Shown here: piece after piece, positions 1 to 64,000 of the stretch | Layout: each line of letters begins with the position of its first letter | How positions within the stretch are numbered: the first letter of the stretch is position 1 | Origin: Verrucomicrobiales bacterium | Lineage (GTDB): Bacteria; Verrucomicrobiota; Verrucomicrobiia; Verrucomicrobiales; V1-33 | Direction: 5' to 3' | Length of the DNA: 64,000 nucleotides | Assembly: GCA_035550135.1 (NCBI GenBank) | Contig: DASZQB010000131.1 | Location: 66,411 to 130,410 of the forward strand | The notes under the pieces: generated by a model | The model's database searches: none | What the model was told of the DNA's origin: nothing | What the model saw: the letters and a program-made list of their open reading frames with translations, nothing else | Made by a program: the position numbers and the translations under genes

Positions 1-273
1 GTCGCTTTCGCCAGCGGCGGAGGATCCGATGCGACTTTCACGGCGTCAATCACCGGTGCCAATACCGTTTCCTTCAACGGCTCGCTTCCGGGGATGGCAA
101 ATGAAACGGTCGGTTCAATTGGCCAGCACTTTGTGCAACAGGCTGCCGCGGCCGGCGATAACTACATGCTGTTCGATAATCTTTCCGTCGTCCCCGAACC
201 CTCAACCGGTGCCCTGCTGCTCACACTCCTGATGTTGCCGCTGGCTGCGCGCCGGCGGAAGGCGGCTTTTTGA
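1..273 (+). CDS. PEP-CTERM sorting-domain protein, C-terminal fragment (5' end outside window)
   Basis: Frame 1 is open from nt 1 to TGA 271-273. It is absent from the ORF track because there is no start codon in the window. The tail reads ...DNLSVVPEPSTGALLLTLLMLPLAARRRKAAF: a VPEP motif, a hydrophobic helix and an Arg/Lys cluster, which is the PEP-CTERM signature (PF07589/TIGR02595). Confidence 0.8.
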   Translation, partial: VAFASGGGSDATFTASITGANTVSFNGSLPGMANETVGSIGQHFVQQAAAAGDNYMLFDNLSVVPEPSTGALLLTLLMLPLAARRRKAAF

Positions 274-303
274 GAGTAATTTGACTTCTTCGATAAAGAC
301 TTT

Positions 304-350
304 CCCCATAACACGCCGTTCCCCCATGGGCGTGTTATGGGGTTTTTCAT
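304..350 (+). terminator. Rho-independent terminator after the PEP-CTERM gene
   Basis: Perfect 14-bp stem CCCCATAACACGCC (304-317) / GGCGTGTTATGGGG (329-342), followed by TTTTTCATTTT. Confidence 0.8.
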
Positions 351-380
351 TTTAAGCTTTTTGCGGCACGGACAAATTTG

Positions 381-2609
381 ATGCATGCGCAGAAAAAAGA
401 CGACGGTTCGGCGGACGCACGGCCCCCGCACTCCGGATCTCCCCGGAAACCCGGGTCTGTTCCTTTTGTCATCTTCTGGGCAATTTGTTTTTTGATGATG
501 CTGGCTCCGGCAGCCCCATGGCATGGCTGGAGAGGAATTCTTTTGATCGTCGCCGGCCTTGCGATTGTGCTCCTGCCTCCCCGTGTCGGGATTCCCCGGC
601 TTTCGATCGTGCTCGCGACGGCGTTCGCTCTCCTGGCTTGCATGGTTTTTTTGCCTGCCAATTGGTTTCCCGTTCCCGGGTGGAGAGAACTTCTTCCCAG
701 CCATGGTTTGTCTCCCGCCCCCACGGTCACCGCTCACCCGCTTCAAACCGCGGAGTGTATGGCCGGCATCGTTATCTGTTTGATTGTGATGCTTTATTTG
801 ACGGGTCACCGTGCAGATCACGGAGGTAATCATATTCTGGGAATGATTTTCGCCGTCAGTGTCGCCGTCGTTGCGCTTTTCGCCATGGCGGCACAGAAAT
901 GGCACTGGGAAATTCCGTGGGCTCCCGGTCATACCTTCGGCTTTTTCCTGAACCGGAATCACACTGCGACTCTCCTCGTGATGGGAAGCATGGCTGGAAT
1001 GGGAGTTGTTATGCAGTCTGTTCGCATCCGCACCTGGGGCAGCGGCATTTTGGCGCTCTCTTCAGTGGCGGTATGTGTGCTCGGGCTCATCGCCTGGTCG
1101 GAAAGCCGCGCAGGCATAGTCCTTCTCGCCGGCATGTTTGCCGCGTGGCTGCTCATTCTTGGGCGCGAGTATTTGCGGGGTCGCGTCCTTGTCGCCGCCG
1201 GCTTGCTTGCGGTTATCGCTCTGCTCAGCTATGCGGGTACTGAATCCGCTGCGAAAAGGCGTCTTCAGAACACAGCAGATCACATTTCATCGCTCGCCGG
1301 AAGCGGACCCCGGACGGAAGATGCATGGAAAGCAAAAACAGGTATTGATTCATTCCAGTCTCTTGATCTGCGCCTGCCAATCTATCTCGATACCCTTGAT
1401 ATGCTGCGTCACGAACCGTGGACCGGAGTGGGTGCCGGCCAGTTTCAGTATATCTTTCCCCAGTACCGGCACCGTTCCGCAGTCCTGAATGACAAGCAAT
1501 CTGTGCATCCGGAGAACGACTGGCTCCTCATGGCCGCGGAGACGGGAATCCCTGCAACCCTAACGCTTATCGCTCTTTTGACAGTCTGTTTTGGATCGGC
1601 TTTGCGCAGCGCGCTGGGAGGACGGGCAAGGGCTTTGCGCACGGGCTGCCTCCTGGCTGCTCTCGTGGTGCCTGTGCATGGATTTTTCGACGTACCGGGA
1701 CATCGCATGGAACTCGTGTGGCCCGCCTGTTGGCTGCTGGCGATCAGCCTCCGGGGTTCAAAGGAGTTGCCGGAGGTTTCGCGACTTTGCCGGGCAGTCT
1801 TTCGCGTGCTCGGACTCGGAACCGTCGCCGCCGGAGTATTTCTCGTTTACGGTCAGTGGTTTGGCGGACCCGCTCCCGCCATGTTGGTTTCGAGGCAGGC
1901 GGTTGAGAAGGTGACTGCTCTTTATACAGAGGAAATGACTGCTCTTGAGATCGCGGAGAAAGGGGCGCGCCCGCCGGTGCAAAATGAAGACCGGTTGGAA
2001 AAGGCACTCCAGGAATTAGACAAAGCACTCAAAGTAGTTCCCCTGGATCCCCATCTCCATTATTTAAAAGGGGCCATCTCGATATACTTCGATGATAAAG
2101 ATGCTGACGCGGAACGGTCTTTTGCCCTGGCACGGCTGCTGGATCCCACATGGGTGGCGCTGCCGCTCATGCAGGCGGCGGGATGGGCGCCCATCGATGC
2201 AGTCCGGACGGAAAGCCTGTGGGTTGAAGCAATGAAACGCGCCGCAACTTTGGAACGGATCGATCCCTCAACGCCGCATGGCCGCGCCGAGACTTTCGCC
2301 CTCATTATGAAAGTTGCGAGCGACTGGCCGGAACTGGCGGTTCCAGCGTTTCGCTCGGCCGGGGGAGACGGCACTCTTCTGGAAGCGTGGGCTTCTGCTG
2401 CCTCCAGACGTTCCCTCGATGCGGTGATGCCCTCAATCCTGTCTCTCGAATTTCCGGAGGTGCAGCGACAGGCCCTTTTTCAAATCTGGTATCAGCGAGG
2501 CTCGAAGGAGGCGGTAAGCAATTACGCGCATCATTTTCAGTCTGATCTTTTGAAGACTGCGGAAAAAGCGGTAAATTGGATACACAGGCCGGTTTCCACT
2601 GCCCGGTGA
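381..2609 (+). CDS. O-antigen ligase / Wzy_C-like polytopic membrane protein with a C-terminal TPR-like extension
   Basis: The track ORF starts at TTG 378; the first ATG is at 381. The first ~450 aa contain many hydrophobic segments. Wzy_C (PF04932)-type motifs occur around SESRAGIVLLAGMF and SVHPENDWLLMAAETGIPATL. The last ~300 aa are soluble and TPR-like (LDKALKVVPLDPHLHYLKGAISIYFDD...). The gene lies between a PEP-CTERM gene and polysaccharide genes. Confidence 0.7.
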   Translation: MHAQKKDDGSADARPPHSGSPRKPGSVPFVIFWAICFLMMLAPAAPWHGWRGILLIVAGLAIVLLPPRVGIPRLSIVLATAFALLACMVFLPANWFPVPGWRELLPSHGLSPAPTVTAHPLQTAECMAGIVICLIVMLYLTGHRADHGGNHILGMIFAVSVAVVALFAMAAQKWHWEIPWAPGHTFGFFLNRNHTATLLVMGSMAGMGVVMQSVRIRTWGSGILALSSVAVCVLGLIAWSESRAGIVLLAGMFAAWLLILGREYLRGRVLVAAGLLAVIALLSYAGTESAAKRRLQNTADHISSLAGSGPRTEDAWKAKTGIDSFQSLDLRLPIYLDTLDMLRHEPWTGVGAGQFQYIFPQYRHRSAVLNDKQSVHPENDWLLMAAETGIPATLTLIALLTVCFGSALRSALGGRARALRTGCLLAALVVPVHGFFDVPGHRMELVWPACWLLAISLRGSKELPEVSRLCRAVFRVLGLGTVAAGVFLVYGQWFGGPAPAMLVSRQAVEKVTALYTEEMTALEIAEKGARPPVQNEDRLEKALQELDKALKVVPLDPHLHYLKGAISIYFDDKDADAERSFALARLLDPTWVALPLMQAAGWAPIDAVRTESLWVEAMKRAATLERIDPSTPHGRAETFALIMKVASDWPELAVPAFRSAGGDGTLLEAWASAASRRSLDAVMPSILSLEFPEVQRQALFQIWYQRGSKEAVSNYAHHFQSDLLKTAEKAVNWIHRPVSTAR

Positions 2610-2629
2610 ACGCGTCCGAATCTCATATT

Positions 2630-3328
2630 ATGGCTGCCTTCAACCCCTCAAAGCTTCCGCTCTGGACCAGGTGGGGCCGCTATCCGGCCGTTCCCGAAGG
2701 CAGGATCCCGCGCTCAAAGCGATGCTTTGATCTGATCCTGCTGCTGGCGGCCGCGCCACTGTGGCTGCCTTTGTTGGCAATCACCGCTGTCGTCGTCCGG
2801 TGCAGTATTGGCAGACCGGTGTTGTTTTCACAGCAGCGCCCGGGCCTTGGCGCGCGTTTGTTTTTGCTGCGCAAATTTCGCACCATGACAAACGCATGCG
2901 ATGCGACCGGCCAATTGTTGCCGGATAGTGAACGGCTCACCGCGGCGGGGCGCTGGTTGCGTGCGTCGTCCCTCGATGAACTGCCCGGTCTCCTTTCCGT
3001 CCTGCGTGGAGAAATCAGCCTTGTTGGCCCGCGGCCGCTGCTTCCCGCATATCTTCCCCTCTATACTCCGGACCAGGCCCGGAGACATCAAGTGCTGCCC
3101 GGAATAACCGGCTGGGCTCAAGTGAACGGGCGGAACCGGATTCCGTGGGAGGAGAAATTTGAAATGGACGTGTGGTATGTTGATCATGCCTCTCTGGGGC
3201 TGGACCTCTATATCATCATGCGCACGCTGCTGAAAGTGCTCCGGCGGGAGGGCATTTCGGCGGATGGACAGGCTACCATGCCGGTTTTTGCCGGCACTCC
3301 GGAGAACGCTTTATCCAGGAGGCCTTAG
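2630..3328 (+). CDS. Undecaprenyl-phosphate sugar phosphotransferase (Bac_transf family, WbaP/EpsB-like short form)
   Basis: PF02397-type motifs: KRCFDLILLLAAAPLWLPLL (TM), GRPVLFSQQRPG, LRKFRTM, SLDELPGLLSVLRGEISLVGPRP, ITGWAQVNGRN. The start is placed at ATG 2630, the first ATG after the upstream stop at 2607-2609. The track start at 2576 overlaps the previous gene. Confidence 0.9.
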   Translation: MAAFNPSKLPLWTRWGRYPAVPEGRIPRSKRCFDLILLLAAAPLWLPLLAITAVVVRCSIGRPVLFSQQRPGLGARLFLLRKFRTMTNACDATGQLLPDSERLTAAGRWLRASSLDELPGLLSVLRGEISLVGPRPLLPAYLPLYTPDQARRHQVLPGITGWAQVNGRNRIPWEEKFEMDVWYVDHASLGLDLYIIMRTLLKVLRREGISADGQATMPVFAGTPENALSRRP

Positions 3329-3520
3329 CTTACGTTTTCCGTGCCGCCCCAGACTGATTGCCAGTCTGTTCCGCGGAATCGCATAGTTGCGATATGATTC
3401 CTTTTTGAGAGCAGTCTGCAATAAAACGTTTTCGGGGAATACAGGGTTTACCTGATATTGGTTTTTGATAATATAATAAACACACACGAATGGCTTCCGA
3501 CCGGTATTGATGTTATAAAA

Positions 3521-5566
3521 ATGGAGGCATTGCCGGAGCAGCCTGAATGGCCGCCGGGGAGTGTCTGCGCCCTGACCCTGGCCTCCAGCATCGACCATCG
3601 AATGCCAACCGACCCAATCCCTCCTGACGTCATCCTGCGGCTCACCAGAAGACACAGGATTATTCTGATCGCCGGCGTGTACACGCTGCTGGCCGCCCTT
3701 TCGCTTTGGGCGGCTTTTTTGATGCGATTTGATTTTCGCCTGAGCGACCATAACAAAGCCCTGCTGGTCACTCACCTTTGGTGGGTCATCACGGGCAAGC
3801 TGCTGCTGCTGGCCGCCGCCGGGCAATTCAGCGGGCTTTTGACGTTTTTCGGGGTCCGCGATGCCATTTTCATCGCGGGCGCTTCGCTTTTGGGCGTGTT
3901 GGTTATCGCCGGTCTTTTGTGGTTCATGCCGGTCGGGATTGTCTGGCCGCCCCGCGGGGTTGTGTGTATCGATGCAGCGTTGTTTAGCGGGGCTGTGGCG
4001 ACTGTGCGCCTCAGTGCGCGGATGTGGGGAGAACGACGCGCCAGCGAATGCAAACTTCCGGGAGGGGAGGTTCCCGTCGCCGTCATTGGCGCGGGTCACG
4101 TCGGTGCGAAGCTCATTGAGGAACTCCGCAGGAAGCCATCCATGGGATTGAGACCGGTGGTGATTTTTGATGATGACCGTTTCAAGTGGGGATTGCGGCT
4201 CCACGGCATTCCGATTGTTGCGGCTCCAGAGGCGCTCCCGGATTACGCGGGACGTTATGGGATTCGCGAAGTCCTCCTGGCGATGCCTTCGGCGGCCAAG
4301 TCCCGACTCCGGGAAATTGTTCGCCTGAGCCACGCTTCCAATTTCCGCTGCGTGACGGTTCCCTCCATCGAGCAGTTGGCCACGGGAAATGTGGCGGTAA
4401 CGGCGCTGAAGGAAGTAGCGATAGAGGATCTGCTGGGACGTGAAGCTGTTCGGATGGAGTCCGGAATCGTTCTCGAAAATCTGCGGGGTCGCGTGGTCAT
4501 GATCACCGGGGGAGGCGGAAGTATTGGCAGTGAATTGTGCCGTCAGGTGGCCGCCTGCCATCCCCGCCGGCTGCTCGTGGTGGATCAGTCCGAACCGAGC
4601 CTTTTCCAAATTGAACAGGAATTGCTGGAGTCGGTTTCTGCGGAGACATTGCGGCCGCTCGTGGCGGATGTGCTCGATGAACACCGCATGCGCAGCATAT
4701 TTGAAGAATTCCGTCCTGAGATCATTTTCCACGCAGCGGCTCATAAACACGTTCCCATGATGGAATCCCAGCCCGGCGAAGCCATCAAGAATAACGCCTT
4801 CGGGACGAGGCTGCTGGTGCGAATGGCCTCCGAGTTTGCGGTGGACCGGTTCGTTCTGATCTCAACGGATAAGGCCATCAATCCCACCAATGCGATGGGT
4901 GCCTCGAAGCGGATGGCCGAAGTCTATCTCCAGGCATGGCAGCGGGCGCAGAAGGGAACCACTCGATTTGCCGCCGTGCGTTTTGGAAACGTTCTCGGTT
5001 CGTCCGGCAGCGTGATTCCGATTTTCAAGAAGCAGATCGCGGCGGGCGGTCCGGTTAAAGTGACGGATCCGGAGATGGTGCGCTATTTCATGACCATCCC
5101 GGAGGCGGTAGGTCTGGTGATGCGAAGCGGGATCATGGCGCAGGGCGGGGAAATCTTCGTGCTGGATATGGGCAAACCGGTGCGAATCCTTGATCTCGCA
5201 ACGCAGATGATTGAACTCTCCGGTCTGAAGCCTGGCCGGGATATTGCCATAGAGTTTACCGGACTCCGTCCCGGTGAGAAACTGTTTGAGGAATTGGGTC
5301 ACTCAGGAGAGGACATCGCCGCGACGACGCACGAGCGAATCATGCGCTTCACCGGCCCTGCCACACCATTTGCTGTCGTTGAGGAACACTTCCAGGACAT
5401 GATGGACCGCATGACAAACTCCGATCCTCTGACGTTGAAGCAGATGATGAAGGAACTGATTCCGGAATACCGTGTTTACGAAGCCCCGGCAGAAACCCGG
5501 AGCAGCGTGCCCGCCCACCGCCAGGATGTCGTTTTTGGCGGAAGCCTTGTCCTGCAACAAGCCTAA
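3521..5566 (+). CDS. Polysaccharide biosynthesis protein CapD/WbpM/PglF type (membrane-anchored NDP-sugar 4,6-dehydratase/epimerase)
   Basis: Polysacc_synt_2 (PF02719) hallmarks: N-terminal TM segments, VMITGGGGSIGSEL Rossmann motif, FHAAAHKHVPMME, STDKAINPTNAMGASKRMAE, RFGNVLGSSGSVIP. The start is uncertain (3458 in the track, ATG 3521 or ATG 3602). An AT-rich tract with TATAAT at 3472-3477 argues against 3458. Confidence 0.9.
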   Translation: MEALPEQPEWPPGSVCALTLASSIDHRMPTDPIPPDVILRLTRRHRIILIAGVYTLLAALSLWAAFLMRFDFRLSDHNKALLVTHLWWVITGKLLLLAAAGQFSGLLTFFGVRDAIFIAGASLLGVLVIAGLLWFMPVGIVWPPRGVVCIDAALFSGAVATVRLSARMWGERRASECKLPGGEVPVAVIGAGHVGAKLIEELRRKPSMGLRPVVIFDDDRFKWGLRLHGIPIVAAPEALPDYAGRYGIREVLLAMPSAAKSRLREIVRLSHASNFRCVTVPSIEQLATGNVAVTALKEVAIEDLLGREAVRMESGIVLENLRGRVVMITGGGGSIGSELCRQVAACHPRRLLVVDQSEPSLFQIEQELLESVSAETLRPLVADVLDEHRMRSIFEEFRPEIIFHAAAHKHVPMMESQPGEAIKNNAFGTRLLVRMASEFAVDRFVLISTDKAINPTNAMGASKRMAEVYLQAWQRAQKGTTRFAAVRFGNVLGSSGSVIPIFKKQIAAGGPVKVTDPEMVRYFMTIPEAVGLVMRSGIMAQGGEIFVLDMGKPVRILDLATQMIELSGLKPGRDIAIEFTGLRPGEKLFEELGHSGEDIAATTHERIMRFTGPATPFAVVEEHFQDMMDRMTNSDPLTLKQMMKELIPEYRVYEAPAETRSSVPAHRQDVVFGGSLVLQQA

Positions 5567-5631
5567 CGTGATTTGAACAGGTCTTTGCAGGAAACGGTAC
5601 CAACGAAAAACGACGCCAACGAAAAGCAGCC

Positions 5632-5913
5632 ATGGACCAGGAAACCACCCGCGCTTTCACCAGACTTGCCTCGATGCTTCTTGAGACGCAGGCACAACTC
5701 CACACCGCCAATCTTCTTGTCGGCTTCCTCCTTAAACAACAGGGGTTCAGCCACGAAGAGTTTGAAGAATTGCGGCGCGAGAAGGAAGAGCAATTCCTTG
5801 AACGCGCTCTTCTGGATCTCTCGGATCAGGGCCAGGACTTCGTTCGCCAGATTGACGTGCGCGGATTGCTTCGCAAATACGATCCACCGCACTTTTCGGT
5901 TCCCGCCGCGTGA
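5632..5913 (+). CDS. Hypothetical small helical protein (93 aa)
   Basis: ATG-initiated ORF with host-like codon texture. I recognise no family. It ends 55 nt before the tRNA on the opposite strand. Confidence 0.5.
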   Translation: MDQETTRAFTRLASMLLETQAQLHTANLLVGFLLKQQGFSHEEFEELRREKEEQFLERALLDLSDQGQDFVRQIDVRGLLRKYDPPHFSVPAA

Positions 5914-5967
5914 GTTGTTCCCCACCCGGAACCGGCTCTCTGCCGGTAAACTTCCTGATTTCAACGG

Positions 5968-6043
5968 TGGTGGCTCGAGACGGATTCGAACCGCCGACAC
6001 GAGGATTTTCAATCCTCTGCTCTACCGACTGAGCTATCGAGCC
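5968..6043 (-). tRNA. tRNA-Phe (anticodon GAA), CCA encoded
   Basis: The reverse complement is GGCTCGA TA GCTC AGTCGGTA GAGC A GAGGA TTGAAAA TCCTC GTGTC GGCGG TTCGAAT CCGTC TCGAGCC A CCA. This is a 76-nt canonical cloverleaf with a 7-bp acceptor stem, a GTTCGAAT T-loop and anticodon GAA. Confidence 0.97.
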
Positions 6044-6143
6044 ATGAACGCCAGGGGTCGCAGGCGGACCGGGCGCAGTGCGCGGAGTCATAGCCTGGGG
6101 AGGCGGGGGGGCAAGCGATTTTTCCGCGGGAAATCGAGACAAT

Positions 6144-8993
6144 TTACTTTGCACCAACGGGGGCTTCGCCTGTTGACACGACCCTCACTGCTGTAGCGGC
6201 CCCGTCCTTAAGGTATTGCTTCGCCAGCGCGTTGATGTCCTCCACCGTCACGGCGTTGAAGTCGTCGATCATGGTGCGAGCCCAGTCCAGGCGCTCGGGT
6301 CTGGATTGGGAGGGTGCCACCACGGTGCTGAGCCAATAGGTATTGCTGCGCTGCTGTTCCTTGAGTTTTGTCAGGATCGGCTTGCGGGCGCGGTCGAGTT
6401 CGTCGGCGGTGGCGCCGTTGGCGGCGAGTTCAGCTCCCAGTTTCGTGGCGATCTCACAGAGGCTCTTTGCGTCTTTCGCATCGGCGGTCATCATGGCCAT
6501 CATCTGGCCGTACCCCGGCCAGGTATCGCTCATCATGCTGGCCACCTGCGGGCTGTAGCTTTCACCGAGTTCCTCCCGCACTTTCTTGCGCACGCGATCC
6601 GACAAGATTTCCGCCACCAGCGAAAGGCGGCGCGAAAGCTTCACATCCTTCAGGCGGTCGCTCGTGGGCCAATAAACGAGCGCCATGCTTTTCGGGATCT
6701 TGGATTCGAAGGGAAATTCCTTTTCCGGTGTGCCTTTCGGGAAGGCGATCTTGAGCAGGTCCTCCTTGTTTGATTTCTCCGATGCCCGCGCGGGCAGGGT
6801 CCCGATCGTTGCCGCTGCGGCGTTGATCACCTCCTGCACATCGAGGTCGCCCACGACACCGATTTCCAAATAGCCGGACTTCAACTGAGGCCCCAGCCAG
6901 TCTTTCATTTCAGCAATGGTGCGTGCCGCCAGTTCCTCCTGTTTCGGGAAGACAAAACGATAATCGTTACCGTGTGCGAAGGCATCGGCTTTGCTTTGCA
7001 TGACACCTTCCGGCGTGTGTTCCATCCGCTGGTAAATCGCGGGCAGGCTCATCTTCAGGCGGGCGACTCCGTCATCGCGCCAGCCGGGATCACTGAGGAA
7101 GGCGGCGAGCAATTGAAACTGCTCTTTCAAGTCCTTGCGGTTCGTTTTGCCGGAGAGGCCGAAACTGTCGTCCGTAATGCTGAAGTTGATATCCACTGTC
7201 TTGCCGGCGAGCACGCGCTGCAGGTCGTCGATACTGTGTTTGCCGAGGGCGCTTTGTTCGAAATTGAACTGCGTGAAGACCGGCAGGCCAGGTTTGTCTT
7301 TCGGTGCGTTGAGGCGGCCATCACCGAAGGCAGCGGCCACGTGAATGGTGTCCTTTTGGAAGTCGGTGGGTTTGATATTGAGCCGCACCCCATTGGCAAA
7401 CTGCACCTGAGTGACTTGGAGGTCCTCCACCGTCTTTTGGGACGTTGCTTTCACCGGCGTGCCAAAATTCGTGTAGGCCCACGCGGCATCGGCCTCTTCC
7501 TTTTTCGGCTCCACTTTTACCGCACGGCTCTTTTTCCACGCCTCAGCGATGGCGCTCTCTCCATTTTCCAACGCAAGGTTGCCGCCGATGAAAACGCGAA
7601 TGTCCTCCGTGGTCCAGTCGGCCTTGAGAGCCTCGTGACATTGTTCCAAAGTCACCTTCGGCAGTTCAGCCTTCATCCATGCCAGATCATCCGCTGGATG
7701 TGTGAAAACACGGCGGTCGGAGATGCCGGATGAGATGGAATCCGCCAGGGCGCGCGATTTGCGCGTAGGAGCCTCTGCCGCGCTGTTTTCGGCCGCGGTG
7801 AGAAGATTGGCGGTGGCTTCGGTGAGTTCGGATTTGGTAAAGCCGTGCTCCACCGCGCGGCGCAGTTCCTGTTCACCGGCGGCGAGAGCTTTGTCCCAGT
7901 TTTCCGGCTTGGCGCTGACCTGAAGCTCCGAGCTTTCCATGAAGTGAAACAGATCCTCATGGCCGGAGCCCGCGGCCAAAAACGGAGAGTCCGGCTTCTT
8001 GGCAAGCACCTCAAACCGGCGGTCCAGCATGGAATCCGCGAGCTGCCGGATCATTTCCTTGCGTCGCGTTTCCTTATTATCGGGAAGCTGGCGCGACGGG
8101 CGGCCCGCACTCACCTGGATCGTGATTTGTCCGGCTTCTTTGTCCGTGTAGAGCTTTGTGACAAGTCCCTTTCCGGTCGTTACCTTCCCCAACTCCGGAT
8201 CGGTGGGCCTGGCCGCGGAGGCTTTCAGACCGGAAAATTGTTCGGCGATGAGCTTCTTCACCGGTTCCACTTCCACGTCGCCCACCACGATCACCACCAT
8301 GCGGTTCGGCGTGTACCACTTCTTATAGTAGTCCACAAAGCGCTGTTTCGGCGCTTTCATGATGATGTCCTCTGTCCCAATAGGCCAGCGTTTGGGGATG
8401 AGCGAATCCGGCAGCGTGAATCCGATACCTTCCAGTTGCATGCGGAAGTTCACCGAGTCCCGCGCCTTCTTCTCGCTCAGAATGACGCCGCGCTCCTTTT
8501 CGATTTCCTGCTCGCCGATGATCATGCCGTCCGCCACGTCGCGCATGAAGAGCATGCCTTTACCCAGCATATCAGGGGTGCGGTCCGGCAGTTCCAGTTT
8601 GTAAACGGTCTCGTCAAAGGATGTGTGCGCATTCGTGTCCGCGCCAAATCCCATTCCCATCCGCTGGAAGAACTCCACCATTTCATTGGCCGGGTAATTC
8701 CTCGTGCCGTTGAAGGCCATGTGCTCCATGAAGTGCGCCAGCCCCTGCTGATCGTCGCCCTCCATGAGGGAGCCGGTGCCAATGTGCAGGCGGATGCTGA
8801 CGCGCTTTGGCGGTTCCGCGTTCGGCAGGATGATGTAACGAACACCGTTGTCGATGCCGCCATAGACGGCTTTGGGGTCCGGCTTGAGGTCGCTGCCTTC
8901 CTGAGCCCAGCGGCCGTTGGAAGTGAAACCCTCGGCCCCGGCCACAACCGGAGCGAGCAGGAAAACGGAAAGAACGGGGCTGAATCTGTTCAT
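6144..8993 (-). CDS. Secreted M16 (pitrilysin/insulinase) family zinc peptidase, double-unit PqqL-like
   Basis: Signal peptide MNRFSPVLSVFLLAPVVAGAEG. Inverted zinc motif HFMEHMAFNGT (HxxEH) followed by ...FDETVY. The 949-aa length fits active plus inactive M16 halves (PF00675/PF05193). Confidence 0.9.
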   Translation of the reverse strand: MNRFSPVLSVFLLAPVVAGAEGFTSNGRWAQEGSDLKPDPKAVYGGIDNGVRYIILPNAEPPKRVSIRLHIGTGSLMEGDDQQGLAHFMEHMAFNGTRNYPANEMVEFFQRMGMGFGADTNAHTSFDETVYKLELPDRTPDMLGKGMLFMRDVADGMIIGEQEIEKERGVILSEKKARDSVNFRMQLEGIGFTLPDSLIPKRWPIGTEDIIMKAPKQRFVDYYKKWYTPNRMVVIVVGDVEVEPVKKLIAEQFSGLKASAARPTDPELGKVTTGKGLVTKLYTDKEAGQITIQVSAGRPSRQLPDNKETRRKEMIRQLADSMLDRRFEVLAKKPDSPFLAAGSGHEDLFHFMESSELQVSAKPENWDKALAAGEQELRRAVEHGFTKSELTEATANLLTAAENSAAEAPTRKSRALADSISSGISDRRVFTHPADDLAWMKAELPKVTLEQCHEALKADWTTEDIRVFIGGNLALENGESAIAEAWKKSRAVKVEPKKEEADAAWAYTNFGTPVKATSQKTVEDLQVTQVQFANGVRLNIKPTDFQKDTIHVAAAFGDGRLNAPKDKPGLPVFTQFNFEQSALGKHSIDDLQRVLAGKTVDINFSITDDSFGLSGKTNRKDLKEQFQLLAAFLSDPGWRDDGVARLKMSLPAIYQRMEHTPEGVMQSKADAFAHGNDYRFVFPKQEELAARTIAEMKDWLGPQLKSGYLEIGVVGDLDVQEVINAAAATIGTLPARASEKSNKEDLLKIAFPKGTPEKEFPFESKIPKSMALVYWPTSDRLKDVKLSRRLSLVAEILSDRVRKKVREELGESYSPQVASMMSDTWPGYGQMMAMMTADAKDAKSLCEIATKLGAELAANGATADELDRARKPILTKLKEQQRSNTYWLSTVVAPSQSRPERLDWARTMIDDFNAVTVEDINALAKQYLKDGAATAVRVVSTGEAPVGAK

Positions 8994-9104
8994 GGGAAAA
9001 CGGGAAGGATTGGCGGTTTGATTGGCCTAAAGCGTCGCGGAGCGAAAGGGTTATTCCACGGAATTTTGGCGATGGAGCACCTGGTCCGGTTTCAGGTTCC
9101 GTTT

Positions 9105-9509
9105 TCAGCCGGTTCGCTGCCGGGCATAATACGGCAGTTCACCCGCGGTACGGACCCAGGAAACCCTGTCTTCGACCCATGTGTGGTCCGCAGGCTGAAA
9201 AATGTCAGGATTATCGAAACTGCAAACGGTGACGTCCACTTCGTCCGCCGCCGGCGCCGCCATGAATGTGAGCGGCGTCCCGCAGGACGCGCAAAAGGAG
9301 CGCACCCGGCCCGCCCATGGCAATAACCGGGGTGTGCCTTGTGTCACGCGGAAATCGCTTCGCCGGAATGTCGCCCAGGTGACGAATGCCGCCGCGCTGC
9401 TGCGGCGGCAGTCCGAACAGTGACAATGCGTGACATTGTAAGCCGCCCCGGTGGTTTCGAATCGAATGGCCCCGCACAGGCAGCCGCCTTGAACGACGTG
9501 TGGTCTCAT
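9105..9509 (-). CDS. GFA family protein (glutathione-dependent formaldehyde-activating enzyme / CENP-V fold)
   Basis: GGCLCGAIRFE..., THCHCSDCRR and SFCASCGTPL cysteine clusters typical of PF04828; 134 aa. Confidence 0.85.
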   Translation of the reverse strand: MRPHVVQGGCLCGAIRFETTGAAYNVTHCHCSDCRRSSAAAFVTWATFRRSDFRVTQGTPRLLPWAGRVRSFCASCGTPLTFMAAPAADEVDVTVCSFDNPDIFQPADHTWVEDRVSWVRTAGELPYYARQRTG

Positions 9510-9630
9510 AGTCGCACCATCGTAAGACCGGTCGAAGGCCCCGCAAGGGATGCGATTCCTTCACCGCGGAGCGAAGGCATCGTTTTTTCCTCTCGCCTTG
9601 CCCTCCGGCGCGCTGCTAAATGCGCGCGCC

Positions 9631-9966
9631 ATGAGTGACCCATTGCCCGAACACAAAGACTTCATCCACAGCGAGGAATTTCTGCAGCGCCTGATGCGCA
9701 GACAGTTGAAGTTGTCGGTGGCTTGCGCAGCGGCATTCATGGTGGTGCTGTTGGGATTGCCGCTGCTGAATTATTTTGCTCCGGACTTTATGGCCACGCG
9801 GATTGGCGGGTTCACGCTGACGTGGCTCATTCTCGGGGTGCTCATGTTTCCATTCGTCTGGATCATCAGCGGCATCTTCATCAAGGTGTCGTTGAAGATG
9901 GAAGCCGGGGAAGCGGCGAAAGCACGGGAGGAGAATGCAAAGCGCACCGGCGGCATTGCGGGCTAG
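9631..9966 (+). CDS. DUF485 (YjcH-like) small membrane protein
   Basis: 111 aa from ATG 9631 (the track ORF starts earlier, at 9550). It has two hydrophobic helices (VACAAAFMVVLLGLPLL; LTWLILGVLMFPFVWIISGIFI). It lies directly upstream of a sodium:solute symporter, the conserved yjcH-actP arrangement (PF04341). Confidence 0.75.
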   Translation: MSDPLPEHKDFIHSEEFLQRLMRRQLKLSVACAAAFMVVLLGLPLLNYFAPDFMATRIGGFTLTWLILGVLMFPFVWIISGIFIKVSLKMEAGEAAKAREENAKRTGGIAG

Positions 9967-9987
9967 GCGGATCTTATTTTTCGGATT

Positions 9988-11850
9988 ATGTGCAGCCTTC
10001 TCAATTTTCCGGTCCTCGCCGCAGCGGAACTCAACTACTGGGTGGTGGCGTTTTCCGCAGTGACCGTCATCATAACCATCTGGATGGGTTTCTGGGCCGC
10101 TAAGAAAGCAAGGACTGCGTCCGATTTCTTCGTGGCGGGACGCAGCGTGAGCGTGGGATGGAATGCCTCGGCCATTTCCGGCGAATACCTCAGCGCCGCC
10201 AGTTTCATGGGCATCGCCGGCATGGTGATGAGCAGTGGCTACGACGCGCTCTGGTATCCGGTTTGTTATGCCTGCGGCTATTTGTTTCTCCTCCTCTTCA
10301 TCGCGGGTCCGCTGAGGAGATTTGGAGCCTACACCATTCCTGACTTCGCGGAAGGCCGGTTTGACTCGCCCTTGTTTCGGAAGATTGCGGTGATCTTCGT
10401 TTTGTTCATCGGCTTCTTCTACACCATGCCGCAGATGAACGGCGCGGGAAAAGCGCTGGCCTATATTTTCGGAGCACTGGACTTCCGCGGTTCGTGGCCG
10501 GACTTTCTCCTCTCTCATGACGCGAAGACCGGGGAAGCCTTGCCGGGCCTCCCCTACTGGGTTGGAGTGGCCCTCGTAGGCGCAGTGATAACGGTGAATG
10601 TGGCGCTGGGAGGCATGAAGGGCATCACCCTGGTGCAGGCATTTCAGTACTGGCTGAAGATGTTCGCCATCAGCGTGCCCGTGTTTGTTTTGCTGGCGGT
10701 GTTTGGCGGATACGGCAAAAATCTCGATGCCAATGTCTCTCCTCCGGAAAAAGCAGCAGGCATTACGTGGAGTGAGGCCGCGGAAGAGGCCGGCGTAAAG
10801 CGTCAGGCCCTGCCGCCCAATGATGCAGCTAAAAAAATCAGCGTGCCTGCTGACGACACTTGGATTTCTCCATTCGGGCCGCGTTCCTCAAAGCCAGCCC
10901 TAACGGCGAAAGCCGCGGGTGTCGAAATTGCGGACACGCGTCCATTCGCGCTGCTGTGGACATTCTCCCTTATCATCGCTCTCGTGTGCGGCACCGCCGG
11001 TCTTCCGCACATCCTCGTGCGTTTCTACACGAATCCCGACGGCGTCGCCGCCAAGCGCACCACCATGTGGGTCATGATCCTCATTGGAGTGTTTTATCTT
11101 TTTCCTCCCGTCTTCGGAGTGCTGGGCCGGAACCTCATGCCTGAACTCTACAATGGCGGAAGCGGCGTTAAAGGCACTGACGGCAGCGTTTTAAAACTCC
11201 CGCTCCTTATCGGCGGCACGTGGGGAAGTATTCTCAGTGGCATTACCTGCGCCGGAGCGTTTGCCGCGTTTATGAGCACCTTCAGCGGATTGCTCGTCAG
11301 CATTTCCGGAGCCATGGCGCATGACATTTATGGACGCATTCTCCGGCCCGGCAGCACGCCGGAACAACGAATGCGCATGTTCAAAGTCTTCGCCTTCGTC
11401 TGCGGCGCGGCGGCCATCCTCCTCGGCCTAGTGGTGGAGAACTTTGAGATCAACATGCTCGTCGGCTGGGCCTTCGCCATTGCCGCCACCAGTTATTTCC
11501 CGCTGCTCTTCCTAAGCACATGGTGGCGCGGCATCACCATGAAAGGCGCCGCTGCCGGCATGCTCATCGGCGGAGTACTCAGCCTTGCCTCCATTGTGAG
11601 CACTATGTTCGCCGACAACTGGGGCGCGGATGGCCTCAAGGCATGGTATGCACAGCATCCCCTGGTCCGCACCCTGGCCGAACAGCCTGCTATTTGGGGC
11701 CTGCCCCTGGCGATCATCCTGATGGTGCTGATTTCCAAAGCCACCCGCGCTACCGTGCCCGCTGACGTCCGTGCCAAAATGCTGGTACTGCATGCCCCGG
11801 AAACACTTGGCCTCAAACAGGAGTACATCAAGGAACACGAAGGCCACTAG
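9988..11850 (+). CDS. Sodium:solute symporter family transporter, cation/acetate symporter (ActP)-like
   Basis: SSF (PF00474) N-terminal signature SDFFVAGRSVSVGWNASAISGEYLSAASFMGIAGMV, with about 13 hydrophobic segments. It is paired with a DUF485 gene. It carries a ~70-aa hydrophilic insertion (NVSPPEKAAG...ADTRPF) that I do not expect in typical ActP. Confidence 0.85.
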   Translation: MCSLLNFPVLAAAELNYWVVAFSAVTVIITIWMGFWAAKKARTASDFFVAGRSVSVGWNASAISGEYLSAASFMGIAGMVMSSGYDALWYPVCYACGYLFLLLFIAGPLRRFGAYTIPDFAEGRFDSPLFRKIAVIFVLFIGFFYTMPQMNGAGKALAYIFGALDFRGSWPDFLLSHDAKTGEALPGLPYWVGVALVGAVITVNVALGGMKGITLVQAFQYWLKMFAISVPVFVLLAVFGGYGKNLDANVSPPEKAAGITWSEAAEEAGVKRQALPPNDAAKKISVPADDTWISPFGPRSSKPALTAKAAGVEIADTRPFALLWTFSLIIALVCGTAGLPHILVRFYTNPDGVAAKRTTMWVMILIGVFYLFPPVFGVLGRNLMPELYNGGSGVKGTDGSVLKLPLLIGGTWGSILSGITCAGAFAAFMSTFSGLLVSISGAMAHDIYGRILRPGSTPEQRMRMFKVFAFVCGAAAILLGLVVENFEINMLVGWAFAIAATSYFPLLFLSTWWRGITMKGAAAGMLIGGVLSLASIVSTMFADNWGADGLKAWYAQHPLVRTLAEQPAIWGLPLAIILMVLISKATRATVPADVRAKMLVLHAPETLGLKQEYIKEHEGH

Positions 11851-11886
11851 CGGTCAGGCATATTTCCCATACTTCGCATTCTTCCC

Positions 11887-12687
11887 ATGCTCGGCAAAAC
11901 GCCCCCAGCCGACTCCGACGCCCTCCTCCGCCTGCGAAAAGTCGTCCATGATCTCCGCAGCCCTGGTGGCTGTCCCTGGGACCAGGAACAGACTCACCAG
12001 AGCCTCCTGCCAAACCTCATTGAGGAAGCCTACGAAGTCCTTGAGGCCATCCAGAACCGTGACGCGGATCACATGTGTGAGGAACTCGGCGACCTCCTTC
12101 TCCAGGTCGTCCTGCACGCTGAAATTGCGAGTGAAACCGGAGAGTTTGATCTTGATAGGATCGCACACGGCATTTCGGAAAAGCTGATTCGCCGGCACCC
12201 GCACGTTTACGGCGACTCCAGTGTTGGCGACTCCGCCGGTGTGATCGCGCAGTGGGAGGAAATCAAAAAGGCCGAAAAAGGAGACGTTCCGAAAGGCCTC
12301 CTGGACGGTGTTTCCAACGCCCTCCCGGCACTCAGCCGTGCAGCAAAGCTCCAGAAGAAAGCCGCGAAAGTCGGCTTCGACTGGCCGGACGCCGCCGGCG
12401 TGATGGAAAAGATCCGCGAGGAGACGGCAGAAGTGGCCGATGCCATGGCTGCCGGTGATGCGGACGCCATTTCAGAGGAGGTCGGTGATCTCCTTTTCTC
12501 CGTCGCCAACCTCGCACGAAAGCTAAACTTGGAGCCGGAAGTCCTGCTGGCATCGGCGAACGACAAATTTGTCAGGCGATTCCGCGAAATGGAGCGCCGC
12601 CTCCTCGCGCAGGGAAAAGAACCAGGCTCGGCATCCCTCGATGAGATGGAGCAGGAGTGGCAGGACGCGAAGGGCAGGGGAGGGTGA
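11887..12687 (+). CDS. mazG: Nucleoside triphosphate pyrophosphohydrolase MazG
   Basis: Tandem MazG domains (PF03819): GCPWDQEQTHQSLLPNLIEEAYEVLEAI, EELGDLLLQVV, RRHPHVYG; second domain EETAEVADA...EEVGDLLFSVANLAR. Confidence 0.9.
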   Translation: MLGKTPPADSDALLRLRKVVHDLRSPGGCPWDQEQTHQSLLPNLIEEAYEVLEAIQNRDADHMCEELGDLLLQVVLHAEIASETGEFDLDRIAHGISEKLIRRHPHVYGDSSVGDSAGVIAQWEEIKKAEKGDVPKGLLDGVSNALPALSRAAKLQKKAAKVGFDWPDAAGVMEKIREETAEVADAMAAGDADAISEEVGDLLFSVANLARKLNLEPEVLLASANDKFVRRFREMERRLLAQGKEPGSASLDEMEQEWQDAKGRGG

Positions 12688-12697
12688 GATGCTTCCC

Positions 12698-13786
12698 CTA
12701 TTTCGGCGCTTCCGTTTCCTTCAGGTAGATGCTCGCGACTTTAACAGGTGCCGCAGACGAAAGGCCGATCGTCGCCGGACCTTCCGCTATCGAAATAACA
12801 GTCCAGTCTCCCCCTTCTGCTTTGCAGGACAGTTTCGTGCCGGTACGGGTAACGATATAGCGGGTCCACTTGTCGCTGACGTTGCCGTGAAGGAGTTGCC
12901 CATTCACGCTTACGGGCAGCAGCGCGGCGCCGTCTTTTGCGTCCGTGCGCACATCGAACTGAAAGCGGAAATTGCCAGGCTTTTTGTCCAGCGTCAGTAT
13001 GCCGCCTTTGCCGCCGCCGGAAAGCTCCCAGTCGTCCGCCTTCCAGTCATCGTTCGTTTCGGACGCTGTCCATCCCTTCAGTGACCGGCCGTCATAAACG
13101 CTCACGCTGCCGTCGGGCAGGGGAGCCGTTTGTTCGGCAGTGGCTTTTCCACCAGGAAGTTCTTTCACTTTGATATTCCTCCAGTCCACCGTGCCGCCTT
13201 CGCTTTCGAGCGCGATGTAACCCTTGCGCCAGGAGCAATCGTCACCGGCCGTGACTTCCTTGCCGTTCACCGCGAGACGAAGGTTTCCATCGATGCAAGT
13301 AATGCGATAGTGATTCCATTCCGGAGACGGCTTACTGCGGCTTTCGGATGGAAACGCCCGCTGGCCCTTGGAACCGCCAAGCGGCTTCATCGTGGAGCCG
13401 TGGATGGGAAAGACGTCTCCGTGCGTGGTGTGGGAATCATTATCACCAAATGCATTCTCCAGCACCTGAACCTCGATTGCGCGAAGAAACGGCACTCCCG
13501 GCGCGGAGATCGGTCCCGCCCAGACAAAGACACCCGCATTGCCCTTTGGTTTCAAGTGACGCCACTCGAGTTCAAGAACGAAGTTCTCATACTGCTTCTC
13601 CGTGCGCATCGCCCCGGTAGGAACGCCATCACAGTGAATCATGCCATCCTTCACCGTCCAGGTTTCGGGCGCACAGTTCACGTTCACCCAGCCGGTGAGG
13701 TCCTTCCCGTTGAACAGCGGAGTGAATCCCTCCTCCGCGGCAAGCGGCGCGGTGAGAGCAAGGAGTGTTAGGAAGTTGCGGATCAT
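12698..13786 (-). CDS. Secreted DUF1080 (3-keto-disaccharide hydrolase-like) protein with two tandem domains
   Basis: Signal peptide MIRNFLTLLALTAPLAAEEG. FNGKDLTGWVNV...WTVKDGMIHC...ENFVLELEWR...GNAGVFVW is typical of PF06439. A second, weaker copy follows (DGRSLKGWTAS...). Confidence 0.8.
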   Translation of the reverse strand: MIRNFLTLLALTAPLAAEEGFTPLFNGKDLTGWVNVNCAPETWTVKDGMIHCDGVPTGAMRTEKQYENFVLELEWRHLKPKGNAGVFVWAGPISAPGVPFLRAIEVQVLENAFGDNDSHTTHGDVFPIHGSTMKPLGGSKGQRAFPSESRSKPSPEWNHYRITCIDGNLRLAVNGKEVTAGDDCSWRKGYIALESEGGTVDWRNIKVKELPGGKATAEQTAPLPDGSVSVYDGRSLKGWTASETNDDWKADDWELSGGGKGGILTLDKKPGNFRFQFDVRTDAKDGAALLPVSVNGQLLHGNVSDKWTRYIVTRTGTKLSCKAEGGDWTVISIAEGPATIGLSSAAPVKVASIYLKETEAPK

Positions 13787-13843
13787 CCCGCTGAAGTAGA
13801 GAGACTCCTCCGGTCGGCCAGATGGATTTTCAGCGCAACTGCG

Positions 13844-14062
13844 TCATGACGGTTGATGTCCGCATTCCCGAACAGGGTCGAACTTCTCCCAACGCGGGCG
13901 GCAATGCCGGCAATACCGCGATTCCGGCGTCAGAAGCCGCCAGCTCCAGCGAAAGAGCATCACGATGCCCCACACCATTCCGACCGGCAGCAGGACATTT
14001 ACGATAATGAGCGCAACGGCAACCTTGAGCAGGAAAAGAAGAAACGAGAGCAGGGCCTTCAT
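13844..14062 (-). CDS. Hypothetical small membrane protein (72 aa) with a C-terminal CxxC
   Basis: ATG ORF on the same strand as its neighbours. It has two hydrophobic helices and then ...YCRHCRPRWEKFDPVRECGH. No family recognised. Confidence 0.35.
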   Translation of the reverse strand: MKALLSFLLFLLKVAVALIIVNVLLPVGMVWGIVMLFRWSWRLLTPESRYCRHCRPRWEKFDPVRECGHQPS

Positions 14063-14140
14063 GCGCCCAGTTTAGCAGAACGCTTCGGGAGGCAATGCTC
14101 TCGTTTTTGAATTTTGCCCCGGTTTTATAACCGGCAGGCT

Positions 14141-14764
14141 TTACGCTTTCTCGAACAATGCACTCACCGCATCCCAGTCCACCACATTCCAGAACGCGGT
14201 GATGTAGTCCGGGCGGCGGTTTTGATAGTTCAGATAATAGGCGTGCTCCCACACGTCCAATCCCAGGATCGGAGTGCCCTCAATTCCGGCCACCGCCTTG
14301 CCCATAATGGGATTGTCCTGATTCGCCGTGGAGCCGACGGACAGCTTGCCGCCGTTCACCACCAGCCACGCCCAGCCGCTGCCAAAGCGTGTTGCTCCGG
14401 CTTTCGCGAAGGCCTCCTTGAAAGAATCAAAACTGCCGAGGTCTTTCTCAATCGCCTCCGCCAGCTTGCCCTTCGGAGAGCCGCCCTTGCCCGGGCCCAT
14501 GATTTTCCAGAAGAAGGAATGGTTCACATGCCCGCCCCCATTGTTGCGCACCGCCGTGCGAATATCCTCCGGCACCGCGCTGAGATTTTTGATCAACTCC
14601 TCTGCGGACTTCGATTCCAGATCAGCCTTTCCGGCGATCGCGTTGTTCAAATTTGTGATGTAAGCCTGGTGATGCTTGCCATGATGAATTTCCATGGTCT
14701 TCGCGTCGATGTGGGGTTCGAGCGCGTTGAAGGCGTAGGGCAGAGCGGGAAGGGTGTGGGCCAT
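14141..14764 (-). CDS. sodA: Superoxide dismutase, Fe/Mn family (Mn-type signature)
   Basis: [42 protein letters not shown] (NHSxFW is Mn-type), [18 protein letters not shown]. The start is set at [10 protein letters not shown] (ATG 14764) rather than the track start at 14788. Confidence 0.92.
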
Positions 14765-14802
14765 AATCAGTGGTAGTTGAGATTGCAATTTGCAGGAATG
14801 AA

Positions 14803-15942
14803 TCAGCGCGTTGACTCAATCAAAGCGGAAAATTCACCGAAAAAGTAGCGTGCATCATTGGGACCAGGGGCCGCTTCCGGATGGTATTGCACCGAGAACA
14901 CGGGAGCATCGCGATGCCGCAGTCCCTCCACGGTGTCGTCGTTGAGATTGATGTGCGTCACTTCCACGTTCGACGGCAGGGTATCCGGATCGACGCTGAA
15001 ACCATGATTCTGGCTGGTGATCGCTACCGTTCCGCTGCGCAGGTCCTTCACCGGCTGATTTCCGCCGCGATGACCGAACTTCAGCTTGAACGTTTTCCCG
15101 CCAAATGCATGACCGAGGATCTGGTGACCAAGGCAAATTGCAAAGATTGGCGTCTTCCCCGTCAGCTTTTGCACCTCCCGGTGAATGTATTCCAGCGCCC
15201 CTGGATCACCTGGACCATTGGAAAGAAACACCCCGTCCGGCTTCCGTGTGAGCACATTCTCCGCCGATGTCGTCGCATTCACCACATCCACCGCAAATCC
15301 CTCCTGCCGCAGCCGCCGCAGGATGTTGAATTTGATGCCGAAATCGTACGCCACGATCCGGTATTTCACCGGCGGCAAAACCGGATCGATCCTCCCCGAT
15401 CCGTTAGGCAGCAGCCACTCGTTGCTCACCGCGCTGGAAGGGTCCCACACATAACCCTTCGTACTTACCTCCTTCACAAAGTCACTGCCCTCCATGGGTT
15501 CACTTTCCGCCGCGCGCTTGGACGCTTCCGCCGGGTCCAACACTTCCGTGCTGAGAAATGCCCGCATCGCCCCGCGCGTGCGAAGATGTTTGGTTAGTCG
15601 CCGTGTGTCGATCCCCTCGATGCCCAGCACATTCCAGTGCTTCAGATACTCGTCGAGCGACTGCGAAGAGCGCCAGTTGCTCGGCACCCGGCACAGTTCG
15701 CCCACCACAAATCCGCGCACATGCGGCGTGAGGCTTTCGTTGTCCTCCTGATTGATCCCGTAGTTGCCGATCAGCGGGTAAGTCATCGCCACGATCTGTC
15801 CGCGGTAGGAAGGATCGGTGAGCACTTCCTGATATCCGGTCATGGAAGTGTTAAAGCAAATCTCTCCGGTCGTGCTCCCTGTCACGCCAAAGGATTCGCC
15901 GAAGAAATGGACTCCGTCTTCGAGGGCGAGAATGGCTTTCAT
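14803..15942 (-). CDS. carA: Carbamoyl-phosphate synthase small (glutaminase) subunit
   Basis: [19 protein letters not shown]...[17 protein letters not shown] (CPSase_sm_chain), then a GATase1 domain with ICLGHQ and YHPEA. The start is set at ATG 15942; the track start at 15987 adds a basic 15-aa leader. Confidence 0.93.
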
Positions 15943-16046
15943 GCTTGAGGCTGCGTTGGCCTTACGGTGGCGCTTCCGGCATGGCAACGGGTAAATTTTA
16001 GACCGTGACCCGCATGCTGCTTTCCGTTAAGGTAAGCTCAGCCTTC

Positions 16047-16550
16047 ATGCGAGTTTTCGTCTCCGCCATTCTGCTCGCTGCCGTTGCCGGTTGCGCAAAA
16101 AGCCCGCAGTTCAATGCGGGGTCTGTACCTGCCGGGACACAGAGAGGTTCGCCCTCTGTGAAAGAGGTATCCACTAAACCCTCCGGACAGTCGAAGCCCC
16201 GCCGCTTGAGTGAAAACGAAAAAAAGCGTCGTGTGCTGAAGGCGCGACTCGAGATTTGCCGGCGCGAGGTGGATAATATTATTCGGGAGATTCCGTTTTG
16301 TTGCGGGACCGATCATATTGAAGTTCAAAAGAAGCTGGAGAAGATTGATGAAGGCGTTAAAGCAGGTCCGGCTCCGGATGTCCTGGCCAGGCTTGAGGAA
16401 GAACGGCGTGTTTACCTCCAGTTTTTGGAAAATGAAAAGAGGGTGGCGGCCGAACTTCAGCCCAAGCTCCAGGCTCTCAAAAAGTACGAATCCGAGTGCG
16501 CCCGCATTGGTGCTGAACTGGAAAAACTCGAGTCGGCGGGAAGCCGATGA
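16047..16550 (+). CDS. Hypothetical coiled-coil lipoprotein
   Basis: MRVFVSAILLAAVAGC carries a lipobox (VAGC). The remainder is K/E/R-rich and helical. The start is set at ATG 16047 within the track ORF 16005..16550. Confidence 0.55.
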   Translation: MRVFVSAILLAAVAGCAKSPQFNAGSVPAGTQRGSPSVKEVSTKPSGQSKPRRLSENEKKRRVLKARLEICRREVDNIIREIPFCCGTDHIEVQKKLEKIDEGVKAGPAPDVLARLEEERRVYLQFLENEKRVAAELQPKLQALKKYESECARIGAELEKLESAGSR

Positions 16551-16799
16551 AGAGACCATGAATCGTGCATGTGGCAGTATTTTAAAAATAAAAAGCTGCC
16601 ATCCTGACGCTTTTGTGGTACAGTTAATTCACAACATCAGTCCAGTCGCGACTTCTCTTTTGTTAGTTTACCCCCAACGAGCCGGAACCCCTGCCGGCGG
16701 CGAGGCGGGAAGAAGTCGATAGTGCAATTCCGGGCCTCCGGAATCCCGAACCGAAACTGATTTCCGCAGCGTCGCAGGCCTCCGGCAAAGGAGTCCTCA

Positions 16800-17768
16800 A
16801 TGAATGACAAATCCCGAATCCTTAGATGGATAGGCCCGCCTCCGGAAAAGCTCCGGAAGTGCCCCAAGGTGGGGCTGGCGCTCTCAGCAGGCGCCGCGCG
16901 GGGACTGGCGCACGTCGGAGTAATTCAGGTTCTCGAAGAGCACAGTATCCCCGTGCACGCCGTCGCCGGCAGCAGCATGGGCGCTTATGTGGGCGCTCTC
17001 TGGTGTGCCGGAAAAAGTGGTCACGATCTACAGAACCTCGCCGCGGAAATCCCCACCCGATGGGCGCTCTTCCGCCTTCTCGATCCCGCCTTGCCGCCTT
17101 TCAGCGGCATCTTCCGCGGAAATCGTCTCCGGGCGCGTCTCGACGAAGACCTTCACGGCGCGACCTTCGCGGATTTAAAAAAAGAATTCTATGTCACCGC
17201 GTCGGATATCGCTTCACATGAACTCTATGTGATCAAATCCGGCAGCGTGGCCATGGCGGTGCATGCGAGCGCGGCGGTGCCTGGGCTCTGTGTTCCGGTG
17301 ATTTTGGATGGACGGGAACTCGTGGATGGCGGTGTCGTGGACCCATTGCCGGTGGACGTGCTGCGCGATGCAGGATGTGAAATCATCATTTCCTCCAGCG
17401 TAGTGCCTTCTCCGGCTGAAGTTAGCGCGGGCATGGAGGGTATCGGCCACCTCCCCCGCAGTTGGCTGGCAAAGTGGAATCCCTTCTCTGCGGGAAACCT
17501 CATCGATATCCTGCGCCGCAGCATCACCTCCGCGCAAATCCGCACCGCCTCCATGAGCGAGTGCTTCGCCGACATCGTCCTGCGCCCCCATACCGCAGGC
17601 ACCCAGTGGCACGACTACCACCACTGGCGCCACTACATCGACCTTGGCCGCGCCGCGGCTGAAGAAAAACTCCCGGCCCTCGTCGAACTAACTGCAGCAA
17701 CCTCAACCCCCAATAGTCATGAATGCGCTGTCCTCCCGCTCGATGCGGCTCTGGCACTCCCGTCTTGA
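16800..17768 (+). CDS. Patatin-like phospholipase (RssA-like)
   Basis: PF01734 landmarks: GLALSAGAARGLAHVGV (Gly-rich oxyanion loop), GSSMG (GxSxG nucleophile), VDGGVVDPLP (catalytic Asp in DGG). Confidence 0.9.
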   Translation: MNDKSRILRWIGPPPEKLRKCPKVGLALSAGAARGLAHVGVIQVLEEHSIPVHAVAGSSMGAYVGALWCAGKSGHDLQNLAAEIPTRWALFRLLDPALPPFSGIFRGNRLRARLDEDLHGATFADLKKEFYVTASDIASHELYVIKSGSVAMAVHASAAVPGLCVPVILDGRELVDGGVVDPLPVDVLRDAGCEIIISSSVVPSPAEVSAGMEGIGHLPRSWLAKWNPFSAGNLIDILRRSITSAQIRTASMSECFADIVLRPHTAGTQWHDYHHWRHYIDLGRAAAEEKLPALVELTAATSTPNSHECAVLPLDAALALPS

Positions 17769-19263
17769 GCGCTCCGAACTCCGCGATTTCCAGGCCGCGA
17801 AATTCCGGAAATATCTCGCCACGCGGGTCCTGCCATTCTCCGCGTTTTACCGCCAGCGTTTTGCCGCCGCGGGAGTCAGTGCCGCAGGCATCCGCTCCCT
17901 GGAGGACCTGACCAAAATTCCGTTCACTTCCAAAACGGATTTGCTCAACACGCCCGACAATCCGCAGCGCATTCGCGATTTTGTCCTCATCCCGGATGAA
18001 CACGTGCTGAAGCGCCAGCCAGGCACCATCATGGGTGCACTCCGCCGTGGTCCCGCCGGCCAAAAGGCGCTTCTGGAACGCGAGTTCCGTCCTCTCCTGC
18101 TCACCAGCACCACAGGCCGTTCCAGTGAGCCCGTGCCGTTTCTCTTCACCGAGCACGATCTCGACATCCTGAAAGAATCCGGCCGTCGCATCATGGAGGT
18201 CGGCGACTCCGCCGCCACGAACCGGCACGTCAATCTCTTCCCCTTCGCGCCTCACCTCGCCTTCTGGCAAACCCACTACGCCGGCCTTGGCCGTGGCGCC
18301 TTCTGCCTCAGCACCGGCGGCGGCAAAGTGATGGGCACCGATGGGAACGTCGCCCTCATCGAGCGCACGAAACCGGAGGTCATCATCGGGATGCCCACCT
18401 TCATCTACCACGTCATGACCCAGGCCGTTGAGCAGGACAAACACTGGCCGCAAATCAGGAAAGTCGTCCTTGGCGGCGAAAAGGTTCCGCCCGGCCTCCG
18501 CCGGAAATTCCGGGCGCTCTGCGCCGAACTCGGCGCGGGTAAAGTGGACGTGCTCGCCTGTTACGGCTTCACCGAAGGCAAGATGGCGTGGATGGAATGT
18601 CCCCCGCCCATGGGCGAAGAAACCACTGGCTACCACGTTTCACCGGACTTCGCGATCATCGAGGTCATCGACCCCGATACCCTGAAACCCGTTCCCGACG
18701 GCCAGGGCGGCGAGATCGTTTTCACCGCCCTCGACAGCCGCGGCACTGTGGTCCTGCGCTATCGTACCGGCGACCGCATCGATGGCGGCCTTACGCACGA
18801 AGCTTGCCCTCACTGCGGGCGCACCTGTCCGCGCCTCGTCGGCAATATCTCGCGCGTGTCGGAGTTTCGGTCGGTGGAAACCGCGAAACTCAAAGGCACT
18901 CTCGTGGATTTCAACGCGCTCGAGCATGCGCTGGATGACCTTGAAGGCATCGGCTCGTGGCAGATCGAGCTCTGCAAGGTGAACAACGATCCTTTCGAGT
19001 GCGACGCTGTCGTCATCCACGCTGTCACCGATCGCGCGGAAGGCCGCGCCTCCCTGGAACGCGCCGTCATGGACCGCGTTTACCGCGCCGCCGAAATCCA
19101 CCCTAACAAAGTGGAATGGCACAGCGAGGAGGAAATGCGCGACCGCCAGGGCGTAGGCCGTCTGCTCAAGGAGGAAAAGATTGTGGACAACCGGCCCAAA
19201 GCGGGCCGCGAAAATGCAACACCCGACAAGGTTCCCGAACGCTCTACCCACCCGGTTTCATGA
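17719..19263 (+). CDS. Adenylate-forming enzyme, PaaK / coenzyme F390 synthetase-like acyl-CoA ligase
   Basis: TSTTGRSSEPV, YGFTEGKMAW and YRTGDRI are adenylation motifs in PaaK-like order and length (514 aa). There is a Cys/His knuckle HEACPHCGRTCPR. The start overlaps the patatin gene by 50 nt; an alternative ATG at 17743 still overlaps. Confidence 0.7.
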   Translation: MNALSSRSMRLWHSRLERSELRDFQAAKFRKYLATRVLPFSAFYRQRFAAAGVSAAGIRSLEDLTKIPFTSKTDLLNTPDNPQRIRDFVLIPDEHVLKRQPGTIMGALRRGPAGQKALLEREFRPLLLTSTTGRSSEPVPFLFTEHDLDILKESGRRIMEVGDSAATNRHVNLFPFAPHLAFWQTHYAGLGRGAFCLSTGGGKVMGTDGNVALIERTKPEVIIGMPTFIYHVMTQAVEQDKHWPQIRKVVLGGEKVPPGLRRKFRALCAELGAGKVDVLACYGFTEGKMAWMECPPPMGEETTGYHVSPDFAIIEVIDPDTLKPVPDGQGGEIVFTALDSRGTVVLRYRTGDRIDGGLTHEACPHCGRTCPRLVGNISRVSEFRSVETAKLKGTLVDFNALEHALDDLEGIGSWQIELCKVNNDPFECDAVVIHAVTDRAEGRASLERAVMDRVYRAAEIHPNKVEWHSEEEMRDRQGVGRLLKEEKIVDNRPKAGRENATPDKVPERSTHPVS

Positions 19264-20471
19264 AATCCATGGTCGTCATCGATGGCGTGCGCACCCCTTT
19301 TTGCCGCGCGGGTTCATCGCTGGCCTCCCTGTCAGCGGCGGACCTCGGACATCATGTCGTGACCGCACTCCTCGCCCGCACGGGCCTTGATCCGGAGATC
19401 GTGGATCACACCATCTTCGGCTGCGTCTGCCAGCCCGCCGAAACCGCGAACATCGCCCGCGTCATCGCCCTGCGCTCCGGCGTTCCGGAATCCGTCCCCG
19501 CCGTGACGGTGCAGCGCAACTGCGCCTCCGGCCTGGAAGCCGTCACCTCCGCCTGTGAGAAAGCCGCAGCAGGCGGCGAAGTCTTCATCGTCGGCGGCAC
19601 GGAAAGCATGAGCAATGTGCCGCTTCTGTTCCCGCAATCCGCCTCCGCGAAATTTCTGCGCCTTTCCAAAGCGAAGAGCTTCCTGCAAAAGCTCAAAGCC
19701 TTCGCCGGCTTCCGCCCTTCTGACTTCAAACCCATCTCCGCCCTGCTCCTTGGCCTAACGGATTCCTTCGTGAACATGAATATGGGCGAAACCGCCGAAC
19801 TCCTCGCCCGGGACTTCGGCATCTCCGGCAAAGACCAGGACCGCTTCGCCATGGAATCCCATCTGCGCGCCGCCGCAGCCAAAGAACGGCTCGCAGAGGA
19901 GATCGCTCCTGTCTTCACGACGAAAGGCACCGTGGACGCCGACAACGGCGTGCGCCCTGACAGTTCAGAGGAAGCCCTCGCCAAACTGCGCCCCGCCTTC
20001 GACAAGGCCAACGGCTCCGTAACTCCTGGCAACTCCTCCCAAATCTCCGACGGCGCCGTCGCCCTTCTCCTCATGACCGAAGACCGTGCCGCGCAACTCG
20101 GCCTCAAACCCCTGGGCCGCATCCTCAACTGGGCATGGACCGGCTGCGATCCCAAACGCATGGGCCTCGGCCCCGCCGGTGCCATCACCGCCGCGGGCGT
20201 CGATCCCGCCGAGGCGGACATCGTGGAGATCAACGAAGCCTTCGCCGTGCAGGTGCTCGCCGTTCTCGAAAAGCTGGGGAATAAGATCCCGCGGGATCGC
20301 CTCAATGTGAATGGCGGCGCCATTGCTCTTGGACACCCGGTTGGCGCGTCGGGTGCCCGCCTGGTTTTGACTGCGCTCAAAGAACTCAACCGCCGCGGTG
20401 CGCGCCGCGCGCTGGTTTCCCTCTGTATCGGAGGCGGCCAGGGCGGCGCGCTGTGGCTGGAAAGGATCTGA
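19260..20471 (+). CDS. fadA: Acetyl-CoA C-acyltransferase (thiolase, FadA-like)
   Basis: MKSMVVIDGVRTPF, RNCASGLEAV (active-site Cys), NVNGGAIALGHPVGASGARL, CIGGGQGGA. ATG 19260 overlaps the upstream stop as ATGA. The track start at 19116 is an upstream extension. Confidence 0.9.
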   Translation: MKSMVVIDGVRTPFCRAGSSLASLSAADLGHHVVTALLARTGLDPEIVDHTIFGCVCQPAETANIARVIALRSGVPESVPAVTVQRNCASGLEAVTSACEKAAAGGEVFIVGGTESMSNVPLLFPQSASAKFLRLSKAKSFLQKLKAFAGFRPSDFKPISALLLGLTDSFVNMNMGETAELLARDFGISGKDQDRFAMESHLRAAAAKERLAEEIAPVFTTKGTVDADNGVRPDSSEEALAKLRPAFDKANGSVTPGNSSQISDGAVALLLMTEDRAAQLGLKPLGRILNWAWTGCDPKRMGLGPAGAITAAGVDPAEADIVEINEAFAVQVLAVLEKLGNKIPRDRLNVNGGAIALGHPVGASGARLVLTALKELNRRGARRALVSLCIGGGQGGALWLERI

Positions 20472-20474
20472 ACC

Positions 20475-22502
20475 ATGAATGCCACGCTTCTTTCCCCTGA
20501 CAAATCCTCCGCGGGCACTCCTGCCGCTCCGCCGGCTCCGGCCTTTCGCCGTGAGATGGAAGGCGACGGCATCTGCCATCTTATTTTCGATCAGCCCGGA
20601 TCATCCGCCAACGTCTTCAGTATGGCCGCGCTCAACGATCTCTGGAAAGAGCTCGAAGCCCTGCAATCCACGCCCGGCCTGCGCGGCATCATCCTGCGCA
20701 GCGTCAAGCCTGACATCTTTTGCGCCGGCGCGGATCTTCAGTCCTTCCGCTCTCTGTCGGAGGATGTCCTGCGCGAATTCGTCCTCCTCGGGCAACGCGT
20801 CTTCAGTGCTTTTGCCGCATTGCCCGTCAAAAAAGTCGCCGCCATCCACGGCGCCTGCGTCGGCGGCGGCTTCGAACTCACCCTCGCCTGCGATGTGCGC
20901 ATCGCCACCGACGCCTCTGCCACCAAAATCGGCCTCCCTGAAACGAACCTCGGCATCCTCCCGGGCTGGGGCGGTTGCACGCGCCTGCCCCGTCTCATCG
21001 GCCTCCCGGCAGCCCTCAGCGTTATCCTTCCCGGTGCCATCCACCCGGCCCGCAAAGCTCGCAAACTCGGCATGGTGGACGAAGTCGTGCCGCGCGAGCA
21101 CCTCCTGCGCACCGCCCTGCGTCATGTGAACGGCCCGCCGGTCCGTCGCCAGGGCCACTGGCTGACTAACAATGCGCTCTCCGCCATCTTCATCGCTCGC
21201 AAGGTCCGCCAGGATTTGATGAAAAAATCCGGCGGCCATTATCCCGCACCGTTCGTGGCGCTGAATGTCGCCGTGAAAGGGTTGCGCGGCAGCGTCGAAG
21301 AGTCACTCACCCGCGAACGCGAAGGCATCATGGAACTGGCCGCCTCGCCGAAGACGCGCCACCTGATGAACGTCTTCCTGCACCGCGAAAAAATCCGCCG
21401 CGGTTCATCGCGCGGGGAAGGCAAGTCCATTCGCAACGTCGCCGTCATCGGCGCCGGCGTCATGGGTGCGGGCATCGCCCAGTGGATCGCCGCGAAAGGC
21501 TGCCGCGTCCTCCTCCAGGACGTGAATGATGCCGCGCTCGGCAAAGGCATGGAGCGCATTCGCAAGCTCCTCAAGGACGGCGTGAAACGCGGTCACTTCC
21601 GTCCCGCTGAGGCCAAAGCCGCGCTCGACCGCATCACTCCGTGCAGTGCCGAAGTCCCGCTCCACCGCATGGACCTCGTCATCGAAGCCGCCGTGGAGGA
21701 CCCGGCCATCAAACGCAAGCTCTTCGAAAAACTCTCCGCCCGCGTCGGCCCGAATACGATCCTCGCTACTAACACCTCCGCGCTGAGCATCGGCGATATG
21801 CTCGACTCGCCGCGCCTCGTCGGCATGCACTTCTTCAATCCCGTGCATCGCATGCCGCTGGTGGAAATTGTCAGGCCGGACCACGCCGACCCCGCTGTGG
21901 TGAACACCGTTGCGGACTTTGCGCGGCGCATCGGCAAGCTGCCCGTCATCGTTGCCGACCGTCCCGGTTTCGTCGTGAACCGCATCCTCATGCCTTATCT
22001 CATGCTCGCCGGCGAACTCGTCGCTGACGGCATGCCTCCTGGCGAACTCGACGCCGCCATGAAAAAATTCGGCATGCCCATGGGCCCCATGCGCCTCCTT
22101 GATGAAGTCGGCCTCGATGTGGCGCTCCACGTGGGCCGCACCCTCGCCGCCGCTTATCCTGACAGAATGTCCGTCCCGCCCGTCCTCGCCGAAATGGTCG
22201 CCGCAGGCAAACTCGGCAAAAAGTCCGGCTCGGGCTTCTATCAATATCCCAAAGGCGGACCCGATCCCGCGGATCACTATCATTCCGACGAGAAGTGGCG
22301 CGGCGCCGCTCTGCGGGCTGCCGAGAGACTCGCCCGCATCATGAGCACGGAAGCTGCCCGCTGCCTCGAAGATCGCGTCGCCGATTCCGCGGAGGATATC
22401 GACTTCGCCATGATCGCCGGTACCGGTTACCCGGCCTTTCGCGGAGGTCCCCTGACGTATTCCGGCGTCATCACCACCGGAGTCCATGCCGAATCAACCT
22501 AA
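20475..22502 (+). CDS. Bifunctional enoyl-CoA hydratase / 3-hydroxyacyl-CoA dehydrogenase (FadB/FadJ-like)
   Basis: N-terminal crotonase fold (FCAGADL, GACVGGGFELTLACD). Central NAD Rossmann motif VAVIGAGVMGAGIAQW and the HFFNPV motif. The start lies 3 nt after the thiolase stop. Confidence 0.9.
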   Translation: MNATLLSPDKSSAGTPAAPPAPAFRREMEGDGICHLIFDQPGSSANVFSMAALNDLWKELEALQSTPGLRGIILRSVKPDIFCAGADLQSFRSLSEDVLREFVLLGQRVFSAFAALPVKKVAAIHGACVGGGFELTLACDVRIATDASATKIGLPETNLGILPGWGGCTRLPRLIGLPAALSVILPGAIHPARKARKLGMVDEVVPREHLLRTALRHVNGPPVRRQGHWLTNNALSAIFIARKVRQDLMKKSGGHYPAPFVALNVAVKGLRGSVEESLTREREGIMELAASPKTRHLMNVFLHREKIRRGSSRGEGKSIRNVAVIGAGVMGAGIAQWIAAKGCRVLLQDVNDAALGKGMERIRKLLKDGVKRGHFRPAEAKAALDRITPCSAEVPLHRMDLVIEAAVEDPAIKRKLFEKLSARVGPNTILATNTSALSIGDMLDSPRLVGMHFFNPVHRMPLVEIVRPDHADPAVVNTVADFARRIGKLPVIVADRPGFVVNRILMPYLMLAGELVADGMPPGELDAAMKKFGMPMGPMRLLDEVGLDVALHVGRTLAAAYPDRMSVPPVLAEMVAAGKLGKKSGSGFYQYPKGGPDPADHYHSDEKWRGAALRAAERLARIMSTEAARCLEDRVADSAEDIDFAMIAGTGYPAFRGGPLTYSGVITTGVHAEST

Positions 22503-22509
22503 CAACGCC

Positions 22510-24357
22510 ATGAAAATCACTCCTGAACCCGCCAGCGTCATCGACACCTCCAAAATGTCCGAAGGCCAGCGCGCCGCGCTGGAGACCACCGAGGCCGCGC
22601 GCGAGCACGTGAAGGAGGAAACCTTCGCCGCCTCGCTGTTCATGGGCCGTCCCGATTTCTCGCGGCTTCTTCCCTTTCCTCACCAAACCGTGGAGGACGA
22701 AGACCAGGGCGATGCTTTCATCGAGCGTCTCAGCGGTTTCCTAACCACTCACGCCGATCCCGACGCTATCGACCGCGAGGGCGAAATCCCGGACGACGTC
22801 ATGCAGGGCCTCGCGCAGCTTGGCGCGTTCGGCATCAAGATTCCCAAGACCTATGGCGGCCTCGGCCTGTCGCAAACGAACTACGCCCGCGCCGCCATGT
22901 GGCTGGGTGGATTCTGCGGCAATATCACCGCTCTCCTTTCCGCCCACCAGTCCATCGGCGTCCCGCAGCCGCTCCTGCTTTTCGGCACCGAAGAGCAAAA
23001 GAAAAAATGGCTCACACGCTGCGCCGCCGGTGAGATCAGCGCCTTCGCCCTGACGGAAACCGAAGTCGGCTCCGACCCCGCCCGCATGCGCACCACCGCC
23101 GTTCCCACGGAGGATGGAAAGAGTTTCGTCATCAACGGCGAGAAACTCTGGTGTACCAACGGCACCCGCGCCGGCTTCATCGTCGTCATGGCTCGCACTC
23201 CCGCGACCGAAGGCTCCAAATCCGGACGCACCCCCATCACCGCCTTCATCGTGGATATGGACACTCCCGGCGTGGAAGTCGTGCGCCGCTGCCGCTTCAT
23301 GGGCCTGCGTGCTTTGTATAATGGTGTCATCCGCTTCAAGGACGCCGTCGTCCCGCGCGAGAACATCATCCTCGGCGAAGGTAAAGGCCTGCGCGTCGCC
23401 CTAACCACTCTCAACACGGGCCGCCTCACCCTTCCCGCCGCCTGCGCCGGGGCCATGCATCGCTGCGTCGAGTGGTCGCGCGACTGGGCGACTAAGCGCG
23501 AACAATGGGGCGCTCCCATCGCCAAACACGCCGCCATTGCCGAAAAACTCGCCCGCATGTCCGCCCGCGCCTTCGCGCTCGAAAGCGTGGTGCGCCACGT
23601 CTGCGCCCTCGTCGATCAGGATAAACACGCCGACATCCGCCTCGAAGCCGCCATCGCCAAACTGTGGGGCACCGAGCGCGCATGGGAGACCATCAACGAC
23701 ACCATGCAGATTCGCGGCGGACGCGGCTACGAAACCGCCGAAAGCCTGCGTGCCCGCGGTGAAGCGGGCGTGCCGATTGAGCGCTTCCTCCGCGATGCCC
23801 GCATCAACACCATCTTCGAAGGCTCCACCGAAATCATGCGCCTCTTCATCGCCCGCGAAGCCCTCGATCCGCACCTCCAAAAGGGCGGTGCCGTCCTGAA
23901 TTCCAAGCTCCCCCTCAAGGTCCGCCTCGCCGCCGCATGGAACGCCACGAAGTTCTACGCGGGCTGGCTCCCCCGCACCTTCAAGCCGGTTGTGGGTGTT
24001 CCCGACGGCCTCAAACACTTCCGCCGCGAAACCCGTAAAGTCATCCGTCTCAGCCATAAACTCGCCCGGCGCATCTTCTCCCGAATGGTGCGCTTCGGCC
24101 CGAAACTTGAACGGGAGCAACTCGTCCTCGGCCACCTCGCCGACGCCGGCGCGGAACTCTACATCGCCTCCGCGGTCATCGCCCGCGTCGAATCCCTCCT
24201 CGCCCGCGAAACCGACCCCGCCGCCCGCCAGCGCCTCACCACCCTCGCCCGCTACGCCTGCCGCCTCAGCCTCGACGCCTGCTCCACTCACCTCCGCCTC
24301 AGCGGCAGTTCCACTGAGCGCATGTCGAAACGGGTGGCAAAGTGCCTGGCCGCATAA
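22510..24357 (+). CDS. Acyl-CoA dehydrogenase family protein (long form)
   Basis: FALTETEVGSDPARM, WCTNG, GGRGYETA and IFEGSTEIMRLFIARE are ACAD N/M/C-domain motifs. The start is either ATG 22486 (overlapping the fadB-like stop) or ATG 22510. Confidence 0.88.
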   Translation: MKITPEPASVIDTSKMSEGQRAALETTEAAREHVKEETFAASLFMGRPDFSRLLPFPHQTVEDEDQGDAFIERLSGFLTTHADPDAIDREGEIPDDVMQGLAQLGAFGIKIPKTYGGLGLSQTNYARAAMWLGGFCGNITALLSAHQSIGVPQPLLLFGTEEQKKKWLTRCAAGEISAFALTETEVGSDPARMRTTAVPTEDGKSFVINGEKLWCTNGTRAGFIVVMARTPATEGSKSGRTPITAFIVDMDTPGVEVVRRCRFMGLRALYNGVIRFKDAVVPRENIILGEGKGLRVALTTLNTGRLTLPAACAGAMHRCVEWSRDWATKREQWGAPIAKHAAIAEKLARMSARAFALESVVRHVCALVDQDKHADIRLEAAIAKLWGTERAWETINDTMQIRGGRGYETAESLRARGEAGVPIERFLRDARINTIFEGSTEIMRLFIAREALDPHLQKGGAVLNSKLPLKVRLAAAWNATKFYAGWLPRTFKPVVGVPDGLKHFRRETRKVIRLSHKLARRIFSRMVRFGPKLEREQLVLGHLADAGAELYIASAVIARVESLLARETDPAARQRLTTLARYACRLSLDACSTHLRLSGSSTERMSKRVAKCLAA

Positions 24358-24422
24358 CACATGCGGATACCTGGCTTCGCGTGGTCGCTTGCCCCGATGA
24401 GGAGTCGAGGGAAGTGTCAGGC

Positions 24423-24800
24423 ATGATCGAAGTGACCCGTGAAACGTTCCGCCGGATGGCGGAGAAGGCGTGGCTGGAGGTGCCGGAGGAACTGCGCCGG
24501 CGGGTGGAAAATCTGCGTATCGTGATCGAGGACGAGCCTTCGGAGGAAGACTACCGGCTCAACGAGGTTCCCGACGACGAGGACCTCTTCGGCTTGTTCG
24601 AAGGGGTGGCCTTAACGGATTCGATGCTGGAAGGCGGGCATGGGATGCCGAACGCGATCCGCATCTTTCAGATTCCGCATGAGGAAGTGTGCGACACGCT
24701 GGAAGAGCTGCAGGCGGAGGTGACGCGGACGGTGCACCACGAGGTCGCTCACCATTTCGGGATCGATGATGACCGGCTGGAGGAAATAGGAGCGTACTGA
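24423..24800 (+). CDS. Small zincin-like metallopeptidase-fold protein (DUF1025 / Zincin_1 family)
   Basis: 125 aa from MIEVTRETF... A C-terminal HExxH lies within TVHHEVAHHFGIDD, matching the PF06262 pattern. The track start at 24342 overlaps the upstream gene. Confidence 0.7.
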   Translation: MIEVTRETFRRMAEKAWLEVPEELRRRVENLRIVIEDEPSEEDYRLNEVPDDEDLFGLFEGVALTDSMLEGGHGMPNAIRIFQIPHEEVCDTLEELQAEVTRTVHHEVAHHFGIDDDRLEEIGAY

Positions 24801-24806
24801 CGGACA

Positions 24807-26102
24807 TCAGCTCCGGGGAACGGTTATCGTCTCTTCAGTCTCCGCTTTGAGAATGTCCTCGATCGTTTCGCGGCGGGAAATTTGGGTCAGGGTGCCGTCT
24901 GGCTCCAGCCAAATTTGTGGAGCACGACCCACCGAGTTATAGTTGCTGCTCATCGCGTAGCCGTAGGCACCTGCATCGCGAATGGTCAGAAGATCGCCCG
25001 GACTGACGGAGGGCAGGGGACGCGGCTGGATGAGTTCCGCTTCGTCGCGGGTGAAGACATCACCACTTTCACAGAGCGGGCCGGCGACAACAACGGATTC
25101 GGCGGAGGGAGCATCCTCCTTGCCCACGACGGAGATACCGTGCCAGCTCCCATACATGGCGGGACGCACAAGGTCCACGAACCCGGCATCGACCATGGCG
25201 AAGGTGGCGCCGTTGCCCTTGCTGTTGGTTTGGGTGCGCTTCACGTCCGTGACACGAGTCACGAGCGTGGCGGCGGGGGCCACATAATAGCGGCCAGGCT
25301 CGATTTCCAAACGCAGGGGCCGTCCCGCAGCGGCACTGAGTTTTTCCTGGGCCCACGTAAAAAGCTCCCGCAGGCGTCCGATGGGCTGCGCCGCGTGGAC
25401 GTCACGGTAGTTGTGGGGAATCCCGCCTCCGAGACTAATGGCCTCCATGTCCGGAAATTGCGGCAACAGCGACACGAATAGGTCTGACAGATGCGATAAA
25501 TTGTCGATCAGTTCGTCAAATTGCGGCCCGCTGCCGATATGGGCGTGCAGCATCACGACTTTCATCCCTGCCGCTTTAGCGGCGACACCCGCGGCGGAAA
25601 TGTCCGAATGCCATATTCCATGCTTGCTGCTGGGCCCGCCGGTGTCGCAGGAGTTCACGTGCCCATGGCCGAACCCTGGGTTTACGCGCAGAGAGATTTT
25701 CCCCCGATAGCCGGCTTCGCTCAATTGGCGGATCATGCCTGGTGAGCCAATGTTCGGCAGGATGGTGTTTTCCAGCACTATACTCAGCGCATTGTCGCGA
25801 AAGACGTCCGCAGTGAAACAAATGGCCGGCGGTTCCATGCCTGCCGGGTGACCGGCACGCAGAGCCCGGAGGACTTCATTTCCGGAAACGGCGTCGATCC
25901 AGATACCCGCAGCAGCCATTTCGCGCACGACTTTCGAGGCGGGACAGGCCTTCATGGCAAAGCGCGCCTGAAGATTCGGAGCATCCGTGATGCTGCGGAT
26001 GTCAGCGATGCGTTTCCGGATCACGCCGGCGTCATAGAGCCAAAACGGAGTGCCGACCGAGGCGGCGAGCGAATGAAGAAGTTCCGGAGAATGAGCAGGC
26101 AT
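24807..26102 (-). CDS. lysA: Diaminopimelate decarboxylase
   Basis: PLP-dependent Orn/DAP/Arg decarboxylase family: FWLYD, ARFAMKACP (PLP Lys), HAHIGSG, LGGGIPHNY, GPLCESGD. Confidence 0.85.
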   Translation of the reverse strand: MPAHSPELLHSLAASVGTPFWLYDAGVIRKRIADIRSITDAPNLQARFAMKACPASKVVREMAAAGIWIDAVSGNEVLRALRAGHPAGMEPPAICFTADVFRDNALSIVLENTILPNIGSPGMIRQLSEAGYRGKISLRVNPGFGHGHVNSCDTGGPSSKHGIWHSDISAAGVAAKAAGMKVVMLHAHIGSGPQFDELIDNLSHLSDLFVSLLPQFPDMEAISLGGGIPHNYRDVHAAQPIGRLRELFTWAQEKLSAAAGRPLRLEIEPGRYYVAPAATLVTRVTDVKRTQTNSKGNGATFAMVDAGFVDLVRPAMYGSWHGISVVGKEDAPSAESVVVAGPLCESGDVFTRDEAELIQPRPLPSVSPGDLLTIRDAGAYGYAMSSNYNSVGRAPQIWLEPDGTLTQISRRETIEDILKAETEETITVPRS

Positions 26103-26199
26103 AGGGGCGAAAAGAGCGCCGAAGATGCCGCCCGCGGTCCGCCTTGCAAGTCCGATGCTTGCCGCTTTGGGGTGCTCATCCGCAGCCCGAAAATAGGAA

Positions 26200-29100
26200 T
26201 CACTTTTTCAACACCGCCTGCAATGGCCCTGGCAATGCTGTTTGAGGAGTGAGGGTGCCGGTGAAGGTGTCTTTCTCATCGTCACCAGCCCCCTCCTTCA
26301 TCTGTGCTTTCAGGCTGCCATCCGCGTTTTGACCAATGGTTAGTTCCCGTGTGGACTTTTCGTTCATCCTGAACTGAAGGGTCACGGTCCCGTCGCTGTG
26401 GACATGCACATTCGTGCAGGGTTCGTCCGAATCCTTCCAAACGAAGGCATACCCTTTGGCGTCGTCCTCCGGCACGCTCCAGTTATCCCCCTGGGCCATT
26501 TTCAGAATATTGAGTGATGTGTTGAGTCTTGGGACCGGCTCCAGCGCTGCGGGAATGCCGCTCTTTTGCAGCGCTTCGCGCGTCACGAGGAGACAATCGG
26601 AAAAGCGATTGAGCGGAATCCGTCCGCCGGCGCCCGCACCGCCGGTCATGGGGTTCATGGCGTCAAGATCCAGCTTAATCTCGGAGACCGTATTGATAAT
26701 GACCGCGAGCAGCGCCAGACTTTCAATGGGGTCGTTTAAAACGAGCCTGCGGTAGGGATTTCGCTGCGGGCGCAGCAGGTAAAACCGTCCGTCGCGCCGT
26801 GTGAGATAAACCGGATAGGAAAGCACTGGCCGCGATGCGGCTTTTGCCAGTCCGGCAAAGACCTCCTTCACTTTTCCCTCCGGTGCGGGAAAACGCTGGC
26901 CGGCGATGTAATCGACGAGGGCCTTCATGACGGTTTGCTCTTCATCCTCGGCGACGCGGGATTTCCAGTCGAGCAGGCTGTAAAGAACCGGGGACCATCC
27001 GGGCGGAAGCCGCAGCGCGGCTCTCTTTCCGGCCTCGATGGCAAGTGTGCCGCCGTCTTTTGCGTCCACGATGCTGCCGGCCTTTCCGGCTTTGCCCGGC
27101 GCGGGTTCGTCATCGTCGAAACTGACGAGCCACGGGCCGGCGGGAACGGTGAGGTTGCTCTGTGTCCTGGTATCTACAAACCGCGTGGTCTCCGTGCCCG
27201 GCGAGGCATAACCGGCATCACCCGCCCATTTCAACCATGCGCGGCTTTGGAAAGAGGGGGTGGCGGCGGGAGCATCGGACAGGGTGAGAGTGCCCGTCTC
27301 TCTTGTGATCGTCACTGCCAGCGGTGCTGTTGAATTGCTGCCAACCTCCAAAGTGGCGGGAACGATTTTGATGCCTTTCTTCGAACTGGACAACGCGACC
27401 TTCAGCGGCGGTGCATCCGATTTCGTTGTGATCCTCACTTCATCCCCGTCCCGCGTGACTTCCGAATCGCCCGTGCCGGACAACTGAATATCCGCCGGCA
27501 AAGCGCCGCCGGAGAATTTGATAGTGGTCACGTGCGACTCCGCGCCTGGAGGCTGATCCGGTTTCGGATCACCGTCTTTCTTCTTAGCCATCCACCACGC
27601 CACGCCGCCTCCAATGACCGCCACTGCAGCCGCGATCGCGAGCACCGGCGATTTGCTTCCTTTTTTCTTCGGCGTTTCCTGAGTCTCTGCCGGCGTGACG
27701 GCCGGTACCGCTTTGAGGCGTTTCTCCTCCGCTTCGGCTTTTCGCTGCGCGGCTTCCTCCTGGGATCTGCGCTTTGCTTCGGCGTCGGCGTTGCGTTTCG
27801 CTTCCGCCTCCTCTTTGCGTCGTGCCTCCTCTTCTGTTTTGCGTTTGTCGGCCTCCTCCTTGAGGCGGCGCTTTTCCTCCGCTTCGGCTTTTCGGCGGGC
27901 TTCCTCCTCCGCTTTACGTTTCGCAGCTTCTTCGGCGAGACGGCGTTTCTCCTCTTCGGCGGCCTTCCGCCTGGCTTCCTCTTCGCGCTGCCGTTCTGCT
28001 TCCTGTTCGGCTTTTATGCGCGCTTCCTCCGCGGCCCTTGCGCGCGCCTCTTCCTCTTGAATCCGTTTGCGCTCTGCCTCCTCAGCGAGGCGCGTCGCCT
28101 CTTCCGCGGCCCTGACACGTTCAGCCTCTTCCCGCGCAAGACGCCGGGCCTCCTCCTCCAGTCTTCGTTTCTCCGCTTCCTCTTTGGCGATTCGCCTTGC
28201 GTTCTCCTCTTCGATGCGGCGCTGCTCCGCTTCCTCTGCGAGACGTTTTGCCTCGGCTTCGGCGCGAAGTCTGGCTTCTCTGGCAGCCTTCAATCTTGCG
28301 GCCTCCTCTTCAAGCTGGCGGCGTTCCGTCTCTTCCTCCGCCTGACGGCGTGCCTCCTCCTCGGCCTTTCGCCGGGCTTCCTCTGCAATGCGCAGACGTT
28401 CGGCTTCTTCAGCAAGGCGCTTTGCTTCCGCTTCGGCAAAAATCCTCGCCTCCTCCTCCGCTTTGAGTCTTGCCGCCTCTTCTTCAATCCGCCGGCGTTC
28501 CTCCTCTTCGGCGCGTCGTTTGGCCTCCTCCGCCTGGCGCTTCGCTTCCTCTTCCGCTTCGCGTTTGGCTTCCTCCTCTTCAATACGACGGCGCTCTGCT
28601 TCCTCTGCGAGACGCTTCGCCTCGGCCTCTGCAAAAAGTCTGGCTTCCTCCTCCGCCCTGAGCCGTGCGGCTTCCTCTTCCATCCGGCGCTGTTCTGCTT
28701 CTTCGGCCAGGCGCTTCGCTTCCGCTTCGGCGCGAATTCTTGCTTCCTCTTCTGCTTTGAGCCTCGCGGCCTCCTCTTCAATTCGTCGCCGCTCTGCTTC
28801 TTCGGCGAGACGTTTCGCTTCCGCTTCGGCGCGAATCCTTGCTTCCTCCTCTGCTTTGCGCCTCGCCGCTTCCTCTTCAATGCGACGCCGTTCCGCCTCT
28901 TCCGCCTGACGTCTGGCTTCCTCTTCCGCGATGCGGCGGGCCTCTTCTTCAGCCTTTCGTCTCGCCTCCTCTTCCGCGACGCGGCGCTGCTCCGCTTCTT
29001 CAGCGAGCCGTTTGGCCTCCGCCACCTGGCGCTGACGCTCGATTTCCTCCAGACGGCGGCGTTCCATTTCCTCCTCCATGCGGCGCCGGGCTTCCTCCTC

Positions 29101-32100
29101 TTCGCGCAGCCGCTGTTCCTCCGCCTCGCGTTCGAGTCGTGCCGTTTCCTTGATCGCAAAATCGGCCTCCTGCCAATGGCGCGCGGCTTCTGAAGCCTGA
29201 CTCCGGCAGAGGCCGGCAAACCGGCGGGCTTCCTCGATGATCCGTCCGGCGTCGGCGGCGCGCTGTGGATCGAGCGAAGCGGCGAGAGCGGTGAGTGAAT
29301 CCCGGCTTTGAACCGCGCTGCCAACAGAATCCCCGCATCTTCTCAACCAAGCCGCGCCCGGGGAATCCGGCGTCGCCGTCAACGCCGCCGGATCGGGCAG
29401 GGAAGCAATGGCCTCGTCCGCCGCATTTGTCAGGGTCACTATTTCCGCCGAGGCCGCACGGAAACGCTCCATCACGCGACGGTGCTCGTCCGCGATGGGA
29501 CGAACCTGCCTGATGGCGGAGTGCAAACTTCCCATCACGCTGCGCAGGTCATCGAGAGAGGTGGCGGAACGCTGCCGCGCCTGATTGACGCCGGCGGCAT
29601 CAATGGTGCCCAGCGTGCGCAGGGAGTGCAGTTCCTCCACGATGCCCGCCGCGCGACTGGCATCCGCGGCAGCGCGCTGCGCGATTTCATGCAAAGCCGG
29701 GCATTCCTCCGCGAGGGCATCGATTTCCGCGCGGATCGCGGGAGCGTCCGCTGCGGTCTGTTCCGCCTGCTGGATGAAACCGGAGATTTCAGCCTCCACC
29801 GCGGCGCGCAGTTTCGCCTCCTCTTCACGGCGACGGGCATCGATCTTCGCCCTCTCCAAAAGAGAGTGACAGGCACGAGCCATTTCACCGGCATCCGCCG
29901 CGACCTGTCGCGCCTGGGGGATTTGCGATTCCAGGCGGCTCAACTCCGCCTCCGGCACCTCCGCGGCTTCACGGTGCAAAGCCTCCAATTGAGAAACCAG
30001 GGCACCCGTTTGCGCGGCGAAGCTGTCCATTTGCCGCGCTGCGCCGGCTGAAGGGGCGACCCGCCGGCATTCCTCCGCCAGTTCCTTTGCTTCTTTGGCG
30101 GCGGCTTCGGTGCGGCGCCATGCATCGGCAAGCGACTCCGTGAGTTCACGGCGCCGCCGTTCGCGCTGCTGCGTTTCGCGCTGCAGTTTTTCGGCAGTGG
30201 CTTTGGCTTCCTTCATCGCCGCCTCCGCCTTCGCCAAAGCGAGCGTGGCGGTTTGCGAAATCTCGTCGAGCGCCGCCACGGCGGCCTTTCCCGCCGCCAG
30301 GGATTTCCCGCCGCCCTGACTGATCAGCGCCTGCTTTTCGCGCGCGGCGGTGGACGCATCATACACGCGGGACACGCAGGCATAACATTCCTTCACCGCA
30401 TCAGGGACGATTTCCGCAAAGGGACGGCATGCGTTTGCGATCTTTTCGGCATCGGCGGCCGCCTGCTCGATGTCATCCATCAGAATTCCAGACTGCTGAA
30501 TGATGCCGCCCCAGCGCGTTTGCCGGATGCGTTCGCCCACACTTTCCCATGAGATGCCGTCCGAGACGAACAACTGCCGCACCAGATCCTCACATTTCGG
30601 CGGCGAACTCTGGCCGCACAAATGCCGCGCCAGGATTTGATTAGCAGCGTCCCCCAGGCCCGGCAGCGCAATATATTCCTTCATGGAATAAAGCGAAGAG
30701 GGCGGCGGATTTTTTCCTCCTACAATAAAATACACCCACCGTGCCAGCAGTTGCACCCCCGCCACGCTCGTGGTGGTGGTGCGGGTGAAGTCGCCGCCCG
30801 TTGCCGTTGCGTCCGCGTCGGGTGTTGCGGCACCGCTTTGCACCGCCGGAGAAAGAGGGATTTTCAGGTTTACGACAGACCAGTCGATGGGGCGGTTTGC
30901 GTCTTCAGGCGGCATCTCCACCAGTGTGTCCTCCAGGAGGAGATTTGCGAGGCCCGCGGCGAAAGCGGTATCCATGGCGGTGCTGATTTGCCACACCAGC
31001 GGTGCATAACGTCCGAGGGGCTTGGCGCCCTCGCGCCGGAGAATATCGGTCAGGGAAACACCCGGCGCCGCCTCCTCCACGACGGCCCAGCCCTCGTTGA
31101 ACTCGCTGATGTCCAGCACCCGCAACAGGCCGCTGCCTTCCATGTCACGCATGGCGGTCGCGGCCTTTTTGTATTGGGCAATGGCCGCCGCGAGATTTCC
31201 CGAGCGGAGCAGCGTCACCTTCACCTTCAGCCGTTTTTCGCGGTCGATGGCCTGATGGACGGTGCCGTGTCTCGACTGCACGCCCTTCTCCAGCATAAAC
31301 CGGTCCGCCAGAGCGCCCCCGGAGCGCTGCCGCTTTTGCCAGCCGCCGCTCAGCGGAGGCATTCCCTGAAGGCACGCGCGCAGGTCGTTGAGCAGGTCCA
31401 TCCCGTTTGCATACCGCTCGCCGGGATTTCGCTTGATCATGCGGGCGAGAACGGCGCGTGGTTTGGCGGTGAGCTGTTTTGGCAGTTGCGGCTCATAGTC
31501 CCCGCCTGACAAGCGCTCCTGAATGACCACATCCGCGGCACCCTCCAGAGGATTGCGGCCCATCAGCAGGAACCATCCGGTCATCCCCAGGGAAAAGATA
31601 TCGCTGCGCCCGTCGGTCGGCTGCGACCGGATTTGCTCCGGACTGGCGAAAGCGGCGGAGAAAAGCGGGCGGCCCTCCATCCCGGGCGGCCCGTTCTCCG
31701 TCGCGGTGCGCTGGACCAGCCCGAAGTCGATCAGCTTCACCTGAGGCTTGTCATCCTCATCGAAGACGAGCATCAGGTTAGAGGGCTTTATATCCAGATG
31801 CACGACACCGCGCCGGTGAGAATATTCCAGCGCCTCCGCGGCCTGGAGTAAAAGGTGAAACGTGTCCGAAACCGACAGCGGGCCGGTCTTGATCACAAAC
31901 TCTTTGATGTTCCCGCCGGGACAAAGCTCGACCGCATAATAAAGCTGGCCCTCCACCTGGCCGCAGTCGGTGATGCGCGCGATACCGGGATGCGAGAGAC
32001 GCGCTTGCTCACGCGCCTCCTTCAGGAAGCGATTGCGCGCCGCCTCGTCCATGGCGTGGCGCTCGTCGATGAGTTTCAACGCGACTTCGGTATCGAGCAC

Positions 32101-32223
32101 GAAATGCCGCGCGAGCAGGGTGCGTCCGAAGCCCCCCCGTCCCAGTTCGTTTACCGAACCGTCGGGCCTTACCAGCACTTCAAAATTGCCGAAGCGCAGA
32201 CCGGTGGTGTCATCCTGAAACAT
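26200..32223 (-). CDS. Giant single-pass membrane Ser/Thr protein kinase (kinase, kinase-like domain, long helical region, ER/K repeat helix, TM, extracytoplasmic domain)
   Basis: Hanks kinase landmarks at the N-terminus: GRGGFGRT, VALK, HLDIKPSNLM, DFGL, ASPEQ (about nt 31370-32190). A second kinase-like stretch without catalytic residues spans aa ~300-440. About 480 aa are almost pure E/A/R/K (nt 27715-29150). The TM helix is PVLAIAAAVAVIGGGVAWWMA (nt 27587-27650). The C-terminal ~460 aa have no recognised motif. Confidence 0.9.
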   Translation of the reverse strand: MFQDDTTGLRFGNFEVLVRPDGSVNELGRGGFGRTLLARHFVLDTEVALKLIDERHAMDEAARNRFLKEAREQARLSHPGIARITDCGQVEGQLYYAVELCPGGNIKEFVIKTGPLSVSDTFHLLLQAAEALEYSHRRGVVHLDIKPSNLMLVFDEDDKPQVKLIDFGLVQRTATENGPPGMEGRPLFSAAFASPEQIRSQPTDGRSDIFSLGMTGWFLLMGRNPLEGAADVVIQERLSGGDYEPQLPKQLTAKPRAVLARMIKRNPGERYANGMDLLNDLRACLQGMPPLSGGWQKRQRSGGALADRFMLEKGVQSRHGTVHQAIDREKRLKVKVTLLRSGNLAAAIAQYKKAATAMRDMEGSGLLRVLDISEFNEGWAVVEEAAPGVSLTDILRREGAKPLGRYAPLVWQISTAMDTAFAAGLANLLLEDTLVEMPPEDANRPIDWSVVNLKIPLSPAVQSGAATPDADATATGGDFTRTTTTSVAGVQLLARWVYFIVGGKNPPPSSLYSMKEYIALPGLGDAANQILARHLCGQSSPPKCEDLVRQLFVSDGISWESVGERIRQTRWGGIIQQSGILMDDIEQAAADAEKIANACRPFAEIVPDAVKECYACVSRVYDASTAAREKQALISQGGGKSLAAGKAAVAALDEISQTATLALAKAEAAMKEAKATAEKLQRETQQRERRRRELTESLADAWRRTEAAAKEAKELAEECRRVAPSAGAARQMDSFAAQTGALVSQLEALHREAAEVPEAELSRLESQIPQARQVAADAGEMARACHSLLERAKIDARRREEEAKLRAAVEAEISGFIQQAEQTAADAPAIRAEIDALAEECPALHEIAQRAAADASRAAGIVEELHSLRTLGTIDAAGVNQARQRSATSLDDLRSVMGSLHSAIRQVRPIADEHRRVMERFRAASAEIVTLTNAADEAIASLPDPAALTATPDSPGAAWLRRCGDSVGSAVQSRDSLTALAASLDPQRAADAGRIIEEARRFAGLCRSQASEAARHWQEADFAIKETARLEREAEEQRLREEEEARRRMEEEMERRRLEEIERQRQVAEAKRLAEEAEQRRVAEEEARRKAEEEARRIAEEEARRQAEEAERRRIEEEAARRKAEEEARIRAEAEAKRLAEEAERRRIEEEAARLKAEEEARIRAEAEAKRLAEEAEQRRMEEEAARLRAEEEARLFAEAEAKRLAEEAERRRIEEEEAKREAEEEAKRQAEEAKRRAEEEERRRIEEEAARLKAEEEARIFAEAEAKRLAEEAERLRIAEEARRKAEEEARRQAEEETERRQLEEEAARLKAAREARLRAEAEAKRLAEEAEQRRIEEENARRIAKEEAEKRRLEEEARRLAREEAERVRAAEEATRLAEEAERKRIQEEEARARAAEEARIKAEQEAERQREEEARRKAAEEEKRRLAEEAAKRKAEEEARRKAEAEEKRRLKEEADKRKTEEEARRKEEAEAKRNADAEAKRRSQEEAAQRKAEAEEKRLKAVPAVTPAETQETPKKKGSKSPVLAIAAAVAVIGGGVAWWMAKKKDGDPKPDQPPGAESHVTTIKFSGGALPADIQLSGTGDSEVTRDGDEVRITTKSDAPPLKVALSSSKKGIKIVPATLEVGSNSTAPLAVTITRETGTLTLSDAPAATPSFQSRAWLKWAGDAGYASPGTETTRFVDTRTQSNLTVPAGPWLVSFDDDEPAPGKAGKAGSIVDAKDGGTLAIEAGKRAALRLPPGWSPVLYSLLDWKSRVAEDEEQTVMKALVDYIAGQRFPAPEGKVKEVFAGLAKAASRPVLSYPVYLTRRDGRFYLLRPQRNPYRRLVLNDPIESLALLAVIINTVSEIKLDLDAMNPMTGGAGAGGRIPLNRFSDCLLVTREALQKSGIPAALEPVPRLNTSLNILKMAQGDNWSVPEDDAKGYAFVWKDSDEPCTNVHVHSDGTVTLQFRMNEKSTRELTIGQNADGSLKAQMKEGAGDDEKDTFTGTLTPQTALPGPLQAVLKK
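27715..29150 (-). repeat. Coding E/A/R/K low-complexity region with 99-bp (33-codon) tandem periodicity
   Basis: Near-identical consecutive 99-bp units lie at 28593-28691, 28692-28790 and 28791-28889 (protein unit EAEAKRLAEEAExRRIEEEAARLKAEEEARIRA). More diverged copies lie at ~28221-28322 and 28395-28496. Degenerate periodicity extends across the whole interval. Confidence 0.9.
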
Positions 32224-32297
32224 GCTGCGGAATCAGACGGAGCATAGCACGCCTTTTCCCTGTCTGCTTCGGCTCAGTGCTTCCTGACAAACCAGTT

Positions 32298-35200
32298 TCA
32301 CGGGACGACGGAGATTCTAAGGCGTGTGAAGAGCACCGGGCCCGGAGCCAGAGCGGTAAATGTCACCGGATCCGTGCCCGCTGTAGTCATGGGTGTCCAC
32401 AGGACAAGGTCGTCCGAACTCTCCGCGGTGAGCAGCACGTGCGCATCGCAAAGGCTGTCGAAACCGCGGTCAACCGTCAGGGTGGCGGTGTCGGCGGCGA
32501 CAACCGGAAGCGGCAGAGGAGTGAACGCTGCGGGATTGGTGCCCATGAAATACTCCAACAGGTTCGTGAGACCGTCGCCATCGGTGTCATCGGTAGCGGT
32601 TTGAGCCGCGGCGGCGGGAAAGCGATCAACGTAAGCGTTATAACCGGAGAGCGTGCCGGAATTGGAGAAGCCCGGCGTGCGGTGATCGCTGATGCCCCCG
32701 TAGGTGGCCGGGTTCCGGAGCTGGCTGGCCAGCGTGGCATCCGGACTGCGGGCGATCACGCAATTCCCCGCCGATTCTGTGACCGCATCAAAGCCCGGCG
32801 TGAGCATGTCCTGAAGGGAGGTATTGGCGGCACCGAAGACGAGGGCGTCGATGACGTTGTTGCAGGTCGCCGGGGAACCCGCGGTGAATTCCGCCGCCGT
32901 TCCGCGGTACACAGCCACTGCACCCGATGGCGGCAGCCAGTCATTGGCACCCGTATTGAGGCGGCCGGGTCCGCTCGCTGAATCATTCCAGAGCACAAAA
33001 AAATCGTTGGCCGGCCGGAACGAACCGCCCAACTCGAAGGCGGAAACGACAGTGCCTGCCGGACCATATACGACGAAGACAAAACCGGTTAGCGATTTGC
33101 CGCCGCCGCCGGGAGCGGTGAGTTCCACAAAGTCACTGTTATCCGGTGCAATCTGCGCGGTGTCCGCTTCATTAATAAAGGGACCCAATTCGATAAGTCC
33201 GCCATCATCCACCACAGTTAATACGCGAGAGCTGTTGCGCGAGTCGCCCGCGGGACCGCTGAGATACGTAAAACGCACCTGGCGGCTGGCAACCGGCGCG
33301 TCATTCAATGCATCGATGGGGAGTGAGGCGGCCCCCGCGATGAGAGAGCCGGAAGAGCCCGGCGGACGGATCTGTGCGGCGAGGGGATCAGCGCCGACGG
33401 GTTCACTTCGGACCAGGTAAGCGGAACTGCCCACGCCGCCGGAGATGTTCAGCACAGAGGCGCCCGCGCCCGCACTTTCCACGATGCTGGTGCATTTGAA
33501 GGACAGTAGAGACGCATCGCTGTCGCGGATGACAATACTCTGCGAGCTGTTTTGATATGCGGAGGAAAAGGCCGCCACGGTGAATGTGTTGTCACCGTTG
33601 CCTGCGGTGGCGTCGGTGGTGTGGAGAAAGAGATCCACCGTGTCCTGAGTTGCCGCCATGGTGATGGAGTCGCCAACATCCGGCAGCAGTCCCGCGGCGT
33701 CCGTGGTCAGTATGGGAGGTGAGGAAGCCGGGTTGCTGTGGGAGCGGACAAGGCGGACGCAGAGGTCAGAGACATCCGGAGGGAGGCCGTTAGTGGGCCG
33801 AACGATGGTCAGTTTCGCGGCGCCCTTGCCCCACAGTTCCGGCACGCTCGCGGCATTGGCCGTGTTGCTGAAAGTATCTGTAAATGTCAGGCCGATTGAA
33901 GCCGGGACGGGGACGAAGGCAGTGGTGCCGTCTCCCTTCGCGCCCGGCGTGCTGTAAGGCCGGGCGGCATCCAAACGATAACCGGAACTGCCCGGAGCGA
34001 TCGTCCCGAAGAAGAATGGCGCGTCGTAGGTTCCCGGCCCCTCCGCAGGCACCTTCAGCCACTGGTTCCCATAACGGGCGTCGATGGAACCGCTTCCGTC
34101 CACCTTGCGGGAATTGCTGCCGCCCTCGACGGCGCCGAACGTGTGCCCGGCTACTTCAAATCCGGCACCATTGAGCAGGCGCACCGCACTGCCATTGCGG
34201 ATATTCAGCCCGCCGGCTGCTTTGCGAATGATGGCATTGGAGAAAGCCGCCGTAATGCCCTCCGTGACAGTTCCTCCTCCGAAAACGACCAGCGCCTGGC
34301 CGGGGAGCAGAATGGAGCAGGCGGGAAATGTTTGCACGGTGGTTTCGTCCACCGCCAGCCGGAACGCAGAGAGGTCGAGATCGGCGGTGCCTGCGTTGAC
34401 GAGTTCAATGAAGCGATCGCTGTCGTCCTCGACCCCGTCTCCATTGGCATCCACGCCGGGTTTCGTATTGATCCCAACGGGGATATAGCCATTCACTTCA
34501 TTCACCACAACGGTGAGCGGCGAAGAGGCGTCATTGTCGGTCACGGTCAGCCAGCATCCGTGACCGGCGACCTGGACGCCATCCGGGGGCTCGGCCACAA
34601 AAAACGCCCGCTGGGTGCCATCCTGCCAACCATCATCCTGCGGCACCGTCAAAAAATCGGCGCTTTGGCTGCTGCCTGCGGGAATGCTGATGATCATGCG
34701 TGATACCTCTGTGCCTGGCACGAAAACCGGCCCTGGAGCGAGAACGGCCTCGGAAAAGTCCGTGGTATGGAGGGTCACTTCGATTCCACCCGGAGGGGCC
34801 AAAACAGGAGCTCCCTTGGAGTCGAGCAGTTTCACATGCGACACGATGGGCGCACTGCCCTCTGCGGCTTCAAGGTCCGCATCCACGATCTCCAGAAAGA
34901 GTTTACCGCCGGAGGGAAAAGCAGTGAAGTTGTCCCGCCCTGGCGAGGGTTCCTGCGCGGTCCACACGGCTCCATCTTTCGACAGCGATTCGGTCAGGCG
35001 ATTGCCATTGGCGTTCTCATTGAACTGCGCGGACACGCCGAGCGCTGTTTTGAGGTCCACGTCCTCGGCGACGGTGAAACTGGCGTAGAGCAGCGCATCC
35101 ACCCGCGTTTCCCCCGGCGCGGCATTGACGGTGGTGACACTTTTGGGCACCGGCGGCGCGCCGGCGGTAATGAAATTGCCGGGAACGTAAGCATTGGACG

Positions 35201-35645
35201 CATTGTGATACAGCACCACGGCGTCCGGTCCGGGCTGAATGGTGTCGTCGTCCGGCGGCAGGTTGGAAATGGAAGAGGCCTGCGTGGTGGCCAGCACAAG
35301 ATCGACCTTTGGCACTCCGGGGTTGCCCACCACAAAATAACCGGAAGCGCCAATGGCGAATCCATCGAGCGGGATCACACGGTAGAGAAGGTCACTGGCG
35401 CCGTTGAAGAAGGCGAGAGTATAGCCGTTCAGGGATTCACCCGGAACTCCCTTCAACTCAATGAATTGAAAGCCCTCGGTGGCGGGCGCACACTGAATGG
35501 TGGATGAATCGACTTCGTTAAGGCTCACAACCGCGCGGAGCTGGCTGCCCAACATCAGCGCGACGAGAGAGGCGCTCAGTTTTCCGGTGAGGGCGAAGCG
35601 GCTTTGCGAAGCCCGGAGGTACGGGAAATGGAGCCTTTTCATCAT
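32298..35645 (-). CDS. Secreted protein with three lamin-tail-domain (LTD)-like modules and a C-terminal TSP3-like Ca-binding motif plus a beta-rich tail
   Basis: N-terminal signal-like segment ...LSASLVALMLGSQLRA. LTD (PF00932)-type patterns: SLNEVDSS...FQFIELKG (N-terminus), VVVNEVNGY...DRFIELVNAGTADLDLSAFRL (~34290-34520), FINEADTAQIAPDNSDFVELTAPGG (~33000-33190). The C-terminus carries DDTDGDGLTNLLEYFMGTNP. Confidence 0.8.
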   Translation of the reverse strand: MMKRLHFPYLRASQSRFALTGKLSASLVALMLGSQLRAVVSLNEVDSSTIQCAPATEGFQFIELKGVPGESLNGYTLAFFNGASDLLYRVIPLDGFAIGASGYFVVGNPGVPKVDLVLATTQASSISNLPPDDDTIQPGPDAVVLYHNASNAYVPGNFITAGAPPVPKSVTTVNAAPGETRVDALLYASFTVAEDVDLKTALGVSAQFNENANGNRLTESLSKDGAVWTAQEPSPGRDNFTAFPSGGKLFLEIVDADLEAAEGSAPIVSHVKLLDSKGAPVLAPPGGIEVTLHTTDFSEAVLAPGPVFVPGTEVSRMIISIPAGSSQSADFLTVPQDDGWQDGTQRAFFVAEPPDGVQVAGHGCWLTVTDNDASSPLTVVVNEVNGYIPVGINTKPGVDANGDGVEDDSDRFIELVNAGTADLDLSAFRLAVDETTVQTFPACSILLPGQALVVFGGGTVTEGITAAFSNAIIRKAAGGLNIRNGSAVRLLNGAGFEVAGHTFGAVEGGSNSRKVDGSGSIDARYGNQWLKVPAEGPGTYDAPFFFGTIAPGSSGYRLDAARPYSTPGAKGDGTTAFVPVPASIGLTFTDTFSNTANAASVPELWGKGAAKLTIVRPTNGLPPDVSDLCVRLVRSHSNPASSPPILTTDAAGLLPDVGDSITMAATQDTVDLFLHTTDATAGNGDNTFTVAAFSSAYQNSSQSIVIRDSDASLLSFKCTSIVESAGAGASVLNISGGVGSSAYLVRSEPVGADPLAAQIRPPGSSGSLIAGAASLPIDALNDAPVASRQVRFTYLSGPAGDSRNSSRVLTVVDDGGLIELGPFINEADTAQIAPDNSDFVELTAPGGGGKSLTGFVFVVYGPAGTVVSAFELGGSFRPANDFFVLWNDSASGPGRLNTGANDWLPPSGAVAVYRGTAAEFTAGSPATCNNVIDALVFGAANTSLQDMLTPGFDAVTESAGNCVIARSPDATLASQLRNPATYGGISDHRTPGFSNSGTLSGYNAYVDRFPAAAAQTATDDTDGDGLTNLLEYFMGTNPAAFTPLPLPVVAADTATLTVDRGFDSLCDAHVLLTAESSDDLVLWTPMTTAGTDPVTFTALAPGPVLFTRLRISVVP

Positions 35646-35891
35646 GGAAAAACAGGGACGGAACAGGAGTTTGGAAAGCCCGGTCCCGGTTCGGTGGGAA
35701 TAGTTGTTTCCCGAAGAAGCGTCAACATCAAAACGCCACGGGCACCCTTCAACTTACCTCCGGCGGAAACGGTCCCCGGTGTATTTCCATGCCACGATTC
35801 TCCGCCTGGAACTCCATAACGCGGACGATTTGAGGTTTGACACGACTGCGCAAATTTCATGCAATTCCAATGTTTTTCACTCATTGGACTC

Positions 35892-38800
35892 ATGAAAACG
35901 CTATCACTATTCTCAATCCCGGGTGTCGCCGGATGCCTTTTATTTAGTGCGTTGAAGGCGCAGGCGCAATTTTACACGGCACCGTTTGGACCGGGCGGTT
36001 CGTGGAATCTTTACGAGGTCACGAACACCACCACGACCTGGAAACTGGGTCACCAAAATGCCATCGCGAAGCAGGCCGGGAGCACGGGAGTTTCCGGGGT
36101 GGCGGCGAATGCGACGACCGGGCACCTTGTGGCAATTGGAAGCTGGGCGGAGAACGGGCTGGTTTCGCTGATGGCGATCAACCATACGAATTCGGCGAAT
36201 GTTTGGATTGGCCTCTGCGACAACGATGATGCGGACCTTGGCGGTTCGACGTGGGCGGATGCGGGCACCAGCCAGACGAGCGATCAGTGGTACTGGGCGG
36301 GAACTTCCGGAGGCACGGGTCCGAACGGATGGCAAAAATTGAGCGAAGGCGGGGGGTATCAGGCGTTTTTCACCGGCGAGCCTAACAACTCAAACAACGA
36401 GGATGCGATCGAAATTCGCGCTGACGGAAAATGGAATGATGTGGCGCACAATACGGCGGGGACCGCGCGGCGGTCGGTGATCGAATGGGAGATCGGTTCG
36501 CTGACCCCCATCGCGGGGGCGCAGGTGATCAATCCGTTTTTTGCTGCGCCGTTCGGGCCGGGAGGAACCTACAATCTTTACATGATGGTCGGGGAGTCGG
36601 ACACGTGGATCAATGCCCATACCAAGGCGACCAGTATTTCGGCGCAGGGAACGGGGCTTCCGAGTCTGATAGGACACTTGCAAACGGGTCACCTGCTGCA
36701 GATTTCCTCGCGCGCAGAGAATTCGTTCGGGACACTGATGGCGAACCGGCTGCTGACGAATACCTATCAAATCGGCGCCAATACGGCGACGACGAACGTC
36801 TGGCTGGGTCTGACGGACAGTGACGATCCGGGCCTGAGCACCACGGAGGCGAACACGGACCGCACGGCGGGATGGATCTGGGCGGGGACCACCGGCGGCT
36901 CCGGTCCGAACGATGCGCAAACGCTGGCGCAAACCGTGGAGGCGCCGATGGCCAACGGTTTGCAATACTGGTTCAACGCAGCGACCAATGAGCCTAATAA
37001 TGCGGGCGGAACAAACTGGCCCTTTGGAGAGGATGCAGGGGAACTGCGCGGAGACGGCCACTGGAATGATCTTCCGCACAAGATTGGTCCGGCGGGAACA
37101 GCGGCGGTAACCACGGTGCGGCACTATATAATCGAATGGGATCTGGGCCTCCCGGTGCCGCCGCCGGAGGTGGCAACGCTGCCGGTGTATTACACGGCGC
37201 AGACAGGGGCGGGCGGGACGTGGAATCTGTATTATCTCGACTACACCATGGACACCTGGCAGGTGTTTGGAAACCGCTACGCCGACGCCAACTTCAACAA
37301 GGCAAGTTTCACCGGACTCCCGTCGATGGCGCTGAACAATACGGCGGGGCATTTGGTGGAAATTGCGGATCAATATGAGCACGGTCTGGTGTACCGTCTG
37401 GCGAATTTTCAGGGCATCTGGCTGGGATTGACCGACAATGAGGGTTTTGGCGGTCAGGAGGCGGGCAATGCTGCCAGCAATCCGACGAATCAGGTCCAGC
37501 CGTTCTGGGTATGGAGCGGGACCAACCCGCCGAGCACGGCGACTTATCGCCGGTGGAATGCCGGTGAGCCGAACGACAGCGGGGGGAATGAGGATGCGGG
37601 CGAAATGACGACCACGGGTTTCATGAACGACAACCAGATCAATAACGTCAACGGGGCCATCCGGCGTGCTCTGGTGGAATGGGATATCCAATCTGCTGTT
37701 CCCATCGTTGGCGCCGTGCAGGTGGCACCGATTCTGGATGGAAGCAGGACCCTGACCAATACGCCGGCCGCGGGCACATGGGCGATCAAGCAGATTTACG
37801 ATCCGATCGAGGCGAACCTGTTTACCGCCACGAAATTCTCACTGGACGGGCCCACGAACGGACGGGTATTCGAGGGCACGGCCGCGGTGATGAATCAGAA
37901 CGACACGCTGGTTTCGCCGGCTACGGCAATCAACTACCCAGGCTGGGGTGACACGGGGCTTTTTGGCGGAGACCTTCCCACCGTGGGCGAAACGGCGAAT
38001 ACCGATGACAACCAGTTCACGCGCTACGCGAGAACGAAGGTGAACGTCACAGAGGAGGGAGACTACACGTTCAATATCCACACGGACGACGGGATGGCGT
38101 TCCGCGTGGCCGGTCAGACGTTTATCTCGGTCTTCGGTCTTGGATTCATCGACTTTGTGGACAAGGGCACCGTGTTCGTGCCTTACGGGGGAGCGGACTC
38201 CAACACGCGGGCGGTGGTGCATTTGGCTCCGGGAGTTTATGATGTGGAACTGCTGTGCTGGGATGCGACGGGCGGAAGTTCGGCGGAGGTTTCGTGGGCC
38301 AGGGGCGTCTTTGCGACGGAAGAATCCGGGGCGGGCCAATGGAGTCTGGTGGGAGACCCGGCTTCAGTCTACCCAACGCCGGTGATCCCGCTGAATATGA
38401 CCGGCTCTCCCGCTTATGGGGACGGTCTTTGGGGACTGCATGTGGTGAGAGGCGCAGGGACCATTGCCAGTCTGACGGATGCCGTGAATGCCTTGCAGGC
38501 GGTTGCGGGCACGCATGATTACGGCACCGCGGCGGTCATCAATCATTCGGATCCGGAATATCCGGGCACGGGCGGCATCTTTCCCGGCGAACTGACGCTG
38601 CCGGGGGACACAGGGGCGGCGGATAACGATTTCGCGGTGCATGGACGCGCGAGACTGGCGATAACCACCGCTGGTCTCCAGACTATCTGCATTCGGTGCA
38701 GCGACTCCGCCGCGCTTCGCATCAAAGGTCAAACATGGCAGCAGATGGGTCCGGAGGCGGGGCTCGATCCCGCGGACTCCTCCACTATCTTTATCTACCG

Positions 38801-39941
38801 CAACAATCCGGCTAACAATACCACAACTGGAGAATTCGCGGCGAGGGCGCTGATCAATCTACCGGCGGGAAATCACGAGATCGAGTTTGTCACCTTTGAT
38901 CGCGACAACTCCTTCTTTGTCGAGATCTACTCACGGAGCGGCAATCAAATCAACACGGCTGAATATGCCGCCGGCACGGCAAATAACGGTCTGGCGAATC
39001 CGAGCGGCGACTATCGTCTGATCGGTTATAAAGGGGATGGAACTCTGTCGAGCCTCGGTGTGCTGGCTCCAGGCTGGCTTCGTCAAGGCACTACGCCGAG
39101 CGCCGCACAGCCCGGGGGCTGGCCGGGAACCAACATCGCCAACTTCGAGACATGGATTCTGGCTAACGGCGTGACGCCGGATTCCACCGCACGGGAAACC
39201 GTGAACGATCGTGATCCGCAAAATCCCACGACGGATCTGGGCATTCCCAATGGTCGCGACATCTGGCGTCAAACCACTGCTGATGACAATTTTTATGTGG
39301 AGCAGTTCGACGCCACGCTGGTCGTGCCGGAAGCGGGCACTTATTCCATCGGCTGGCAGGGAGATGACGGCGGCTACATCGAAGTCCGCGGTCTGCCGGC
39401 AGGTGTGGGATTCAGCCGGCTTGAGTCGATGGCGGTGGCGACACCGGCGATCGTTCCTGCGAGCGATGGCACGGTGAACGGGCGGCTGAGATTGGAAGGG
39501 ACCGGCGGAAACACGCGGACCATGGCGAAGATCAGTTTCCCGGACACGCTTAGTTATCCCGCGCAATTCCCTATTCGTTCTCTGCACTTCGAAGGCAGCG
39601 GCGGCTGCTACTGGGAGATTTTCGCGGGTCCCGGCAGCGGCTACGGACGGATGGTGACCCTCCTCCAAAGCGGTTCCGCGAGCGCCACCGTGGCCGATGT
39701 GGACGGCCTGCAACTGGTGGGCCCGGACATCGAGGTGCTGAACGTGAGCCTCCTGCCAGGCCCGGCCTTCTCCTTCACATTCTCGTCGCAGCAGGGAGTG
39801 ACCTACACGATCTCACGGACGCTCGATCTCGTGAATTGGACAAACGTCGGGACTATCGTGGCCACAGGTCCGACCTCGACCTACAACTCGGGCGTCCTTA
39901 CCGCTGCGGACATGCGGTATCTCTACCGGGCCACGAAGTAG
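35892..39941 (+). CDS. Secreted protein with three C-type-lectin-like modules followed by PA14-like modules
   Basis: Signal peptide MKTLSLFSIPGVAGCLLFSALKAQAQ (ATG 35892; the track start is 35859). There are three ~190-aa repeats, each with GHL(V/L)xI...(W/Y)xGL(C/T)D...EPN...E(D)A...W/M-ND. EPN codons are at 36378-36386, 36990-36998 and 37566-37574. WND codons are at 36432-36440 and 37062-37070. Later segments resemble PA14 (EEGDYTFNIHTDDGMAFRVAG; AGTYSIGWQGDDGGYIEVRG). Confidence 0.8.
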   Translation: MKTLSLFSIPGVAGCLLFSALKAQAQFYTAPFGPGGSWNLYEVTNTTTTWKLGHQNAIAKQAGSTGVSGVAANATTGHLVAIGSWAENGLVSLMAINHTNSANVWIGLCDNDDADLGGSTWADAGTSQTSDQWYWAGTSGGTGPNGWQKLSEGGGYQAFFTGEPNNSNNEDAIEIRADGKWNDVAHNTAGTARRSVIEWEIGSLTPIAGAQVINPFFAAPFGPGGTYNLYMMVGESDTWINAHTKATSISAQGTGLPSLIGHLQTGHLLQISSRAENSFGTLMANRLLTNTYQIGANTATTNVWLGLTDSDDPGLSTTEANTDRTAGWIWAGTTGGSGPNDAQTLAQTVEAPMANGLQYWFNAATNEPNNAGGTNWPFGEDAGELRGDGHWNDLPHKIGPAGTAAVTTVRHYIIEWDLGLPVPPPEVATLPVYYTAQTGAGGTWNLYYLDYTMDTWQVFGNRYADANFNKASFTGLPSMALNNTAGHLVEIADQYEHGLVYRLANFQGIWLGLTDNEGFGGQEAGNAASNPTNQVQPFWVWSGTNPPSTATYRRWNAGEPNDSGGNEDAGEMTTTGFMNDNQINNVNGAIRRALVEWDIQSAVPIVGAVQVAPILDGSRTLTNTPAAGTWAIKQIYDPIEANLFTATKFSLDGPTNGRVFEGTAAVMNQNDTLVSPATAINYPGWGDTGLFGGDLPTVGETANTDDNQFTRYARTKVNVTEEGDYTFNIHTDDGMAFRVAGQTFISVFGLGFIDFVDKGTVFVPYGGADSNTRAVVHLAPGVYDVELLCWDATGGSSAEVSWARGVFATEESGAGQWSLVGDPASVYPTPVIPLNMTGSPAYGDGLWGLHVVRGAGTIASLTDAVNALQAVAGTHDYGTAAVINHSDPEYPGTGGIFPGELTLPGDTGAADNDFAVHGRARLAITTAGLQTICIRCSDSAALRIKGQTWQQMGPEAGLDPADSSTIFIYRNNPANNTTTGEFAARALINLPAGNHEIEFVTFDRDNSFFVEIYSRSGNQINTAEYAAGTANNGLANPSGDYRLIGYKGDGTLSSLGVLAPGWLRQGTTPSAAQPGGWPGTNIANFETWILANGVTPDSTARETVNDRDPQNPTTDLGIPNGRDIWRQTTADDNFYVEQFDATLVVPEAGTYSIGWQGDDGGYIEVRGLPAGVGFSRLESMAVATPAIVPASDGTVNGRLRLEGTGGNTRTMAKISFPDTLSYPAQFPIRSLHFEGSGGCYWEIFAGPGSGYGRMVTLLQSGSASATVADVDGLQLVGPDIEVLNVSLLPGPAFSFTFSSQQGVTYTISRTLDLVNWTNVGTIVATGPTSTYNSGVLTAADMRYLYRATK

Positions 39942-39965
39942 CAAGCGGCAAACGAATCGAATGAC

Positions 39966-40003
39966 CGGCCTGCCTCCGTACCCGGCGGCAGGCCGCTTTG
40001 TAC
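39966..40003 (+). terminator. Probable intrinsic terminator after the lectin/PA14 gene
   Basis: 9-bp perfect stem CGGCCTGCC (39966-39974) / GGCAGGCCG (39988-39996), followed by a weak T tract CTTTGT. Confidence 0.5.
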
Positions 40004-40152
40004 TCCTCCGGAACCGGCGTTTACAATTCTCCGCGAACTTTTCTTGTGCAGGCACGGTTTCTGCCTCTAAATGGGGCATTCAGAAATTCCATGCGCGTCC
40101 CCGGCACGGTTCTTCCTGTTGCTGTTCCGACTCTAGCTCTGATCTAACGAAT

Positions 40153-40842
40153 ATGTACAACGCGCTCTGGAAATCCTTTGGACTCGTCACCGGCATTTGG
40201 ACGCTCTCTCAGACGGCAGCCTCTGCGGCGCTGGTTCTCTCGGCGGACTTCAATGCGAACAACGGCGGGTTTACGGTAGCAAACGCTGGCACTCCGGCAG
40301 GTCCCTGGACATGGGACGGAGTCGGCACGTGGCTCGCCAACGGCGAGGGAAACCTGGGCACCCCGACGGCCAGCGAATTGACCTCTCCCGCGTTTAATGT
40401 TCCTGCCGCGGGACCCCTTACGGTGGCCATCAGTCACCGCTACAGTTTTGAATTTGATGGAACGCGCTGGGATGGCGGTCGCCTGCAGTACAGCCAGAAC
40501 GGAGGAGCGTGGACGAACGTCTCGGCAGCCTTCACGTCCGGCGGTTATGATGGAGTGATTACCGGCAACAACGCTTTGAACGGCAGCCAGGGCTGGAACG
40601 GTGATTCCGCCGGATACGGGACAGGAAGTTTCATCACAAGCCAGGTCTCTATTCCTGGGTTTGCTGCGGGAGACTCCGTGCAGATTCGCTTTCAAGCCGG
40701 CTGGGATGAATTCTCCACGGGAACTGCGCCGAATTGGCAAATCACGAATGTGAATGTGGACGCGGTGCCCGAGCCTGCGACGACGGGAATGCTTGCTGCG
40801 GCTGCCGCAGGAATCCTTTGTGTGCGCCGTCGGCGTCGTTAA
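40153..40842 (+). CDS. PEP-CTERM protein with a beta-sandwich (MAM/galactose-binding-like) domain
   Basis: From ATG 40153: MYNALWKSFGLVTGIWTLSQTAASA (signal). The end reads NVNVDAVPEPATTGMLAAAAAGILCVRRRRR (PEP-CTERM). The track ORF 39961 adds an implausible 64-aa leader that spans the upstream terminator hairpin. Confidence 0.85.
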   Translation: MYNALWKSFGLVTGIWTLSQTAASAALVLSADFNANNGGFTVANAGTPAGPWTWDGVGTWLANGEGNLGTPTASELTSPAFNVPAAGPLTVAISHRYSFEFDGTRWDGGRLQYSQNGGAWTNVSAAFTSGGYDGVITGNNALNGSQGWNGDSAGYGTGSFITSQVSIPGFAAGDSVQIRFQAGWDEFSTGTAPNWQITNVNVDAVPEPATTGMLAAAAAGILCVRRRRR

Positions 40843-41093
40843 TTCAAGGGGCGGGATTTTTCGGAAAGTCATTCCGGTTTGCGGAGGAGGGATTGCCGCT
40901 CTTTTCCCGTAGAGACGTAGTCCCTTTCCGTCATGAAAGGCCGGTGATTCTGTTATGCTGCCTGTGCCTCAGCGGCACGGTCACGGCCGGAAATAATGAC
41001 CGTGAAGACTCGCGACAGCGGAACTTCACGAACCTCCCGTCGGCGTTTCCTCCGGGGCAGGTTTACTGAATGTGTAGTAATAAGACCCGGAGA

Positions 41094-41936
41094 TCAGGCC
41101 TTTCTGCGGCGGCGCATCAGCCCGGCGGCAGCGGCGAGAGCGAGGGAAACAGCGGCGGGTTCAGGGACGCTGACGCTGGCAGCGGCGGCGGCTTGAATTT
41201 CCGCAGCGGTCAGCACGGTATCATAGACACGGAGGCCGTCGATGCGCCCGCTCATCTGGTCGGAGTCATTGCCGCCGAGGCGGCCGCCAATCGTGAGCCG
41301 GGCTGCGGCCAGATCGTCCCCAAAAAGGCTGTTGTCGGCACCGCCGAGGAGATTGCCGTTTAAATAATAATTGATCGCGCCATTATTATAAGTGGCGGCG
41401 ATGTGCACCCAGTTTCCAGGAATGACCGCAAAGGGATCCGAATCGTTATCGAGCACGCCGTAGTTGGTGAACCGGATCGTGGAGGAACTTCCATCGGTTG
41501 TGGCAAGGCGAAGCGCGAGACCCCAGCCGCGGTCAGCTCCGGTGGCGCTTCCTGTCGAAATGGGCCGGTAGGAGCGCGCGGCGATGTCTCCGGCGGTCGG
41601 ATTCACCCATGACATAACGGTAAAAGCCCCGGTGCGCGGGATGTTCATGACCGGGTTGACATTGTCCGCGCCGCTGGTGAAAAAGCTGTCTGTGGTGCTC
41701 GGACCATAGCCAATGGAGGTGCCCACCGCATTGGTCACCGTGATGGCCCCGTAAACACCGTTTGGCACTCCCGCCTGTCCGTAAGCATTCGGCCCGATGG
41801 GTACCGCCGCAACATGCCCTCCGGTGGAGTCGATGAGGTTTCCGGAGGCTTCATCCTGATTCCATGAGGCGATCAGAGCAGCGCGGGCGGGCAGGCAGAA
41901 ACTCAGAAGAAGAAGCGGAAACGAAAGGGATTTCAT
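41094..41936 (-). CDS. PEP-CTERM protein with a LamG/concanavalin-like (Laminin_G_3) domain
   Basis: Signal peptide MKSLSFPLLLLSFCLPARA. NWVHIAATYNNGAINYYLNGNLLG and GRIDGLRVYDTVLTAAEI are LamG_3-type. The end reads SVSVPEPAAVSLALAAAAGLMRRRRKA. Confidence 0.85.
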   Translation of the reverse strand: MKSLSFPLLLLSFCLPARAALIASWNQDEASGNLIDSTGGHVAAVPIGPNAYGQAGVPNGVYGAITVTNAVGTSIGYGPSTTDSFFTSGADNVNPVMNIPRTGAFTVMSWVNPTAGDIAARSYRPISTGSATGADRGWGLALRLATTDGSSSTIRFTNYGVLDNDSDPFAVIPGNWVHIAATYNNGAINYYLNGNLLGGADNSLFGDDLAAARLTIGGRLGGNDSDQMSGRIDGLRVYDTVLTAAEIQAAAAASVSVPEPAAVSLALAAAAGLMRRRRKA

Positions 41937-42051
41937 CGAATTAAAAATGAGTGACGATCAAGCATTTACGAAATCAATTGGCGGGGCTCAATCCCAAAAT
42001 TTGATACAAATCGAATTTTTTCGCAGGTCCGGGAACTGATTGGTGGCCGGA

Positions 42052-42148
42052 GGTGCAAAATTCTGAAATTTTCCCGTGCCAAACGGCGGGAGATTGCCTA
42101 GTCTCGCCGCCCTTTAGGGAAAACTCCGATTCGCTGGTGCAAAATTCT
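42052..42148 (+). repeat. Two perfect 13-bp direct repeats GGTGCAAAATTCT upstream of the secretin gene
   Basis: Copies lie at 42052-42064 and 42136-42148, 84 bp apart start to start (about 8 helical turns), in an AT-richer leader. The function is unknown; they may be an operator or activator site. Confidence 0.5.
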
Positions 42149-42187
42149 TACTCATCTTCCAAACGGCCTTCCGGTTGCGTACTTCGA

Positions 42188-44677
42188 TTGCCTCAGCGCG
42201 GGGCGGTTGCGGGGGCGCTCTTACTTGGTTTATCGATGATGCCCGCGGCGCTGGCCGGGAGTGGCAAGGGTGATGAACCCCTGATCGTTTCCAAAGAGGT
42301 GGAGCGCCGGCTCAAAGCCAAAGATGAAGCTCAGCGGCTGGTGGCGGAGGGAGATGAACTCGCGGCTTCAGGAGATCAGTGCGGCGCGGCTGACAAGTAC
42401 TATGCAGCGGCGCAAATGCTTCGGCCCGGAGCGCCAGGGACCCTGCAGTTGCGCAACGAGGCGGTGAAAAAGTTCAGTGTATCGGGCGTGGCCTGTGCAA
42501 AGGAACAGGCGCATAATGGCGAGCATGAAAAGGCCTCGACGCGGGTGGAGCAGATCCTGGCGGATAACATGGCGCCCAGGGACAAGCCTGCGCTGGCACT
42601 GCAAAGGCATCTCAAGGACACGGACCGCTACAACCCCGCGTTGACGCCGAAGCATGTCGCGGATGTGAAAAAGGTGTCCAATTTGTTGATGATGGGAGAG
42701 CACTTCACGCAACTTGGCGATTATGATGCTGCGGAGAAATCCTACAATCAGGTGCTGGCCATCGATGCCACCAATACCGCAGCCCGTCGCGGACTGGAGG
42801 GGGTGGAAAGACTGATCACGAATTATTACAAGGCGGCGCGTGATCATACGCGGATAAAGATGCTCAACGACGTGGATCGCATCTGGGAGACCAAGGTGCC
42901 GTTTACCGGAGCGCGTCCCACCGGCATGGCCAACCCGGACGACGTCTATATTGGCGGCAGTGCGGTGGCTTCCAAGCTGCGCACGCTGATCATTCCGCAC
43001 GTCTCGTTTGCGGACGCATCACTGCCGGAGGTCGTTTCCTATCTGATCAAAAAGAGTATCGAAGTGGACCCGCAGGGACGCGGGGTGAATATCATTTGGA
43101 CGCCGGGGAACGGCGCTGCGACAAATCCGGTGACGCTGGAGTTGAGAAATGCCAGTCTTGGAGACGTGCTGCGCCAGGTGTGTCTGCTCAGCGGCACACG
43201 GTTTCAGACCGACGGCGGGCTCGTGAGGATCTCGGTGCAGGGCGGCAATGCCCTGGAGACGCGTCAGTTCAAGGTGCCGCCCGGATTTCTTTCCACGGCT
43301 GCCACGGCCGTCCCCGCGGAGGCGGCTGACCCTTTTGCAACCGGCGCGGCGGCAGCGGACAAGCCGAAGCTGGGCCGCCTCGACCCGAAGACGTTTCTTG
43401 AGCAGCAGGGTGTCGAGTTTCCCGCTGGATCGAGGGCCGGTTACAATGCGTCGCAAAATCTCCTGACCGTGACCAACACCTCGGAGAACCTGGACGCCAT
43501 CGCCACGCTTGTGGAAACGCTGACCACCTCCGGACAAAAGCAGGTGCTGGTTCAGATCGTGCTTCTCAAGTGCAGCCAGACGAATTTTGAGGAGCTGGGT
43601 TTTGATGTCTTCATGGACGCGTTCAAGGCGGGCGGAGGCGTTTTTGCGGAAGGCGGCACTTTTGGAAATTCCCCGGATTTCAGCCAGGGAGGCACATCCA
43701 CCGGCAACTTCGGCAATACCACGTTCGCGCCTCTCAACGTTCCCTTCAATGTGGTGAACGGTCCGATGACCGCCGGCTTGCGCAGTTCATACGAGCTCAC
43801 CCGCACGCAGACGATCGATGACCTCATCAATCTGGCGAACGGCATCAATCCAGTCCAGCCAGGACGGAGTCCGTACAATTTTGCAATCGGGGGGATATTC
43901 ACCAATCCGCGTTTTCAGGCGCTCTTCCGCGGGCTCAGCCAGAAGAAGGGAATCGACCTTTCCGTGGCCACGAAGACCATTGTGAAGAGCGGCCAGAAAG
44001 CCTCCGCGTTCTCCGGACGGAAGTTTCTGTATCCCACTGAATTCGATCCGCCGCAGATCCCGCAGACCATCCGGCGGAATCAGATTATCCTGTTCGACGA
44101 CCAAGGATTTCCCTTCATCGTCGATCTTCCGAATGATCAGGCGCCGGTGACACCAGCCACGCCCAGTTCGTTCCAGGAAAAGGACATCGGCTCCAGCGTC
44201 GAAGTGGAGGCGAACATTGCCGAGGACAACTATACGGTGGACCTGAACCTCGCCGTCGGTTTCACCGAGTTTGATGGATTTATCAACTACGGCACGCCGA
44301 TCATGACGGACAATGGCGTGGTCCTGACAGACAACCGCATCATTCAGCCGGTCTTCTCCAAAGTGGCTGCGAATACGCAGGTGCAGATTTACGACGGTCA
44401 AACCGTCGCGATTGGCGGCCTGTCCACAGCCAAGGTTGAAACGATTGAGGACAAAGTGCCGATCTTCGGGAGCATCCCCATCATCGGCAGACTCTTTAAG
44501 AGCAACCTGCAGCGCCACACGCGCACTGCGGTGGTCTATTTCGTCACGGTCAAGATTGTGGATCCCGCCGGCGAGGGCGTTCACGGAAGCAAGGTGCTTG
44601 AGGCCGCCGCCTCCGCGGGCGTGAACGTTTCCGATCTTTCCGGGTCCGATTCCATTCTGCTTCCGCCTCCCCAGTAA
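42188..44677 (+). CDS. Secretin-family outer-membrane channel (type II/III secretion system protein family) with a TPR-like N-terminal region
   Basis: C-terminal secretin domain (PF00263): VQIYDGQTVAIGGLSTAKVETIEDKVPIFGSIPIIGRLFKSNLQRHTRTAVVYFVTVKIV. N0/STN-like module: VTLELRNASLGDVLRQVCLLSGTRFQTDGGLVRI. TPR-like helices lie upstream of it. The start is uncertain. TTG 42188 gives the signal peptide (M)PQRGAVAGALLLGLSMMPAALAG; the track start GTG 42053 lies inside the direct repeat. Confidence 0.85.
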   Translation: MPQRGAVAGALLLGLSMMPAALAGSGKGDEPLIVSKEVERRLKAKDEAQRLVAEGDELAASGDQCGAADKYYAAAQMLRPGAPGTLQLRNEAVKKFSVSGVACAKEQAHNGEHEKASTRVEQILADNMAPRDKPALALQRHLKDTDRYNPALTPKHVADVKKVSNLLMMGEHFTQLGDYDAAEKSYNQVLAIDATNTAARRGLEGVERLITNYYKAARDHTRIKMLNDVDRIWETKVPFTGARPTGMANPDDVYIGGSAVASKLRTLIIPHVSFADASLPEVVSYLIKKSIEVDPQGRGVNIIWTPGNGAATNPVTLELRNASLGDVLRQVCLLSGTRFQTDGGLVRISVQGGNALETRQFKVPPGFLSTAATAVPAEAADPFATGAAAADKPKLGRLDPKTFLEQQGVEFPAGSRAGYNASQNLLTVTNTSENLDAIATLVETLTTSGQKQVLVQIVLLKCSQTNFEELGFDVFMDAFKAGGGVFAEGGTFGNSPDFSQGGTSTGNFGNTTFAPLNVPFNVVNGPMTAGLRSSYELTRTQTIDDLINLANGINPVQPGRSPYNFAIGGIFTNPRFQALFRGLSQKKGIDLSVATKTIVKSGQKASAFSGRKFLYPTEFDPPQIPQTIRRNQIILFDDQGFPFIVDLPNDQAPVTPATPSSFQEKDIGSSVEVEANIAEDNYTVDLNLAVGFTEFDGFINYGTPIMTDNGVVLTDNRIIQPVFSKVAANTQVQIYDGQTVAIGGLSTAKVETIEDKVPIFGSIPIIGRLFKSNLQRHTRTAVVYFVTVKIVDPAGEGVHGSKVLEAAASAGVNVSDLSGSDSILLPPPQ

Positions 44678-44752
44678 GCCGCCCCTCCTGTTTCCCCTTT
44701 ACAGACACGGCCTTCTGAAGGAGGCCGCATCTTACTCTTCCCTCCACCAACC

Positions 44753-46477
44753 GTGAGCAGCAATCCTGACCCGACCGGGGATCGCCGCAGTGTCCTGCCG
44801 CCGCGGCGGGATGCCGGAACGCCTCCTCCCTCCGCCCCTCCTCTCTCATCGCCTCCGAAGTCCTATTCGGTGGATGAGATGATGACAACTCTGCGCTCGC
44901 CCGAGGGTGGCAAACGCCGGCGCCGCAGCGTGCAACCGGTCGTTCAATCGCGCCGGCGCCGGCGTTTGTGGATCGTCCTCGGTCTCAGTGTGGTGTCGCT
45001 GGTGCTCGCGGGGTATTTCGGGTTCCGCTTCTATCAGCGAAACCGGCTAGAAGGGGAGACTTTCCGGGATGGTGTCAACCGGCGCATTTCCGAAGCCCTT
45101 GGCTGCCAGGTGGAGTTCAACCGGATCTATGATGGCGGTGATGAATCCCTCGCTGCCAAAGAAGCCCGTTTCGAGGTTCGGGATCCCGGCGACTTGATTC
45201 AATCCGGCACCTTCTCAAACCTGAGCGCATCGCTGACCGGCTCTTCGTGGGTGACGGACGAATGGGGCATTCTGATGCTCAATATCAACGAGGGGACCAT
45301 CACGCTGAATCCGAGCCGTCCGGATTTCCCGAACGACAGTACGGGTATCGTGCCGCACAGCGGCGGCGGAAGGCACGTCGGCGGATTCGGCATCAATCCG
45401 GAACCGGAGCGCATCACGCTGGATGAAGTCAGGTTCCTCAAAGGGCTCACGGTTGAATGGCCGGCATCCTCCGGCGCCGGTCAGACCACTGAGGCGATCA
45501 AGAAGTTGCGCGGGCACGCAAAGATCGCGCGCAGCGGAGGAATGAGCGGAACGTTCATCGACGGCAGCGTGGCTCTCAACCAAATGCCCGAAATGCGCAT
45601 TCAGAACCTGAACTGGAAACTCAGCGGGCGGAAACTGGATGTCGCAGGCGGCAGCATTAAATTCGGCGGACGCGCCCAGGCATCGGTGTCGGGCAAGGCC
45701 GATCTTGTTAGTGATGGCTCGGCGGAATTCACGGCGGATTTTGAATCGACACCGCTGGCGACGCTCCTTCCTCCGGCATGGCACGAAGCGGTGCTGGGCC
45801 TGTTTTCCGCGCAGAAGACGACGTTCCGCGCGAGCTTTGGCAAGGGACCGGAGCGCGTGTTCGAGGGGGACTTCAAGGTGGTGGGAGCCATCTTCCAGGG
45901 GTTCACCTTCTTTGATAAAGCCTCTGAAGCGCTGGGGAGAAATGTAGAAGTGCAGCGTCCGGAATTCCCGGTGCTAACCGGTCACTTTAAGTGGTCCCCA
46001 TCGACCGGCCTCGAACTGACAAACCTTTTCGGTGAGCGCGGTGAGTTGCTGCGCATGAGCGGGTCTGTCACCCTCACTGAAAGCGGCCCGGTAAAGGGAC
46101 GCTTGAAGCTTTCCACCAGCGAGAACGCGCTCCGCAACGTGAAAAAATCCGCGCCCCAGCTTTTCGGACCGTTCGAGGACGGCTGGGCGTCTTTCGAGTT
46201 TAACGTCAGCGGCACGGCCAAGGCAATCGTCGATGACATTGACTTGAAAACGGCCGCCCGCGGCCCCGACAGCCCTGCTCCGGACGGGGCCGCTTCAACT
46301 CCCTCTCCCACGCAGCAAGTCCCGGCCGCCCCTCAAAATCCGGCGGCCGCACCGGCTCCGAATCGGAGAGCGCCGGCACCGGCACCCTCTGCTCCGCCGC
46401 GTCCGAAACCGTCGAACGCGGAGCTGGAAAAGCAGATGGAGGATTTGCTGCGCGCTAACAAGTCCGCGCCGCGGTGA
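44753..46477 (+). CDS. Hypothetical bitopic membrane protein with a Pro/Ala-rich C-terminal tail
   Basis: Start at GTG 44753 (alternative ATG 44879). It has a Pro/Arg-rich N-terminus, a single TM helix RLWIVLGLSVVSLVLAGYFGF, a ~430-aa extracytoplasmic region, and the tail PAPDGAASTPSPTQQVPAAPQNPAAAPAPNRRAPAPAPSAPPRPKP. It lies 75 nt downstream of the secretin on the same strand. Confidence 0.6.
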   Translation: MSSNPDPTGDRRSVLPPRRDAGTPPPSAPPLSSPPKSYSVDEMMTTLRSPEGGKRRRRSVQPVVQSRRRRRLWIVLGLSVVSLVLAGYFGFRFYQRNRLEGETFRDGVNRRISEALGCQVEFNRIYDGGDESLAAKEARFEVRDPGDLIQSGTFSNLSASLTGSSWVTDEWGILMLNINEGTITLNPSRPDFPNDSTGIVPHSGGGRHVGGFGINPEPERITLDEVRFLKGLTVEWPASSGAGQTTEAIKKLRGHAKIARSGGMSGTFIDGSVALNQMPEMRIQNLNWKLSGRKLDVAGGSIKFGGRAQASVSGKADLVSDGSAEFTADFESTPLATLLPPAWHEAVLGLFSAQKTTFRASFGKGPERVFEGDFKVVGAIFQGFTFFDKASEALGRNVEVQRPEFPVLTGHFKWSPSTGLELTNLFGERGELLRMSGSVTLTESGPVKGRLKLSTSENALRNVKKSAPQLFGPFEDGWASFEFNVSGTAKAIVDDIDLKTAARGPDSPAPDGAASTPSPTQQVPAAPQNPAAAPAPNRRAPAPAPSAPPRPKPSNAELEKQMEDLLRANKSAPR

Positions 46478-46517
46478 TTTTTGGCGGAGGCGCGACGGCA
46501 GCAGCAAAGGAGAAACC

Positions 46518-47906
46518 GTGGACCTCTTTCCTTCCAGCGCCAAAATCGCCGGCCCTGAGCCGGAAAGAGTTCTAACGGTCACGCAGGTGACGCGGCAGGT
46601 GAAGGACGTGCTGGAGCAGCAGTTGGGCGCAGTGTGGGTGCAGGGAGAAATCAGCAATCACCGGAGGCAGACGAGCGGGCATCATTACTTCACACTGAAG
46701 GATGCCGGGGCGCAGTTGAGTTGTGTCCTGTTTAAAGGAAACGCCCAGTTTGTCAGGGCGCCGCTGGCGGATGGATTGATGGTTCAGGTCTTTGGAGACA
46801 TCACTGTTTATGAGGCGCGCGGGCAGTATCAAATGCTGGTGAGAAAAGTGCAGGCCGCGGGGCAGGGGGCGCTTCAGGCGAGATTCGAGGAACTGAAACG
46901 GCGGCTGCTGGCTGAAGGATTGTTTGCCGCGGAGATCAAGAAAAGCATTCCGCGGTTTCCGAGGGTGGTTGCGATCGTGACCTCGTCCACGGGAGCCGCG
47001 CTGCAGGACATGCTGAACATCCTGAGCCGCCGCGCCCCGTATCTGCATATTCTCGTGGCTTCGGTTCGGGTGCAGGGAGTGGGCGCGGAGCATGAAATTG
47101 CCGCGGCGCTGCATTTGCTGAGCGGGGAAAGTGGACGGGGACTGCCGGTCGTTGACACCGTCGTGGTGGCGCGCGGCGGCGGAAGTCTCGAAGACCTGTG
47201 GTGCTTCAATGAAGAGGTGGTCGCGCGGGCCATTTTTGCATGCCGCATCCCGGTGATCAGCGCGGTGGGACATGAGATCGATTTCACGATCAGCGACTTT
47301 ACCGCGGACCTTCGTGCGCCCACGCCCAGCGCTGCCGCGGAACTTCTGGCGCCGGATCGTGAAGAACTGCTTGCCGTCCTGACACAACAGGGCCTGCGCA
47401 TGCATCGCCGTGTGTTGCAGGCCGTGGATACCGCTCAGCGGGTAATCGATCTCACGGCGCGCGGCCCATTTCAACGCGATCCTGAACGGGTGCTGCTTCC
47501 GTGGCGTCAGCGCCTCGATGAGGCGGCTGGCGCGTTGCAAACCTTCATCGGTGAAGCCATCCAGCACCGGACGGAGGCCGTGCAAGTGCTGCAGCATCGC
47601 CTGGAATTGAAGCGCCCCGACCGCGTGCTGGCGGAAAGGGGCGCGGCGGTGAAGATGCTTCAGGAACGAATGACTTCGCGTGTCACTGTGGCGATCGAGA
47701 GGCTGCGGGCGGCTCTGAATCAGCGCGCCGGCCTGCTGCGCACGCTGGGCCCGGAAGCAACGCTGGAGCGCGGATTCACCTGCACCCTCGATGCGAAAGG
47801 CCGCGTGGTGCGTGAAGCCGCGCAACTCCAGCCGGGCGAGGAATTCGAAACGCGGTTCCGGAAGGGGCGCGTGCACGGTGTGGTGAAGACGGTGGAAGTT
47901 TCCTAA
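46518..47906 (+). CDS. xseA: Exodeoxyribonuclease VII large subunit
   Basis: VTQVTRQVKDVLEQQLGAVWVQGEISNHRRQTSGHHYFTLKDAGAQLSCVLF (OB fold). The central catalytic region includes IVTSSTGAALQD and RGGGSLEDLW. GTG start. Confidence 0.9.
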   Translation: MDLFPSSAKIAGPEPERVLTVTQVTRQVKDVLEQQLGAVWVQGEISNHRRQTSGHHYFTLKDAGAQLSCVLFKGNAQFVRAPLADGLMVQVFGDITVYEARGQYQMLVRKVQAAGQGALQARFEELKRRLLAEGLFAAEIKKSIPRFPRVVAIVTSSTGAALQDMLNILSRRAPYLHILVASVRVQGVGAEHEIAAALHLLSGESGRGLPVVDTVVVARGGGSLEDLWCFNEEVVARAIFACRIPVISAVGHEIDFTISDFTADLRAPTPSAAAELLAPDREELLAVLTQQGLRMHRRVLQAVDTAQRVIDLTARGPFQRDPERVLLPWRQRLDEAAGALQTFIGEAIQHRTEAVQVLQHRLELKRPDRVLAERGAAVKMLQERMTSRVTVAIERLRAALNQRAGLLRTLGPEATLERGFTCTLDAKGRVVREAAQLQPGEEFETRFRKGRVHGVVKTVEVS

Positions 47907-47974
47907 CTATGAGCCGCGGGCGCTTGCCGGGAAGGCGCGGTGGTCCGTCGAGAGGATTCCGCGGTATTCCGGCA

Positions 47975-48085
47975 TCCAGCCCTGAAAGGGCGGAGCAACA
48001 GAGCCAGGGGTAAGCCTGCGGAGCAGGCGCAGCCCCTGGTATTCGGCCAAAATATTTTGGAGCCCTGAAAGGGCGAGACAACGGA
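47975..48085 (-). repeat. REP-like array, about 1.3 units, inverted orientation
   Basis: Read on the minus strand: GTTGTCTCGCCCTTTCAGGGCT, spacer, CCAGGGGCTGCGCCTGCTCCGCAGGCTTACCCCTGG, then CTCTGTTGCTCCGCCCTTTCAGGGCTGG. GCCCTTTCAGGGC is a 5-bp-stem hairpin. The 36-nt element is an imperfect palindrome (48004-48039 on the plus strand). Confidence 0.85.
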
Positions 48086-48128
48086 AAGTGGCGTGACAAA
48101 TGTCCCGTTTCCGGCAATTCCTCGAACC

Positions 48129-48578
48129 ATGCCTCAATCTCTCGCTCAGATTTACGTCCACCTCATTTTCTCCACGAAGGACCGGATGCCAGTCATATCC
48201 GAAGAGGTGAAGCCGTGGCTTCATGCCTACATCGCGGGTGCGTTGAATGCGATTTCCAACTCTGCGCTTAAGGTCGGAGGCGTGGAGGATCATGTGCATA
48301 TTCTGTTCCGGCTTTCGAAAAACAGCGCCCTGACAGATGTTGTGAAGGCGGCGAAGGTTGAGTCATCCAAATGGATGAAGAAGGAAGGAGGTGTCAGGGA
48401 ATTCGCGTGGCAGGGAGGATACGGAGCGTTTTCAGTGAGTGCCTCGCACCTTGAGGACGTCACGGAATATGTTGCGAAACAGGAGGAACGGCACCGGCGT
48501 CGTACTTTTCAGGAGGAGTTCCGGATTCTCCTGGAGCGATATAAGGTTGAATACAATGAGGCATGGGTGTGGGATTGA
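48129..48578 (+). CDS. REP-associated tyrosine transposase (RAYT) / IS200-like Y1 transposase family protein
   Basis: MPQSLAQIYVHLIFSTKDR..., HUH motif in EDHVHILF, catalytic Tyr context EYVAKQEERH (Y-x3-Q); PF01797-like. 149 aa from ATG 48129 (track start 48093). Confidence 0.85.
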   Translation: MPQSLAQIYVHLIFSTKDRMPVISEEVKPWLHAYIAGALNAISNSALKVGGVEDHVHILFRLSKNSALTDVVKAAKVESSKWMKKEGGVREFAWQGGYGAFSVSASHLEDVTEYVAKQEERHRRRTFQEEFRILLERYKVEYNEAWVWD

Positions 48579-48613
48579 AGGACCAGTCGAATGTGAGGGG
48601 CATGGTCGGTCGG

Positions 48614-48803
48614 TTGTCCCGCCCTTTCAGGGCTTTGAATTTGTGTCGTGTCTTTACCAGGGATTGCGCCTGCTTCGCAGGCTTATCCCTGGCTATGTTG
48701 CCGCGCCCTTTCAGGGCTTTCGAGTTCGTTGGGCGGAAATCCAGGAGTGCGCTTGGTTCGCAGGCTTACCTGGGCTTTGTTGTCCCGCCCCTTTCAGGGC
48801 TGG
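48614..48803 (+). repeat. REP-like array, about 2.3 units of ~86 bp
   Basis: The unit is GTTG(T/C)CCCGCCCTTTCAGGGCT, a ~24-nt spacer, then CCAGGGATTGCGCCTGCTTCGCAGGCTTATCCCTGG. Small hairpins lie at 48621-48634, 48704-48718 and 48787-48801. Long palindromes lie at 48658-48692 and, degenerate, at 48741-48773. Confidence 0.85.
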
Positions 48804-48838
48804 ACGGGGTCAATTGGGGGTATTGCGAACGAGGCGGC

Positions 48839-51800
48839 TCATTTTGATCGTTTGTCAGGATACACCGGGGCGGAGGGAACGGGGCGGGGGTCTTTGGCGA
48901 TGAGGTCCTGGAGGTGTTTGAGGGCGGCGTCGAGCTGGGCATCGCCGCCTTTGAAGGTGGAGACGGGGAGGTTGTCCACGATGATGTCAGGGTCCACGCC
49001 GTGACCTTCGATGAGCCATTTGCCTTCGGGACCGAAGACGCCGATCTCGGCGGCGGAGGCGATGCCTTTGTCTGCGAGTTCGTTTTCGAAGCTGAGCCAA
49101 ATCTCGCCGCCCCAGGTGCGGGTGCCGATCACTTTGCCGATGCCGAGACGTTTGACGCCTTCGCTGAAGGCCTCCCCGTCGGAGGCGGTGAACTCATCGC
49201 ACAAAACGCAGACGTGGCCGCGGAAGGCGTATTGCATATTCCATTCGGGGTTACCGGTGCGGGGCTGCCAATACATCCATGCCTTGCGCAGAAGCCGGCC
49301 AATGAGCCAACTGTCGATGTTGCCGCCGCGGTTATGACGCACGTCGATGATGAGACCCTGACGATTGTAAACGGGATAAAATTCGCGCGCCCATGCGGCC
49401 ATGTCCTGTTCCTGCATGGCGCGCAGGTGGACATAGCCGATATTGCCTTTGCCGTCGGCCTCCACTTTGAGGCGTCGCGTGTATTCCCACTCGCTGTAGC
49501 GAAGATTCGCGGCGGCGCGGAAGGGTACAGGGCGCACAATAGTTTCGCGTGCCGGATCTGCGCCGGTTTTCAATGTCAGGAGCACCTGCTTGCCATCCAT
49601 TCGCCGGAGAGCGGCGCCATAGTGCGGCAATTGAGAGAAGGGCTGGCCGTTGATGGCGGTGATGAGATCGCCTTCGCGCACGCCGGCCTCCGGTTTTGCC
49701 AGAGGCGCGAGGAGGGCGGGGAAGTCGGGATCAGTTTTGGGGATGTGCGTCACTTTCCATCCGCCGGCGGCCGGATCGGCGTCAAGGCGAGCGCCGAGGG
49801 AGGCAGTGTCAATATCGTCAGGGCCGCTGCGGGCATCACCATCGCGGACGAAAATGTGCAGCGCGGAAAGCTCGCCGACCATTTCGGACATGAGGTCCGC
49901 GAGTTCCTGACGGTCCGCCACGCGGTCCACGAGCGGCAGGTATTTTTTCCGGACGGCCTCCCAGTCGAGCGCGTGCATTTTGGCATCGTAGAACCAGTCG
50001 CGCATGAGCCGCCATGAGTCGGTGAACATCTGACGCCATTCGTCGCGCGGATTGATGGAAAAGGCCCAGTTGTCGAGCTGCACTTTGGCTTCGTCGAGTT
50101 TGTCCGCGTCGCCGGAGGCATCCAGAACGTAGAGGGCATTCTCCTTTCTCACTAACAATTTTTTGCCATCGGCGGAGAAGTCGTAGCCCTTGATATCCTC
50201 CACCATGTTTTTTGCTTTCGGCTTTTCGTTAGTGATCTTCAAACGCTGGAGGTGCCTTTTTGCCTTGAAGTCGGTTTCGCCGCGCACCCAGAAGAGGAAT
50301 TCCCCCTTTGCGCTGAGCGCGCTGTAGTTGCCGGCTTCGACGGGCACTTCGTAGAGGCGGGTGGTTAGGCCGTCGGCTTCCACTTTTACTTCGGTGGAAG
50401 AAGCCTTGTCCTCTTTCTTTTCATCCTTCTTCTCCTCTTTCTTCGAGTCGTCGTCTTTTTTGGGCCTGTGCAGTTCGTCGGCAGGCAGGAAGGGCCAGCG
50501 CTCCGATTTTGTCAAGCCCACGGCAAAAATCTTCGTGACCTGATCAAAAAAGGGCTCCGGCTGGCGGGGACCCCATGGGCTTTCGACAAGGGTGCGCAGT
50601 TCGCGGTCGGAAAGGAAGTAGAGCCATTTTCCGTCAGGCGACCATGCGGGACTGTAACTTTCCACGCGATCGCTGGTAACGGTGAGGCGCGCGTTGTCGC
50701 TGACGCGCTGGATAAAGATCTGGCGCACGGTATTCGCGGCGGGCTGCACCCATGCGATCCATGCGCTGTCCGGCGACCACGCAAGGCCTTCGAATTCTCC
50801 CGCCGGGCTTTTGGCGAGAACAGCGGTCGTCTTTTTGTCGGCGCTCCAGAGGAGCAACTGACGGTCGCGGTCGTGGAAGAGAATCCATTTTCCATCCGGT
50901 GAAGGCAGGCCTTCATAACGATAATTCGTGCCGCCGCTGGTAAGCGCCTGCGGAGTGCCGGAGCCGTTGGCGGGATATTGCCAGAACTCCAGTTCGCCGG
51001 AGGCATCGCTGAGAGCGACAATCGATTTTCCGTCCGGCAGGAAGCGTCCGTAGCGGCTGCGCACGCCAGCATTGCGCGAGACTTCGACGAACCTCCCGTC
51101 CTTCACCGGAGCGACAAACAACTGCCCGCGCGCAGTGAGCACCACGCGGTCGCCGTCCGGTGAGAGGTTTGCGGCGGTGAGATAATCCATGGGTTTGGAA
51201 ACCCATTTCTCACGCTGGTGATCGGCGTCGGTCGCGAGAGTAATGGGAATCCGGGCGGACTGGCCGTTCGTCAGGTCGAGGCGGTGGAGATCCGCGCCGA
51301 GTTGATAGACGACGGTATTGCCGGAGATGGCGGGGGATTTTACGTCGTAGTCTTTGTGCTGCGTGTGCTGGGTTAGTTCCTTGCCGTCCGGCAGCATGGA
51401 CCAAAGGTTCATGATGCCGTCGCGATCTGTCAGGAAAACGACGCGCTCGCCCCACCAGAGCGGAGAACGGCTGGTGCCCGGGAAGTCCGGCGTGACGGGT
51501 ACCGCTTCCGGCTGTCCGGTGGACCATCGCCAGAGGTTCTGCGCGGTGCCGCCCTGGTAGCGCTTGGTGCTGCTGCCCTGGAAGGCGAAGCGTGTGAAGA
51601 CAAGCGTTTGGCCCTGGGCATTCCACGCGCCGTCGCTGGCCTGAGACAGTGGCACGGGCTGCAGGCCGGTGCCGTCGGTGGCGATGCTGAGAAGTTGGTA
51701 GTCCGGCAAACCGGCCATGAGACGCGTGGCGAAGAGGATGCGTCCGTCCGGAGTCCAGCCGGTGAAAGCGGGCTGAGCAGTCTCCCATGTAAGGCGGCGC

Positions 51801-52093
51801 GGTCTTCCTCCTTCCGCGGGCATGACGTAAAGTTCCGCGGGGCCTTCATATTCTCCGGAAAAGGCGACCCATTTGCCATCGCGGGAAATCGAGGCGCGCG
51901 TTTCCGCACCGGGATGCGTGGTCAGGCGCTGCGCTGCACCGCCTGCAAGGGACACGCGCCAGAGGTCGCCCTCCGCGGTGAAGATGACGGTTTCACTATG
52001 GATGGCAGGATAGCGGTAATAGCCTGCGGGTCCCTGCGCCAGCAGGGCGGAAGAGAGGGAGAGGAAGACGGTGAGAGCGGATACCGGTTTCAT
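48839..52093 (-). CDS. Tricorn protease homolog (S41 family; beta-propellers, PDZ and C-terminal peptidase)
   Basis: Signal peptide MKPVSALTVFLSLSSALLAQG. YRYPAIHSETVIFTAEGDLWRVSLAGGAAQRLTTHPGAETRASISRDGKWVAFSGEYEGPAELYVM is a typical tricorn N-terminus. TolB-like repeats follow, then a PDZ-like segment (GDLITAINGQPF) and the S41 core (IDVRHNRGGN...CDEFTASDGEAF). Confidence 0.9.
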   Translation of the reverse strand: MKPVSALTVFLSLSSALLAQGPAGYYRYPAIHSETVIFTAEGDLWRVSLAGGAAQRLTTHPGAETRASISRDGKWVAFSGEYEGPAELYVMPAEGGRPRRLTWETAQPAFTGWTPDGRILFATRLMAGLPDYQLLSIATDGTGLQPVPLSQASDGAWNAQGQTLVFTRFAFQGSSTKRYQGGTAQNLWRWSTGQPEAVPVTPDFPGTSRSPLWWGERVVFLTDRDGIMNLWSMLPDGKELTQHTQHKDYDVKSPAISGNTVVYQLGADLHRLDLTNGQSARIPITLATDADHQREKWVSKPMDYLTAANLSPDGDRVVLTARGQLFVAPVKDGRFVEVSRNAGVRSRYGRFLPDGKSIVALSDASGELEFWQYPANGSGTPQALTSGGTNYRYEGLPSPDGKWILFHDRDRQLLLWSADKKTTAVLAKSPAGEFEGLAWSPDSAWIAWVQPAANTVRQIFIQRVSDNARLTVTSDRVESYSPAWSPDGKWLYFLSDRELRTLVESPWGPRQPEPFFDQVTKIFAVGLTKSERWPFLPADELHRPKKDDDSKKEEKKDEKKEDKASSTEVKVEADGLTTRLYEVPVEAGNYSALSAKGEFLFWVRGETDFKAKRHLQRLKITNEKPKAKNMVEDIKGYDFSADGKKLLVRKENALYVLDASGDADKLDEAKVQLDNWAFSINPRDEWRQMFTDSWRLMRDWFYDAKMHALDWEAVRKKYLPLVDRVADRQELADLMSEMVGELSALHIFVRDGDARSGPDDIDTASLGARLDADPAAGGWKVTHIPKTDPDFPALLAPLAKPEAGVREGDLITAINGQPFSQLPHYGAALRRMDGKQVLLTLKTGADPARETIVRPVPFRAAANLRYSEWEYTRRLKVEADGKGNIGYVHLRAMQEQDMAAWAREFYPVYNRQGLIIDVRHNRGGNIDSWLIGRLLRKAWMYWQPRTGNPEWNMQYAFRGHVCVLCDEFTASDGEAFSEGVKRLGIGKVIGTRTWGGEIWLSFENELADKGIASAAEIGVFGPEGKWLIEGHGVDPDIIVDNLPVSTFKGGDAQLDAALKHLQDLIAKDPRPVPSAPVYPDKRSK

Positions 52094-52201
52094 ACGGGGC
52101 GCATCGTTAGCGCGGGCGGGAGATGTGTCGAGGGGAGGAGGGGCAGGGAGTGTGAAAATGGGAAAGTATTAGTCGGCGCGCCGGGGAGAAAATAATTGGT
52201 T

Positions 52202-52264
52202 TGATTTGGTTTGATATAGCCTGATTTGGTCTGATGGGGAGAAGGCGAGTGATAGAATTTTGAT
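52202..52264. repeat. Helically phased TGAT array upstream of the tricorn protease gene
   Basis: TGAT occurs at 52202, 52212, 52222 and 52232, exactly 10 bp apart (GGTTTGATTT GGTTTGATAT AGCCTGATTT GGTCTGATGG). Further copies occur at 52250 and 52261. The array lies 110-170 bp upstream of the minus-strand start at 52093. Confidence 0.5.
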
Positions 52265-52838
52265 TTTGGCACCAGTTCCGCCGCGGCACGGAAAATGACG
52301 AAACCCGAAACCCGAAGCCAGAAATCCGAAGGAATGACGAAAAATGAAAGGTCCGTTGGGACCAGGAGACGGTCTTTGGCTTCTGTGGAAACCGGTGGGT
52401 GTCATACGATGAAACTGGTGGGTGGCGGACACGGAATCGTCTGCGATGGAGAAACCGCGCCTGAAAAGAACGCAGGGGATTACCGCGAAAAAAGTCAAAT
52501 GAAACAGTCAGGAACCTTTGTGAGGAAGCGGAGCGGCGGATTTGAACCGGGACCTTCGCCGGAACAAGGGCCCGCAGATGCCGGACTTCCCATTTCAGAG
52601 GGACGGCGAAGGGTCCCGCAGGATGTTAGGCGAGGAGAATCTTCGCTTCATTTTGAGGCAATTTCCCGGTGTATCGTTACCAACTCAAACGTAACGATGG
52701 GTTTTTAGGGGCAGCAACGAATGTCCTGGGCATGCGGCAATTTTCCTGACCATTGCCGGCGAGCGGGCAGAGCTCGATAAGCCGGGAGCAGAGGAAGGTC
52801 ACCGTTGAAGTTTCCGCCGGCACCGGTATTCTGGATTC

Positions 52839-53063
52839 ATGACAAAAACTCTGGAAGAACGCGTGGCTGCCCTTGAAAAGGAGTTGGCTGAAATGAAAGC
52901 ACGGCCCTGGTTGTCACCGCCGATGAGCAAAGACTGGATGAGTACGGTGGGATGGGCCGCGGAAAGCGATGTACATGACGCTGCGGCCCTTGCGGGAGAG
53001 GATTATCGTCGCAATCAAACTTACGAAAAAGAGCTCGAAACACGTGGTGGTTCTGGACACTAA
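52839..53063 (+). CDS. Putative antitoxin of a VapBC-like pair (family not recognised)
   Basis: 74-aa ORF whose 3' end overlaps the PIN gene by 20 nt. The N-terminal helix is TLEERVAALEKELAEMK. I could not recognise an AbrB, RHH, Phd or MerR motif. Confidence 0.55.
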   Translation: MTKTLEERVAALEKELAEMKARPWLSPPMSKDWMSTVGWAAESDVHDAAALAGEDYRRNQTYEKELETRGGSGH

Positions 53064-53460
53064 TCATCTGACCGTCTTAACGAAAGGTGGCCCGCGAGCT
53101 CAGCGGTTGGTCGCCAGACTTGAGAAGTCGACCCAGGAGGTGGTGACCAGTGTGGTTTGTGTAGAAGAGAGGATACAGGGATGGATTTCTGAAATCCGCC
53201 GGAGGGACCTTTGGGGACAGGTGGAGGCCTATCGTGAATTCAGCCAATTGATTGAAACGTATGCCCGGTGGATATTGCTTCCCTGGGATGAGGAAGCCGC
53301 TAATCTCTTTGTGAAGTTTCGTGCGGCGGGAGTTCGCATTGGCACGATGGACCTGAAGATTGCGTGTATTACAATCACGCATGATGCACTGTTGCTGACT
53401 CAAAACGCCGCCGATTTTGCGAAAGTGCCCGGTCTGCGTTCTGAGGACTGGCTGGAGTAG
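53044..53460 (+). CDS. vapC: Type II toxin VapC (PIN-domain ribonuclease)
   Basis: 138 aa from GTG 53044: VVVLDTNHL (Asp 1), CVEERIQG (Glu), GTMDLKIACI (Asp), LLTQNAADF, in the PF01850 order. The track ORF 52969 extends upstream into the antitoxin gene. Confidence 0.8.
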   Translation: MVVLDTNHLTVLTKGGPRAQRLVARLEKSTQEVVTSVVCVEERIQGWISEIRRRDLWGQVEAYREFSQLIETYARWILLPWDEEAANLFVKFRAAGVRIGTMDLKIACITITHDALLLTQNAADFAKVPGLRSEDWLE

Positions 53461-53499
53461 TAAGGTCCTAAGGCTGCCGGGTGGCTTCGAAACGGTCTG

Positions 53500-56400
53500 T
53501 CACGGCAGGGTGACCATGAGGCGGATGTAGAGGTGCTGGCCGGCGGGGATGCTGATGGGGGCGCGGTAACGGAGGGTGAGAGTCCCGTCGGGATTGGGGG
53601 TGCTGGAGACCTGGGTCAGGGTGGAGGTCCAGGCGGTGAGAGTGGAGGAGAGTTGCGGGGTGACGGTGCCTGCCGGGAGGCCGGTGGGGAGGCGGAATTC
53701 GACGGTGAGGAATCTGTCAGGGCCAATGGTGGTGACGCTGGCGGAGGGGAGGAGAGCGGAGGCGTCCGGGCGTTTGGGGTCGCCGGCGAGGGCGTATTCG
53801 AGGCGGTTGTTGAGGCCGTCGAAATCGGGGTCGGCGTCGGGGCCGGAGATGAGGTTATCGGCGGCGCTGGCGGGGCCCCAGAGGAGGTTGCGCCATTGTT
53901 GATAGGTCCATGGAATGTTAGTGCCACCGGGGCCGATGAGGCCGCCGGGCCATGCGGAGGCGGTCCAACTGGCCGGGAGGTTGTGATCCGGATTCGTCGC
54001 GGGCGCGATGAGGAGGAGGGACGGACCATTGCCGTCGGCGCGCCCGGGCCACGGCGGGAGATCGCTGTAGGTGAAGTCTTTAATGACGTCCGGCAGCGTG
54101 TCTGCATCCACGCCGTCGGGGCCGGTGAGGACAAGCTGTTCGCCGCCGTTGCCAAGGCCGCCGGTGAACTCACCGGCAATCATCGCATTGTATCCGGTTC
54201 CGTGGCGGAACTCGAAGGCATCGCGGCGGCGGATGAGGAGAATGCTCTGGCCGGGATTGAGAGCGATGACACTGCTTTGGGTATTGAAGTCAAAGCTGAG
54301 TCCGACGGTGAACTTCACATCCTGGAGATTTACGGGCGCGCTGCCGATGGCCATGAGGCGGATGAACTCGAAATCGTCCGCATTGTTGAAGGTGGCGGCC
54401 TCTTCCACGGCGCTGGCGTCGGGCGGATGATACATGATTTCCGCCACGACGAGGTTTGCGGCGGTGGCGGGAACCGCATTCACCAGATACGTGGCTTCGG
54501 TCAGGGCGCTCCACTCGTTGTTCGTGCTGTTGCGCGAGCGAGCTCTGATCGTGGTGATCTGTGTGAGCGGGACGGGCGCGCTGTAAGTGGCTGCCGCGGG
54601 ATTGACCGCGCCGCCGGCGAGGCGAGGGTCGCTGCCGTCTGTGGTATAATAAATGGTTACCCCGCCCGGGACGTTGCCGACACTGCCGGTCATGGTGACG
54701 GTGCTGCCTGCGGTCACGGCACCGCCGAAAGGCGTCAGGACGGGCGGCTCTGTTTCCGGACAGAAGGTGTCAGCGGTATTGTAAGTTCCGTTAGGCGCCC
54801 GCAGGTGGCCGGGAGTGTAGCCCGCGACGCCTTTGGTGCCTTTGGGCAGGATGACGGTGCGCCGCCCCGTTGAAGGATTTACCCAGATGTCGAACCACGC
54901 GGTGCGCAGCGCCTGGCCCGTATTGTATTGCACCAGGGGACCGGCTTCGGCCACGAGTTCGTCGAGCCGCGTTTTGAGTCTGCTCTTCAGCGGACCTGCA
55001 CTGTCGGGATCGCGGTCATCGAGCACGCCGCCGTTGAACATGGCGCGATTCACACGGTCCGCGAACTTGAGACGCCATTCGGCATTGGTGCGCAGGCGCG
55101 CGAAGATGCGCGAGAGGTCGGAGTTGCCGTCGCGGCCAGTGAGGTCGAGCGCGATGGTGTTATAGTTGTGATCCTTGAGGACATTCGTGACGTAATCGGT
55201 GTGGTAGGAATTGATGAGACACGCGCCCTCCAGGTCCCATGTGGTGTAGCGGAAGCGTCCGTCCGGGCCGTTGCTGCGTTCGCGGTAGAAGACGTAGTTG
55301 TTCCACGGCCAGTCCCACATGGAGGTGTAGATATTGAAGAGATAATAGTCCGCGAAATTGTCGAGATCCGCCACCGCCTGCACGACTGTCCAGTAGCTGG
55401 CGCTGGCGGTATTGTTGATGACATTGTTGAAATTGTTCCACGATGTTACGTTTTGGTTTGCGACCTCGTTAGGCAAGCCGTCCACCCATTCGTTGACGTA
55501 GCGCACCTCCCAGATGTTTTCGCTGCGGTAGTGCTGTTGGAAGAGCGGCTCGCGCACGCGCTCGGCGAGGTTATAGACGCCCTTATAGACGCCGTTGAAG
55601 TACACTGAGCACACAAGTCCGCGCGGTGAGACGTGGCCCATGTCGCCAAACACGCGGCGGAGCATTTCATCGCTGATATGCGGGTTCCCGATGTCATTCT
55701 TGCCCGCGCGCAGGCGCAGGCTTTGGAACTTCCGCACGTCGTAGCCGGGGAAGAGCGGGTAGTCGAGTTCACCCGCACCGAAATCACCGCGAAAGAAGAT
55801 GTTCCATGAACACTTTTCGTTAGGGTTCCATGGATCGAACGGTGAGAGGCCCGTATTGCTCATGGTCAGCCGCGGACGGCTGTAAGGGCTCGAAGACAGC
55901 CGGAGGCCGAAGTCCATGTTGAGCGGCTGCTGGCCGGGATCGGCATAATAACCGGGAGGGAAATAGAATTCCATGAGGGTTTCCCGCTCGAAGGCCTGGC
56001 CGCGGCCCACGGGGATGTTGTAGCTGTTAGGCCCCGCAGGATTCCAGATATCCGCCGCGGTGCCGTTGAGTCCGTAGCCGCCGCCCTGGATGGAGAGCAG
56101 ACCCTCCGGTTTGTAGAAGGTGCGTCCGGCATCGCCGGTGAACAGAAGAGCGGGCACGCCGGAAATTGCGGCATCCTGATTGATAAGATACGTCTCCGTC
56201 TTTACGCCGCTGGGGAGCATGCCGGACGCGAACGTGCGGGCACGGACGACGTTGGCGGTTCTGCCGTTGGGGCGCGTGAGGCTCAGTGGCGCTGTGTATT
56301 GAGTGCCGTTCGTTTCCGTGGGCGTGGAGCCGTCGAGGGTATAGCGGATGGTCGAGCCGGGAGTGATCGTGGTGAGGACAAGAGTTTGGTTTGCCGTGTA

Positions 56401-59400
56401 GCGTCCCCCGGTAAGCGGTGTGGTGCCATTGGCGGCCATGAACTGCGGCGGTTCAGCGCGTGCTGCCATACTGTCGCCGGCGTTGGCCGTGCCAGGAGTG
56501 CCGGTGGTGAGAAAGCCCCACACGCTGCTGTTAGGCGGCGTGCGGCCCCAGGTGCTGGAGAAGACCTGACTGGGTACGGGCAGAGGTACTTCGTCCATGG
56601 GAGCGAGCGCGGCGTTAAACAGCGCGAGACGCTCGCCAGTGTCGCTCAGCGTGAAATTTGCGTGCAGCCGCTGCGCGGGACCGGCGGGAGCATTCGCCTC
56701 CTCGCGGTCATCGCACATCACGATGAGATAACCGCCGGCGGGGATGGACGTGTTAGTCGGGAAGCGCCATTTGCCCGGTTGCGACAAGGGTTCATCCGTT
56801 AGGGCCCAGTTGCTGAGGTCCACGGGGGAACCGCCATTATTATACAGTTCGACCCAGTCCGTGAATGCCGAGGGCTCTTCGAAATCCGCCTCTTCGCCAA
56901 CGGGCGGATTGAACGTTGTCGTCGCGAGGCCCGGGTCTGCGACGCCGCCGGAGGGTTCGTAGCGGCCTACGAATTGTTTCCATGCGCCGCCCGCGCTGCC
57001 TGAAGCGAAGATGTCACGAATTTGCGAAGGATCGCTGCCGGTGAAAGTGATCTCGAAGTTGTCCAGCGTGATGCTGCTGCCTGCGGCCCAGTCCGCGGTC
57101 CTGTAGAACGTTGGGACGAACGAGACGCTGCCGGCGCCGTTAAGCGTGTTGTTGAAACGGCTGCCCGGTTGATTGCCGGCGCCGAGATTGATTGAGTAAA
57201 GCTGCCACGGGATGATCTCGAAATCGTCCAGCCGGATGCGCGTGCCGCTGGCGAGACTCGCGGAGCTGAACTGCATGGTGAAACTGCGCGAGTTTTGCGC
57301 GTTCATGCTGGTGATGAAGGCGGCAAGATTTCCCGCAGTGGAAAACTCGCGCGTCACCACCTGCCATGTGCCTGTGCCCGTGATGGTGCCGAAGTCCGCG
57401 CGATTGTTATAACCCGCTGTCGGCTGCGGCTCGGCCCACACGCTGCACGTTTCGCCCGCTGGCACGTTCACCGCAAACCGCATGGTCACGAGTCCGACGT
57501 TCTGTGGTGTCAGAGAACCCGGCGTCCACTGCTGTGCGGAGAATCCGGGAATCGTGAATCCCGAATAGCCTGGCTGCGGCGTGCCGGTGGCGGTGATTTC
57601 ATAACGCAAATGACCGGCGGTGCCGCCATTGCCCGCGCCCGCAGTGTTGTCCTGCACGAGCCGCGAGGTGAAGCCGTTGCCCGCGCCGTCCGCCCAGATG
57701 TAAGTTGTCACCGGCGGCGCACCGGACGTGGTGTTAGTGGAGGTGCTGCCGTTGCAGGCCACCTGCACGTAGCCGTTGTTCGCGTTCGAAAACGTGATGG
57801 GCGGCGCCTCGCTGCTGGCGGCGGCGGATTCGATCCAGAAATTCACATCGTCGATCTGAAGAAGATTGCCTGTTTGATAGGAGGCAATGCCATCCACATT
57901 CGCGACAACGAACTGCTGCGTCTTCGGCGCATGGCCGTTCATGGCCGTCAGATAACCCGCGGTGTTGGTGCCCGTGCTGAGAGCGCGCTCGGTGGTTTCC
58001 CAATTGCCGGTGCCGGTGAAGGTGCCGAAGTCCACGCGCGCGCCGTAGCCGTCACTAACCATCGGTTCGAGGCGAAGATTCAGTCGTCTGCCCGCAGGGA
58101 TTTTCCAGCGGAAGGAAAACTTTGCCGACGTTAGATCAGCGGCTGCGAGGTTCGAGCGGCCCGCCCATTCCGTGGCGGTGAGGCCGCCGTTTTGCAGACC
58201 GAATCCCCACCATTCATTTGAAGTGCCCGCGGCGCGGGTGGGCATGGTGATCCAGTCGAGGGCGAGCACGCCGTTGGTTCCGCCGCCGGGGGAGGGAATG
58301 GCGGCGTCCTCTTTCACGACGAACTGGCCGCTCCGCAGGTCAGTAGTGGAGAAGCCGAACCAGCCGTAGGCGGGTGAGCCCGCCGTGACGCCGCTGCCGG
58401 CGCCCGTGGCGCTGATGTTCCATGTCAGCGTCTGATTCGCAGCGGCGGGCCATGTCAGGTCCGGCGGCGGAGCGGGCGGCGCGCCGACGGCCGGGAATCC
58501 ATCGAGGACGTTCGTCGCGTCCGCGATTGTTGGCTGAAGGCGGAGGCCCATTTGCGCGCCGCCGGTGGTGCGATAGCGAAAGCGCAGGGTGGTGCCGCTG
58601 AGCGCGTTGGCATTCACGCTGCCGGTGGCCCAGCCCCCAGTCATGGAGACGCCAGGTCCAAAGTGCGTCCATGCGGAAACCGCGCCAGTTTGGGTGAAGT
58701 CGAACTTCAGTCCGCCACTGCCGCCAATACCGGCCGCGGCGCTTTCCGTGACAACATTCGTCAGGGAGCCGGAGGCGGTGCTGGCGGGATCGGATGCCAT
58801 CGTCGCGAGCCAGCCGTTAGGAGCATTGGTGCCGGAGGCTGTGTCGCTCTGCGCACCCGCGTTGTTTGTGTGCGTGCGGCTGGCACCGGTGCCATTGTTG
58901 AAATCAAGACTCTTCGCCGTGAGGTTTGCGGTGGGTCCGACAAACCGGAGTCCCGCATTGATGCTGAATGTCGGCGTTTGGCCGGTCCAGTTTTGATTGC
59001 CGGAAGTGGGTGGTGTATTGGAATTCGCCGCCTGGATGGCGATGAGGTTTTCGCCGGTGACCAACAGCGTGTTCGCGGGGCCGATCACGTATTCCTGAAG
59101 TCCGGTGCGCGTTTCCGGATTATAGGCGGCCTGGTCGGCATACACGAAATGCTTCGCCGGACCCATGTTGGCGCGAGCCACCTCTTTGCCATTGATCCAG
59201 CAAATGAAACCGTCATTCGCCTCCACCAGCAGAGAGAGCGGCTGCGTGCTGCCTGCATCCGCGGCGGTGATGGTGAACAGCTTTCGCAGGTAGAATGTGG
59301 GCGTCCTGCCTTGCATGGTGGCCGCCAGATTCGTCTGCAATCCCCCGACGCCATAGCCCGCCGGGAGATTGCCGGATGTCCACGCGGCATCGTTGTAAGC

Positions 59401-59598
59401 GGATTCATAGAATGCTGCTCCCGTTCCCAGTCGCGGCTGGCCTGTCGCAGCGTCCCACGTGAGTTGCCGGTCGCTGGGATTGGCCATGAATTCATTGATG
59501 ACCACGCCACTCCATGCTGTCGTTAGGGTAGAGTGCAAAATAAGCAGCGCGGCGAGGCGGCAAATTGGAAGCCGCCAACCGTATTGAGTCGGGTGCAT
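53500..59598 (-). CDS. Giant secreted CotH-kinase-family protein with lamin-tail-domain modules and Fn3/chitobiase-C-like modules
   Basis: Signal-like segment ...CRLAALLILHSTLTTAWSG. LTD patterns: VVINEFMANPSD (N-terminus), FTDWVELYNNGGSPVDLSNWALTD (~56560-56960), VVAEIMYHPPD...DDFEFIRLMAIGSAPVNLQDVKF (~54130-54480). CotH (PF08757)-like core at ~54860-56200 (FQSLRLRAGKNDIGNPHISDEMLRRVFGDMG...VYFNGVYKGVYNLAERV). IRYTLDGSTPT and IYYTTDGSDP motifs. The C-terminus carries DPDFDGLNNRLEYALAGDP. Confidence 0.85.
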   Translation of the reverse strand: MHPTQYGWRLPICRLAALLILHSTLTTAWSGVVINEFMANPSDRQLTWDAATGQPRLGTGAAFYESAYNDAAWTSGNLPAGYGVGGLQTNLAATMQGRTPTFYLRKLFTITAADAGSTQPLSLLVEANDGFICWINGKEVARANMGPAKHFVYADQAAYNPETRTGLQEYVIGPANTLLVTGENLIAIQAANSNTPPTSGNQNWTGQTPTFSINAGLRFVGPTANLTAKSLDFNNGTGASRTHTNNAGAQSDTASGTNAPNGWLATMASDPASTASGSLTNVVTESAAAGIGGSGGLKFDFTQTGAVSAWTHFGPGVSMTGGWATGSVNANALSGTTLRFRYRTTGGAQMGLRLQPTIADATNVLDGFPAVGAPPAPPPDLTWPAAANQTLTWNISATGAGSGVTAGSPAYGWFGFSTTDLRSGQFVVKEDAAIPSPGGGTNGVLALDWITMPTRAAGTSNEWWGFGLQNGGLTATEWAGRSNLAAADLTSAKFSFRWKIPAGRRLNLRLEPMVSDGYGARVDFGTFTGTGNWETTERALSTGTNTAGYLTAMNGHAPKTQQFVVANVDGIASYQTGNLLQIDDVNFWIESAAASSEAPPITFSNANNGYVQVACNGSTSTNTTSGAPPVTTYIWADGAGNGFTSRLVQDNTAGAGNGGTAGHLRYEITATGTPQPGYSGFTIPGFSAQQWTPGSLTPQNVGLVTMRFAVNVPAGETCSVWAEPQPTAGYNNRADFGTITGTGTWQVVTREFSTAGNLAAFITSMNAQNSRSFTMQFSSASLASGTRIRLDDFEIIPWQLYSINLGAGNQPGSRFNNTLNGAGSVSFVPTFYRTADWAAGSSITLDNFEITFTGSDPSQIRDIFASGSAGGAWKQFVGRYEPSGGVADPGLATTTFNPPVGEEADFEEPSAFTDWVELYNNGGSPVDLSNWALTDEPLSQPGKWRFPTNTSIPAGGYLIVMCDDREEANAPAGPAQRLHANFTLSDTGERLALFNAALAPMDEVPLPVPSQVFSSTWGRTPPNSSVWGFLTTGTPGTANAGDSMAARAEPPQFMAANGTTPLTGGRYTANQTLVLTTITPGSTIRYTLDGSTPTETNGTQYTAPLSLTRPNGRTANVVRARTFASGMLPSGVKTETYLINQDAAISGVPALLFTGDAGRTFYKPEGLLSIQGGGYGLNGTAADIWNPAGPNSYNIPVGRGQAFERETLMEFYFPPGYYADPGQQPLNMDFGLRLSSSPYSRPRLTMSNTGLSPFDPWNPNEKCSWNIFFRGDFGAGELDYPLFPGYDVRKFQSLRLRAGKNDIGNPHISDEMLRRVFGDMGHVSPRGLVCSVYFNGVYKGVYNLAERVREPLFQQHYRSENIWEVRYVNEWVDGLPNEVANQNVTSWNNFNNVINNTASASYWTVVQAVADLDNFADYYLFNIYTSMWDWPWNNYVFYRERSNGPDGRFRYTTWDLEGACLINSYHTDYVTNVLKDHNYNTIALDLTGRDGNSDLSRIFARLRTNAEWRLKFADRVNRAMFNGGVLDDRDPDSAGPLKSRLKTRLDELVAEAGPLVQYNTGQALRTAWFDIWVNPSTGRRTVILPKGTKGVAGYTPGHLRAPNGTYNTADTFCPETEPPVLTPFGGAVTAGSTVTMTGSVGNVPGGVTIYYTTDGSDPRLAGGAVNPAAATYSAPVPLTQITTIRARSRNSTNNEWSALTEATYLVNAVPATAANLVVAEIMYHPPDASAVEEAATFNNADDFEFIRLMAIGSAPVNLQDVKFTVGLSFDFNTQSSVIALNPGQSILLIRRRDAFEFRHGTGYNAMIAGEFTGGLGNGGEQLVLTGPDGVDADTLPDVIKDFTYSDLPPWPGRADGNGPSLLLIAPATNPDHNLPASWTASAWPGGLIGPGGTNIPWTYQQWRNLLWGPASAADNLISGPDADPDFDGLNNRLEYALAGDPKRPDASALLPSASVTTIGPDRFLTVEFRLPTGLPAGTVTPQLSSTLTAWTSTLTQVSSTPNPDGTLTLRYRAPISIPAGQHLYIRLMVTLP

Positions 59599-59699
59599 TG
59601 GTGCTGTTGCTGCGAAGGCTAAGGGACCCGGACAAGGAGGGGCCTCAATGATACCTGGAGGACGCTGGCAATGTCACGCTGAATTGCACGATCCGGAGG

Positions 59700-62459
59700 T
59701 TATCCCTGGGGGACGCCGGCGGCTTTGCCGACTTCACGGCGAAGAGTTGTTAGGATCGCGGGATCGGTAATCTTTTGTCCGTGGGCGTCGGTTACACAGA
59801 AAGAATCCACGGCGGCGCCTTTTTCGGTATTGATGCGGGCGTGGGTGATCTCCATGCCGAGGCTGCCTATGGCATTGAAGATGGCGTAGAGGAGGCCGAT
59901 GCGGTCCACGGCCTGAATCTCAACGGTTGTGTAGTCACGCTTCGGCTCATTGTGGACGCCGGCGAAGACCGGAAAGTCATCGGTCCAGCCGGGAACGGAA
60001 GCGGCCGTGCCGTTGTCCTGGCTGCGGATGAGGCCGGCAAAGTCGATCTCTTCGCCGGTGCATGCGCAGGCCAGGAGTTCACTCACGGTACCGATGGTTT
60101 TTTCCGACGTGACGGGAGTGAGGCTGGTGGTGCAGACGCGGAAGAGGTCGATGACGATGCCGTCCGCGCGGAGGAAGAGGTCGGCGCTGAGGATATTGAG
60201 GCCGGCGGCGGCGAGCGCTCCGGCGGCTTTGGCGAGCAGGAGGTGGCGGTCCCACGAGATGAGAATGAGTTCGCTGGTACCCTGCTCCGGATGCGTGACC
60301 CAGCGGAGCACCGGGCGCAAAAAACTCCCAGCATCCTCTTTCCGAATCTGACGGAAAAATTGCCGGCAGGTGCGGATGTGCATGGTGATGTCGTCTGCGC
60401 CGCGGAAGTTGAAATAGCGCGGGGGCATGCCGCTGAGGTGGGCGTCGATCTCCGCGGCGTAGCTGTCGTCGAGTTCGGCGGCGATGGTTTTGCGCAGCTT
60501 CTCGAACGGAATGTTCATGTGGCTCTGGAAGGCTTCGCGGCCTTCGAAATAAGCGAGTGTGGCATGATAGAGCTGCCGCACGAGGCTTTCCTTCCAGTCC
60601 GTCCAACCGGTTTCGTTAGTGGCGCGGCTGTCGGCGCAGGTGTGAAGATAGAGGGCCTCCAGCCATTCCCGGGTGCGGACGATGCGGGCGAAGCCGGCGA
60701 TGACTTCGGGATCGTCGAGGTTGCGGGTGGTGGCGGTGTGCCAGAGGAGGAGATGGTTATCGACGAGGAAGAGGAGTGTTTGGCGGCGCTTGTCCGTGAT
60801 TTGCAGGCGGCGGCACACCTGATCGGTTAGTTCTGTGCTGGCATATTCGTGATGCTTGCCGCCGTCGGCGCGGCCGGTATCGTGCATCAGGAGCGCGAGA
60901 TAGAGGATGAAAGGATCTTCGAGTTCGTGAAAGAGGCGCTGGTGGAAGGCGAGCCGGGGATCGCGGGTATCACTAAGCTCATCGAGGCGTTCGAGGCATT
61001 TCAACGTGTGTTCGTCCGCGGTGTAGCGATGAAAAAACTCATGCTGCACGAGGTCGGTGAGGGGAGCGAATTCCGGAATGTAGCGGCCCAAAAATCCCAC
61101 GCGATGCATCTGTCGCAGCGCGGCGCCGACCTCGCCCTTGCGGCTGAGGATGGCTTCCCATGTCTCGCGATTCGTCTTCTTATAACGGAACGTGCGGTTG
61201 ATGAGCTTGTAGTTATCCTTCACGAGGCGGCGCATCTGCGGACTGAGCTTGAGCTGCCGGACCTGCGTGTGCTGGAAGAGGCGAATGAGGCGGCCAGAGT
61301 CCTCCTGGAAGATGTCGGGCTCGTTAGGGAAAATGAATCCGTCGCGGGTGTGGAAACCATCGAAGACTTCACTTTTGTTCTTTTTTTGGAGGGCGAGGAA
61401 ACTGAAGATGCCGGGCTTCTTTTCCTCCTGCTCGAGTTCGAAGCGCTCCATGAGCGAGAGGTTGTGCTGATAGAGATGGCGCGAGTGATGATAGTAGTCG
61501 CGCATGAAGGTCTCAGTGCGCTGCACCATGCGGCGGCCTTCGTAACCCAGACTGGTGGCGACGACGCCCTGGAGACGCAGCGTGAGGAGATCGTTGGCGC
61601 TCTTTTCGGAGTAGTGCATGTCATTGCGCACGCGGAGGAGAAAAGCGTGCGCCTTCTGGATTTCCTGGCCGGCGGTTTCCGAAAAGATGCGGCGGCGGAC
61701 GAGCTGGTCGAGATCGCGGATGCCGAGCTTCACGAAGCTGATCCACACCATATTGTGATAGTCGCGCAGGCCGCCGCAGCCGTTTTTGACATGCGGCTCC
61801 TGGAGGTGGAAGGTATTAGAGGACTTGGCGTGCCGCTCGCGGAGGTCTTTGACGCGCGCGAGGAAGAATTCCCGCTCGCGACCGGTGACGCACTGGCGGC
61901 GGAAGTTGTCCTCAAACTCATCGAAAAGGGTGCGGTCCCCGGTAATGAAGCGGCTCTCGATGAGGGCGCACATGGTTTGGTGGTCCTTTTGCGCGAACTG
62001 AAAGGTTTCCTTCAGGGAGCGCACGCCATAGCCGACTTTGAAACCGACATCCCACAGCATGTAGAGGACTTTTTCGATGACCTCGCGGGTTTTTGCCGAC
62101 AGGTCCTTCCCGCCGCGTTCAGGGTGGATGAACTGAATGTCCACGTCGCTGCCGGGATTGAGGATGCCGCGGCCGTATCCGCCACTGGCGACGAGGGCGA
62201 CGCGGGCGGCGGCGGCGGACTCCTGGAGGGCGCGGTCGAAGAGGTTGCGCAGGACCACGTCGAGCAGGCTGCTGCGCTGCCGGCATACTTCGATGCCGCT
62301 GAGGCCTGCGTAATGCTGGAGGCGGATGCGGTATTCCTCTTTTTTGAGGAAGCTCTTGTAGAGCTTGATGAGATCGGCGGGAGAGGCGTTTTGGTCGTGG
62401 GCGGGAGCCAGCACGCGGCTGGCGTGGGCTTCCACTTTTTCGATGTGACGCCTTGGCAT
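59700..62459 (-). CDS. glnD: [Protein-PII] uridylyltransferase / uridylyl-removing enzyme
   Basis: Nucleotidyltransferase motif VASGGYGRGILNPGSDVD. HD domain FHRYTADEHTL...LLMHDTGR. Two C-terminal ACT-like domains. 919 aa. Confidence 0.9.
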   Translation of the reverse strand: MPRRHIEKVEAHASRVLAPAHDQNASPADLIKLYKSFLKKEEYRIRLQHYAGLSGIEVCRQRSSLLDVVLRNLFDRALQESAAAARVALVASGGYGRGILNPGSDVDIQFIHPERGGKDLSAKTREVIEKVLYMLWDVGFKVGYGVRSLKETFQFAQKDHQTMCALIESRFITGDRTLFDEFEDNFRRQCVTGREREFFLARVKDLRERHAKSSNTFHLQEPHVKNGCGGLRDYHNMVWISFVKLGIRDLDQLVRRRIFSETAGQEIQKAHAFLLRVRNDMHYSEKSANDLLTLRLQGVVATSLGYEGRRMVQRTETFMRDYYHHSRHLYQHNLSLMERFELEQEEKKPGIFSFLALQKKNKSEVFDGFHTRDGFIFPNEPDIFQEDSGRLIRLFQHTQVRQLKLSPQMRRLVKDNYKLINRTFRYKKTNRETWEAILSRKGEVGAALRQMHRVGFLGRYIPEFAPLTDLVQHEFFHRYTADEHTLKCLERLDELSDTRDPRLAFHQRLFHELEDPFILYLALLMHDTGRADGGKHHEYASTELTDQVCRRLQITDKRRQTLLFLVDNHLLLWHTATTRNLDDPEVIAGFARIVRTREWLEALYLHTCADSRATNETGWTDWKESLVRQLYHATLAYFEGREAFQSHMNIPFEKLRKTIAAELDDSYAAEIDAHLSGMPPRYFNFRGADDITMHIRTCRQFFRQIRKEDAGSFLRPVLRWVTHPEQGTSELILISWDRHLLLAKAAGALAAAGLNILSADLFLRADGIVIDLFRVCTTSLTPVTSEKTIGTVSELLACACTGEEIDFAGLIRSQDNGTAASVPGWTDDFPVFAGVHNEPKRDYTTVEIQAVDRIGLLYAIFNAIGSLGMEITHARINTEKGAAVDSFCVTDAHGQKITDPAILTTLRREVGKAAGVPQG

Positions 62460-62479
62460 GCGAACGAAACGACGCGGCG

Positions 62480-64000
62480 CTAACGGGAGCCGGCAGTCTT
62501 TTCGTTCTCATTCTGCACCACGGGCTCCTGGGTGAAGAAGAGGTAAACGCTGTTTTCCGGCGATACCGGATATTTGAGCGGCATATCGACGGTAAGCGTC
62601 TTGAGAATTTCCGCACGAACGCTGTCCCGCCGGCGTCCCTCTTCAAAGCTCACCGCCTGAGGGGGGCCGAGGCGCATGCAGGGGCCGAGCAGAATATAGT
62701 CCCGCCACTCGAAATTTTCCGAGCGCTTGTCGGAGACGGAATTGGCAGGGGCCTGCAGGGTGTACTGGCTGAGAAGAAGGCCGGTGATGGGCTGGCCGTG
62801 CTCCTTGCCGATTTCCCGCAGGGTATCGAATTGTTTGCGGTCGTGGGGGAGCCAAATGGCGGCGCGGTTGGCATACCATGCGACGGCCCATGGAATATCG
62901 GTGACGATGGCTTCGTTAGGCTTTACCATGCTGCCGTACGACGCGAGGGCGTTGGGAACGTAATAGGGGTAATTCACCTTGAAGGCTTCGTTGCGCGCCA
63001 GCGCCTGGGTGATGCGCGTGGGAGCCTTGAGCAGCGTGGGGAGCGCGCTGATGAAGATGGCGAGAATGAAGTGGCCGTTTCGTACGAAGGGAATGTGCAG
63101 CGGCAGATTCAAGCGGTTCCAAAGCACCGAAAGGAACGCCAGGCCGTAGCCGGTCATGACCGGAAGGAAGATGATGTGAAGATTGTTAGGGTCCGTTGGG
63201 TCCTCCTGGAACGGGTGGAGGCCGTAAATCGTCATTCCGATGACGGCAAAAATCCACATCGCGAGGATACACCATCGGAAGTCGCCGATTTCCCTTCGCC
63301 GGAAGGGGTGAAGCAGGGCGAGGAAGAAGAGGGGCGCGACGACGACGGCACCGAGATAATTGTAGATGTCACTGAGCTGGGTGACGGAGTTGAGCATCAT
63401 TTTGCTCGGGAGGCCGTTGAGGTCGAGCGCGCCGGAGGTCTGCTCGAGGTCGCGCATGAGCGACTCCTCGGTGGAGGCGGAGGCATTGCCCGCGTAGAAG
63501 AGGTAGAGGCCTGCGCCGAGGGGATTGCCGCTGAATTTCTGATTGTTGAAGAGGGGCCACCAGATGGTGATGAGCAGGAAGATGCCGACGAGCATGAGCA
63601 ACTGCACGCCGCGGGGATGAAAATAAAATCCGGCGAAAAAGACGAGTCCCAGGAACGGCCAGACGGCCATCCAGTGAGCGAGCGCCAGCAGGCCCATGAA
63701 CCCGCCGGTGAGTCCCAGCCATAAGTACACGGACTTCCCGGCCTGAGCATTCTCGATGGCCTTGTAGAGAAAATAGGCGGCGAACGAGAACAGGAAGAGC
63801 ATGAGCATCTGCGGCAGCCCAGATTGCGAGTAGTGCCAGACGCTTTCACACAACAGCATCAGCAGGGCGGTGACGCCTCCGATACGGGGGTCGAAGATGC
63901 GGGTGATCAGCAGGTAGCTGACGCCGATGGACGCCAGCAGAAGCACCATGCTGACGCCGGTGATGATGACGTCCGGGGTGTAGAGAACCTGCTTTGGCTC
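62480..64000 (-). CDS. Polytopic membrane protein, possibly a GT-C (ArnT/PMT-like) glycosyltransferase; 5' end outside window
   Basis: The frame stays open from 63949 to the window edge (EPKQVLYTPDVIITGVS precedes the first Met), so the gene is probably truncated. It has at least 9 hydrophobic segments and then a ~190-aa soluble C-terminal domain. The family assignment is weak. Confidence 0.6.
   Translation of the reverse strand, partial: EPKQVLYTPDVIITGVSMVLLLASIGVSYLLITRIFDPRIGGVTALLMLLCESVWHYSQSGLPQMLMLFLFSFAAYFLYKAIENAQAGKSVYLWLGLTGGFMGLLALAHWMAVWPFLGLVFFAGFYFHPRGVQLLMLVGIFLLITIWWPLFNNQKFSGNPLGAGLYLFYAGNASASTEESLMRDLEQTSGALDLNGLPSKMMLNSVTQLSDIYNYLGAVVVAPLFFLALLHPFRRREIGDFRWCILAMWIFAVIGMTIYGLHPFQEDPTDPNNLHIIFLPVMTGYGLAFLSVLWNRLNLPLHIPFVRNGHFILAIFISALPTLLKAPTRITQALARNEAFKVNYPYYVPNALASYGSMVKPNEAIVTDIPWAVAWYANRAAIWLPHDRKQFDTLREIGKEHGQPITGLLLSQYTLQAPANSVSDKRSENFEWRDYILLGPCMRLGPPQAVSFEEGRRRDSVRAEILKTLTVDMPLKYPVSPENSVYLFFTQEPVVQNENEKTAGSR

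Follow-up and report, generated by a model that had tools for sequence, protein, structure and literature searches.

A gene of a soil-type Verrucomicrobiales bacterium (35892..39941, + strand, stop included, in the 64,000-nucleotide stretch of DNA analysed here, hereafter the window) encodes an exported multi-lectin protein of 1349 aa in which three EPN/WND C-type lectin (CTLD) modules are fused to PA14-like modules. The first-pass annotation had proposed this architecture, and it is borne out by the Lectin_C and PA14 profiles, by AF2 models and by the register of the motifs. The protein is likely to be an exported, non-enzymatic lectin, multivalent and Ca-dependent, that would serve in adhesion or capture glycans. 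Its family is widespread among bacteria but unstudied, and standard domain models recognise it already; our literature search found no paper on the protein.

Gene product and export signal

According to the ORF list, the reading frame spans 35859/35892-39941 (+), and the ATG at 35892 gives 1349 aa. This product is 100% identical to the NCBI entry 'MAG TPA: hypothetical protein VG796_29315 [Verrucomicrobiales bacterium]'. Its layout is a signal peptide, three CTLD modules, three PA14-like modules and a C-terminal beta-domain of ~73 aa. The Sec-type signal peptide (aa 1-25, 35892..35966, + strand), MKTLSLFSIPGVAGCLLFSALKAQA with putative cleavage before QF, was read from the sequence, and the homologue alignment keeps its AxA site in the consensus M.K....A.....A..A.AQFYTAP. 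Cys15 of the signal peptide is not conserved among homologues and thus does not mark a lipobox. Neither PEP-CTERM, lipobox nor TM segment was found in the protein as an anchor; the exported chain may be attached to the surface or secreted. Pfam and NCBIfam profile searches detected no catalytic domain anywhere in it.

Three paralogous CTLD modules

The three modules are adjacent on the + strand and each carries the full motif series. Module 1 (aa 26-213, 35967..36530), supported by Lectin_C, AF2 and Foldseek, has WIGL, EPN163-165, E170, WND181-183 and IEWE; module 2 (aa 214-430, 36531..37181), supported by paralogy and the family HMM, has WLGL, EPN367-369, E380, WND391-393 and IEWD; and module 3 (aa 431-612, 37182..37727), supported by Lectin_C and a PDB sequence match, has WLGL, EPN559-561, E567, MND578-580 and VEWD. 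EPN at aa 163, 367 and 559, WND at 181 and 391, MND at 578 and the (I/V)EW(E/D) ending of each module (EWE/EWD/EWD at aa 198, 415 and 596) were found exactly as first quoted. WIGL or WLGL is present in every module, and the 55-80 or so residues from there to EPN hold the long loop region that canonical CRDs have between beta2 and beta3. The initial description of three ~190-aa repeats was right as to their number, and the modules overall measure ~190-215 aa; module 2, with a longer loop region, has 217 aa. Identities are 40% between modules 1 and 2 (E 1e-44), 38% between 1 and 3 (E 3e-34) and 28% between 2 and 3 (E 5e-21), and by this sequence comparison the modules are true paralogous repeats.

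The whole protein exceeds the Pfam cutoffs for both Lectin_C (49.3 bits vs 22.6; E = 9.4e-13; three stretches) and PA14 (PF07691; 33.7 bits vs 24; two stretches). Scored alone, CTLD modules 1, 2 and 3 reach 29.4, 18.3 and 25.0 bits with Lectin_C; module 2 falls below the cutoff, yet it scores 206 bits with the family HMM. With the family profile, 111 different C-type lectin sequences of the PDB are matched at E <= 1e-3, the best of them at 2e-11, and the best PDB sequence match of module 3 is DC-SIGNR, over aa 536-584. Given the Lectin_C E-value and the family-profile matches to PDB C-type lectins, the CTLD motifs are no chance pattern.

Fold and predicted Ca site

The AF2 model of CTLD1 (pLDDT 95.2, pTM 0.91) has helices at 25-33 and 60-74 and strands at 2-5, 13-18, 79-84, 145-150, 156-160 and 168-178, with the long loop modelled at pLDDT 88-96. 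As modelled, this is a CTLD of the canonical long-loop type and not a different fold. Foldseek returned 255 PDB CTLD matches at E <= 1e-3, and every one of the best 50 is an animal Ca-dependent CRD or a near relative among CTLDs. Fold matches include CEL-I, SP-D, ASGPR, DC-SIGNR and CD23, as well as sugar complexes of SP-D, SP-A, CL-11, ASGPR and Endo180. Compact link or intimin types are not among the best fold matches of CTLD1, which are long-loop CRDs instead.

The family profile 'waagePnnsgggEdavElrtdgrwnDn' pairs with CD23 'WAPGEPNNGGQGEDCVMMRGSGRWNDA', and likewise with ASGPR2 and SP-D; EPN, E and ND stand in the same columns of the profile alignment as the Ca-site residues of CD23, ASGPR and SP-D. 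The putative Ca2+ site-2 ligand sets read from the sequence are E163/N165/E170/N182/D183 in CTLD1, E367/N369/E380/N392/D393 in CTLD2 and E559/N561/E567/N579/D580 in CTLD3. Among 24 homologues, P164, E170, W181, N182 and D183 of CTLD1 do not vary, and at least 90% retain E163 and N165; this pattern of conservation indicates that the predicted Ca-ligand pentad of CTLD1 is under selection.

The suspicion that the third copy, with MND in place of WND, is degenerate is not supported. The Trp replaced here does not serve as a Ca ligand in WND, and N and D are retained; all 11 orthologues possessing CTLD3 have [F/M/Y]ND, and the Lectin_C score of this module is higher than that of CTLD2. CTLD3 is therefore probably not degenerate, its five predicted Ca-ligand positions being intact.

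The canonical disulfides C1-C4 and C2-C3 are a different matter. All four of their cysteines are missing, as originally noted: the whole protein has only six Cys, modules 1, 2 and 3 contain 1, 0 and 0, and Ala stands in the profile alignment where animal CTLDs have Cys after 'ED'. Membership among CTLDs is fold-based (PMC6468738), the fold having two helices beside a beta0-beta1-beta5 and a beta2-beta3-beta4 sheet, with a WIGL strand; in view of the missing disulfides, we file the modules as a disulfide-free variant and not as classical animal-type CRDs.

We propose that the three N-terminal modules, once exported by the Sec route, would fold as canonical long-loop C-type CRDs, stabilised without these disulfides. 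In each, Ca2+ would be held by Glu and Asn from EPN, by the Glu further downstream and by the Asn-Asp pair of (W/M)ND, and this ion would in turn ligate two adjacent sugar hydroxyls. From the EPN form, the expected ligands are sugars of Man, Glc, GlcNAc or Fuc type, whose 3-/4-OH groups are equatorial.

Homologues and variation at the specificity site

The alignment set comprises 23 full-length homologues. Homologues, P0017, P0011 and P0019 among them, are 33-62% identical and have ~1350 aa, six lectin modules and the C-terminal domain; a fragment, P0006, shows 82% identity over 68% of the query. The subfamily of the window protein is arranged CTLD-CTLD-CTLD-PA14x3, and a more distant subfamily CTLD-CTLD-PA14x4, often with QPD or NPD in CTLD2. 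One homologue has already been named a C-type lectin domain protein, and most carry a precomputed PF07691 assignment. Homologues were found in 50 PVC-superphylum genomes, every one of them Cys-poor. Among PVC-type modules, 57 of 77 are free of Cys and the rest contain one or two; Cys-free CTLDs, mostly EPN and sometimes QPD, span Verrucomicrobiota, Kiritimatiellia, Victivallales and Planctomycetota. The earlier remark that such domains are uncommon in bacteria thus holds for cultured or textbook bacteria but not for PVC-superphylum genomes and metagenomes, where Cys-free CTLDs are frequent.

In CTLD1, the homologue P0022 carries QPD instead of EPN, and the CTLD2 position holds EPN, QPD, NPD or EPG in different homologues. 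These natural swaps between EPN and QPD/NPD fall exactly on the specificity-determining tripeptide, which favours a lectin reading. Some animal EPN/WND CTLDs bind non-sugar ligands, which counts against a lectin reading. After the model of snaclecs, eggshell CTLDs and type II antifreeze proteins, the modules could bind a protein, CaCO3 mineral, ice or a lipid, with EPN/WND serving only to hold structural Ca2+; loss of the disulfides might indeed make Ca2+ chiefly a structural stabiliser, and the eggshell mineral-binding CTLD struthiocalcin ranks 34th among the fold matches. The CTLD fold is also ligand-promiscuous, but non-sugar CTLDs of these kinds generally lose the E/Q-P-D/N motif (PMC6468738). 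Here the motif is kept in 3/3 modules, the family toggles specifically between EPN and QPD/NPD, as expected for sugar specificity, and the fusion to lectin-type PA14 also points to glycans. We consider a non-carbohydrate ligand improbable.

PA14-like region and C-terminal domain

The first annotation had PA14-like modules following the CTLDs, and they do; their number is three, over aa 613-1276, and a C-terminal domain of 73 aa had gone unmentioned. All lie on the + strand. PA14-like module 1 (aa 613-832, 37728..38387; PA14 17.7 bits alone, AF2) has HTDDG with D732-D733 invariant; module 2 (aa 833-1058, 38388..39065; paralogy, AF2) has CSDSA and no DD pair; and module 3 (aa 1059-1276, 39066..39719; PA14 18.9 bits alone) has WQGDDGGY with D1158-D1159-G1160 invariant, its match covering profile positions 22-73. 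Each module by itself stays below the Pfam cutoff, module 2 giving no score at all. Module 2 is 30% identical to module 1 (E 1e-16), and module 3 is weakly related to module 1 (E 0.005).

No PDB match was found for the PA14 region at the sequence level. Its AF2 model (pLDDT 82.3, pTM 0.79) matches the RsgI tandem PA14 6qe7 in Foldseek with E 3.5e-9 and probability 1.00, and 6qdi, Cea1A, Epa1/6/9, Flo1/5 and the Marinomonas MpIBP PA14 also with probability 1.00. These matches concern the whole region, and the proposed split into three individual modules draws on internal similarity. PA14 lectins use an Asp-Asp pair for Ca2+, together with a second Ca-binding loop. The adjacent Asp-Asp that is invariant in modules 1 and 3 and missing in module 2 presumably corresponds to the 'DcisD' Ca motif of Flo/Epa.

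Several features weigh against a lectin reading: CTLD2 and every PA14-like module are sub-cutoff on their own, the PA14 region has no PDB match by sequence, and PA14-like module 2 is without DD.

The C-terminal domain (39720..39938, + strand) is an all-beta domain of ~73 aa and no known family that ends in ...RYLYRATK. It has seven predicted strands and is conserved in both subfamilies; no significant Pfam or NCBIfam match was obtained, and no second copy exists within the 64-kb window.

Gene neighbourhood and proposed role of the protein

The three PA14-like beta-sandwich modules may supply extra glycan-binding surfaces, so that a chain with six lectin-type modules would bind repetitive glycans with avidity, for example polysaccharides, EPS or algal, fungal and other microbial surfaces. 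From such avidity follows the suggested role as an adhesin or glycan-capture protein of the Verrucomicrobiales cell. The same domain content would also fit a substrate-capture accessory which, like a string of CBMs, concentrates polysaccharide, soluble or particulate, at the cell for separately encoded glycoside hydrolases instead of mediating adhesion. In its favour, Verrucomicrobia are known polysaccharide degraders, and clostridial RsgI anti-sigma factors, whose tandem PA14 senses biomass, provide the best structural match of the PA14 pair (6qe7/6qdi). However, no glycoside hydrolase, sulfatase or transporter adjoins the gene in the window, and the ORF listing of eight homologue loci shows flanking ORFs that are inconsistent from one locus to the next, several of them housekeeping-like. 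Neither an enzyme partner nor a conserved operon was found, nor any conserved neighbourhood at the eight loci that points to a ligand or pathway. Furthermore, C-type CRDs typically target terminal monosaccharides, not polymer chains. We judge substrate capture for separate hydrolases to be an unlikely alternative to an adhesive or glycan-capturing lectin.

The gene lies in a bacterial context of 60% GC, with PEP-CTERM, secretin and exonuclease VII (xseA) genes around it. This context, together with the Cys-poor homologues in PVC-superphylum genomes, speaks against a eukaryotic contaminant or a recent animal-to-bacterium transfer, which the 'animal-style' look of the motifs could suggest. Many bacterial CLec-fold proteins are DGR targets, and a variable protein of the Mtd/TvpA-like kind was considered as well. 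No TR/VR-like repeat pair is present in 30000-45000 and no reverse transcriptase occurs among the neighbours; the sole direct repeat near the gene is a 76%-identical paralogous stretch of CTLD modules 1 and 2, and the fold is that of canonical CRDs, not of Mtd or FGE types. Both readings are effectively refuted.

Significance

At present this is an annotation-level finding: standard HMMs detect the protein already and its kinds of domain are known. If binding is confirmed, it would provide a bacterial, disulfide-free canonical Ca2+/sugar CRD with natural EPN/QPD variation in its family, indicate that the 'defining' disulfides are dispensable for fold and site, and offer an easily expressed scaffold for glycan-probe engineering. 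It would also reveal multivalent lectins that may let Verrucomicrobia and Planctomycetes, abundant in soil and freshwater, cling to polysaccharides or to other organisms, and would bear on whether the CRD was born in animals or is shared with bacteria. More speculatively, PVC bacteria may possess genuine Ca2+-dependent C-type CRDs that form a large and old lineage without disulfides and share the animal EPN/QPD specificity code, the hexa-modular CTLD/PA14 proteins being dedicated to adhesion to the glycans of eukaryotes met as partners or prey (algae, fungi, protists). We hold this wider view only tentatively. If it is true, the 'animal' C-type CRD mechanism is no metazoan invention, or was anciently exchanged, and bacteria furnish a cysteine-free CRD scaffold that can be expressed in the cytoplasm.

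Comparison with known systems

With the PA14 lectins (RsgI 6QE7/6QDI, Flo1/Flo5/Epa/Cea1 and the Marinomonas primoryensis ice-binding adhesin 6X7J) the window protein shares the beta-sandwich (probability 1.00) and, with clostridial RsgI, the tandem arrangement. The target-normalised TM-score (TMt) is a modest 0.4-0.6; unlike known PA14 lectins, the modules are ~220 aa long with an extra N-terminal helix-containing segment, and the protein around them is neither an RTX nor an anti-sigma protein nor a GPI-anchored cell-wall adhesin.

Animal C-type CRDs (SP-D/MBP/CL-11, DC-SIGN/DC-SIGNR, ASGPR, CD23, CEL-I) have the same fold as the window CTLDs, with Foldseek E down to 2e-7 and TMt of 0.65-0.77, and the WIGL strand, long loop, EPN, 'ED' and WND are in register. 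However, the window CTLDs lack the four canonical cysteines and are only ~17-22% identical; extra residues inserted in the long loop and between alpha1 and alpha2 make them 40-80 aa longer. They also have a conserved N-terminal G(P/A)GG(T/K)(W/Y)N(L/V)Y strand pair that animal CRDs do not, and are fused to PA14 in a bacterial host, whereas animal CRDs are joined to collagen, neck or TM regions.

Intimin/invasin D-terminal domains, the C-terminal domain of Legionella Lcl (8Q4E), the IgAse N-terminal domain and DGR targets (Mtd) are also bacterial, extracellular CTLD-like folds, used for adhesion or ligand binding; none is among the best 50 Foldseek matches of CTLD1. These known bacterial CTLDs are compact or aberrant, without the long loop or an EPN/WND Ca-sugar site (PMC6468738; PMC12237041). 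The modules of the window protein, in contrast, are CRDs of the canonical long-loop type and show every motif of the set.

The Putative Lectin Gene and Its Product

The lectin gene lies in the single long plus-strand ORF of the region (35859–39941 in the ORF list), and translation from the ATG at 35892 gives a 1349-aa protein (35892–39941, +) that exactly matches the NCBI entry [quoted passage not shown]. The N-terminus reads as a Sec-type signal peptide with AQA↓QF at its cleavage site. Since the AxA site is kept among homologues and Cys15 is not, cleavage by signal peptidase I with no lipobox appears the probable route, and we rule out a lipoprotein reading of "VAGC". The mature part comprises three C-type lectin modules (CTLD1–3), three PA14-like modules and a C-terminal domain of about 73 aa. 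The NCBIfam scan of the protein matched no family, and no catalytic domain was found in it. A promoter and terminator scan returned no match better than shuffles and none that was informative.

C-Type Lectin Modules

The EPN, WND/MND and EWE/EWD motifs on which the first-pass annotation had based its reading of three C-type lectin modules are all in place: EPN at 163, WND at 181 and EWE at 198 in CTLD1 (aa 26–213); EPN at 367, WND at 391 and EWD at 415 in CTLD2 (aa 214–430); and EPN at 559, MND at 578 and EWD at 596 in CTLD3 (aa 431–612). With pairwise identities of 40% for CTLD1/2 (E 1e-44), 38% for CTLD1/3 (E 3e-34) and 28% for CTLD2/3 (E 5e-21), the three repeats are, as judged from sequence, genuine paralogous modules. 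Pfam Lectin_C matches the whole protein in three stretches at 49.3 bits (cutoff 22.6; E 9.4e-13), and scanned singly the modules score 29.4, 18.3 and 25.0 bits, in order. The PDB sequences matched by phmmer are animal C-type lectins only (DC-SIGNR, ASGPR2, SP-D and selectins). A profile built from an alignment of 41 CTLD modules of the lectin protein and its homologues matches nothing but canonical CTLDs at E ≤ 1e-3; these are 111 distinct PDB sequences, the best being CD23 (2e-11).

In mannose-binding protein MBP-A, as described by Weis and Drickamer, Ca2+ site 2 is built from five residues: Glu and Asn of the EPN tripeptide, the conserved Glu that comes next, and Asn and Asp of WND. All five positions are occupied, in register, in each of the three modules. 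In the profile alignments the family stretch "waagePnnsgggEdavElrtdgrwnDn" lies opposite "WAPGEPNNGGQGEDCVMMRGSGRWNDA" of CD23, and ASGPR2 and SP-D align likewise; the sole systematic difference in this stretch is an Ala for the Cys after "ED", which is C2 of the C2–C3 disulfide. The protein as a whole has six Cys, and CTLD1, CTLD2 and CTLD3 contain one, none and none, which bears out the reported lack of disulfide cysteines. Across a 24-sequence alignment, five CTLD1 residues (P164, E170, W181, N182 and D183) never vary, while E163 and N165 recur in at least 90% of sequences. One homologue (P0022) has QPD in its CTLD1.

The AlphaFold2 model of CTLD1, computed from the alignment of 41 modules, has a pLDDT of 95.2 and a pTM of 0.91, with every residue at 70 or higher, and its elements follow the long-form CTLD order: beta0, beta1, alpha1, alpha2, beta2, long loop, beta3, beta4, beta5. 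Foldseek returned 255 PDB matches at E ≤ 1e-3. The best 50 of these 255 are all animal CTLDs, nearly all of them Ca-dependent sugar-binding carbohydrate-recognition domains (CRDs) and many with bound sugar, so the structural model agrees with the proposed fold; they include CEL-I (E 2e-7, TMt 0.75), snake-venom lectins, SP-D, SP-A, CL-K1/CL-11, ASGPR, DC-SIGNR, CD23, Endo180, MGL and Mincle, and no compact bacterial CTLD-fold protein of the intimin/invasin type. By homology, the ligand residues of the modules would be expected to cluster in three dimensions.

The third copy, suspected of being degenerate on account of its MND, is probably not. The Trp of WND is a core residue and not a Ca ligand, and CTLD3 keeps E559, N561, E567, N579 and D580. 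All 11 orthologues with a third CTLD have F, M or Y followed by ND, and FND recurs in six modules from the genome scan, two of which are orthologous to CTLD3; the other four belong to different PVC proteins. Lectin_C, moreover, ranks CTLD3 above CTLD2.

PA14-Like Region and C-Terminal Domain

The PA14 assignment also held: Pfam PA14 matches the whole protein in two stretches at 33.7 bits (cutoff 24), although singly the three modules give 17.7 bits, no match and 18.9 bits, each below the cutoff. Modules 1 and 2 share 30% identity (E 1e-16); the relationship of module 3 to module 1 is weak (E 0.005). The sequence profile of the region found no match in the PDB. An AlphaFold2 model of aa 613–1349, built from a 17-row alignment (pLDDT 82.3, pTM 0.79), consists of three beta-sandwich modules followed by a small seven-stranded C-terminal domain. 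Its best Foldseek match is the tandem PA14 of clostridial RsgI-type anti-sigma factors (6qe7/6qdi; E 3.5e-9), followed by the PA14 lectin domains of Cea1A, Epa1/6/9, Flo1/Flo5 and a Marinomonas ice-binding adhesin, each at probability 1.00; cupin and vicilin matches were of low probability and were discarded as noise. The C-terminal modules are divergent PA14 domains. Module 1 (D732-D733) and module 3 (D1158-D1159) carry an invariant Asp-Asp pair that module 2 lacks; we take it to sit where the Flo/Epa adhesins have their DcisD Ca motif. Each PA14-like module (37728–39719) opens with a conserved (V/I)xN..D motif, of which N668/D671, N884 and N1105/D1108 are invariant.

The C-terminal beta domain of about 73 aa (39720–39938) is conserved, with the pattern …FSFTF.S..G.TYTI.RS..L..W……TTTYTS……R.FYRA, and belongs to no Pfam or NCBIfam family. 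It could serve in sorting or anchoring. No second copy of it, or of a CTLD, was found elsewhere in the window.

Genomic Surroundings

The window is a bacterial segment of about 60% GC; GC reaches 0.63–0.65, with negative skew, at 18001–24000 and 28001–32000, and is 0.57–0.60 elsewhere. Divergent from the lectin gene is a large, secreted-looking protein with a Lamin Tail Domain and a bacterial TSP3 repeat (32298–35645, −), and next to it a 2007-aa Ser/Thr kinase (26200–32223, −) with an N-terminal eukaryotic-type Pkinase domain (137 bits), the remaining ~1700 aa of which have no Pfam match. Directly downstream of the lectin gene is a small PEP-CTERM protein (39961–40842, +), whose true start probably lies downstream of the annotated ATG at 39961, since a signal-peptide-like segment begins near aa 65. 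It is followed by a second small PEP-CTERM protein with LamG/Laminin_G_3 (41094–41936, −), an 874-aa secretin (42053–44677, +; PF00263) with an N-terminal TPR region, which could be part of a type II or type IV-pilus-like export system, and a 574-aa ORF (44753–46477, +) without a Pfam match at E ≤ 0.01. Exonuclease VII (xseA) lies past this ORF; a tricorn-like protease and a secreted-looking 2032-aa protein with Lamin Tail, CotH kinase-like and chitobiase C-terminal domains (53500–59598, −) are further neighbours.

When these neighbours were sought at 50 homologue loci, none was found except a paralogue of the PEP-CTERM protein at 39961–40842 (37–40% identity), upstream of the lectin homologue in two loci (L010 and L016); the TPR-secretin is not linked to lectin homologues there. 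The flanking ORFs listed for eight of the homologue loci are different at each, and a number of them look like housekeeping genes. No conserved operon or partner emerges from these loci. The lectin gene looks like a stand-alone unit, and its surroundings thus give no hint of the ligand. A role as target of a diversity-generating retroelement is effectively refuted, as neither TR/VR-type repeats nor a reverse transcriptase was found around the gene.

Family and Distribution

The protein database holds 44 relatives, about 24 of them full-length (~1320–1480 aa), from Verrucomicrobiales and Verrucomicrobiota MAGs. The closer subfamily, to which the protein in the window belongs, has three CTLDs and three PA14-like modules; the distant one (P0013, P0019, P0023) has two and four, with the additional PA14-like module at the position of CTLD3 (37182–37727 in the window). 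As both have equal length (~1350 aa) and a common C-terminal domain, one lectin fold has been exchanged for the other at the third position within the family.

A genome scan, with one genome per species and the conserved N-terminal strand motif as query, gave 50 loci. Every taxon-named locus belongs to the PVC superphylum (Verrucomicrobiales, Luteolibacter, Kiritimatiellia, Victivallales, Pirellulales/Planctomycetota and Tepidisphaeraceae), and three have only generic labels such as "bacterium". Among the 77 modules from these loci, EPN occurs in 58, QPD in 5, NPD in 4 and EPR in 4; WND is present in 51. Cys is absent from 57 modules, single in 19 and double in one. Given a PVC-wide Cys-free family and a bacterial context, we reject eukaryotic contamination or recent transfer from animals, and contamination is as good as refuted.

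At E ≤ 1e-3 a library-wide HMM search matched 5231 representative proteins, of which 835 pass a threshold of 1e-10 and 63 one of 1e-30. The best 150 of these 5231 contain 371 near-full domains; 219 of them have no more than one Cys, and 138 of those 219 keep [EQ]P[ND]...E...ND. From these counts, (meta)genomic space holds numerous Cys-free canonical CRDs. The view that such modules are uncommon in bacteria stands for characterised bacteria and fails for (meta)genomic space.

Discussion

Domain identity, fold, ligand-residue conservation, the signal peptide and the lack of catalytic domains are established here. From them we infer Ca2+ and sugar binding, ligand class, location and role: the protein is probably a multivalent lectin that is exported, depends on Ca2+ and has no catalytic activity. 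The ligand pentad of each CTLD would hold one Ca2+, and this Ca2+ would then ligate vicinal sugar hydroxyls. EPN is the signature of Man/Glc/GlcNAc/Fuc-type ligands under the EPN/QPD rule, and the EPN of CTLD1–3 predicts sugars of these types; non-sugar ligands of the CTLDs are very improbable. PA14-like modules 1 and 3 may add further Ca-dependent sugar sites. Six serial modules would lend avidity for repetitive glycans, which fits adhesion or polysaccharide capture. A CBM-like capture of substrate serving glycan degradation, which we consider rather unlikely, is the other reading of such a protein.

In animal lectins, replacement of EPN by QPD changes Man-type to Gal-type binding. Among homologues the CTLD2 tripeptide varies between EPN, QPD, NPD and EPG, with QPD or NPD in database proteins P0013–P0016 and P0025 and in loci L010, L011, L012 and L014–L017. 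These natural variants imply that the family tunes its specificity at the tripeptide.

Both domain types are detected by standard HMMs, the exact protein is deposited and one homologue is named a C-type lectin domain protein; this much was already known. Our literature searches found no functional or structural study of PVC Cys-free CRDs; for canonical C-type CRDs of bacteria or the PVC group they yielded only reviews calling the known bacterial CTLDs compact or non-canonical. By fold and profile the protein belongs to the CTLD superfamily, whose mode of action it would share. Compared with the canonical Ca-dependent CRD, every tested hallmark is present except the two disulfides, and its CTLDs are therefore a disulfide-free bacterial variant of that domain and not a classical animal-type member. 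Known bacterial CTLDs have been reviewed as compact and without the long loop (PMC6468738), and the recently solved CTLD-like domains of IgAse NTD and Legionella Lcl lack both the long loop and disulfides (PMC12237041). Since those domains have no long loop and are absent from the best 50 fold matches, the Verrucomicrobiales lectin is distinct from them: in contrast to the compact bacterial CTLDs, its modules are the canonical long-loop CRD minus the disulfides.

What the first reader, a model, noticed from the sequence alone, without database searches (positions are those of the whole stretch)
47975..48803. Domesticated Y1 transposase (RAYT) bracketed by inverted REP-like hairpin arrays
The 149-aa HUH/Tyr protein (HVHILF; Y-x3-Q) is flanked upstream by ~1.3 repeat units and downstream by ~2.3 units of the same composite repeat. 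The upstream units are in reverse-complement orientation. Each unit holds a short hairpin, GCCCTTTCAGGGC, and a 36-nt imperfect palindrome, CCAGGG(G/A)...CCCTGG. This is the arrangement described for REP-associated tyrosine transposases in Proteobacteria. I am not aware of it being characterised in PVC bacteria. It predicts a genome-wide REP family with this sequence. The downstream array abuts the 3' end of the tricorn protease gene and may also act as its terminator or stabiliser.
Basis: partly seen in the sequence, partly recalled or inferred. Interest (0 to 1): 0.6.

Follow-up and report, generated by a model that had tools for sequence, protein, structure and literature searches.

The report
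IS200-like nuclease gene with hairpin repeats
A small single-strand-DNA nuclease gene related to IS200 transposases is bracketed by inverted copies of a three-hairpin repeat; the same pairing recurs in at least six bacterial phyla, and it ties a family reported as repeat-free to an RNA motif (Acido-Lenti-1) whose function has been unknown since 2010.

Summary
Window 48129-48578 (+) encodes a 149-aa Y1/HUH protein (Pfam Y1_Tnp, E=9e-23). It is bracketed by inverted copies of a composite repeat: small hairpin H, palindrome P, small hairpin H. One copy lies on the left (47975-48085). One intact copy, a decayed second P and a further H lie on the right (48613-48804).

The RAYT label is only partly right. 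By sequence, motif (Y-x3-Q, not Y-x3-NP) and predicted fold, the protein sits with IS200/IS605 TnpA. It matches "TnpAY1 subclass 1.2" of Quentin et al. 2018, a low-copy group reported to have no REPs.

A covariance model built only from other genomes finds the window's copies at 66-68 bits. It also finds such composites beside the gene in all 80 relatives sampled through the protein. All three stems covary. The P-H part is Rfam Acido-Lenti-1 (RF01687), a motif of unknown function.

Gene-less copies exist, mostly as head-to-head pairs and at low density. None occurs elsewhere in this 64-kb window. In Persicobacter sp. JZB09 one gene is accompanied by at least 14 copy sites on three replicons.

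Best reading: a REPtron-like cassette that arose from the IS200 branch. This is a new variant of a known kind. No biochemistry exists, and the repeat census of the source genome is unknown.

The parts
48129..48578 (+). Y1/HUH single-strand DNA endonuclease/transposase gene, 149 aa. Matches TnpAY1 subclass 1.2: DHVH, AWQ, Y114-VAK-Q118-EE-RH, and a conserved ~30-aa C-terminal tail.
   Evidence: Pfam PF01797 E=9e-23. NCBIfam IS200 53.8 bits against cut-off 55. The family consensus keeps all invariant residues. AF2 pLDDT 88, and the best PDB folds are ISDra2/IS608 TnpA. Single copy in the window.
47975..48085 (-). Left composite repeat (H-P-H), read on the minus strand so that its inner H hairpin faces the gene.
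   Evidence: Model R1, built from other genomes, hits 47977-48080 (-) at 66.3 bits, E=8e-14. ssDNA fold z = -4.4. It is the inverted-repeat partner of the right flank.
47979..47991 (-). Outer left H hairpin (5-bp stem GCCCT/AGGGC; loop TTC on the minus strand).
48004..48039 (-). Left P palindrome, 36 nt: outer stem CCAGGGG/CCCCTGG, inner stem GCCTGC/GCAGGC.
48062..48074 (-). Inner left H hairpin. Its foot TGTCTC lies at 48075-48080 on the minus strand.
48613..48719 (+). Right composite repeat 1 (H-P-H), intact. It starts 36 nt after the stop codon.
   Evidence: R1 hit 48615-48719 (+) at 68.4 bits, E=3e-14. ssDNA fold z = -4.3. Rfam Acido-Lenti-1 covers 48657-48718 at 31.9 bits, below the gathering score of 37.
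48621..48633 (+). H1 hairpin with foot TGTCCC. It is followed by TTTGAATTTG, the only terminator-like site of the region.
48657..48692 (+). P1 palindrome, 36 nt.
48705..48717 (+). H2 hairpin, shared as the distal H of unit 1 and the proximal H of unit 2.
48741..48774 (+). P2, a decayed copy of the palindrome whose stem is no longer complementary.
   Evidence: D2 repeat at 88% identity. Fold z = -0.6 for 48697-48804.
48787..48804 (+). H3 hairpin (one extra C) plus TGGA. This is the right outer end and the perfect 16-nt inverted partner of 47975-47990.
   Evidence: I5; R1 partial hit at 48781.
46518..47906 (+). Left neighbour xseA (exonuclease VII large subunit); not part of the element. Synteny with relatives ends at its stop codon.
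48839..52093 (-). Right neighbour, the tricorn-type protease gene, convergent with the Y1 gene; not part of the element. Its stop codon lies 34 nt from the right outer end.

Best explanation
The locus is a REPtron-like cassette built on the IS200 branch of Y1 enzymes.

A single-copy gene encodes a small HUH/tyrosine single-strand-DNA endonuclease of TnpAY1 subclass 1.2. It is bracketed by inverted copies of its cognate three-hairpin repeat. The repeat consists of H (foot T-n-t-n-n-C, a 5-bp stem and a TTC loop), a ~22-nt spacer, P (an 8-bp palindrome followed by CT), a ~12-nt linker, and a second H.

Shown:
- The pairing of gene and repeat is conserved across the family.
- All three stems covary.
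- The H module nearest the gene faces it on both sides.
- Gene-less head-to-head pairs and single copies occur elsewhere in genomes of relatives, and they resemble the resident gene-linked copy.

Inferred:
- When the DNA is single-stranded, for example on the lagging-strand template, the protein dimer binds the H hairpins as IS608 and ISDra2 TnpA bind theirs.
- It cuts and rejoins next to them through Tyr114, with His55 and His57 holding the metal.
- It thereby copies or moves the gene-less repeat pairs in trans, while the gene itself stays at one site.
- The family-specific C-terminal tail and the P palindrome may form a second contact. This is speculative.

In this window the right side has gained a partial extra unit that is already decaying.
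For: Protein:
- Y1_Tnp with an intact HUH motif and Y-x3-Q.
- Fold like the ISDra2 and IS608 TnpA structures solved bound to DNA hairpins.

Repeat:
- Model R1, built from 74 composites of other genomes, finds the window's two flanks at 68 and 66 bits and nothing else in 64 kb.

Sample chosen through the protein (80 metagenome loci, 44-59% identity):
- R1 hits in 80 of 80 loci, 231 hits in all.
- A minus-strand copy ends a median of 14 nt before the start codon in 55 of 77 loci.
- A plus-strand copy starts a median of 10.5 nt after the stop codon in 44 of 71 loci.
- The commonest arrangement is (-,+), as here.

Covariation in that sample:
- 96.8% of cells are paired.
- 17 of 18 pairs show double changes.
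- 350 compensatory cells against 72 in shuffles; slid controls reach at most 65%.
- In Persicobacter the stems are entirely different in sequence but the structure is kept.

Gene-less copies:
- 89 of 109 Y1-less loci from the genome scan hold composites.
- 54 are head-to-head pairs about 20 nt apart.

Spread within a genome:
- Orphans in Pirellulaceae KatS3mg111 are 90-91% identical to the gene-linked copy, against 65% between genomes.
- Persicobacter sp. JZB09 has one gene in the PLSDB records (tblastn, E<=1e-10), but its composite lies at 9 + 4 + 1 places on three replicons.

Stability of the gene:
- Exact proteins P0083 and P0060 occur on 17 and 19 contigs, each always in one gene context.
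- L004 and L218 share a neighbourhood, with Y1 70% and the NUDIX neighbour 72% identical.
- The gene is almost absent from plasmids (2 of 72,556), and the repeat motif occurs in viral contigs only at chance level.
Against: - There is no biochemical or expression evidence, and the cleavage site is unknown.
- The source genome could not be censused.
- Density of orphans is low in relatives: 0 hits in about 84 kb lying more than 1.25 kb from the gene. The REP analogy is therefore quantitative only at the level of tens of copies.
- Several features fit a cassette that itself moves or is exchanged:
  - GC is 55% (ORF GC3 61%), against 60% for the window and GC3 72-73% for the neighbouring genes.
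  - It sits exactly where synteny with the closest relative breaks.
  - In a related strain the cassette is 100% identical while the adjacent xseA is 92.5% identical.
- The protein is closer to true IS200 transposases than to RAYTs.
- Alignments fitted by a covariance model lean towards its structure, and the sequences used to build the model were chosen for complementary stems.
Confidence: 0.6

Rival explanations
1. It is an autonomous, low-copy insertion sequence. The whole 830-bp unit (structured ~105-nt terminal inverted repeats plus tnpA) transposes. The gene-less head-to-head pairs are its MITE-like internal-deletion derivatives.
For: - A perfect 16-nt terminal inverted repeat bounds the unit.
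- The protein is nearest IS200/IS605 TnpA in sequence and fold.
- GC and GC3 are lower than in the neighbours.
- It sits at a synteny break.
- Homologues of 67-74% identity lie in unrelated gene contexts.
- A nearly identical H hairpin occurs across six or more phyla, which suggests horizontal spread.
- The gap in orphan pairs (~20 nt) is about the sum of the two gene-to-repeat gaps.
- Some genomes hold gene fragments (L017, L025, L059).
- The cassette is 100% identical in a strain whose xseA is 92.5% identical.
Against: - No case of the same protein in two contexts was seen. 17 and 19 contigs each show one context.
- The gene is single-copy in the window.
- Quentin et al. report a mean of 1.7 copies per genome at 36% identity for subclass 1.2 (PMC6006769), unlike the 99% for IS200.
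- Divergence of the Y1 gene tracks that of a neighbouring host gene.
- The identity block starts 68 nt outside the repeat end. That fits recombination rather than an independent insertion.
- Repeats far outnumber genes.
Confidence: 0.27
2. The repeats are RNA elements (Acido-Lenti-1 small RNAs, or UTR, terminator or stabiliser hairpins). Their association with the Y1 gene would be regulatory or incidental.
For: - Rfam RF01687 matches at or above the gathering score in relatives and at 31.9 bits here.
- The stems covary.
- H1 followed by a T-run is the only terminator-like site and lies right after the Y1 stop codon.
- Weinberg et al. rated the motif as a probable RNA (PMC2864571).
Against: - The copies sit in mirror orientation on both sides of an ssDNA-hairpin nuclease gene. 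A strand-specific RNA would need two divergent promoters, and none was found.
- Orphans are mostly inverted pairs and local arrays.
- Within-genome copies are 90-97% identical, like a proliferating repeat.
- Covariation in a palindrome supports hairpins in DNA as well as in RNA.
- On the strand of the tricorn mRNA no T-run follows the hairpins.
Confidence: 0.1
3. It is a dead relic: a decayed IS200-like gene and repeats with no current activity.
For: - The second right-hand unit is degenerate.
- One nearly invariant His is replaced by Arg (H121R).
- The window holds no other copies.
Against: - The reading frame is full-length, and all 31 invariant family residues are kept.
- The two intact composites score as high as the best in other genomes.
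- The cassette is identical in several metagenomes.
Confidence: 0.03

Closest known systems
TnpAY1 subclass 1.2 (Quentin, Siguier, Chandler, Fichant 2018, PMC6006769)
   Same: DH[IV]H, WQ and Y-x3-Q-x2-HH signatures. About 148 aa. A conserved ~30-aa C-terminal tail. Low copy number. No tnpB. No IS200-type ends.
   Different: That paper lists the subclass as having no REPs and as mostly cyanobacterial and Bacteroidetes. Here the relatives are flanked by a conserved three-hairpin repeat and occur in Verrucomicrobiota, Planctomycetota, Acidobacteriota, Desulfobacterota, Myxococcota and Bacteroidota. I could not run the authors' own HMM. The window protein has RH where the signature has HH.
RAYT / TnpA_REP with REPs, REPINs and the REPtron (Nunvar 2010; Bertels and Rainey 2011; Ton-Hoang 2012; class 2 of Quentin 2018)
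   Same: A single-copy Y1 gene bracketed by inverted copies of a palindromic repeat. Gene-less inverted pairs lie elsewhere in the genome. The repeat variant is specific to the genome. The gene stays at one locus.
   Different: The protein belongs to class 1 (Y-x3-Q), not class 2 (Y-x3-NP). It scores 18 bits against the 80-bit cut-off of NF047646. There is no GT[AG]G foot. The repeat is a ~90-120-nt three-hairpin composite rather than one 20-40-nt hairpin. Copy numbers are in the tens, not hundreds.
Rfam RF01687, Acido-Lenti-1 RNA motif (Weinberg et al. 2010, PMC2864571)
   Same: The P palindrome, the CUA linker and the distal H hairpin of the composite are this motif. Copies in relatives reach the gathering score, both beside Y1 genes (9 of 20 loci) and as orphans.
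   Different: Rfam describes a small RNA of unknown function from Acidobacteria and Lentisphaerae. It makes no link to a Y1 gene and lacks the proximal H module. The window's copies are below threshold (31.9 and 20.2 bits) because their palindrome carries an 18-nt inner stem-loop.
IS200 / IS608 / ISDra2 (IS200/IS605 family, TnpAY1 subclass 1.1)
   Same: The closest sequence and structure relatives. Y-x3-Q motif. Small hairpins as the presumed DNA recognition elements.
   Different: Those elements have different left and right subterminal hairpins on the same strand and no terminal inverted repeats. They are multi-copy and near-identical within a genome, and often carry tnpB. None of this holds here.
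TIRYT / TIRtron (Di Nocera, De Gregorio, Rocco 2013, PMC3733652) and TnpAY1 class 3
   Same: Y1 genes flanked by long inverted repeats unrelated to GTAG REPs, some with moderately abundant repeat families. Class 3 is described as intermediate between an IS and a REPtron.
   Different: TIRYTs are mostly subclass 2.1 proteins with an HTH tail and a GGGGWSAS motif in the repeat, which is absent here. Class 3 proteins have NHVH, W[TA] and Y-x4-Q, are ~178 aa long, and have a CnGA foot.

Membership tests
RAYT / TnpA_REP (TnpAY1 class 2) | Y1 HUH fold with a catalytic tyrosine | tested here: met
   Pfam Y1_Tnp E=9e-23. AF2 model matches TnpA structures, including 4er8 at E=6e-5.
RAYT / TnpA_REP (TnpAY1 class 2) | Y motif Y-x3-N-P, and a match to NCBIfam NF047646 (cut-off 80 bits) | tested here: not met
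   The motif is Y-V-A-K-Q. NF047646 scores 18 bits.
RAYT / TnpA_REP (TnpAY1 class 2) | Gene flanked by cognate palindromic repeats in inverted orientation | tested here: met
   family-wide
RAYT / TnpA_REP (TnpAY1 class 2) | Repeat carries a 5' GT[AG]G foot | tested here: not met
   The foot consensus is T-n-t-n-n-C. No GT[AG]G abuts a hairpin in the window.
RAYT / TnpA_REP (TnpAY1 class 2) | The same repeat is dispersed in many copies through the host genome | tested here: inconclusive
   Source genome: no copy in the other ~63 kb of the window, and the whole genome is not available. Relatives: orphans exist at low density, and Persicobacter has at least 14 places on three replicons.
RAYT / TnpA_REP (TnpAY1 class 2) | Single-copy gene at a stable locus | tested here: met
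   One copy in the window. The same xseA-Y1-tricorn context appears in 3 Logan runs, and the xseA-Y1 adjacency in 2 JGI contigs. Exact relatives each appear in only one context. Whole-genome copy number was not testable.
IS200/IS605 insertion sequence (TnpAY1 subclass 1.1) | Protein reaches NCBIfam NF033573 (cut-off 55 bits) | tested here: not met
   53.8 bits, just below the cut-off
IS200/IS605 insertion sequence (TnpAY1 subclass 1.1) | Distinct left and right subterminal hairpins on one strand, with no terminal inverted repeats | tested here: not met
   The flanks are mirror copies of one composite.
IS200/IS605 insertion sequence (TnpAY1 subclass 1.1) | Several near-identical copies of the whole element in a genome | tested here: inconclusive
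   None seen in the window or in 36 contigs of two exact relatives. Whole genomes were not available.
TnpAY1 subclass 1.2 (Quentin 2018) | DH[IV]H, WQ and Y-x3-Q-x2-HH; ~148 aa; conserved ~30-aa C-terminal domain | tested here: met
   Window: DHVH, AWQ, YVAKQEERH (one H replaced by R), 149 aa. Family consensus: YIxNQxEHH followed by RTFQEEFRxLLERYxxxYDEAYVWD. The authors' HMM was not available.
TnpAY1 subclass 1.2 (Quentin 2018) | No REP-like sequences near the gene (as reported) | tested here: not met
   Composites flank the gene here and in 80 of 80 sampled relatives.
Rfam RF01687 Acido-Lenti-1 | Score at or above the gathering threshold of 37 bits | tested here: not met
   Window copies score 31.9 and 20.2 bits. 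Copies in related loci score 37-55 bits.
TIRYT / TIRtron (Di Nocera 2013) | GGGGWSAS motif in the inverted repeats; protein with an HTH C-terminal domain (subclass 2.1) | tested here: not met
   The motif is absent from 47900-48900 on either strand. The protein is 149 aa and class 1.

The most novel reading that the evidence does not exclude
Acido-Lenti-1 is not a small RNA. It is part of the single-strand-DNA substrate of subclass-1.2 Y1 nucleases. Together they form an old REPtron-like partnership spanning several phyla. That partnership would have arisen from the IS200 branch independently of the classical class-2 RAYT/REP systems. If so, domestication of Y1 transposases with a captive repeat family happened at least twice. 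The three-hairpin composite (two cleavage-type hairpins around a palindrome) would be a new kind of substrate architecture.
Probability: 0.5. Interest if true: 0.68.

Novelty: new variant of a known kind. Interest (0 to 1): 0.55.

Why it matters
- It gives a concrete, testable identity to an Rfam motif. Acido-Lenti-1 has been unexplained since 2010 and was still described as of unknown function in a 2026 preprint.
- It corrects the only published description of Y1 subclass 1.2, which reported no REPs.
- It extends the pairing of a nuclease with its own repeat family from class-2 RAYTs to the IS200-like branch, and to phyla where REP biology is barely studied (PVC, Acidobacteriota, Bacteroidota and others).
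- The elements are short and strongly conserved, so binding and cleavage assays are simple to design.
- For genome annotation, these genes are neither plain "IS200/IS605 transposase" nor "RayT". The flanking hairpins should not be called small-RNA genes without caution.

Tried and rejected
- **Empty-site test.** I looked for relatives with xseA next to tricorn but without the cassette. The closest (L127, XseA 76%) share the upstream genes but differ downstream of xseA. L128 and L129 differ on both sides. No clean empty site was found.
- **Promoter scan.** No sigma-70-like site in 47800-49000. This is uninformative for Verrucomicrobiota.
- **Terminator for tricorn.** Not supported. The only candidate is on the + strand.
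- **Carriage by viruses or plasmids.** Three motif hits in IMG/VR against my estimate of about 7 by chance, although two of them are true composites. Only 2 of 72,556 plasmid records carry the protein.
- **Class 3 and TIRYT membership.** Considered and rejected on motifs.
- **Weak R1 hit at window 3025-3119.** 13.7 bits, E=0.14; treated as chance.
- **Covariation in A2.** The count is biased because I chose sequences with complementary stems. I rely instead on the sample chosen through the protein.
- **Intergenic bias.** Only crudely supported: 45% against 87% of bases lie in long stop-free stretches.
Full report
**1. The observation**

Window 48129-48578 (+) is an intact ORF of 149 aa, running from ATG to TGA. 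It carries HVHILF at residues 55-60 and Y114-x3-Q118.

The motif GCCCTTTCAGGGC occurs five times (one copy with a mismatch). All five are at this locus, against 0.17 expected in 64 kb.

The left flank 47975-48085 is the reverse complement of the right flank. The 64-nt arms are 89% complementary. The outermost 16 nt are a perfect inverted repeat.

The right side has a period of 82-84 nt and reads H-P-H-P*-H. The left side reads H-P-H in mirror image.

As single-stranded DNA the intact composites fold into three hairpins, with z = -4.3 to -4.7. The second right-hand unit has decayed, with z = -0.6.

**2. The protein**

- Pfam gives Y1_Tnp at E=9e-23.
- NCBIfam puts it just under the IS200 cut-off (53.8 against 55 bits). 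It is far from REP_Tyr_transpos (18 against 80 bits).
- By sequence, the only solved relatives are ISDra2 TnpA and a second Deinococcus transposase.
- An AlphaFold model (pLDDT 88, pTM 0.82) matches ISDra2, IS608 and IS200 TnpA best, at E = 7e-9 to 3e-6. E. coli TnpA_REP (4er8) ranks only 30th, at E = 6e-5.
- The family is large. The word-indexed search found 4427 proteins at E <= 0.001. The exhaustive search found 165 clusters (50% identity) at E <= 1e-30.
- The family consensus is DHVH, AWQ, then YIxNQxEHH followed by RTFQEEFRxLLERYxxxYDEAYVWD.

This consensus matches the signature that Quentin et al. 2018 give for TnpAY1 subclass 1.2: DH[IV]H, WQ, YIKNQKEHH, median 148 aa, a 30-aa C-terminal domain, 1.7 copies per genome at 36% identity, "REP: no", mostly Cyanobacteria and Bacteroidetes (PMC6006769).

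The database label "REP element-mobilizing transposase RayT" seen is, to my knowledge, the generic COG1943 name. I do not count it as evidence.

**3. The repeat is a family trait, not a local accident**

Homologues of 67-69% identity occur in a Verrucomicrobiaceae genome and in Prosthecobacter fusiformis. They sit in unrelated gene contexts but have the same flanks.

These came from Planctomycetota, Verrucomicrobiota, Acidobacteriota, Hydrogenedentota, Desulfobacterota, Myxococcota, Bacteroidota and others.

Downstream of the motif, 125 of 148 matches have a palindrome of at least 6 bp, most often CCCAGGGC...GCCCTGGG. Most of these then have a second small hairpin.

The anatomy of the composite is as follows:
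- H: foot T-n-t-n-n-C, a 5-bp stem and a TTC loop.
- A spacer of about 22 nt.
- P: an 8-bp stem with a loop of 3-40 nt, always followed by CT.
- A linker of about 12 nt.
- A second H.

I built covariance model R1 from 74 such composites, none of them from the window. R1 finds the window's flanks at 68.4 and 66.3 bits, plus the lone terminal H. It finds nothing else in 64 kb.

**4. A sample chosen through the protein**

A metagenome scan with the protein alignment gave 80 loci at 44-59% identity. Results with R1:
- R1 hits all 80 loci, with 231 hits in total.
- A minus-strand copy ends a median of 14 nt before the start codon in 55 of 77 loci.
- A plus-strand copy begins a median of 10.5 nt after the stop codon in 44 of 71 loci.
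- Density is 4.9 per kb within 250 nt of the gene. It falls to zero in about 84 kb lying more than 1.25 kb away.
- The commonest arrangement is (-,+), as in the window.

In this sample the proximal hairpin was not fixed by my search pattern. Covariation there is strong:
- 96.8% of cells are paired.
- 17 of 18 pairs have changes on both sides.
- 350 compensatory cells, against 72 in shuffles.
- Slid controls reach at most 65%.

The alignment is fitted to the model, which favours the structure. The Persicobacter example is independent of that bias. There, H is AACCCT/AGGGTT and P is CGATGGGT/ACCCATCG at the same positions.

**5. Link to a known RNA family**

Window 48657-48718 matches Rfam Acido-Lenti-1 (RF01687) at 31.9 bits, below the gathering score of 37. 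The shortfall comes from an 18-nt inner stem-loop in the palindrome.

In relatives the P-H part reaches the gathering score. This holds beside Y1 genes in 9 of 20 loci and in orphan copies.

Weinberg et al. 2010 described this motif as a probable small RNA of Acidobacteria and Lentisphaerae. [quoted passage not shown] A 2026 preprint still states that little is known of its function.

I found no paper in the library that links the motif to a Y1 gene.

**6. Gene-less copies**

Of the 120 loci found through the motif, only 11 hold a Y1 gene or fragment. Of the other 109, 89 hold composites. Among these, 54 are head-to-head (-,+) pairs with a median gap of about 20 nt. This is the gene's own bracket without the gene.

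Copies within one genome share genome-specific features. In Pirellulaceae KatS3mg111, orphans on another contig are 90-91% identical to the gene-linked copy. A comparison between genomes gives 65%.

The best replicon-level census is Persicobacter sp. JZB09. It has one Y1 gene in the PLSDB records at E <= 1e-10. The composite beside that gene has 9 places on the 632-kb replicon, 4 on a 1.58-Mb replicon and 1 on an 859-kb replicon. P. psychrovividus has 13 places on one replicon.

The families are therefore dispersed but small. They number tens of copies, not the hundreds seen in E. coli or Pseudomonas.

A crude test suggests an intergenic bias. About 45% of composite bases lie in long stop-free stretches, against 87% for the background.

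**7. Does the gene itself move?**

Evidence for stability:
- Exact proteins P0083 and P0060 are on 17 and 19 contigs from many samples. Each is always in one gene context.
- L004 and L218 share a NUDIX/NrtR neighbourhood. Their Y1 proteins are 70% identical and their NUDIX proteins 72% identical.
- The window's arrangement recurs in three Logan runs and in two JGI contigs.
- The gene is almost absent from plasmids (2 of 72,556 records).

Evidence for mobility or exchange of the cassette:
- GC is 55% (ORF GC3 61%), against 60% for the window and GC3 72-73% for the neighbouring genes.
- It lies exactly where synteny with the closest relative ends.
- In L225 the xseA 3' part is 92.5% identical, but the next ~510 nt are 100% identical. 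That block runs from about the xseA stop codon and so includes 68 nt outside the repeat.
- This pattern fits recent recombination between strains, or a chimeric contig. It does not fit an independent insertion.

**8. Mechanism**

Shown: the architecture, its conservation, the covariation, the orphan pairs, and the similarity of copies within a genome.

Inferred from the IS608 and ISDra2 TnpA structures and from TnpA_REP biochemistry (established knowledge of the family):
- The dimeric protein binds the H hairpins in single-stranded DNA.
- It cuts and rejoins through Tyr114, with His55 and His57 binding the metal.
- It thereby moves or copies gene-less pairs in trans.

Which nucleotide is cut is unknown. 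The conserved unpaired positions are the obvious candidates: T1 and C6 of the foot, the TTC loop, and the CT after P.

A role for the family-specific C-terminal tail in contacting P is speculation.

**9. Comparison and verdict**

The locus works like a REPtron. However, it fails the defining tests for RAYT membership: the Y-x3-NP motif, the NF047646 score and the GT[AG]G foot.

It also fails the tests for an IS200-type insertion sequence:
- Its ends are mirror images of each other.
- There are no multiple near-identical copies.
- There is no tnpB.

It fits TnpAY1 subclass 1.2, except that this subclass was reported to have no REPs.

GTAG REPs and RAYTs had already been described in Planctomycetes and in Opitutus terrae (PMC3733652). 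PVC bacteria are therefore not virgin ground, but this protein and repeat family is.

I rate it a new variant of a known kind, with interest 0.55. As an individual locus it is an ordinary member of its family. The family-level link between subclass 1.2 and an extended Acido-Lenti-1 element is the notable result.

Noticed in passing
L225:1-1314 against window 47109-48420: There is a sharp change in identity at the xseA stop codon. The xseA 3' part is 92.5% identical (738 of 798 nt). The next ~510 nt (spacer, left repeat, start of the Y1 gene) have no difference at all. This suggests recent recombination of the cassette region between strains, or a chimeric metagenome contig.
   Followed up: partly
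proteins P0241-P0250, P0253, P0255 and others; not in the window: About 290-aa proteins hold two tandem Y1 domains of this family, each matching the query at 31-41% identity. Since Y1 transposases work as dimers, these could be single-chain dimers. I did not look at their loci.
   Followed up: no
window 52839-53460 (+): Two overlapping small ORFs lie downstream of the tricorn gene: 74 aa (52839-53063) and 163 aa with a weak PIN-domain hit (52969-53460; L001 gene 14784-15275). This is the layout of a VapBC-type toxin-antitoxin pair.
   Followed up: no
window 41100-47906 against L127:715-7470: The LamG-like, secretin, hypothetical and xseA genes are syntenic with a relative (46-76% protein identity). 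After xseA that relative continues with Amuc_1102, PilM and Amuc_1100-type genes, which are absent from the whole window. The Y1 cassette marks the break.
   Followed up: partly
L046:3853-5535 and L073:6532-7066 (Pirellulaceae bacterium KatS3mg111): There is a local array of four composites around one Y1 gene. Three are 92.6-97.5% identical, including their spacers. Two further copies lie 417 nt apart on another contig. This looks like recent local amplification.
   Followed up: partly
L010, L033, L024, L052, L121: Composites or the P-H part occur on contigs binned as Klebsiella pneumoniae, Escherichia coli and Akkermansia muciniphila MAGs. The Enterobacteriaceae cases are probably binning errors. 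L024, L033 and L121 share a variant in which a P-like ...CACCCTGGGCTG precedes the matched hairpin.
   Followed up: no
L226:7905-8097 and L227:1309-1408 (IMG/VR contigs): Two contigs classed as viral carry good composites (61-73 bits), one as a head-to-head pair. The overall number of motif hits in the viral collection is no more than chance.
   Followed up: partly
L218:2330-2460: In this relative the composite upstream of the Y1 gene is in the + orientation, and no composite follows the gene because a kinase gene ends 37 nt away. The bracket is therefore not universal. About 43% of loci show the (-,+) form by the less sensitive nhmmer test.
   Followed up: partly
window 3025-3119 (+): Weak match to model R1 (13.7 bits, E=0.14) with a broken palindrome stem; most likely chance.
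   Followed up: no

Follow-up and report, generated by a model that had tools for sequence, protein, structure and literature searches.

Organization of the Locus

The stretch of DNA analysed, referred to as the window, is 64,000 nucleotides long and contains at 53500..59598 of the minus strand a gene encoding a protein of 2032 aa, with an ATG start and the stop codon included in the coordinates (ORF list with translation, Pfam). The translation of the ORF revealed a frame of 2032 codons free of interruptions, and all features of the protein described below are encoded on the same minus strand. The Pfam search with the whole protein identified LTD (E 1.2e-21, 77.6 bits), CHB_HEX_C_1 (E 1.7e-21) and Fn3_assoc (E 4.5e-21), each in two stretches, as well as CotH (E 1.5e-18, 67.8 bits with a cut-off of 23.8), which encompassed aa 1282–1517 and profile positions 30–261 of 322. 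The first-pass annotation of this DNA had described a giant exported protein of the CotH family. [quoted passage not shown]

The genes located near 53500..59598 are glnD, a PIN-domain gene and a gene encoding a tricorn-like S41 protease. A sigma-70-like promoter match (GTGACA-18-TATCAT, 10/12; 59648..59677, minus strand) was detected in the 101-bp gap after glnD, and it constitutes weak evidence as it was obtained by a consensus scan only. No CotB/CotG-like serine-rich substrate genes were found among the neighbours, and no conserved neighbour or operon partner was detected across 80 related loci. Without such a conserved neighbouring gene, nothing about the substrate can be read from the locus. 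Most of the apparent neighbour clusters were made up of shadow ORFs that overlapped and lay within the gene, and one cluster of neighbouring ORFs of ~480–700 aa was noticed in 16 of the 80 loci.

Modular Architecture of the Protein

The N-terminus is formed by a Sec-type signal peptide (aa 1–30, 59509..59598), MHPTQYGWRLPICRLAALLILHSTLTTAWSG followed by VVINEF, which is the sole strongly hydrophobic stretch of the protein; the remaining part is without a hydrophobic segment. In the orthologue P0013, a canonical signal peptide stops just before the same VVINEF, and a leader of about 23 aa is present in the family consensus. The signal peptide is followed by a conserved N-terminal domain (aa 31–225, 58924..59508), for which there is no Pfam model and which was covered in about 72–76 of 80 related proteins. 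This domain weakly resembles a galactose-binding-like jelly-roll, i.e., a sugar-binding fold. Its profile weakly matched the N-terminal domain of GH2 beta-galactosidases 5DMY/6QUB (E 0.017), and in some members of the family weak Pfam matches to BetaGal_ABD2 and CBM-like models were observed for this part. The N-terminal domain was rejected as a third LTD despite its LTD-like VVINEF start (hhalign probability of 0.06%). The earlier count of at least three LTD-like modules was thus reduced to two, the N-terminal domain being unlike LTD by profile.

The middle of the protein is compositionally biased (T/G/A-rich) and contains tandem repeats. The internal alignment combined with an iterated HMM search revealed a lineage-variable insert (aa 235–815, 57154..58896) composed of three tandem modules of ~200 aa, with copies at aa 235–392, 385–600 and 605–815 and an additional remnant at aa 812–859. 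For copies 2 and 3, the internal alignment reached a z value of about 25 relative to shuffled sequences. The repeated T/G/A-rich modules proposed earlier were clarified, for the aa 235–815 region, as three copies of this unannotated ~200-aa module. The iterated HMM search recovered all three copies and showed that 44 of 241 family proteins carry the module, with 2–6 copies in each; no significant match to it was found in PDB or Pfam. The kinship of the repeat with the N-terminal domain was tested and rejected. The basic form of the family (~1350 aa) does not possess the insert.

The CotH domain is flanked on both sides by an LTD and a CHB_HEX_C_1/Fn3_assoc module. Lamin tail domain 1 (aa 908–998, 56605..56877) matched PF00932 with E 1.5e-13 and 51.5 bits. 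Lamin tail domain 2 (aa ~1730–1835, 54094..54411) corresponds to the second stretch of the LTD match obtained with the whole protein; this segment used alone scored 22.6 bits, which is below the cut-off, and aligned with the first LTD in BLASTP with E 0.002. Both CHB_HEX_C_1/Fn3_assoc copies were singly above the Pfam cut-off, module 1 (aa 1063–1137, 56188..56412) with E 2e-14 for PF13290 and 1.2e-13 for PF13287, and module 2 (aa ~1643–1695, 54514..54672) with E 2.1e-10 for PF13287 and 1.4e-9 for PF13290. The chitobiase-C/Fn3-like motifs recognized previously, IRYTLDGSTPT and IYYTTDGSDP, lie within the first and the second of these matches, respectively.

The C-terminal tail (aa ~1926–2032, 53503..53823; family tail HMM) comprises a TSP3-like motif (DPDFDGLNNRLEYALAGDP) and about 85 aa extending to the terminal YIRLMVTLP. 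The 111-position HMM built from the tails of the family recognized the 2032-aa protein (E 1e-31) and the 1115-aa LTD protein encoded at 32298..35645 (E 1.5e-11), with no other match in the 64-kb window, which confirmed that the tail noted earlier as shared is indeed common to these two proteins. No family model of Pfam or NCBIfam matched the tail. A weak NCBIfam similarity to the Amuc_1099 family (E 0.033) was regarded as insignificant, and the homologue search performed with the tail returned short unannotated fragments only. The PEP-CTERM and T9SS C-terminal-domain models gave no match in the tail, and the C-terminus is without a hydrophobic segment. A PEP-CTERM is present on a separate gene of the window (39961..40842).

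Distribution and Conservation of the Family

At E<=1e-3, the family encompassed 5637 clusters, and a length of 1000 aa was exceeded by 111 of the 160 family proteins retrieved. The scan of reference genomes confirmed 358 relatives, carried by ORFs of 815–2097 aa, and nearly all of the best 80 of these 358 belonged to Verrucomicrobiota, where a single genome often encoded several of them. This agrees with the earlier remark on a non-sporulating type of genome, as the lineage has no known endospores. The protein homologue search gave one and the same set of 12 proteins, mostly fragmentary, with the single sequence and with the profile. No close relative was detected when genome contigs were scanned with exact peptides of the 2032-aa protein.

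LTD, CHB_HEX_C_1, Fn3_assoc and CotH were present in all 30 relatives sampled, with the domain order conserved, and additional modules in relatives included Laminin_G_3, PA14, GLEYA, CBM_2 and dockerin. The relatives bear the NCBI name 'CotH kinase family protein'. The 2032-aa protein is an ordinary member of this large, already annotated Verrucomicrobiota family. The unusual architecture implied by the first-pass annotation turned out to be the standard one, and similar extracellular proteins have already been published.

The orthologue P0013 (2029 aa) is collinear with the 2032-aa protein end to end at 74% identity, and four other collinear full-length relatives were found. The great length of the ORF, its T/G/A-biased middle and the tandem repeats might be expected if the giant ORF were chimeric, decaying or a pseudogene, or if it resulted from an assembly artefact, but the 2032 codons are uninterrupted and the domain order is kept in 30/30 relatives. 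Such an origin is extremely improbable, and the existence of collinear full-length orthologues effectively refutes it.

Fold and Putative Catalytic Residues of the CotH Domain

The CotH kinase-fold domain was delimited to aa 1140–1585 (54844..56181; Pfam envelope aa 1282–1517) on the basis of Pfam, AlphaFold, Foldseek, the profile alignment and conservation. The CotH-like core placed earlier at ~54860–56200 corresponds to aa ~1133–1579, in agreement with the family-conserved and well-modelled region of aa 1140–~1585. The AlphaFold model of the core, obtained with a diverse alignment (A2), was characterized by pLDDT of 76.4 and pTM of 0.81, while an earlier model based on 11 sequences (pLDDT 46) was unusable. 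The best Foldseek matches of the model were the B. cereus CotH structures 5JDA/5JD9 (E 5e-12, probability 1.00, TM 0.68 when normalised to CotH), followed by other atypical kinases (CtkA, PI4K/PI3K and HipA). The modelling proposed in the first-pass annotation thus recovered the CotH fold with 5JDA as the first match, and as modelled the domain adopts the CotH atypical-kinase fold, with an identity of 13% in the structural alignment with B. cereus CotH.

The PDB searches with the single sequence and with the narrow alignment A1 did not reach CotH, and the match to 5JD9 was marginal (E 0.019) and obtained only with the diverse profile A2. In this alignment, the family profile 'DWPxNN...WDxEG' corresponded to the B. 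cereus 'FDGFVHNY...WDYDATWG' containing the catalytic loop. The putative catalytic D1429/N1434 in the WDWPWNN motif were aligned with B. cereus D224/N229, and the putative metal-binding D1455 in WDLEG with D247 in WDYD. The numbering of catalytic residues of B. subtilis CotH (D228 and D251, the latter being the DFG equivalent) was taken from the literature, and the D228Q and D251A mutants of this protein are catalytically dead (PMC7821199). The B. cereus Asp224/Asp247 pair presumably corresponds to B. subtilis D228/D251, as both pairs are 23 residues apart. By these alignments, the domain keeps the predicted catalytic-loop Asp/Asn and metal-binding Asp, with D1429 and D1455 as the equivalents of the B. 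subtilis residues whose comparison had been suggested earlier. Neither the absence of catalytic residues nor the lack of a CotH HMM match, both named at that stage as refuting outcomes, was observed.

Conservation was assessed in 242 homologues with a mean identity of about 35–40%. D1429 and N1434 were each conserved in 235 of 237 and D1455 in 235 of 236 sequences; comparable values were obtained for K1262 (235/238), R1297 (239/239) and E1311 (236/240). The latter three invariant residues, candidates for the nucleotide-binding residues of the N-lobe, lie within predicted strands and a helix of the AlphaFold model or adjacent to them. The profile of the N-lobe alone found no match in PDB, and the assignments of the ATP-binding Lys and Glu are guesses as the N-lobe could not be aligned by sequence to the solved CotH. 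Within the protein, conservation is highest in the CotH domain (86% identity to the orthologue vs 74% overall).

These data bear on the possibility that the CotH domain serves for binding without catalysis, the whole protein then being no more than an adhesin or a structural protein of the surface. The export to a compartment with no obvious ATP supply and the predominance of beta-sandwich modules would suit such a role, as would the Mucorales CotH proteins acting as receptors for host GRP78 (PMC9973265) and the structural role of cellulosomal CotH considered in the literature (PMC12484212). However, the near invariance of the Asp/Asn equivalents at so low a mean identity and the highest conservation of the CotH domain form a pattern expected of an active site and not of a binding surface, which makes a purely binding function unlikely.

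Comparison with Known CotH Proteins

The domain shares with Bacillus CotH (B. subtilis; B. cereus 5JD9/5JDA; PF08757) the predicted atypical kinase fold, the catalytic-loop Asp/Asn and the metal-binding Asp. Bacillus CotH is a single domain of ~360 aa, present in the mother-cell cytoplasm and the spore coat and acting on CotB/CotG, whereas the protein studied here has 2032 aa, is predicted to be Sec-exported, possesses nine further modules and belongs to a lineage without known endospores. It also differs by the low structural-alignment identity (13%), the N-lobe not alignable by sequence and the lack of a CotB/CotG-like neighbour.

The cellulosomal CotH proteins of Clostridium thermocellum are also extracellular and multidomain, with CotH joined to LTD and Fn3-type modules: CseP/Cthe_0044 consists of CotH and dockerin, and Cthe_0239 has the order LTD-LTD-Fn3-CotH-dockerin (PMC6083626, PMC4711584, PMC12484212). 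Cellulosomal CotH proteins occur in anaerobic fungi as well. The C. thermocellum proteins are anchored by dockerin–cohesin interactions in a Gram-positive bacterium, whereas the 2032-aa protein has no dockerin and its host is diderm. Moreover, it shows the symmetric order LTD-CHB-CotH-CHB-LTD and carries the family-specific N-terminal domain and C-terminal tail.

Sfz6 of stalk-forming Zetaproteobacteria is another giant CotH protein of a non-sporulating Gram-negative bacterium; it is 1415–2270 aa long and combines SH3 with CotH, and the domains next to CotH are presumed to determine its function (PMC8250860). In contrast to the gene described here, with no conserved neighbours, Sfz6 is linked to a stalk-formation gene cluster, and it differs also in the SH3 and the C-terminal position of CotH. 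The Mucorales invasins CotH2/CotH3 likewise combine a signal peptide with a CotH domain and are surface-displayed (PMC9973265). They are eukaryotic and mostly single-domain, some are predicted to be GPI-anchored, and they serve as ligands for host GRP78 (PMC9973265), whereas no sign of a host-receptor role was found for the 2032-aa protein.

Proposed Function

The protein is probably a Sec-exported phosphotransferase of the cell surface or extracellular space, targeted by glycan-binding-like modules and belonging to a Verrucomicrobiota-wide family of paralogues. The fixed core comprises the signal peptide, the jelly-roll-like N-terminal domain, optional lectin-like modules, LTD, CHB_HEX_C, CotH, CHB_HEX_C, LTD and the TSP3-like/beta-rich tail, with the 2032-aa member representing a long form that may have arisen by the gain of three copies of the ~200-aa module. 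The CotH domain would use a nucleotide as the phosphate donor and phosphorylate a protein or glycan located on the cell surface or on an external polymer, and the flanking beta-sandwich modules may hold it on the target. The active site is under strong constraint, which speaks for genuine enzymatic activity outside the cytoplasm. Against this reading, neither the periplasm nor the extracellular space is expected to contain ATP as a phosphate donor. Carbohydrate binding by the flanking modules is weakly suggested by matches below the threshold (E from 0.017 to 0.0008). The adhesin-like scaffold of the first-pass annotation was an inference, of which the weak similarity of these modules to carbohydrate-binding folds is what could be observed.

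The same modules could also point to another chemistry or acceptor, such as the phosphorylation of polysaccharides (Fam20B/POMK type), the use of a non-ATP donor, e.g., polyphosphate, or nucleotidyl transfer. Carbohydrate-binding-like modules occur in this protein and in its relatives (weak GH2-like, CHB_HEX_C, Laminin_G_3, PA14 and CBM_2), and the divergence from the spore CotH is strong (13% structural identity, N-lobe profile with no PDB match). CotH was reportedly discovered through a distant similarity to secretory kinases of the Fam20 type, which include a xylose kinase. In Gram-positive pel loci, cotH-like genes adjoin a polyphosphate polymerase gene (PMC7112168). Still, the CotH enzymes characterised so far have all been Ser/Thr protein kinases (PMC7821199), genes for polyphosphate or glycan synthesis were detected neither among the annotated genes of the window nor as conserved neighbours of relatives, and the sequence contains no pointer to any acceptor. 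A different chemistry therefore seems unlikely, and a phosphotransferase using a nucleotide donor is preferred.

A broader proposal, which is quite doubtful, would be that the whole family acts as extracellular phosphotransferases on glycans or surface polymers, forming a bacterial counterpart of the sugar and protein kinases of the secretory pathway; the unannotated carbohydrate-binding-like modules would then serve for targeting, and the hitherto unrecognised C-terminal domain of ~110 aa shared with other giant surface proteins for export or anchoring. The protein was correctly called functionally unexplained, yet this is an already known question concerning CotH proteins and not a discovery of the 53500..59598 locus. 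The wider question is the role of CotH-fold kinases outside spores. Exported multidomain CotH proteins occur in thousands, in cellulosomes, stalk loci of iron oxidisers and Verrucomicrobiota. This question was not made newly testable here, since the clue to the substrate is no better than that from the family-level analysis. The locus contributes a clear account of one conserved CotH architecture, and the jelly-roll-like N-terminal domain, the ~200-aa repeat and the C-terminal tail are candidates for new domain models.

Domain Organization and Export of the CotH Protein

The ORF at 53500..59598 (-) was uninterrupted, began with ATG and coded for 2032 aa. Four Pfam models matched the whole protein above their curated cutoffs: LTD (lamin tail domain; E 1.2e-21), CHB_HEX_C_1 (E 1.7e-21) and Fn3_assoc (E 4.5e-21), each in two stretches, and CotH (E 1.5e-18; score 67.8 bits, cutoff 23.8). 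This confirmed the giant CotH protein described in the first-pass annotation. A Pfam scan of the protein cut into nine pieces placed the modules, all encoded on the minus strand, in the order LTD1 (aa 908–998), first CHB_HEX_C_1/Fn3_assoc (aa 1063–1137), CotH (aa 1282–1517), second CHB_HEX_C_1/Fn3_assoc (aa ~1643–1695) and LTD2 (aa ~1730–1835). LTD2 was sub-threshold by itself, and its alignment with LTD1 gave an E of 0.002. No Pfam match was obtained in aa 1–870 and in the final 140 residues. The earlier count of at least three LTDs was wrong, as two were found and the N-terminal domain (aa 31–225), despite its VVINEF start, was rejected as an LTD in hhalign (probability 0.06%).

The only strongly hydrophobic stretch of the protein was aa 1–30. 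P0013, a full-length collinear orthologue of 2029 aa with 74% overall identity, carried a canonical signal peptide of quite different sequence, ending directly before the same VVINEF, and a leader of ~23 residues was present in the family consensus too. Neither a lipobox nor a further transmembrane segment was found in the CotH protein, nor was a C-terminal signal of the PEP-CTERM or T9SS type. Judged from its sequence, a signal peptide combined with the lack of these other features indicates that the CotH protein is exported by Sec. That the ORF represents a pseudogene or an artefact is hardly conceivable, being excluded by the collinear orthologues.

Fold and Catalytic Residues of the CotH Domain

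The first-pass annotation located the CotH core at 54860-56200 (aa ~1133–1579), close to the family-conserved and well-modelled core at aa 1140–~1585. CotH structures in the PDB were missed by single-sequence and narrow-profile searches. The best PDB match of the A2 profile, built from 20 diverse family members, was B. cereus CotH (5JD9/5JDA, the latter an Mg2+/AMP complex) with a marginal E of 0.019. The alignment with 5JD9 spanned the catalytic core, with the family motif DWPxNN...WDxEG opposite FDGFVHNY...WDYDATWG. In this profile alignment of marginal E, D1429 and N1434 mapped to B. cereus D224 and N229, and D1455 to D247. The spacing of D224 and D247 is 23 residues, identical to that of D228 and D251 in B. 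subtilis CotH, whose D228Q and D251A mutants are catalytically dead (PMC7821199). An AlphaFold2 model based on A2 (mean pLDDT 76.4, pTM 0.81) was compared with the PDB using Foldseek, and the top matches were 5JDA and 5JD9 (E 5e-12, probability 1.00, TM 0.68 normalised to CotH), followed by other atypical kinases, namely CtkA, PI4K/PI3K and HipA.

Residue conservation was counted over 242 family members with a mutual identity of only ~35–40%. The catalytic residues were intact and near-invariant, D1429 and N1434 being conserved in 235/237 and D1455 in 235/236 sequences. The loss of catalytic residues named in the first-pass annotation as a refuting outcome was thus not observed. The counts for K1262, R1297 and E1311 were 235/238, 239/239 and 236/240. 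The CotH domain was also the part of the protein most similar to P0013 (86%, with 47–83% for the other modules). As no sequence alignment of its N-lobe to a solved CotH was obtained, the ATP-binding residues are only candidates.

The CotH protein is probably an exported phosphotransferase, in which a competent CotH domain would transfer phosphate outside the cytoplasm, and the flanking beta-sandwich modules would hold the protein on a surface or polymer target, possibly a carbohydrate. The main difficulty for this interpretation is the phosphate donor beyond the cytoplasm. A non-catalytic CotH domain acting only in binding, like the Mucorales invasins, seems improbable, given that the catalytic residues hardly vary.

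Family Size, Architecture and Taxonomic Distribution

The CotH core was searched exhaustively with HMMER against 1.84 billion cluster representatives, and 5637 clusters passed E<=1e-3, of which 1833 reached <=1e-10 and 273 reached <=1e-30. The 150 top-ranking clusters corresponded mostly to proteins of 1000–3800 aa. In an even sample of 30 representatives of these 150, LTD, CHB_HEX_C_1, Fn3_assoc and CotH occurred together in all 30, some with Laminin_G_3, PA14, GLEYA, CBM_2 or dockerin modules in addition. The association with carbohydrate modules hints at a different acceptor or donor, with the CotH domain acting in glycan phosphorylation, on polyphosphate or in nucleotidyl transfer, which appears rather unlikely.

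When one genome was scanned for each species, 358 relatives were confirmed. The best 80 of them came almost entirely from Verrucomicrobiota (Limisphaerales, Verrucomicrobiales, Akkermansiaceae and Chthoniobacterales), in which a genome often had several copies. The nearest reference-genome relative was only ~50% identical to the CotH protein, and the relative in strain IMCC26134 (CP011265, locus L007) showed 48% identity. A probable origin in an unrepresented Verrucomicrobiota lineage is consistent with the 'non-sporulating' label given earlier. Two or more paralogues were located on separate contigs of several Verrucomicrobiota MAGs (loci L014/L026, L028/L032, L019/L078 and L023/L068), which indicates a within-genome expansion of the family.

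The architecture, implied to be an oddity in the first-pass annotation, is therefore the norm for a large and already annotated family, relatives of the CotH protein having received the name 'CotH kinase family protein' from NCBI. From the earlier interpretation, the CotH domain with intact catalytic residues stood, and the third LTD and the unusual architecture did not. Extracellular CotH proteins are known from C. thermocellum cellulosomes, where CseP is a CotH-dockerin and Cthe_0239 an LTD-LTD-Fn3-CotH protein (PMC6083626, PMC4711584), and the role of the cellulosomal proteins was described as unclear (PMC12484212). Zetaproteobacteria have giant proteins that combine SH3 with CotH (PMC8250860), and non-sporulating streptococci possess cotH-like genes in pel loci, adjoining a polyphosphate polymerase gene (PMC7112168). 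The function of extracellular CotH kinases is a real question, already recognised, to which this locus gives no special entry. The new contribution is small and comprises a description of the family within Verrucomicrobiota, together with three modules that lack annotation, i.e., the N-terminal domain, a ~200-aa repeat and a common C-terminal tail.

Unannotated Modules

When the CotH protein was compared with the ORFs carrying CotH at 80 related loci, the family core fell into two parts, aa ~28–225 and aa ~860–2032, the basic form of ~1350 aa being devoid of aa ~225–860. The N-terminal domain (window 58924..59508 (-)) was conserved in ~72–76 of the 80 relatives and is covered by no Pfam model. 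Its profile (aa 31–225) weakly matched the sugar-binding jelly roll at the N-terminus of GH2 beta-galactosidases (5DMY/6QUB, E 0.017), and some members showed weak Pfam matches to BetaGal_ABD2 and CBM-like models, which is suggestive, not conclusive, of a sugar-binding-like identity.

In the insert at aa 235–815 (window 57154..58896 (-)), a ~200-aa module was repeated three times in tandem (aa 235–392, 385–600 and 605–815), and a remnant of it lay at aa 812–859. Copies 2 and 3 aligned with a z-score of ~25 against shuffles. An iterated HMM search recovered all three copies and showed that, among 241 family proteins, 44 possess the module, in 2–6 copies each. Searches of Pfam and the PDB returned nothing significant, the hints to SGBP_B_XBD and CBM_4_9 staying below threshold, and the module is a candidate new domain family. 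Its kinship with the N-terminal domain was rejected, the two being unrelated.

The tail of ~110 aa, conserved across the family, starts with a TSP3-like DxDGDGxxNxxEY and ends with F/YxRLxxxxP. No Pfam or NCBIfam model matched it, and in a large protein database it matched only short unannotated fragments, a few of them with Laminin_G_3 or Big_3_5 (PF16640). The same tail was present on the nearby 1115-aa LTD protein (window 32298..35645 (-); tail HMM E 1.5e-11), and it might be an anchoring or sorting domain common to both proteins. The product of 32298..35645 is exported and has one LTD and a weak TSP3_bac match.

Genomic Context

Upstream of the CotH gene, on the same strand, is glnD (59700..62459), and the 101-bp gap between the two contains a sigma-70-like match. 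Immediately downstream of the CotH gene is a stand-alone PIN-domain gene on the opposite strand (52969..53460 (+)), followed by a gene for a 1084-aa tricorn-like S41 protease with a PD40 beta-propeller and PDZ (48839..52093 (-)). No conserved neighbour, including these three, was identified beside the 80 relatives; therefore, the locus provides no operon-level clue to the substrate or partner.

Surface and export genes are clustered at 35859..44677, ~9 kb from the CotH gene. Their products contain Lectin_C + PA14 (1360 aa, 35859..39941), PEP-CTERM (39961..40842) and Laminin_G_3 (41094..41936), and the fourth is a secretin (42053..44677). A 2007-aa protein (26200..32223 (-)) carries at its N-terminus a Ser/Thr kinase domain of the Hanks type (Pkinase, E 1e-39), and the ~1700 residues after it matched nothing in Pfam. 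Regions 18001..24000 and 28001..30000 showed a G+C of 0.63–0.65 and negative GC skew, with ~0.58–0.60 G+C elsewhere; they cover a fatty-acid beta-oxidation cluster (AMP-binding, ECH/3HCDH and acyl-CoA dehydrogenase) as well as a portion of the giant kinase gene.
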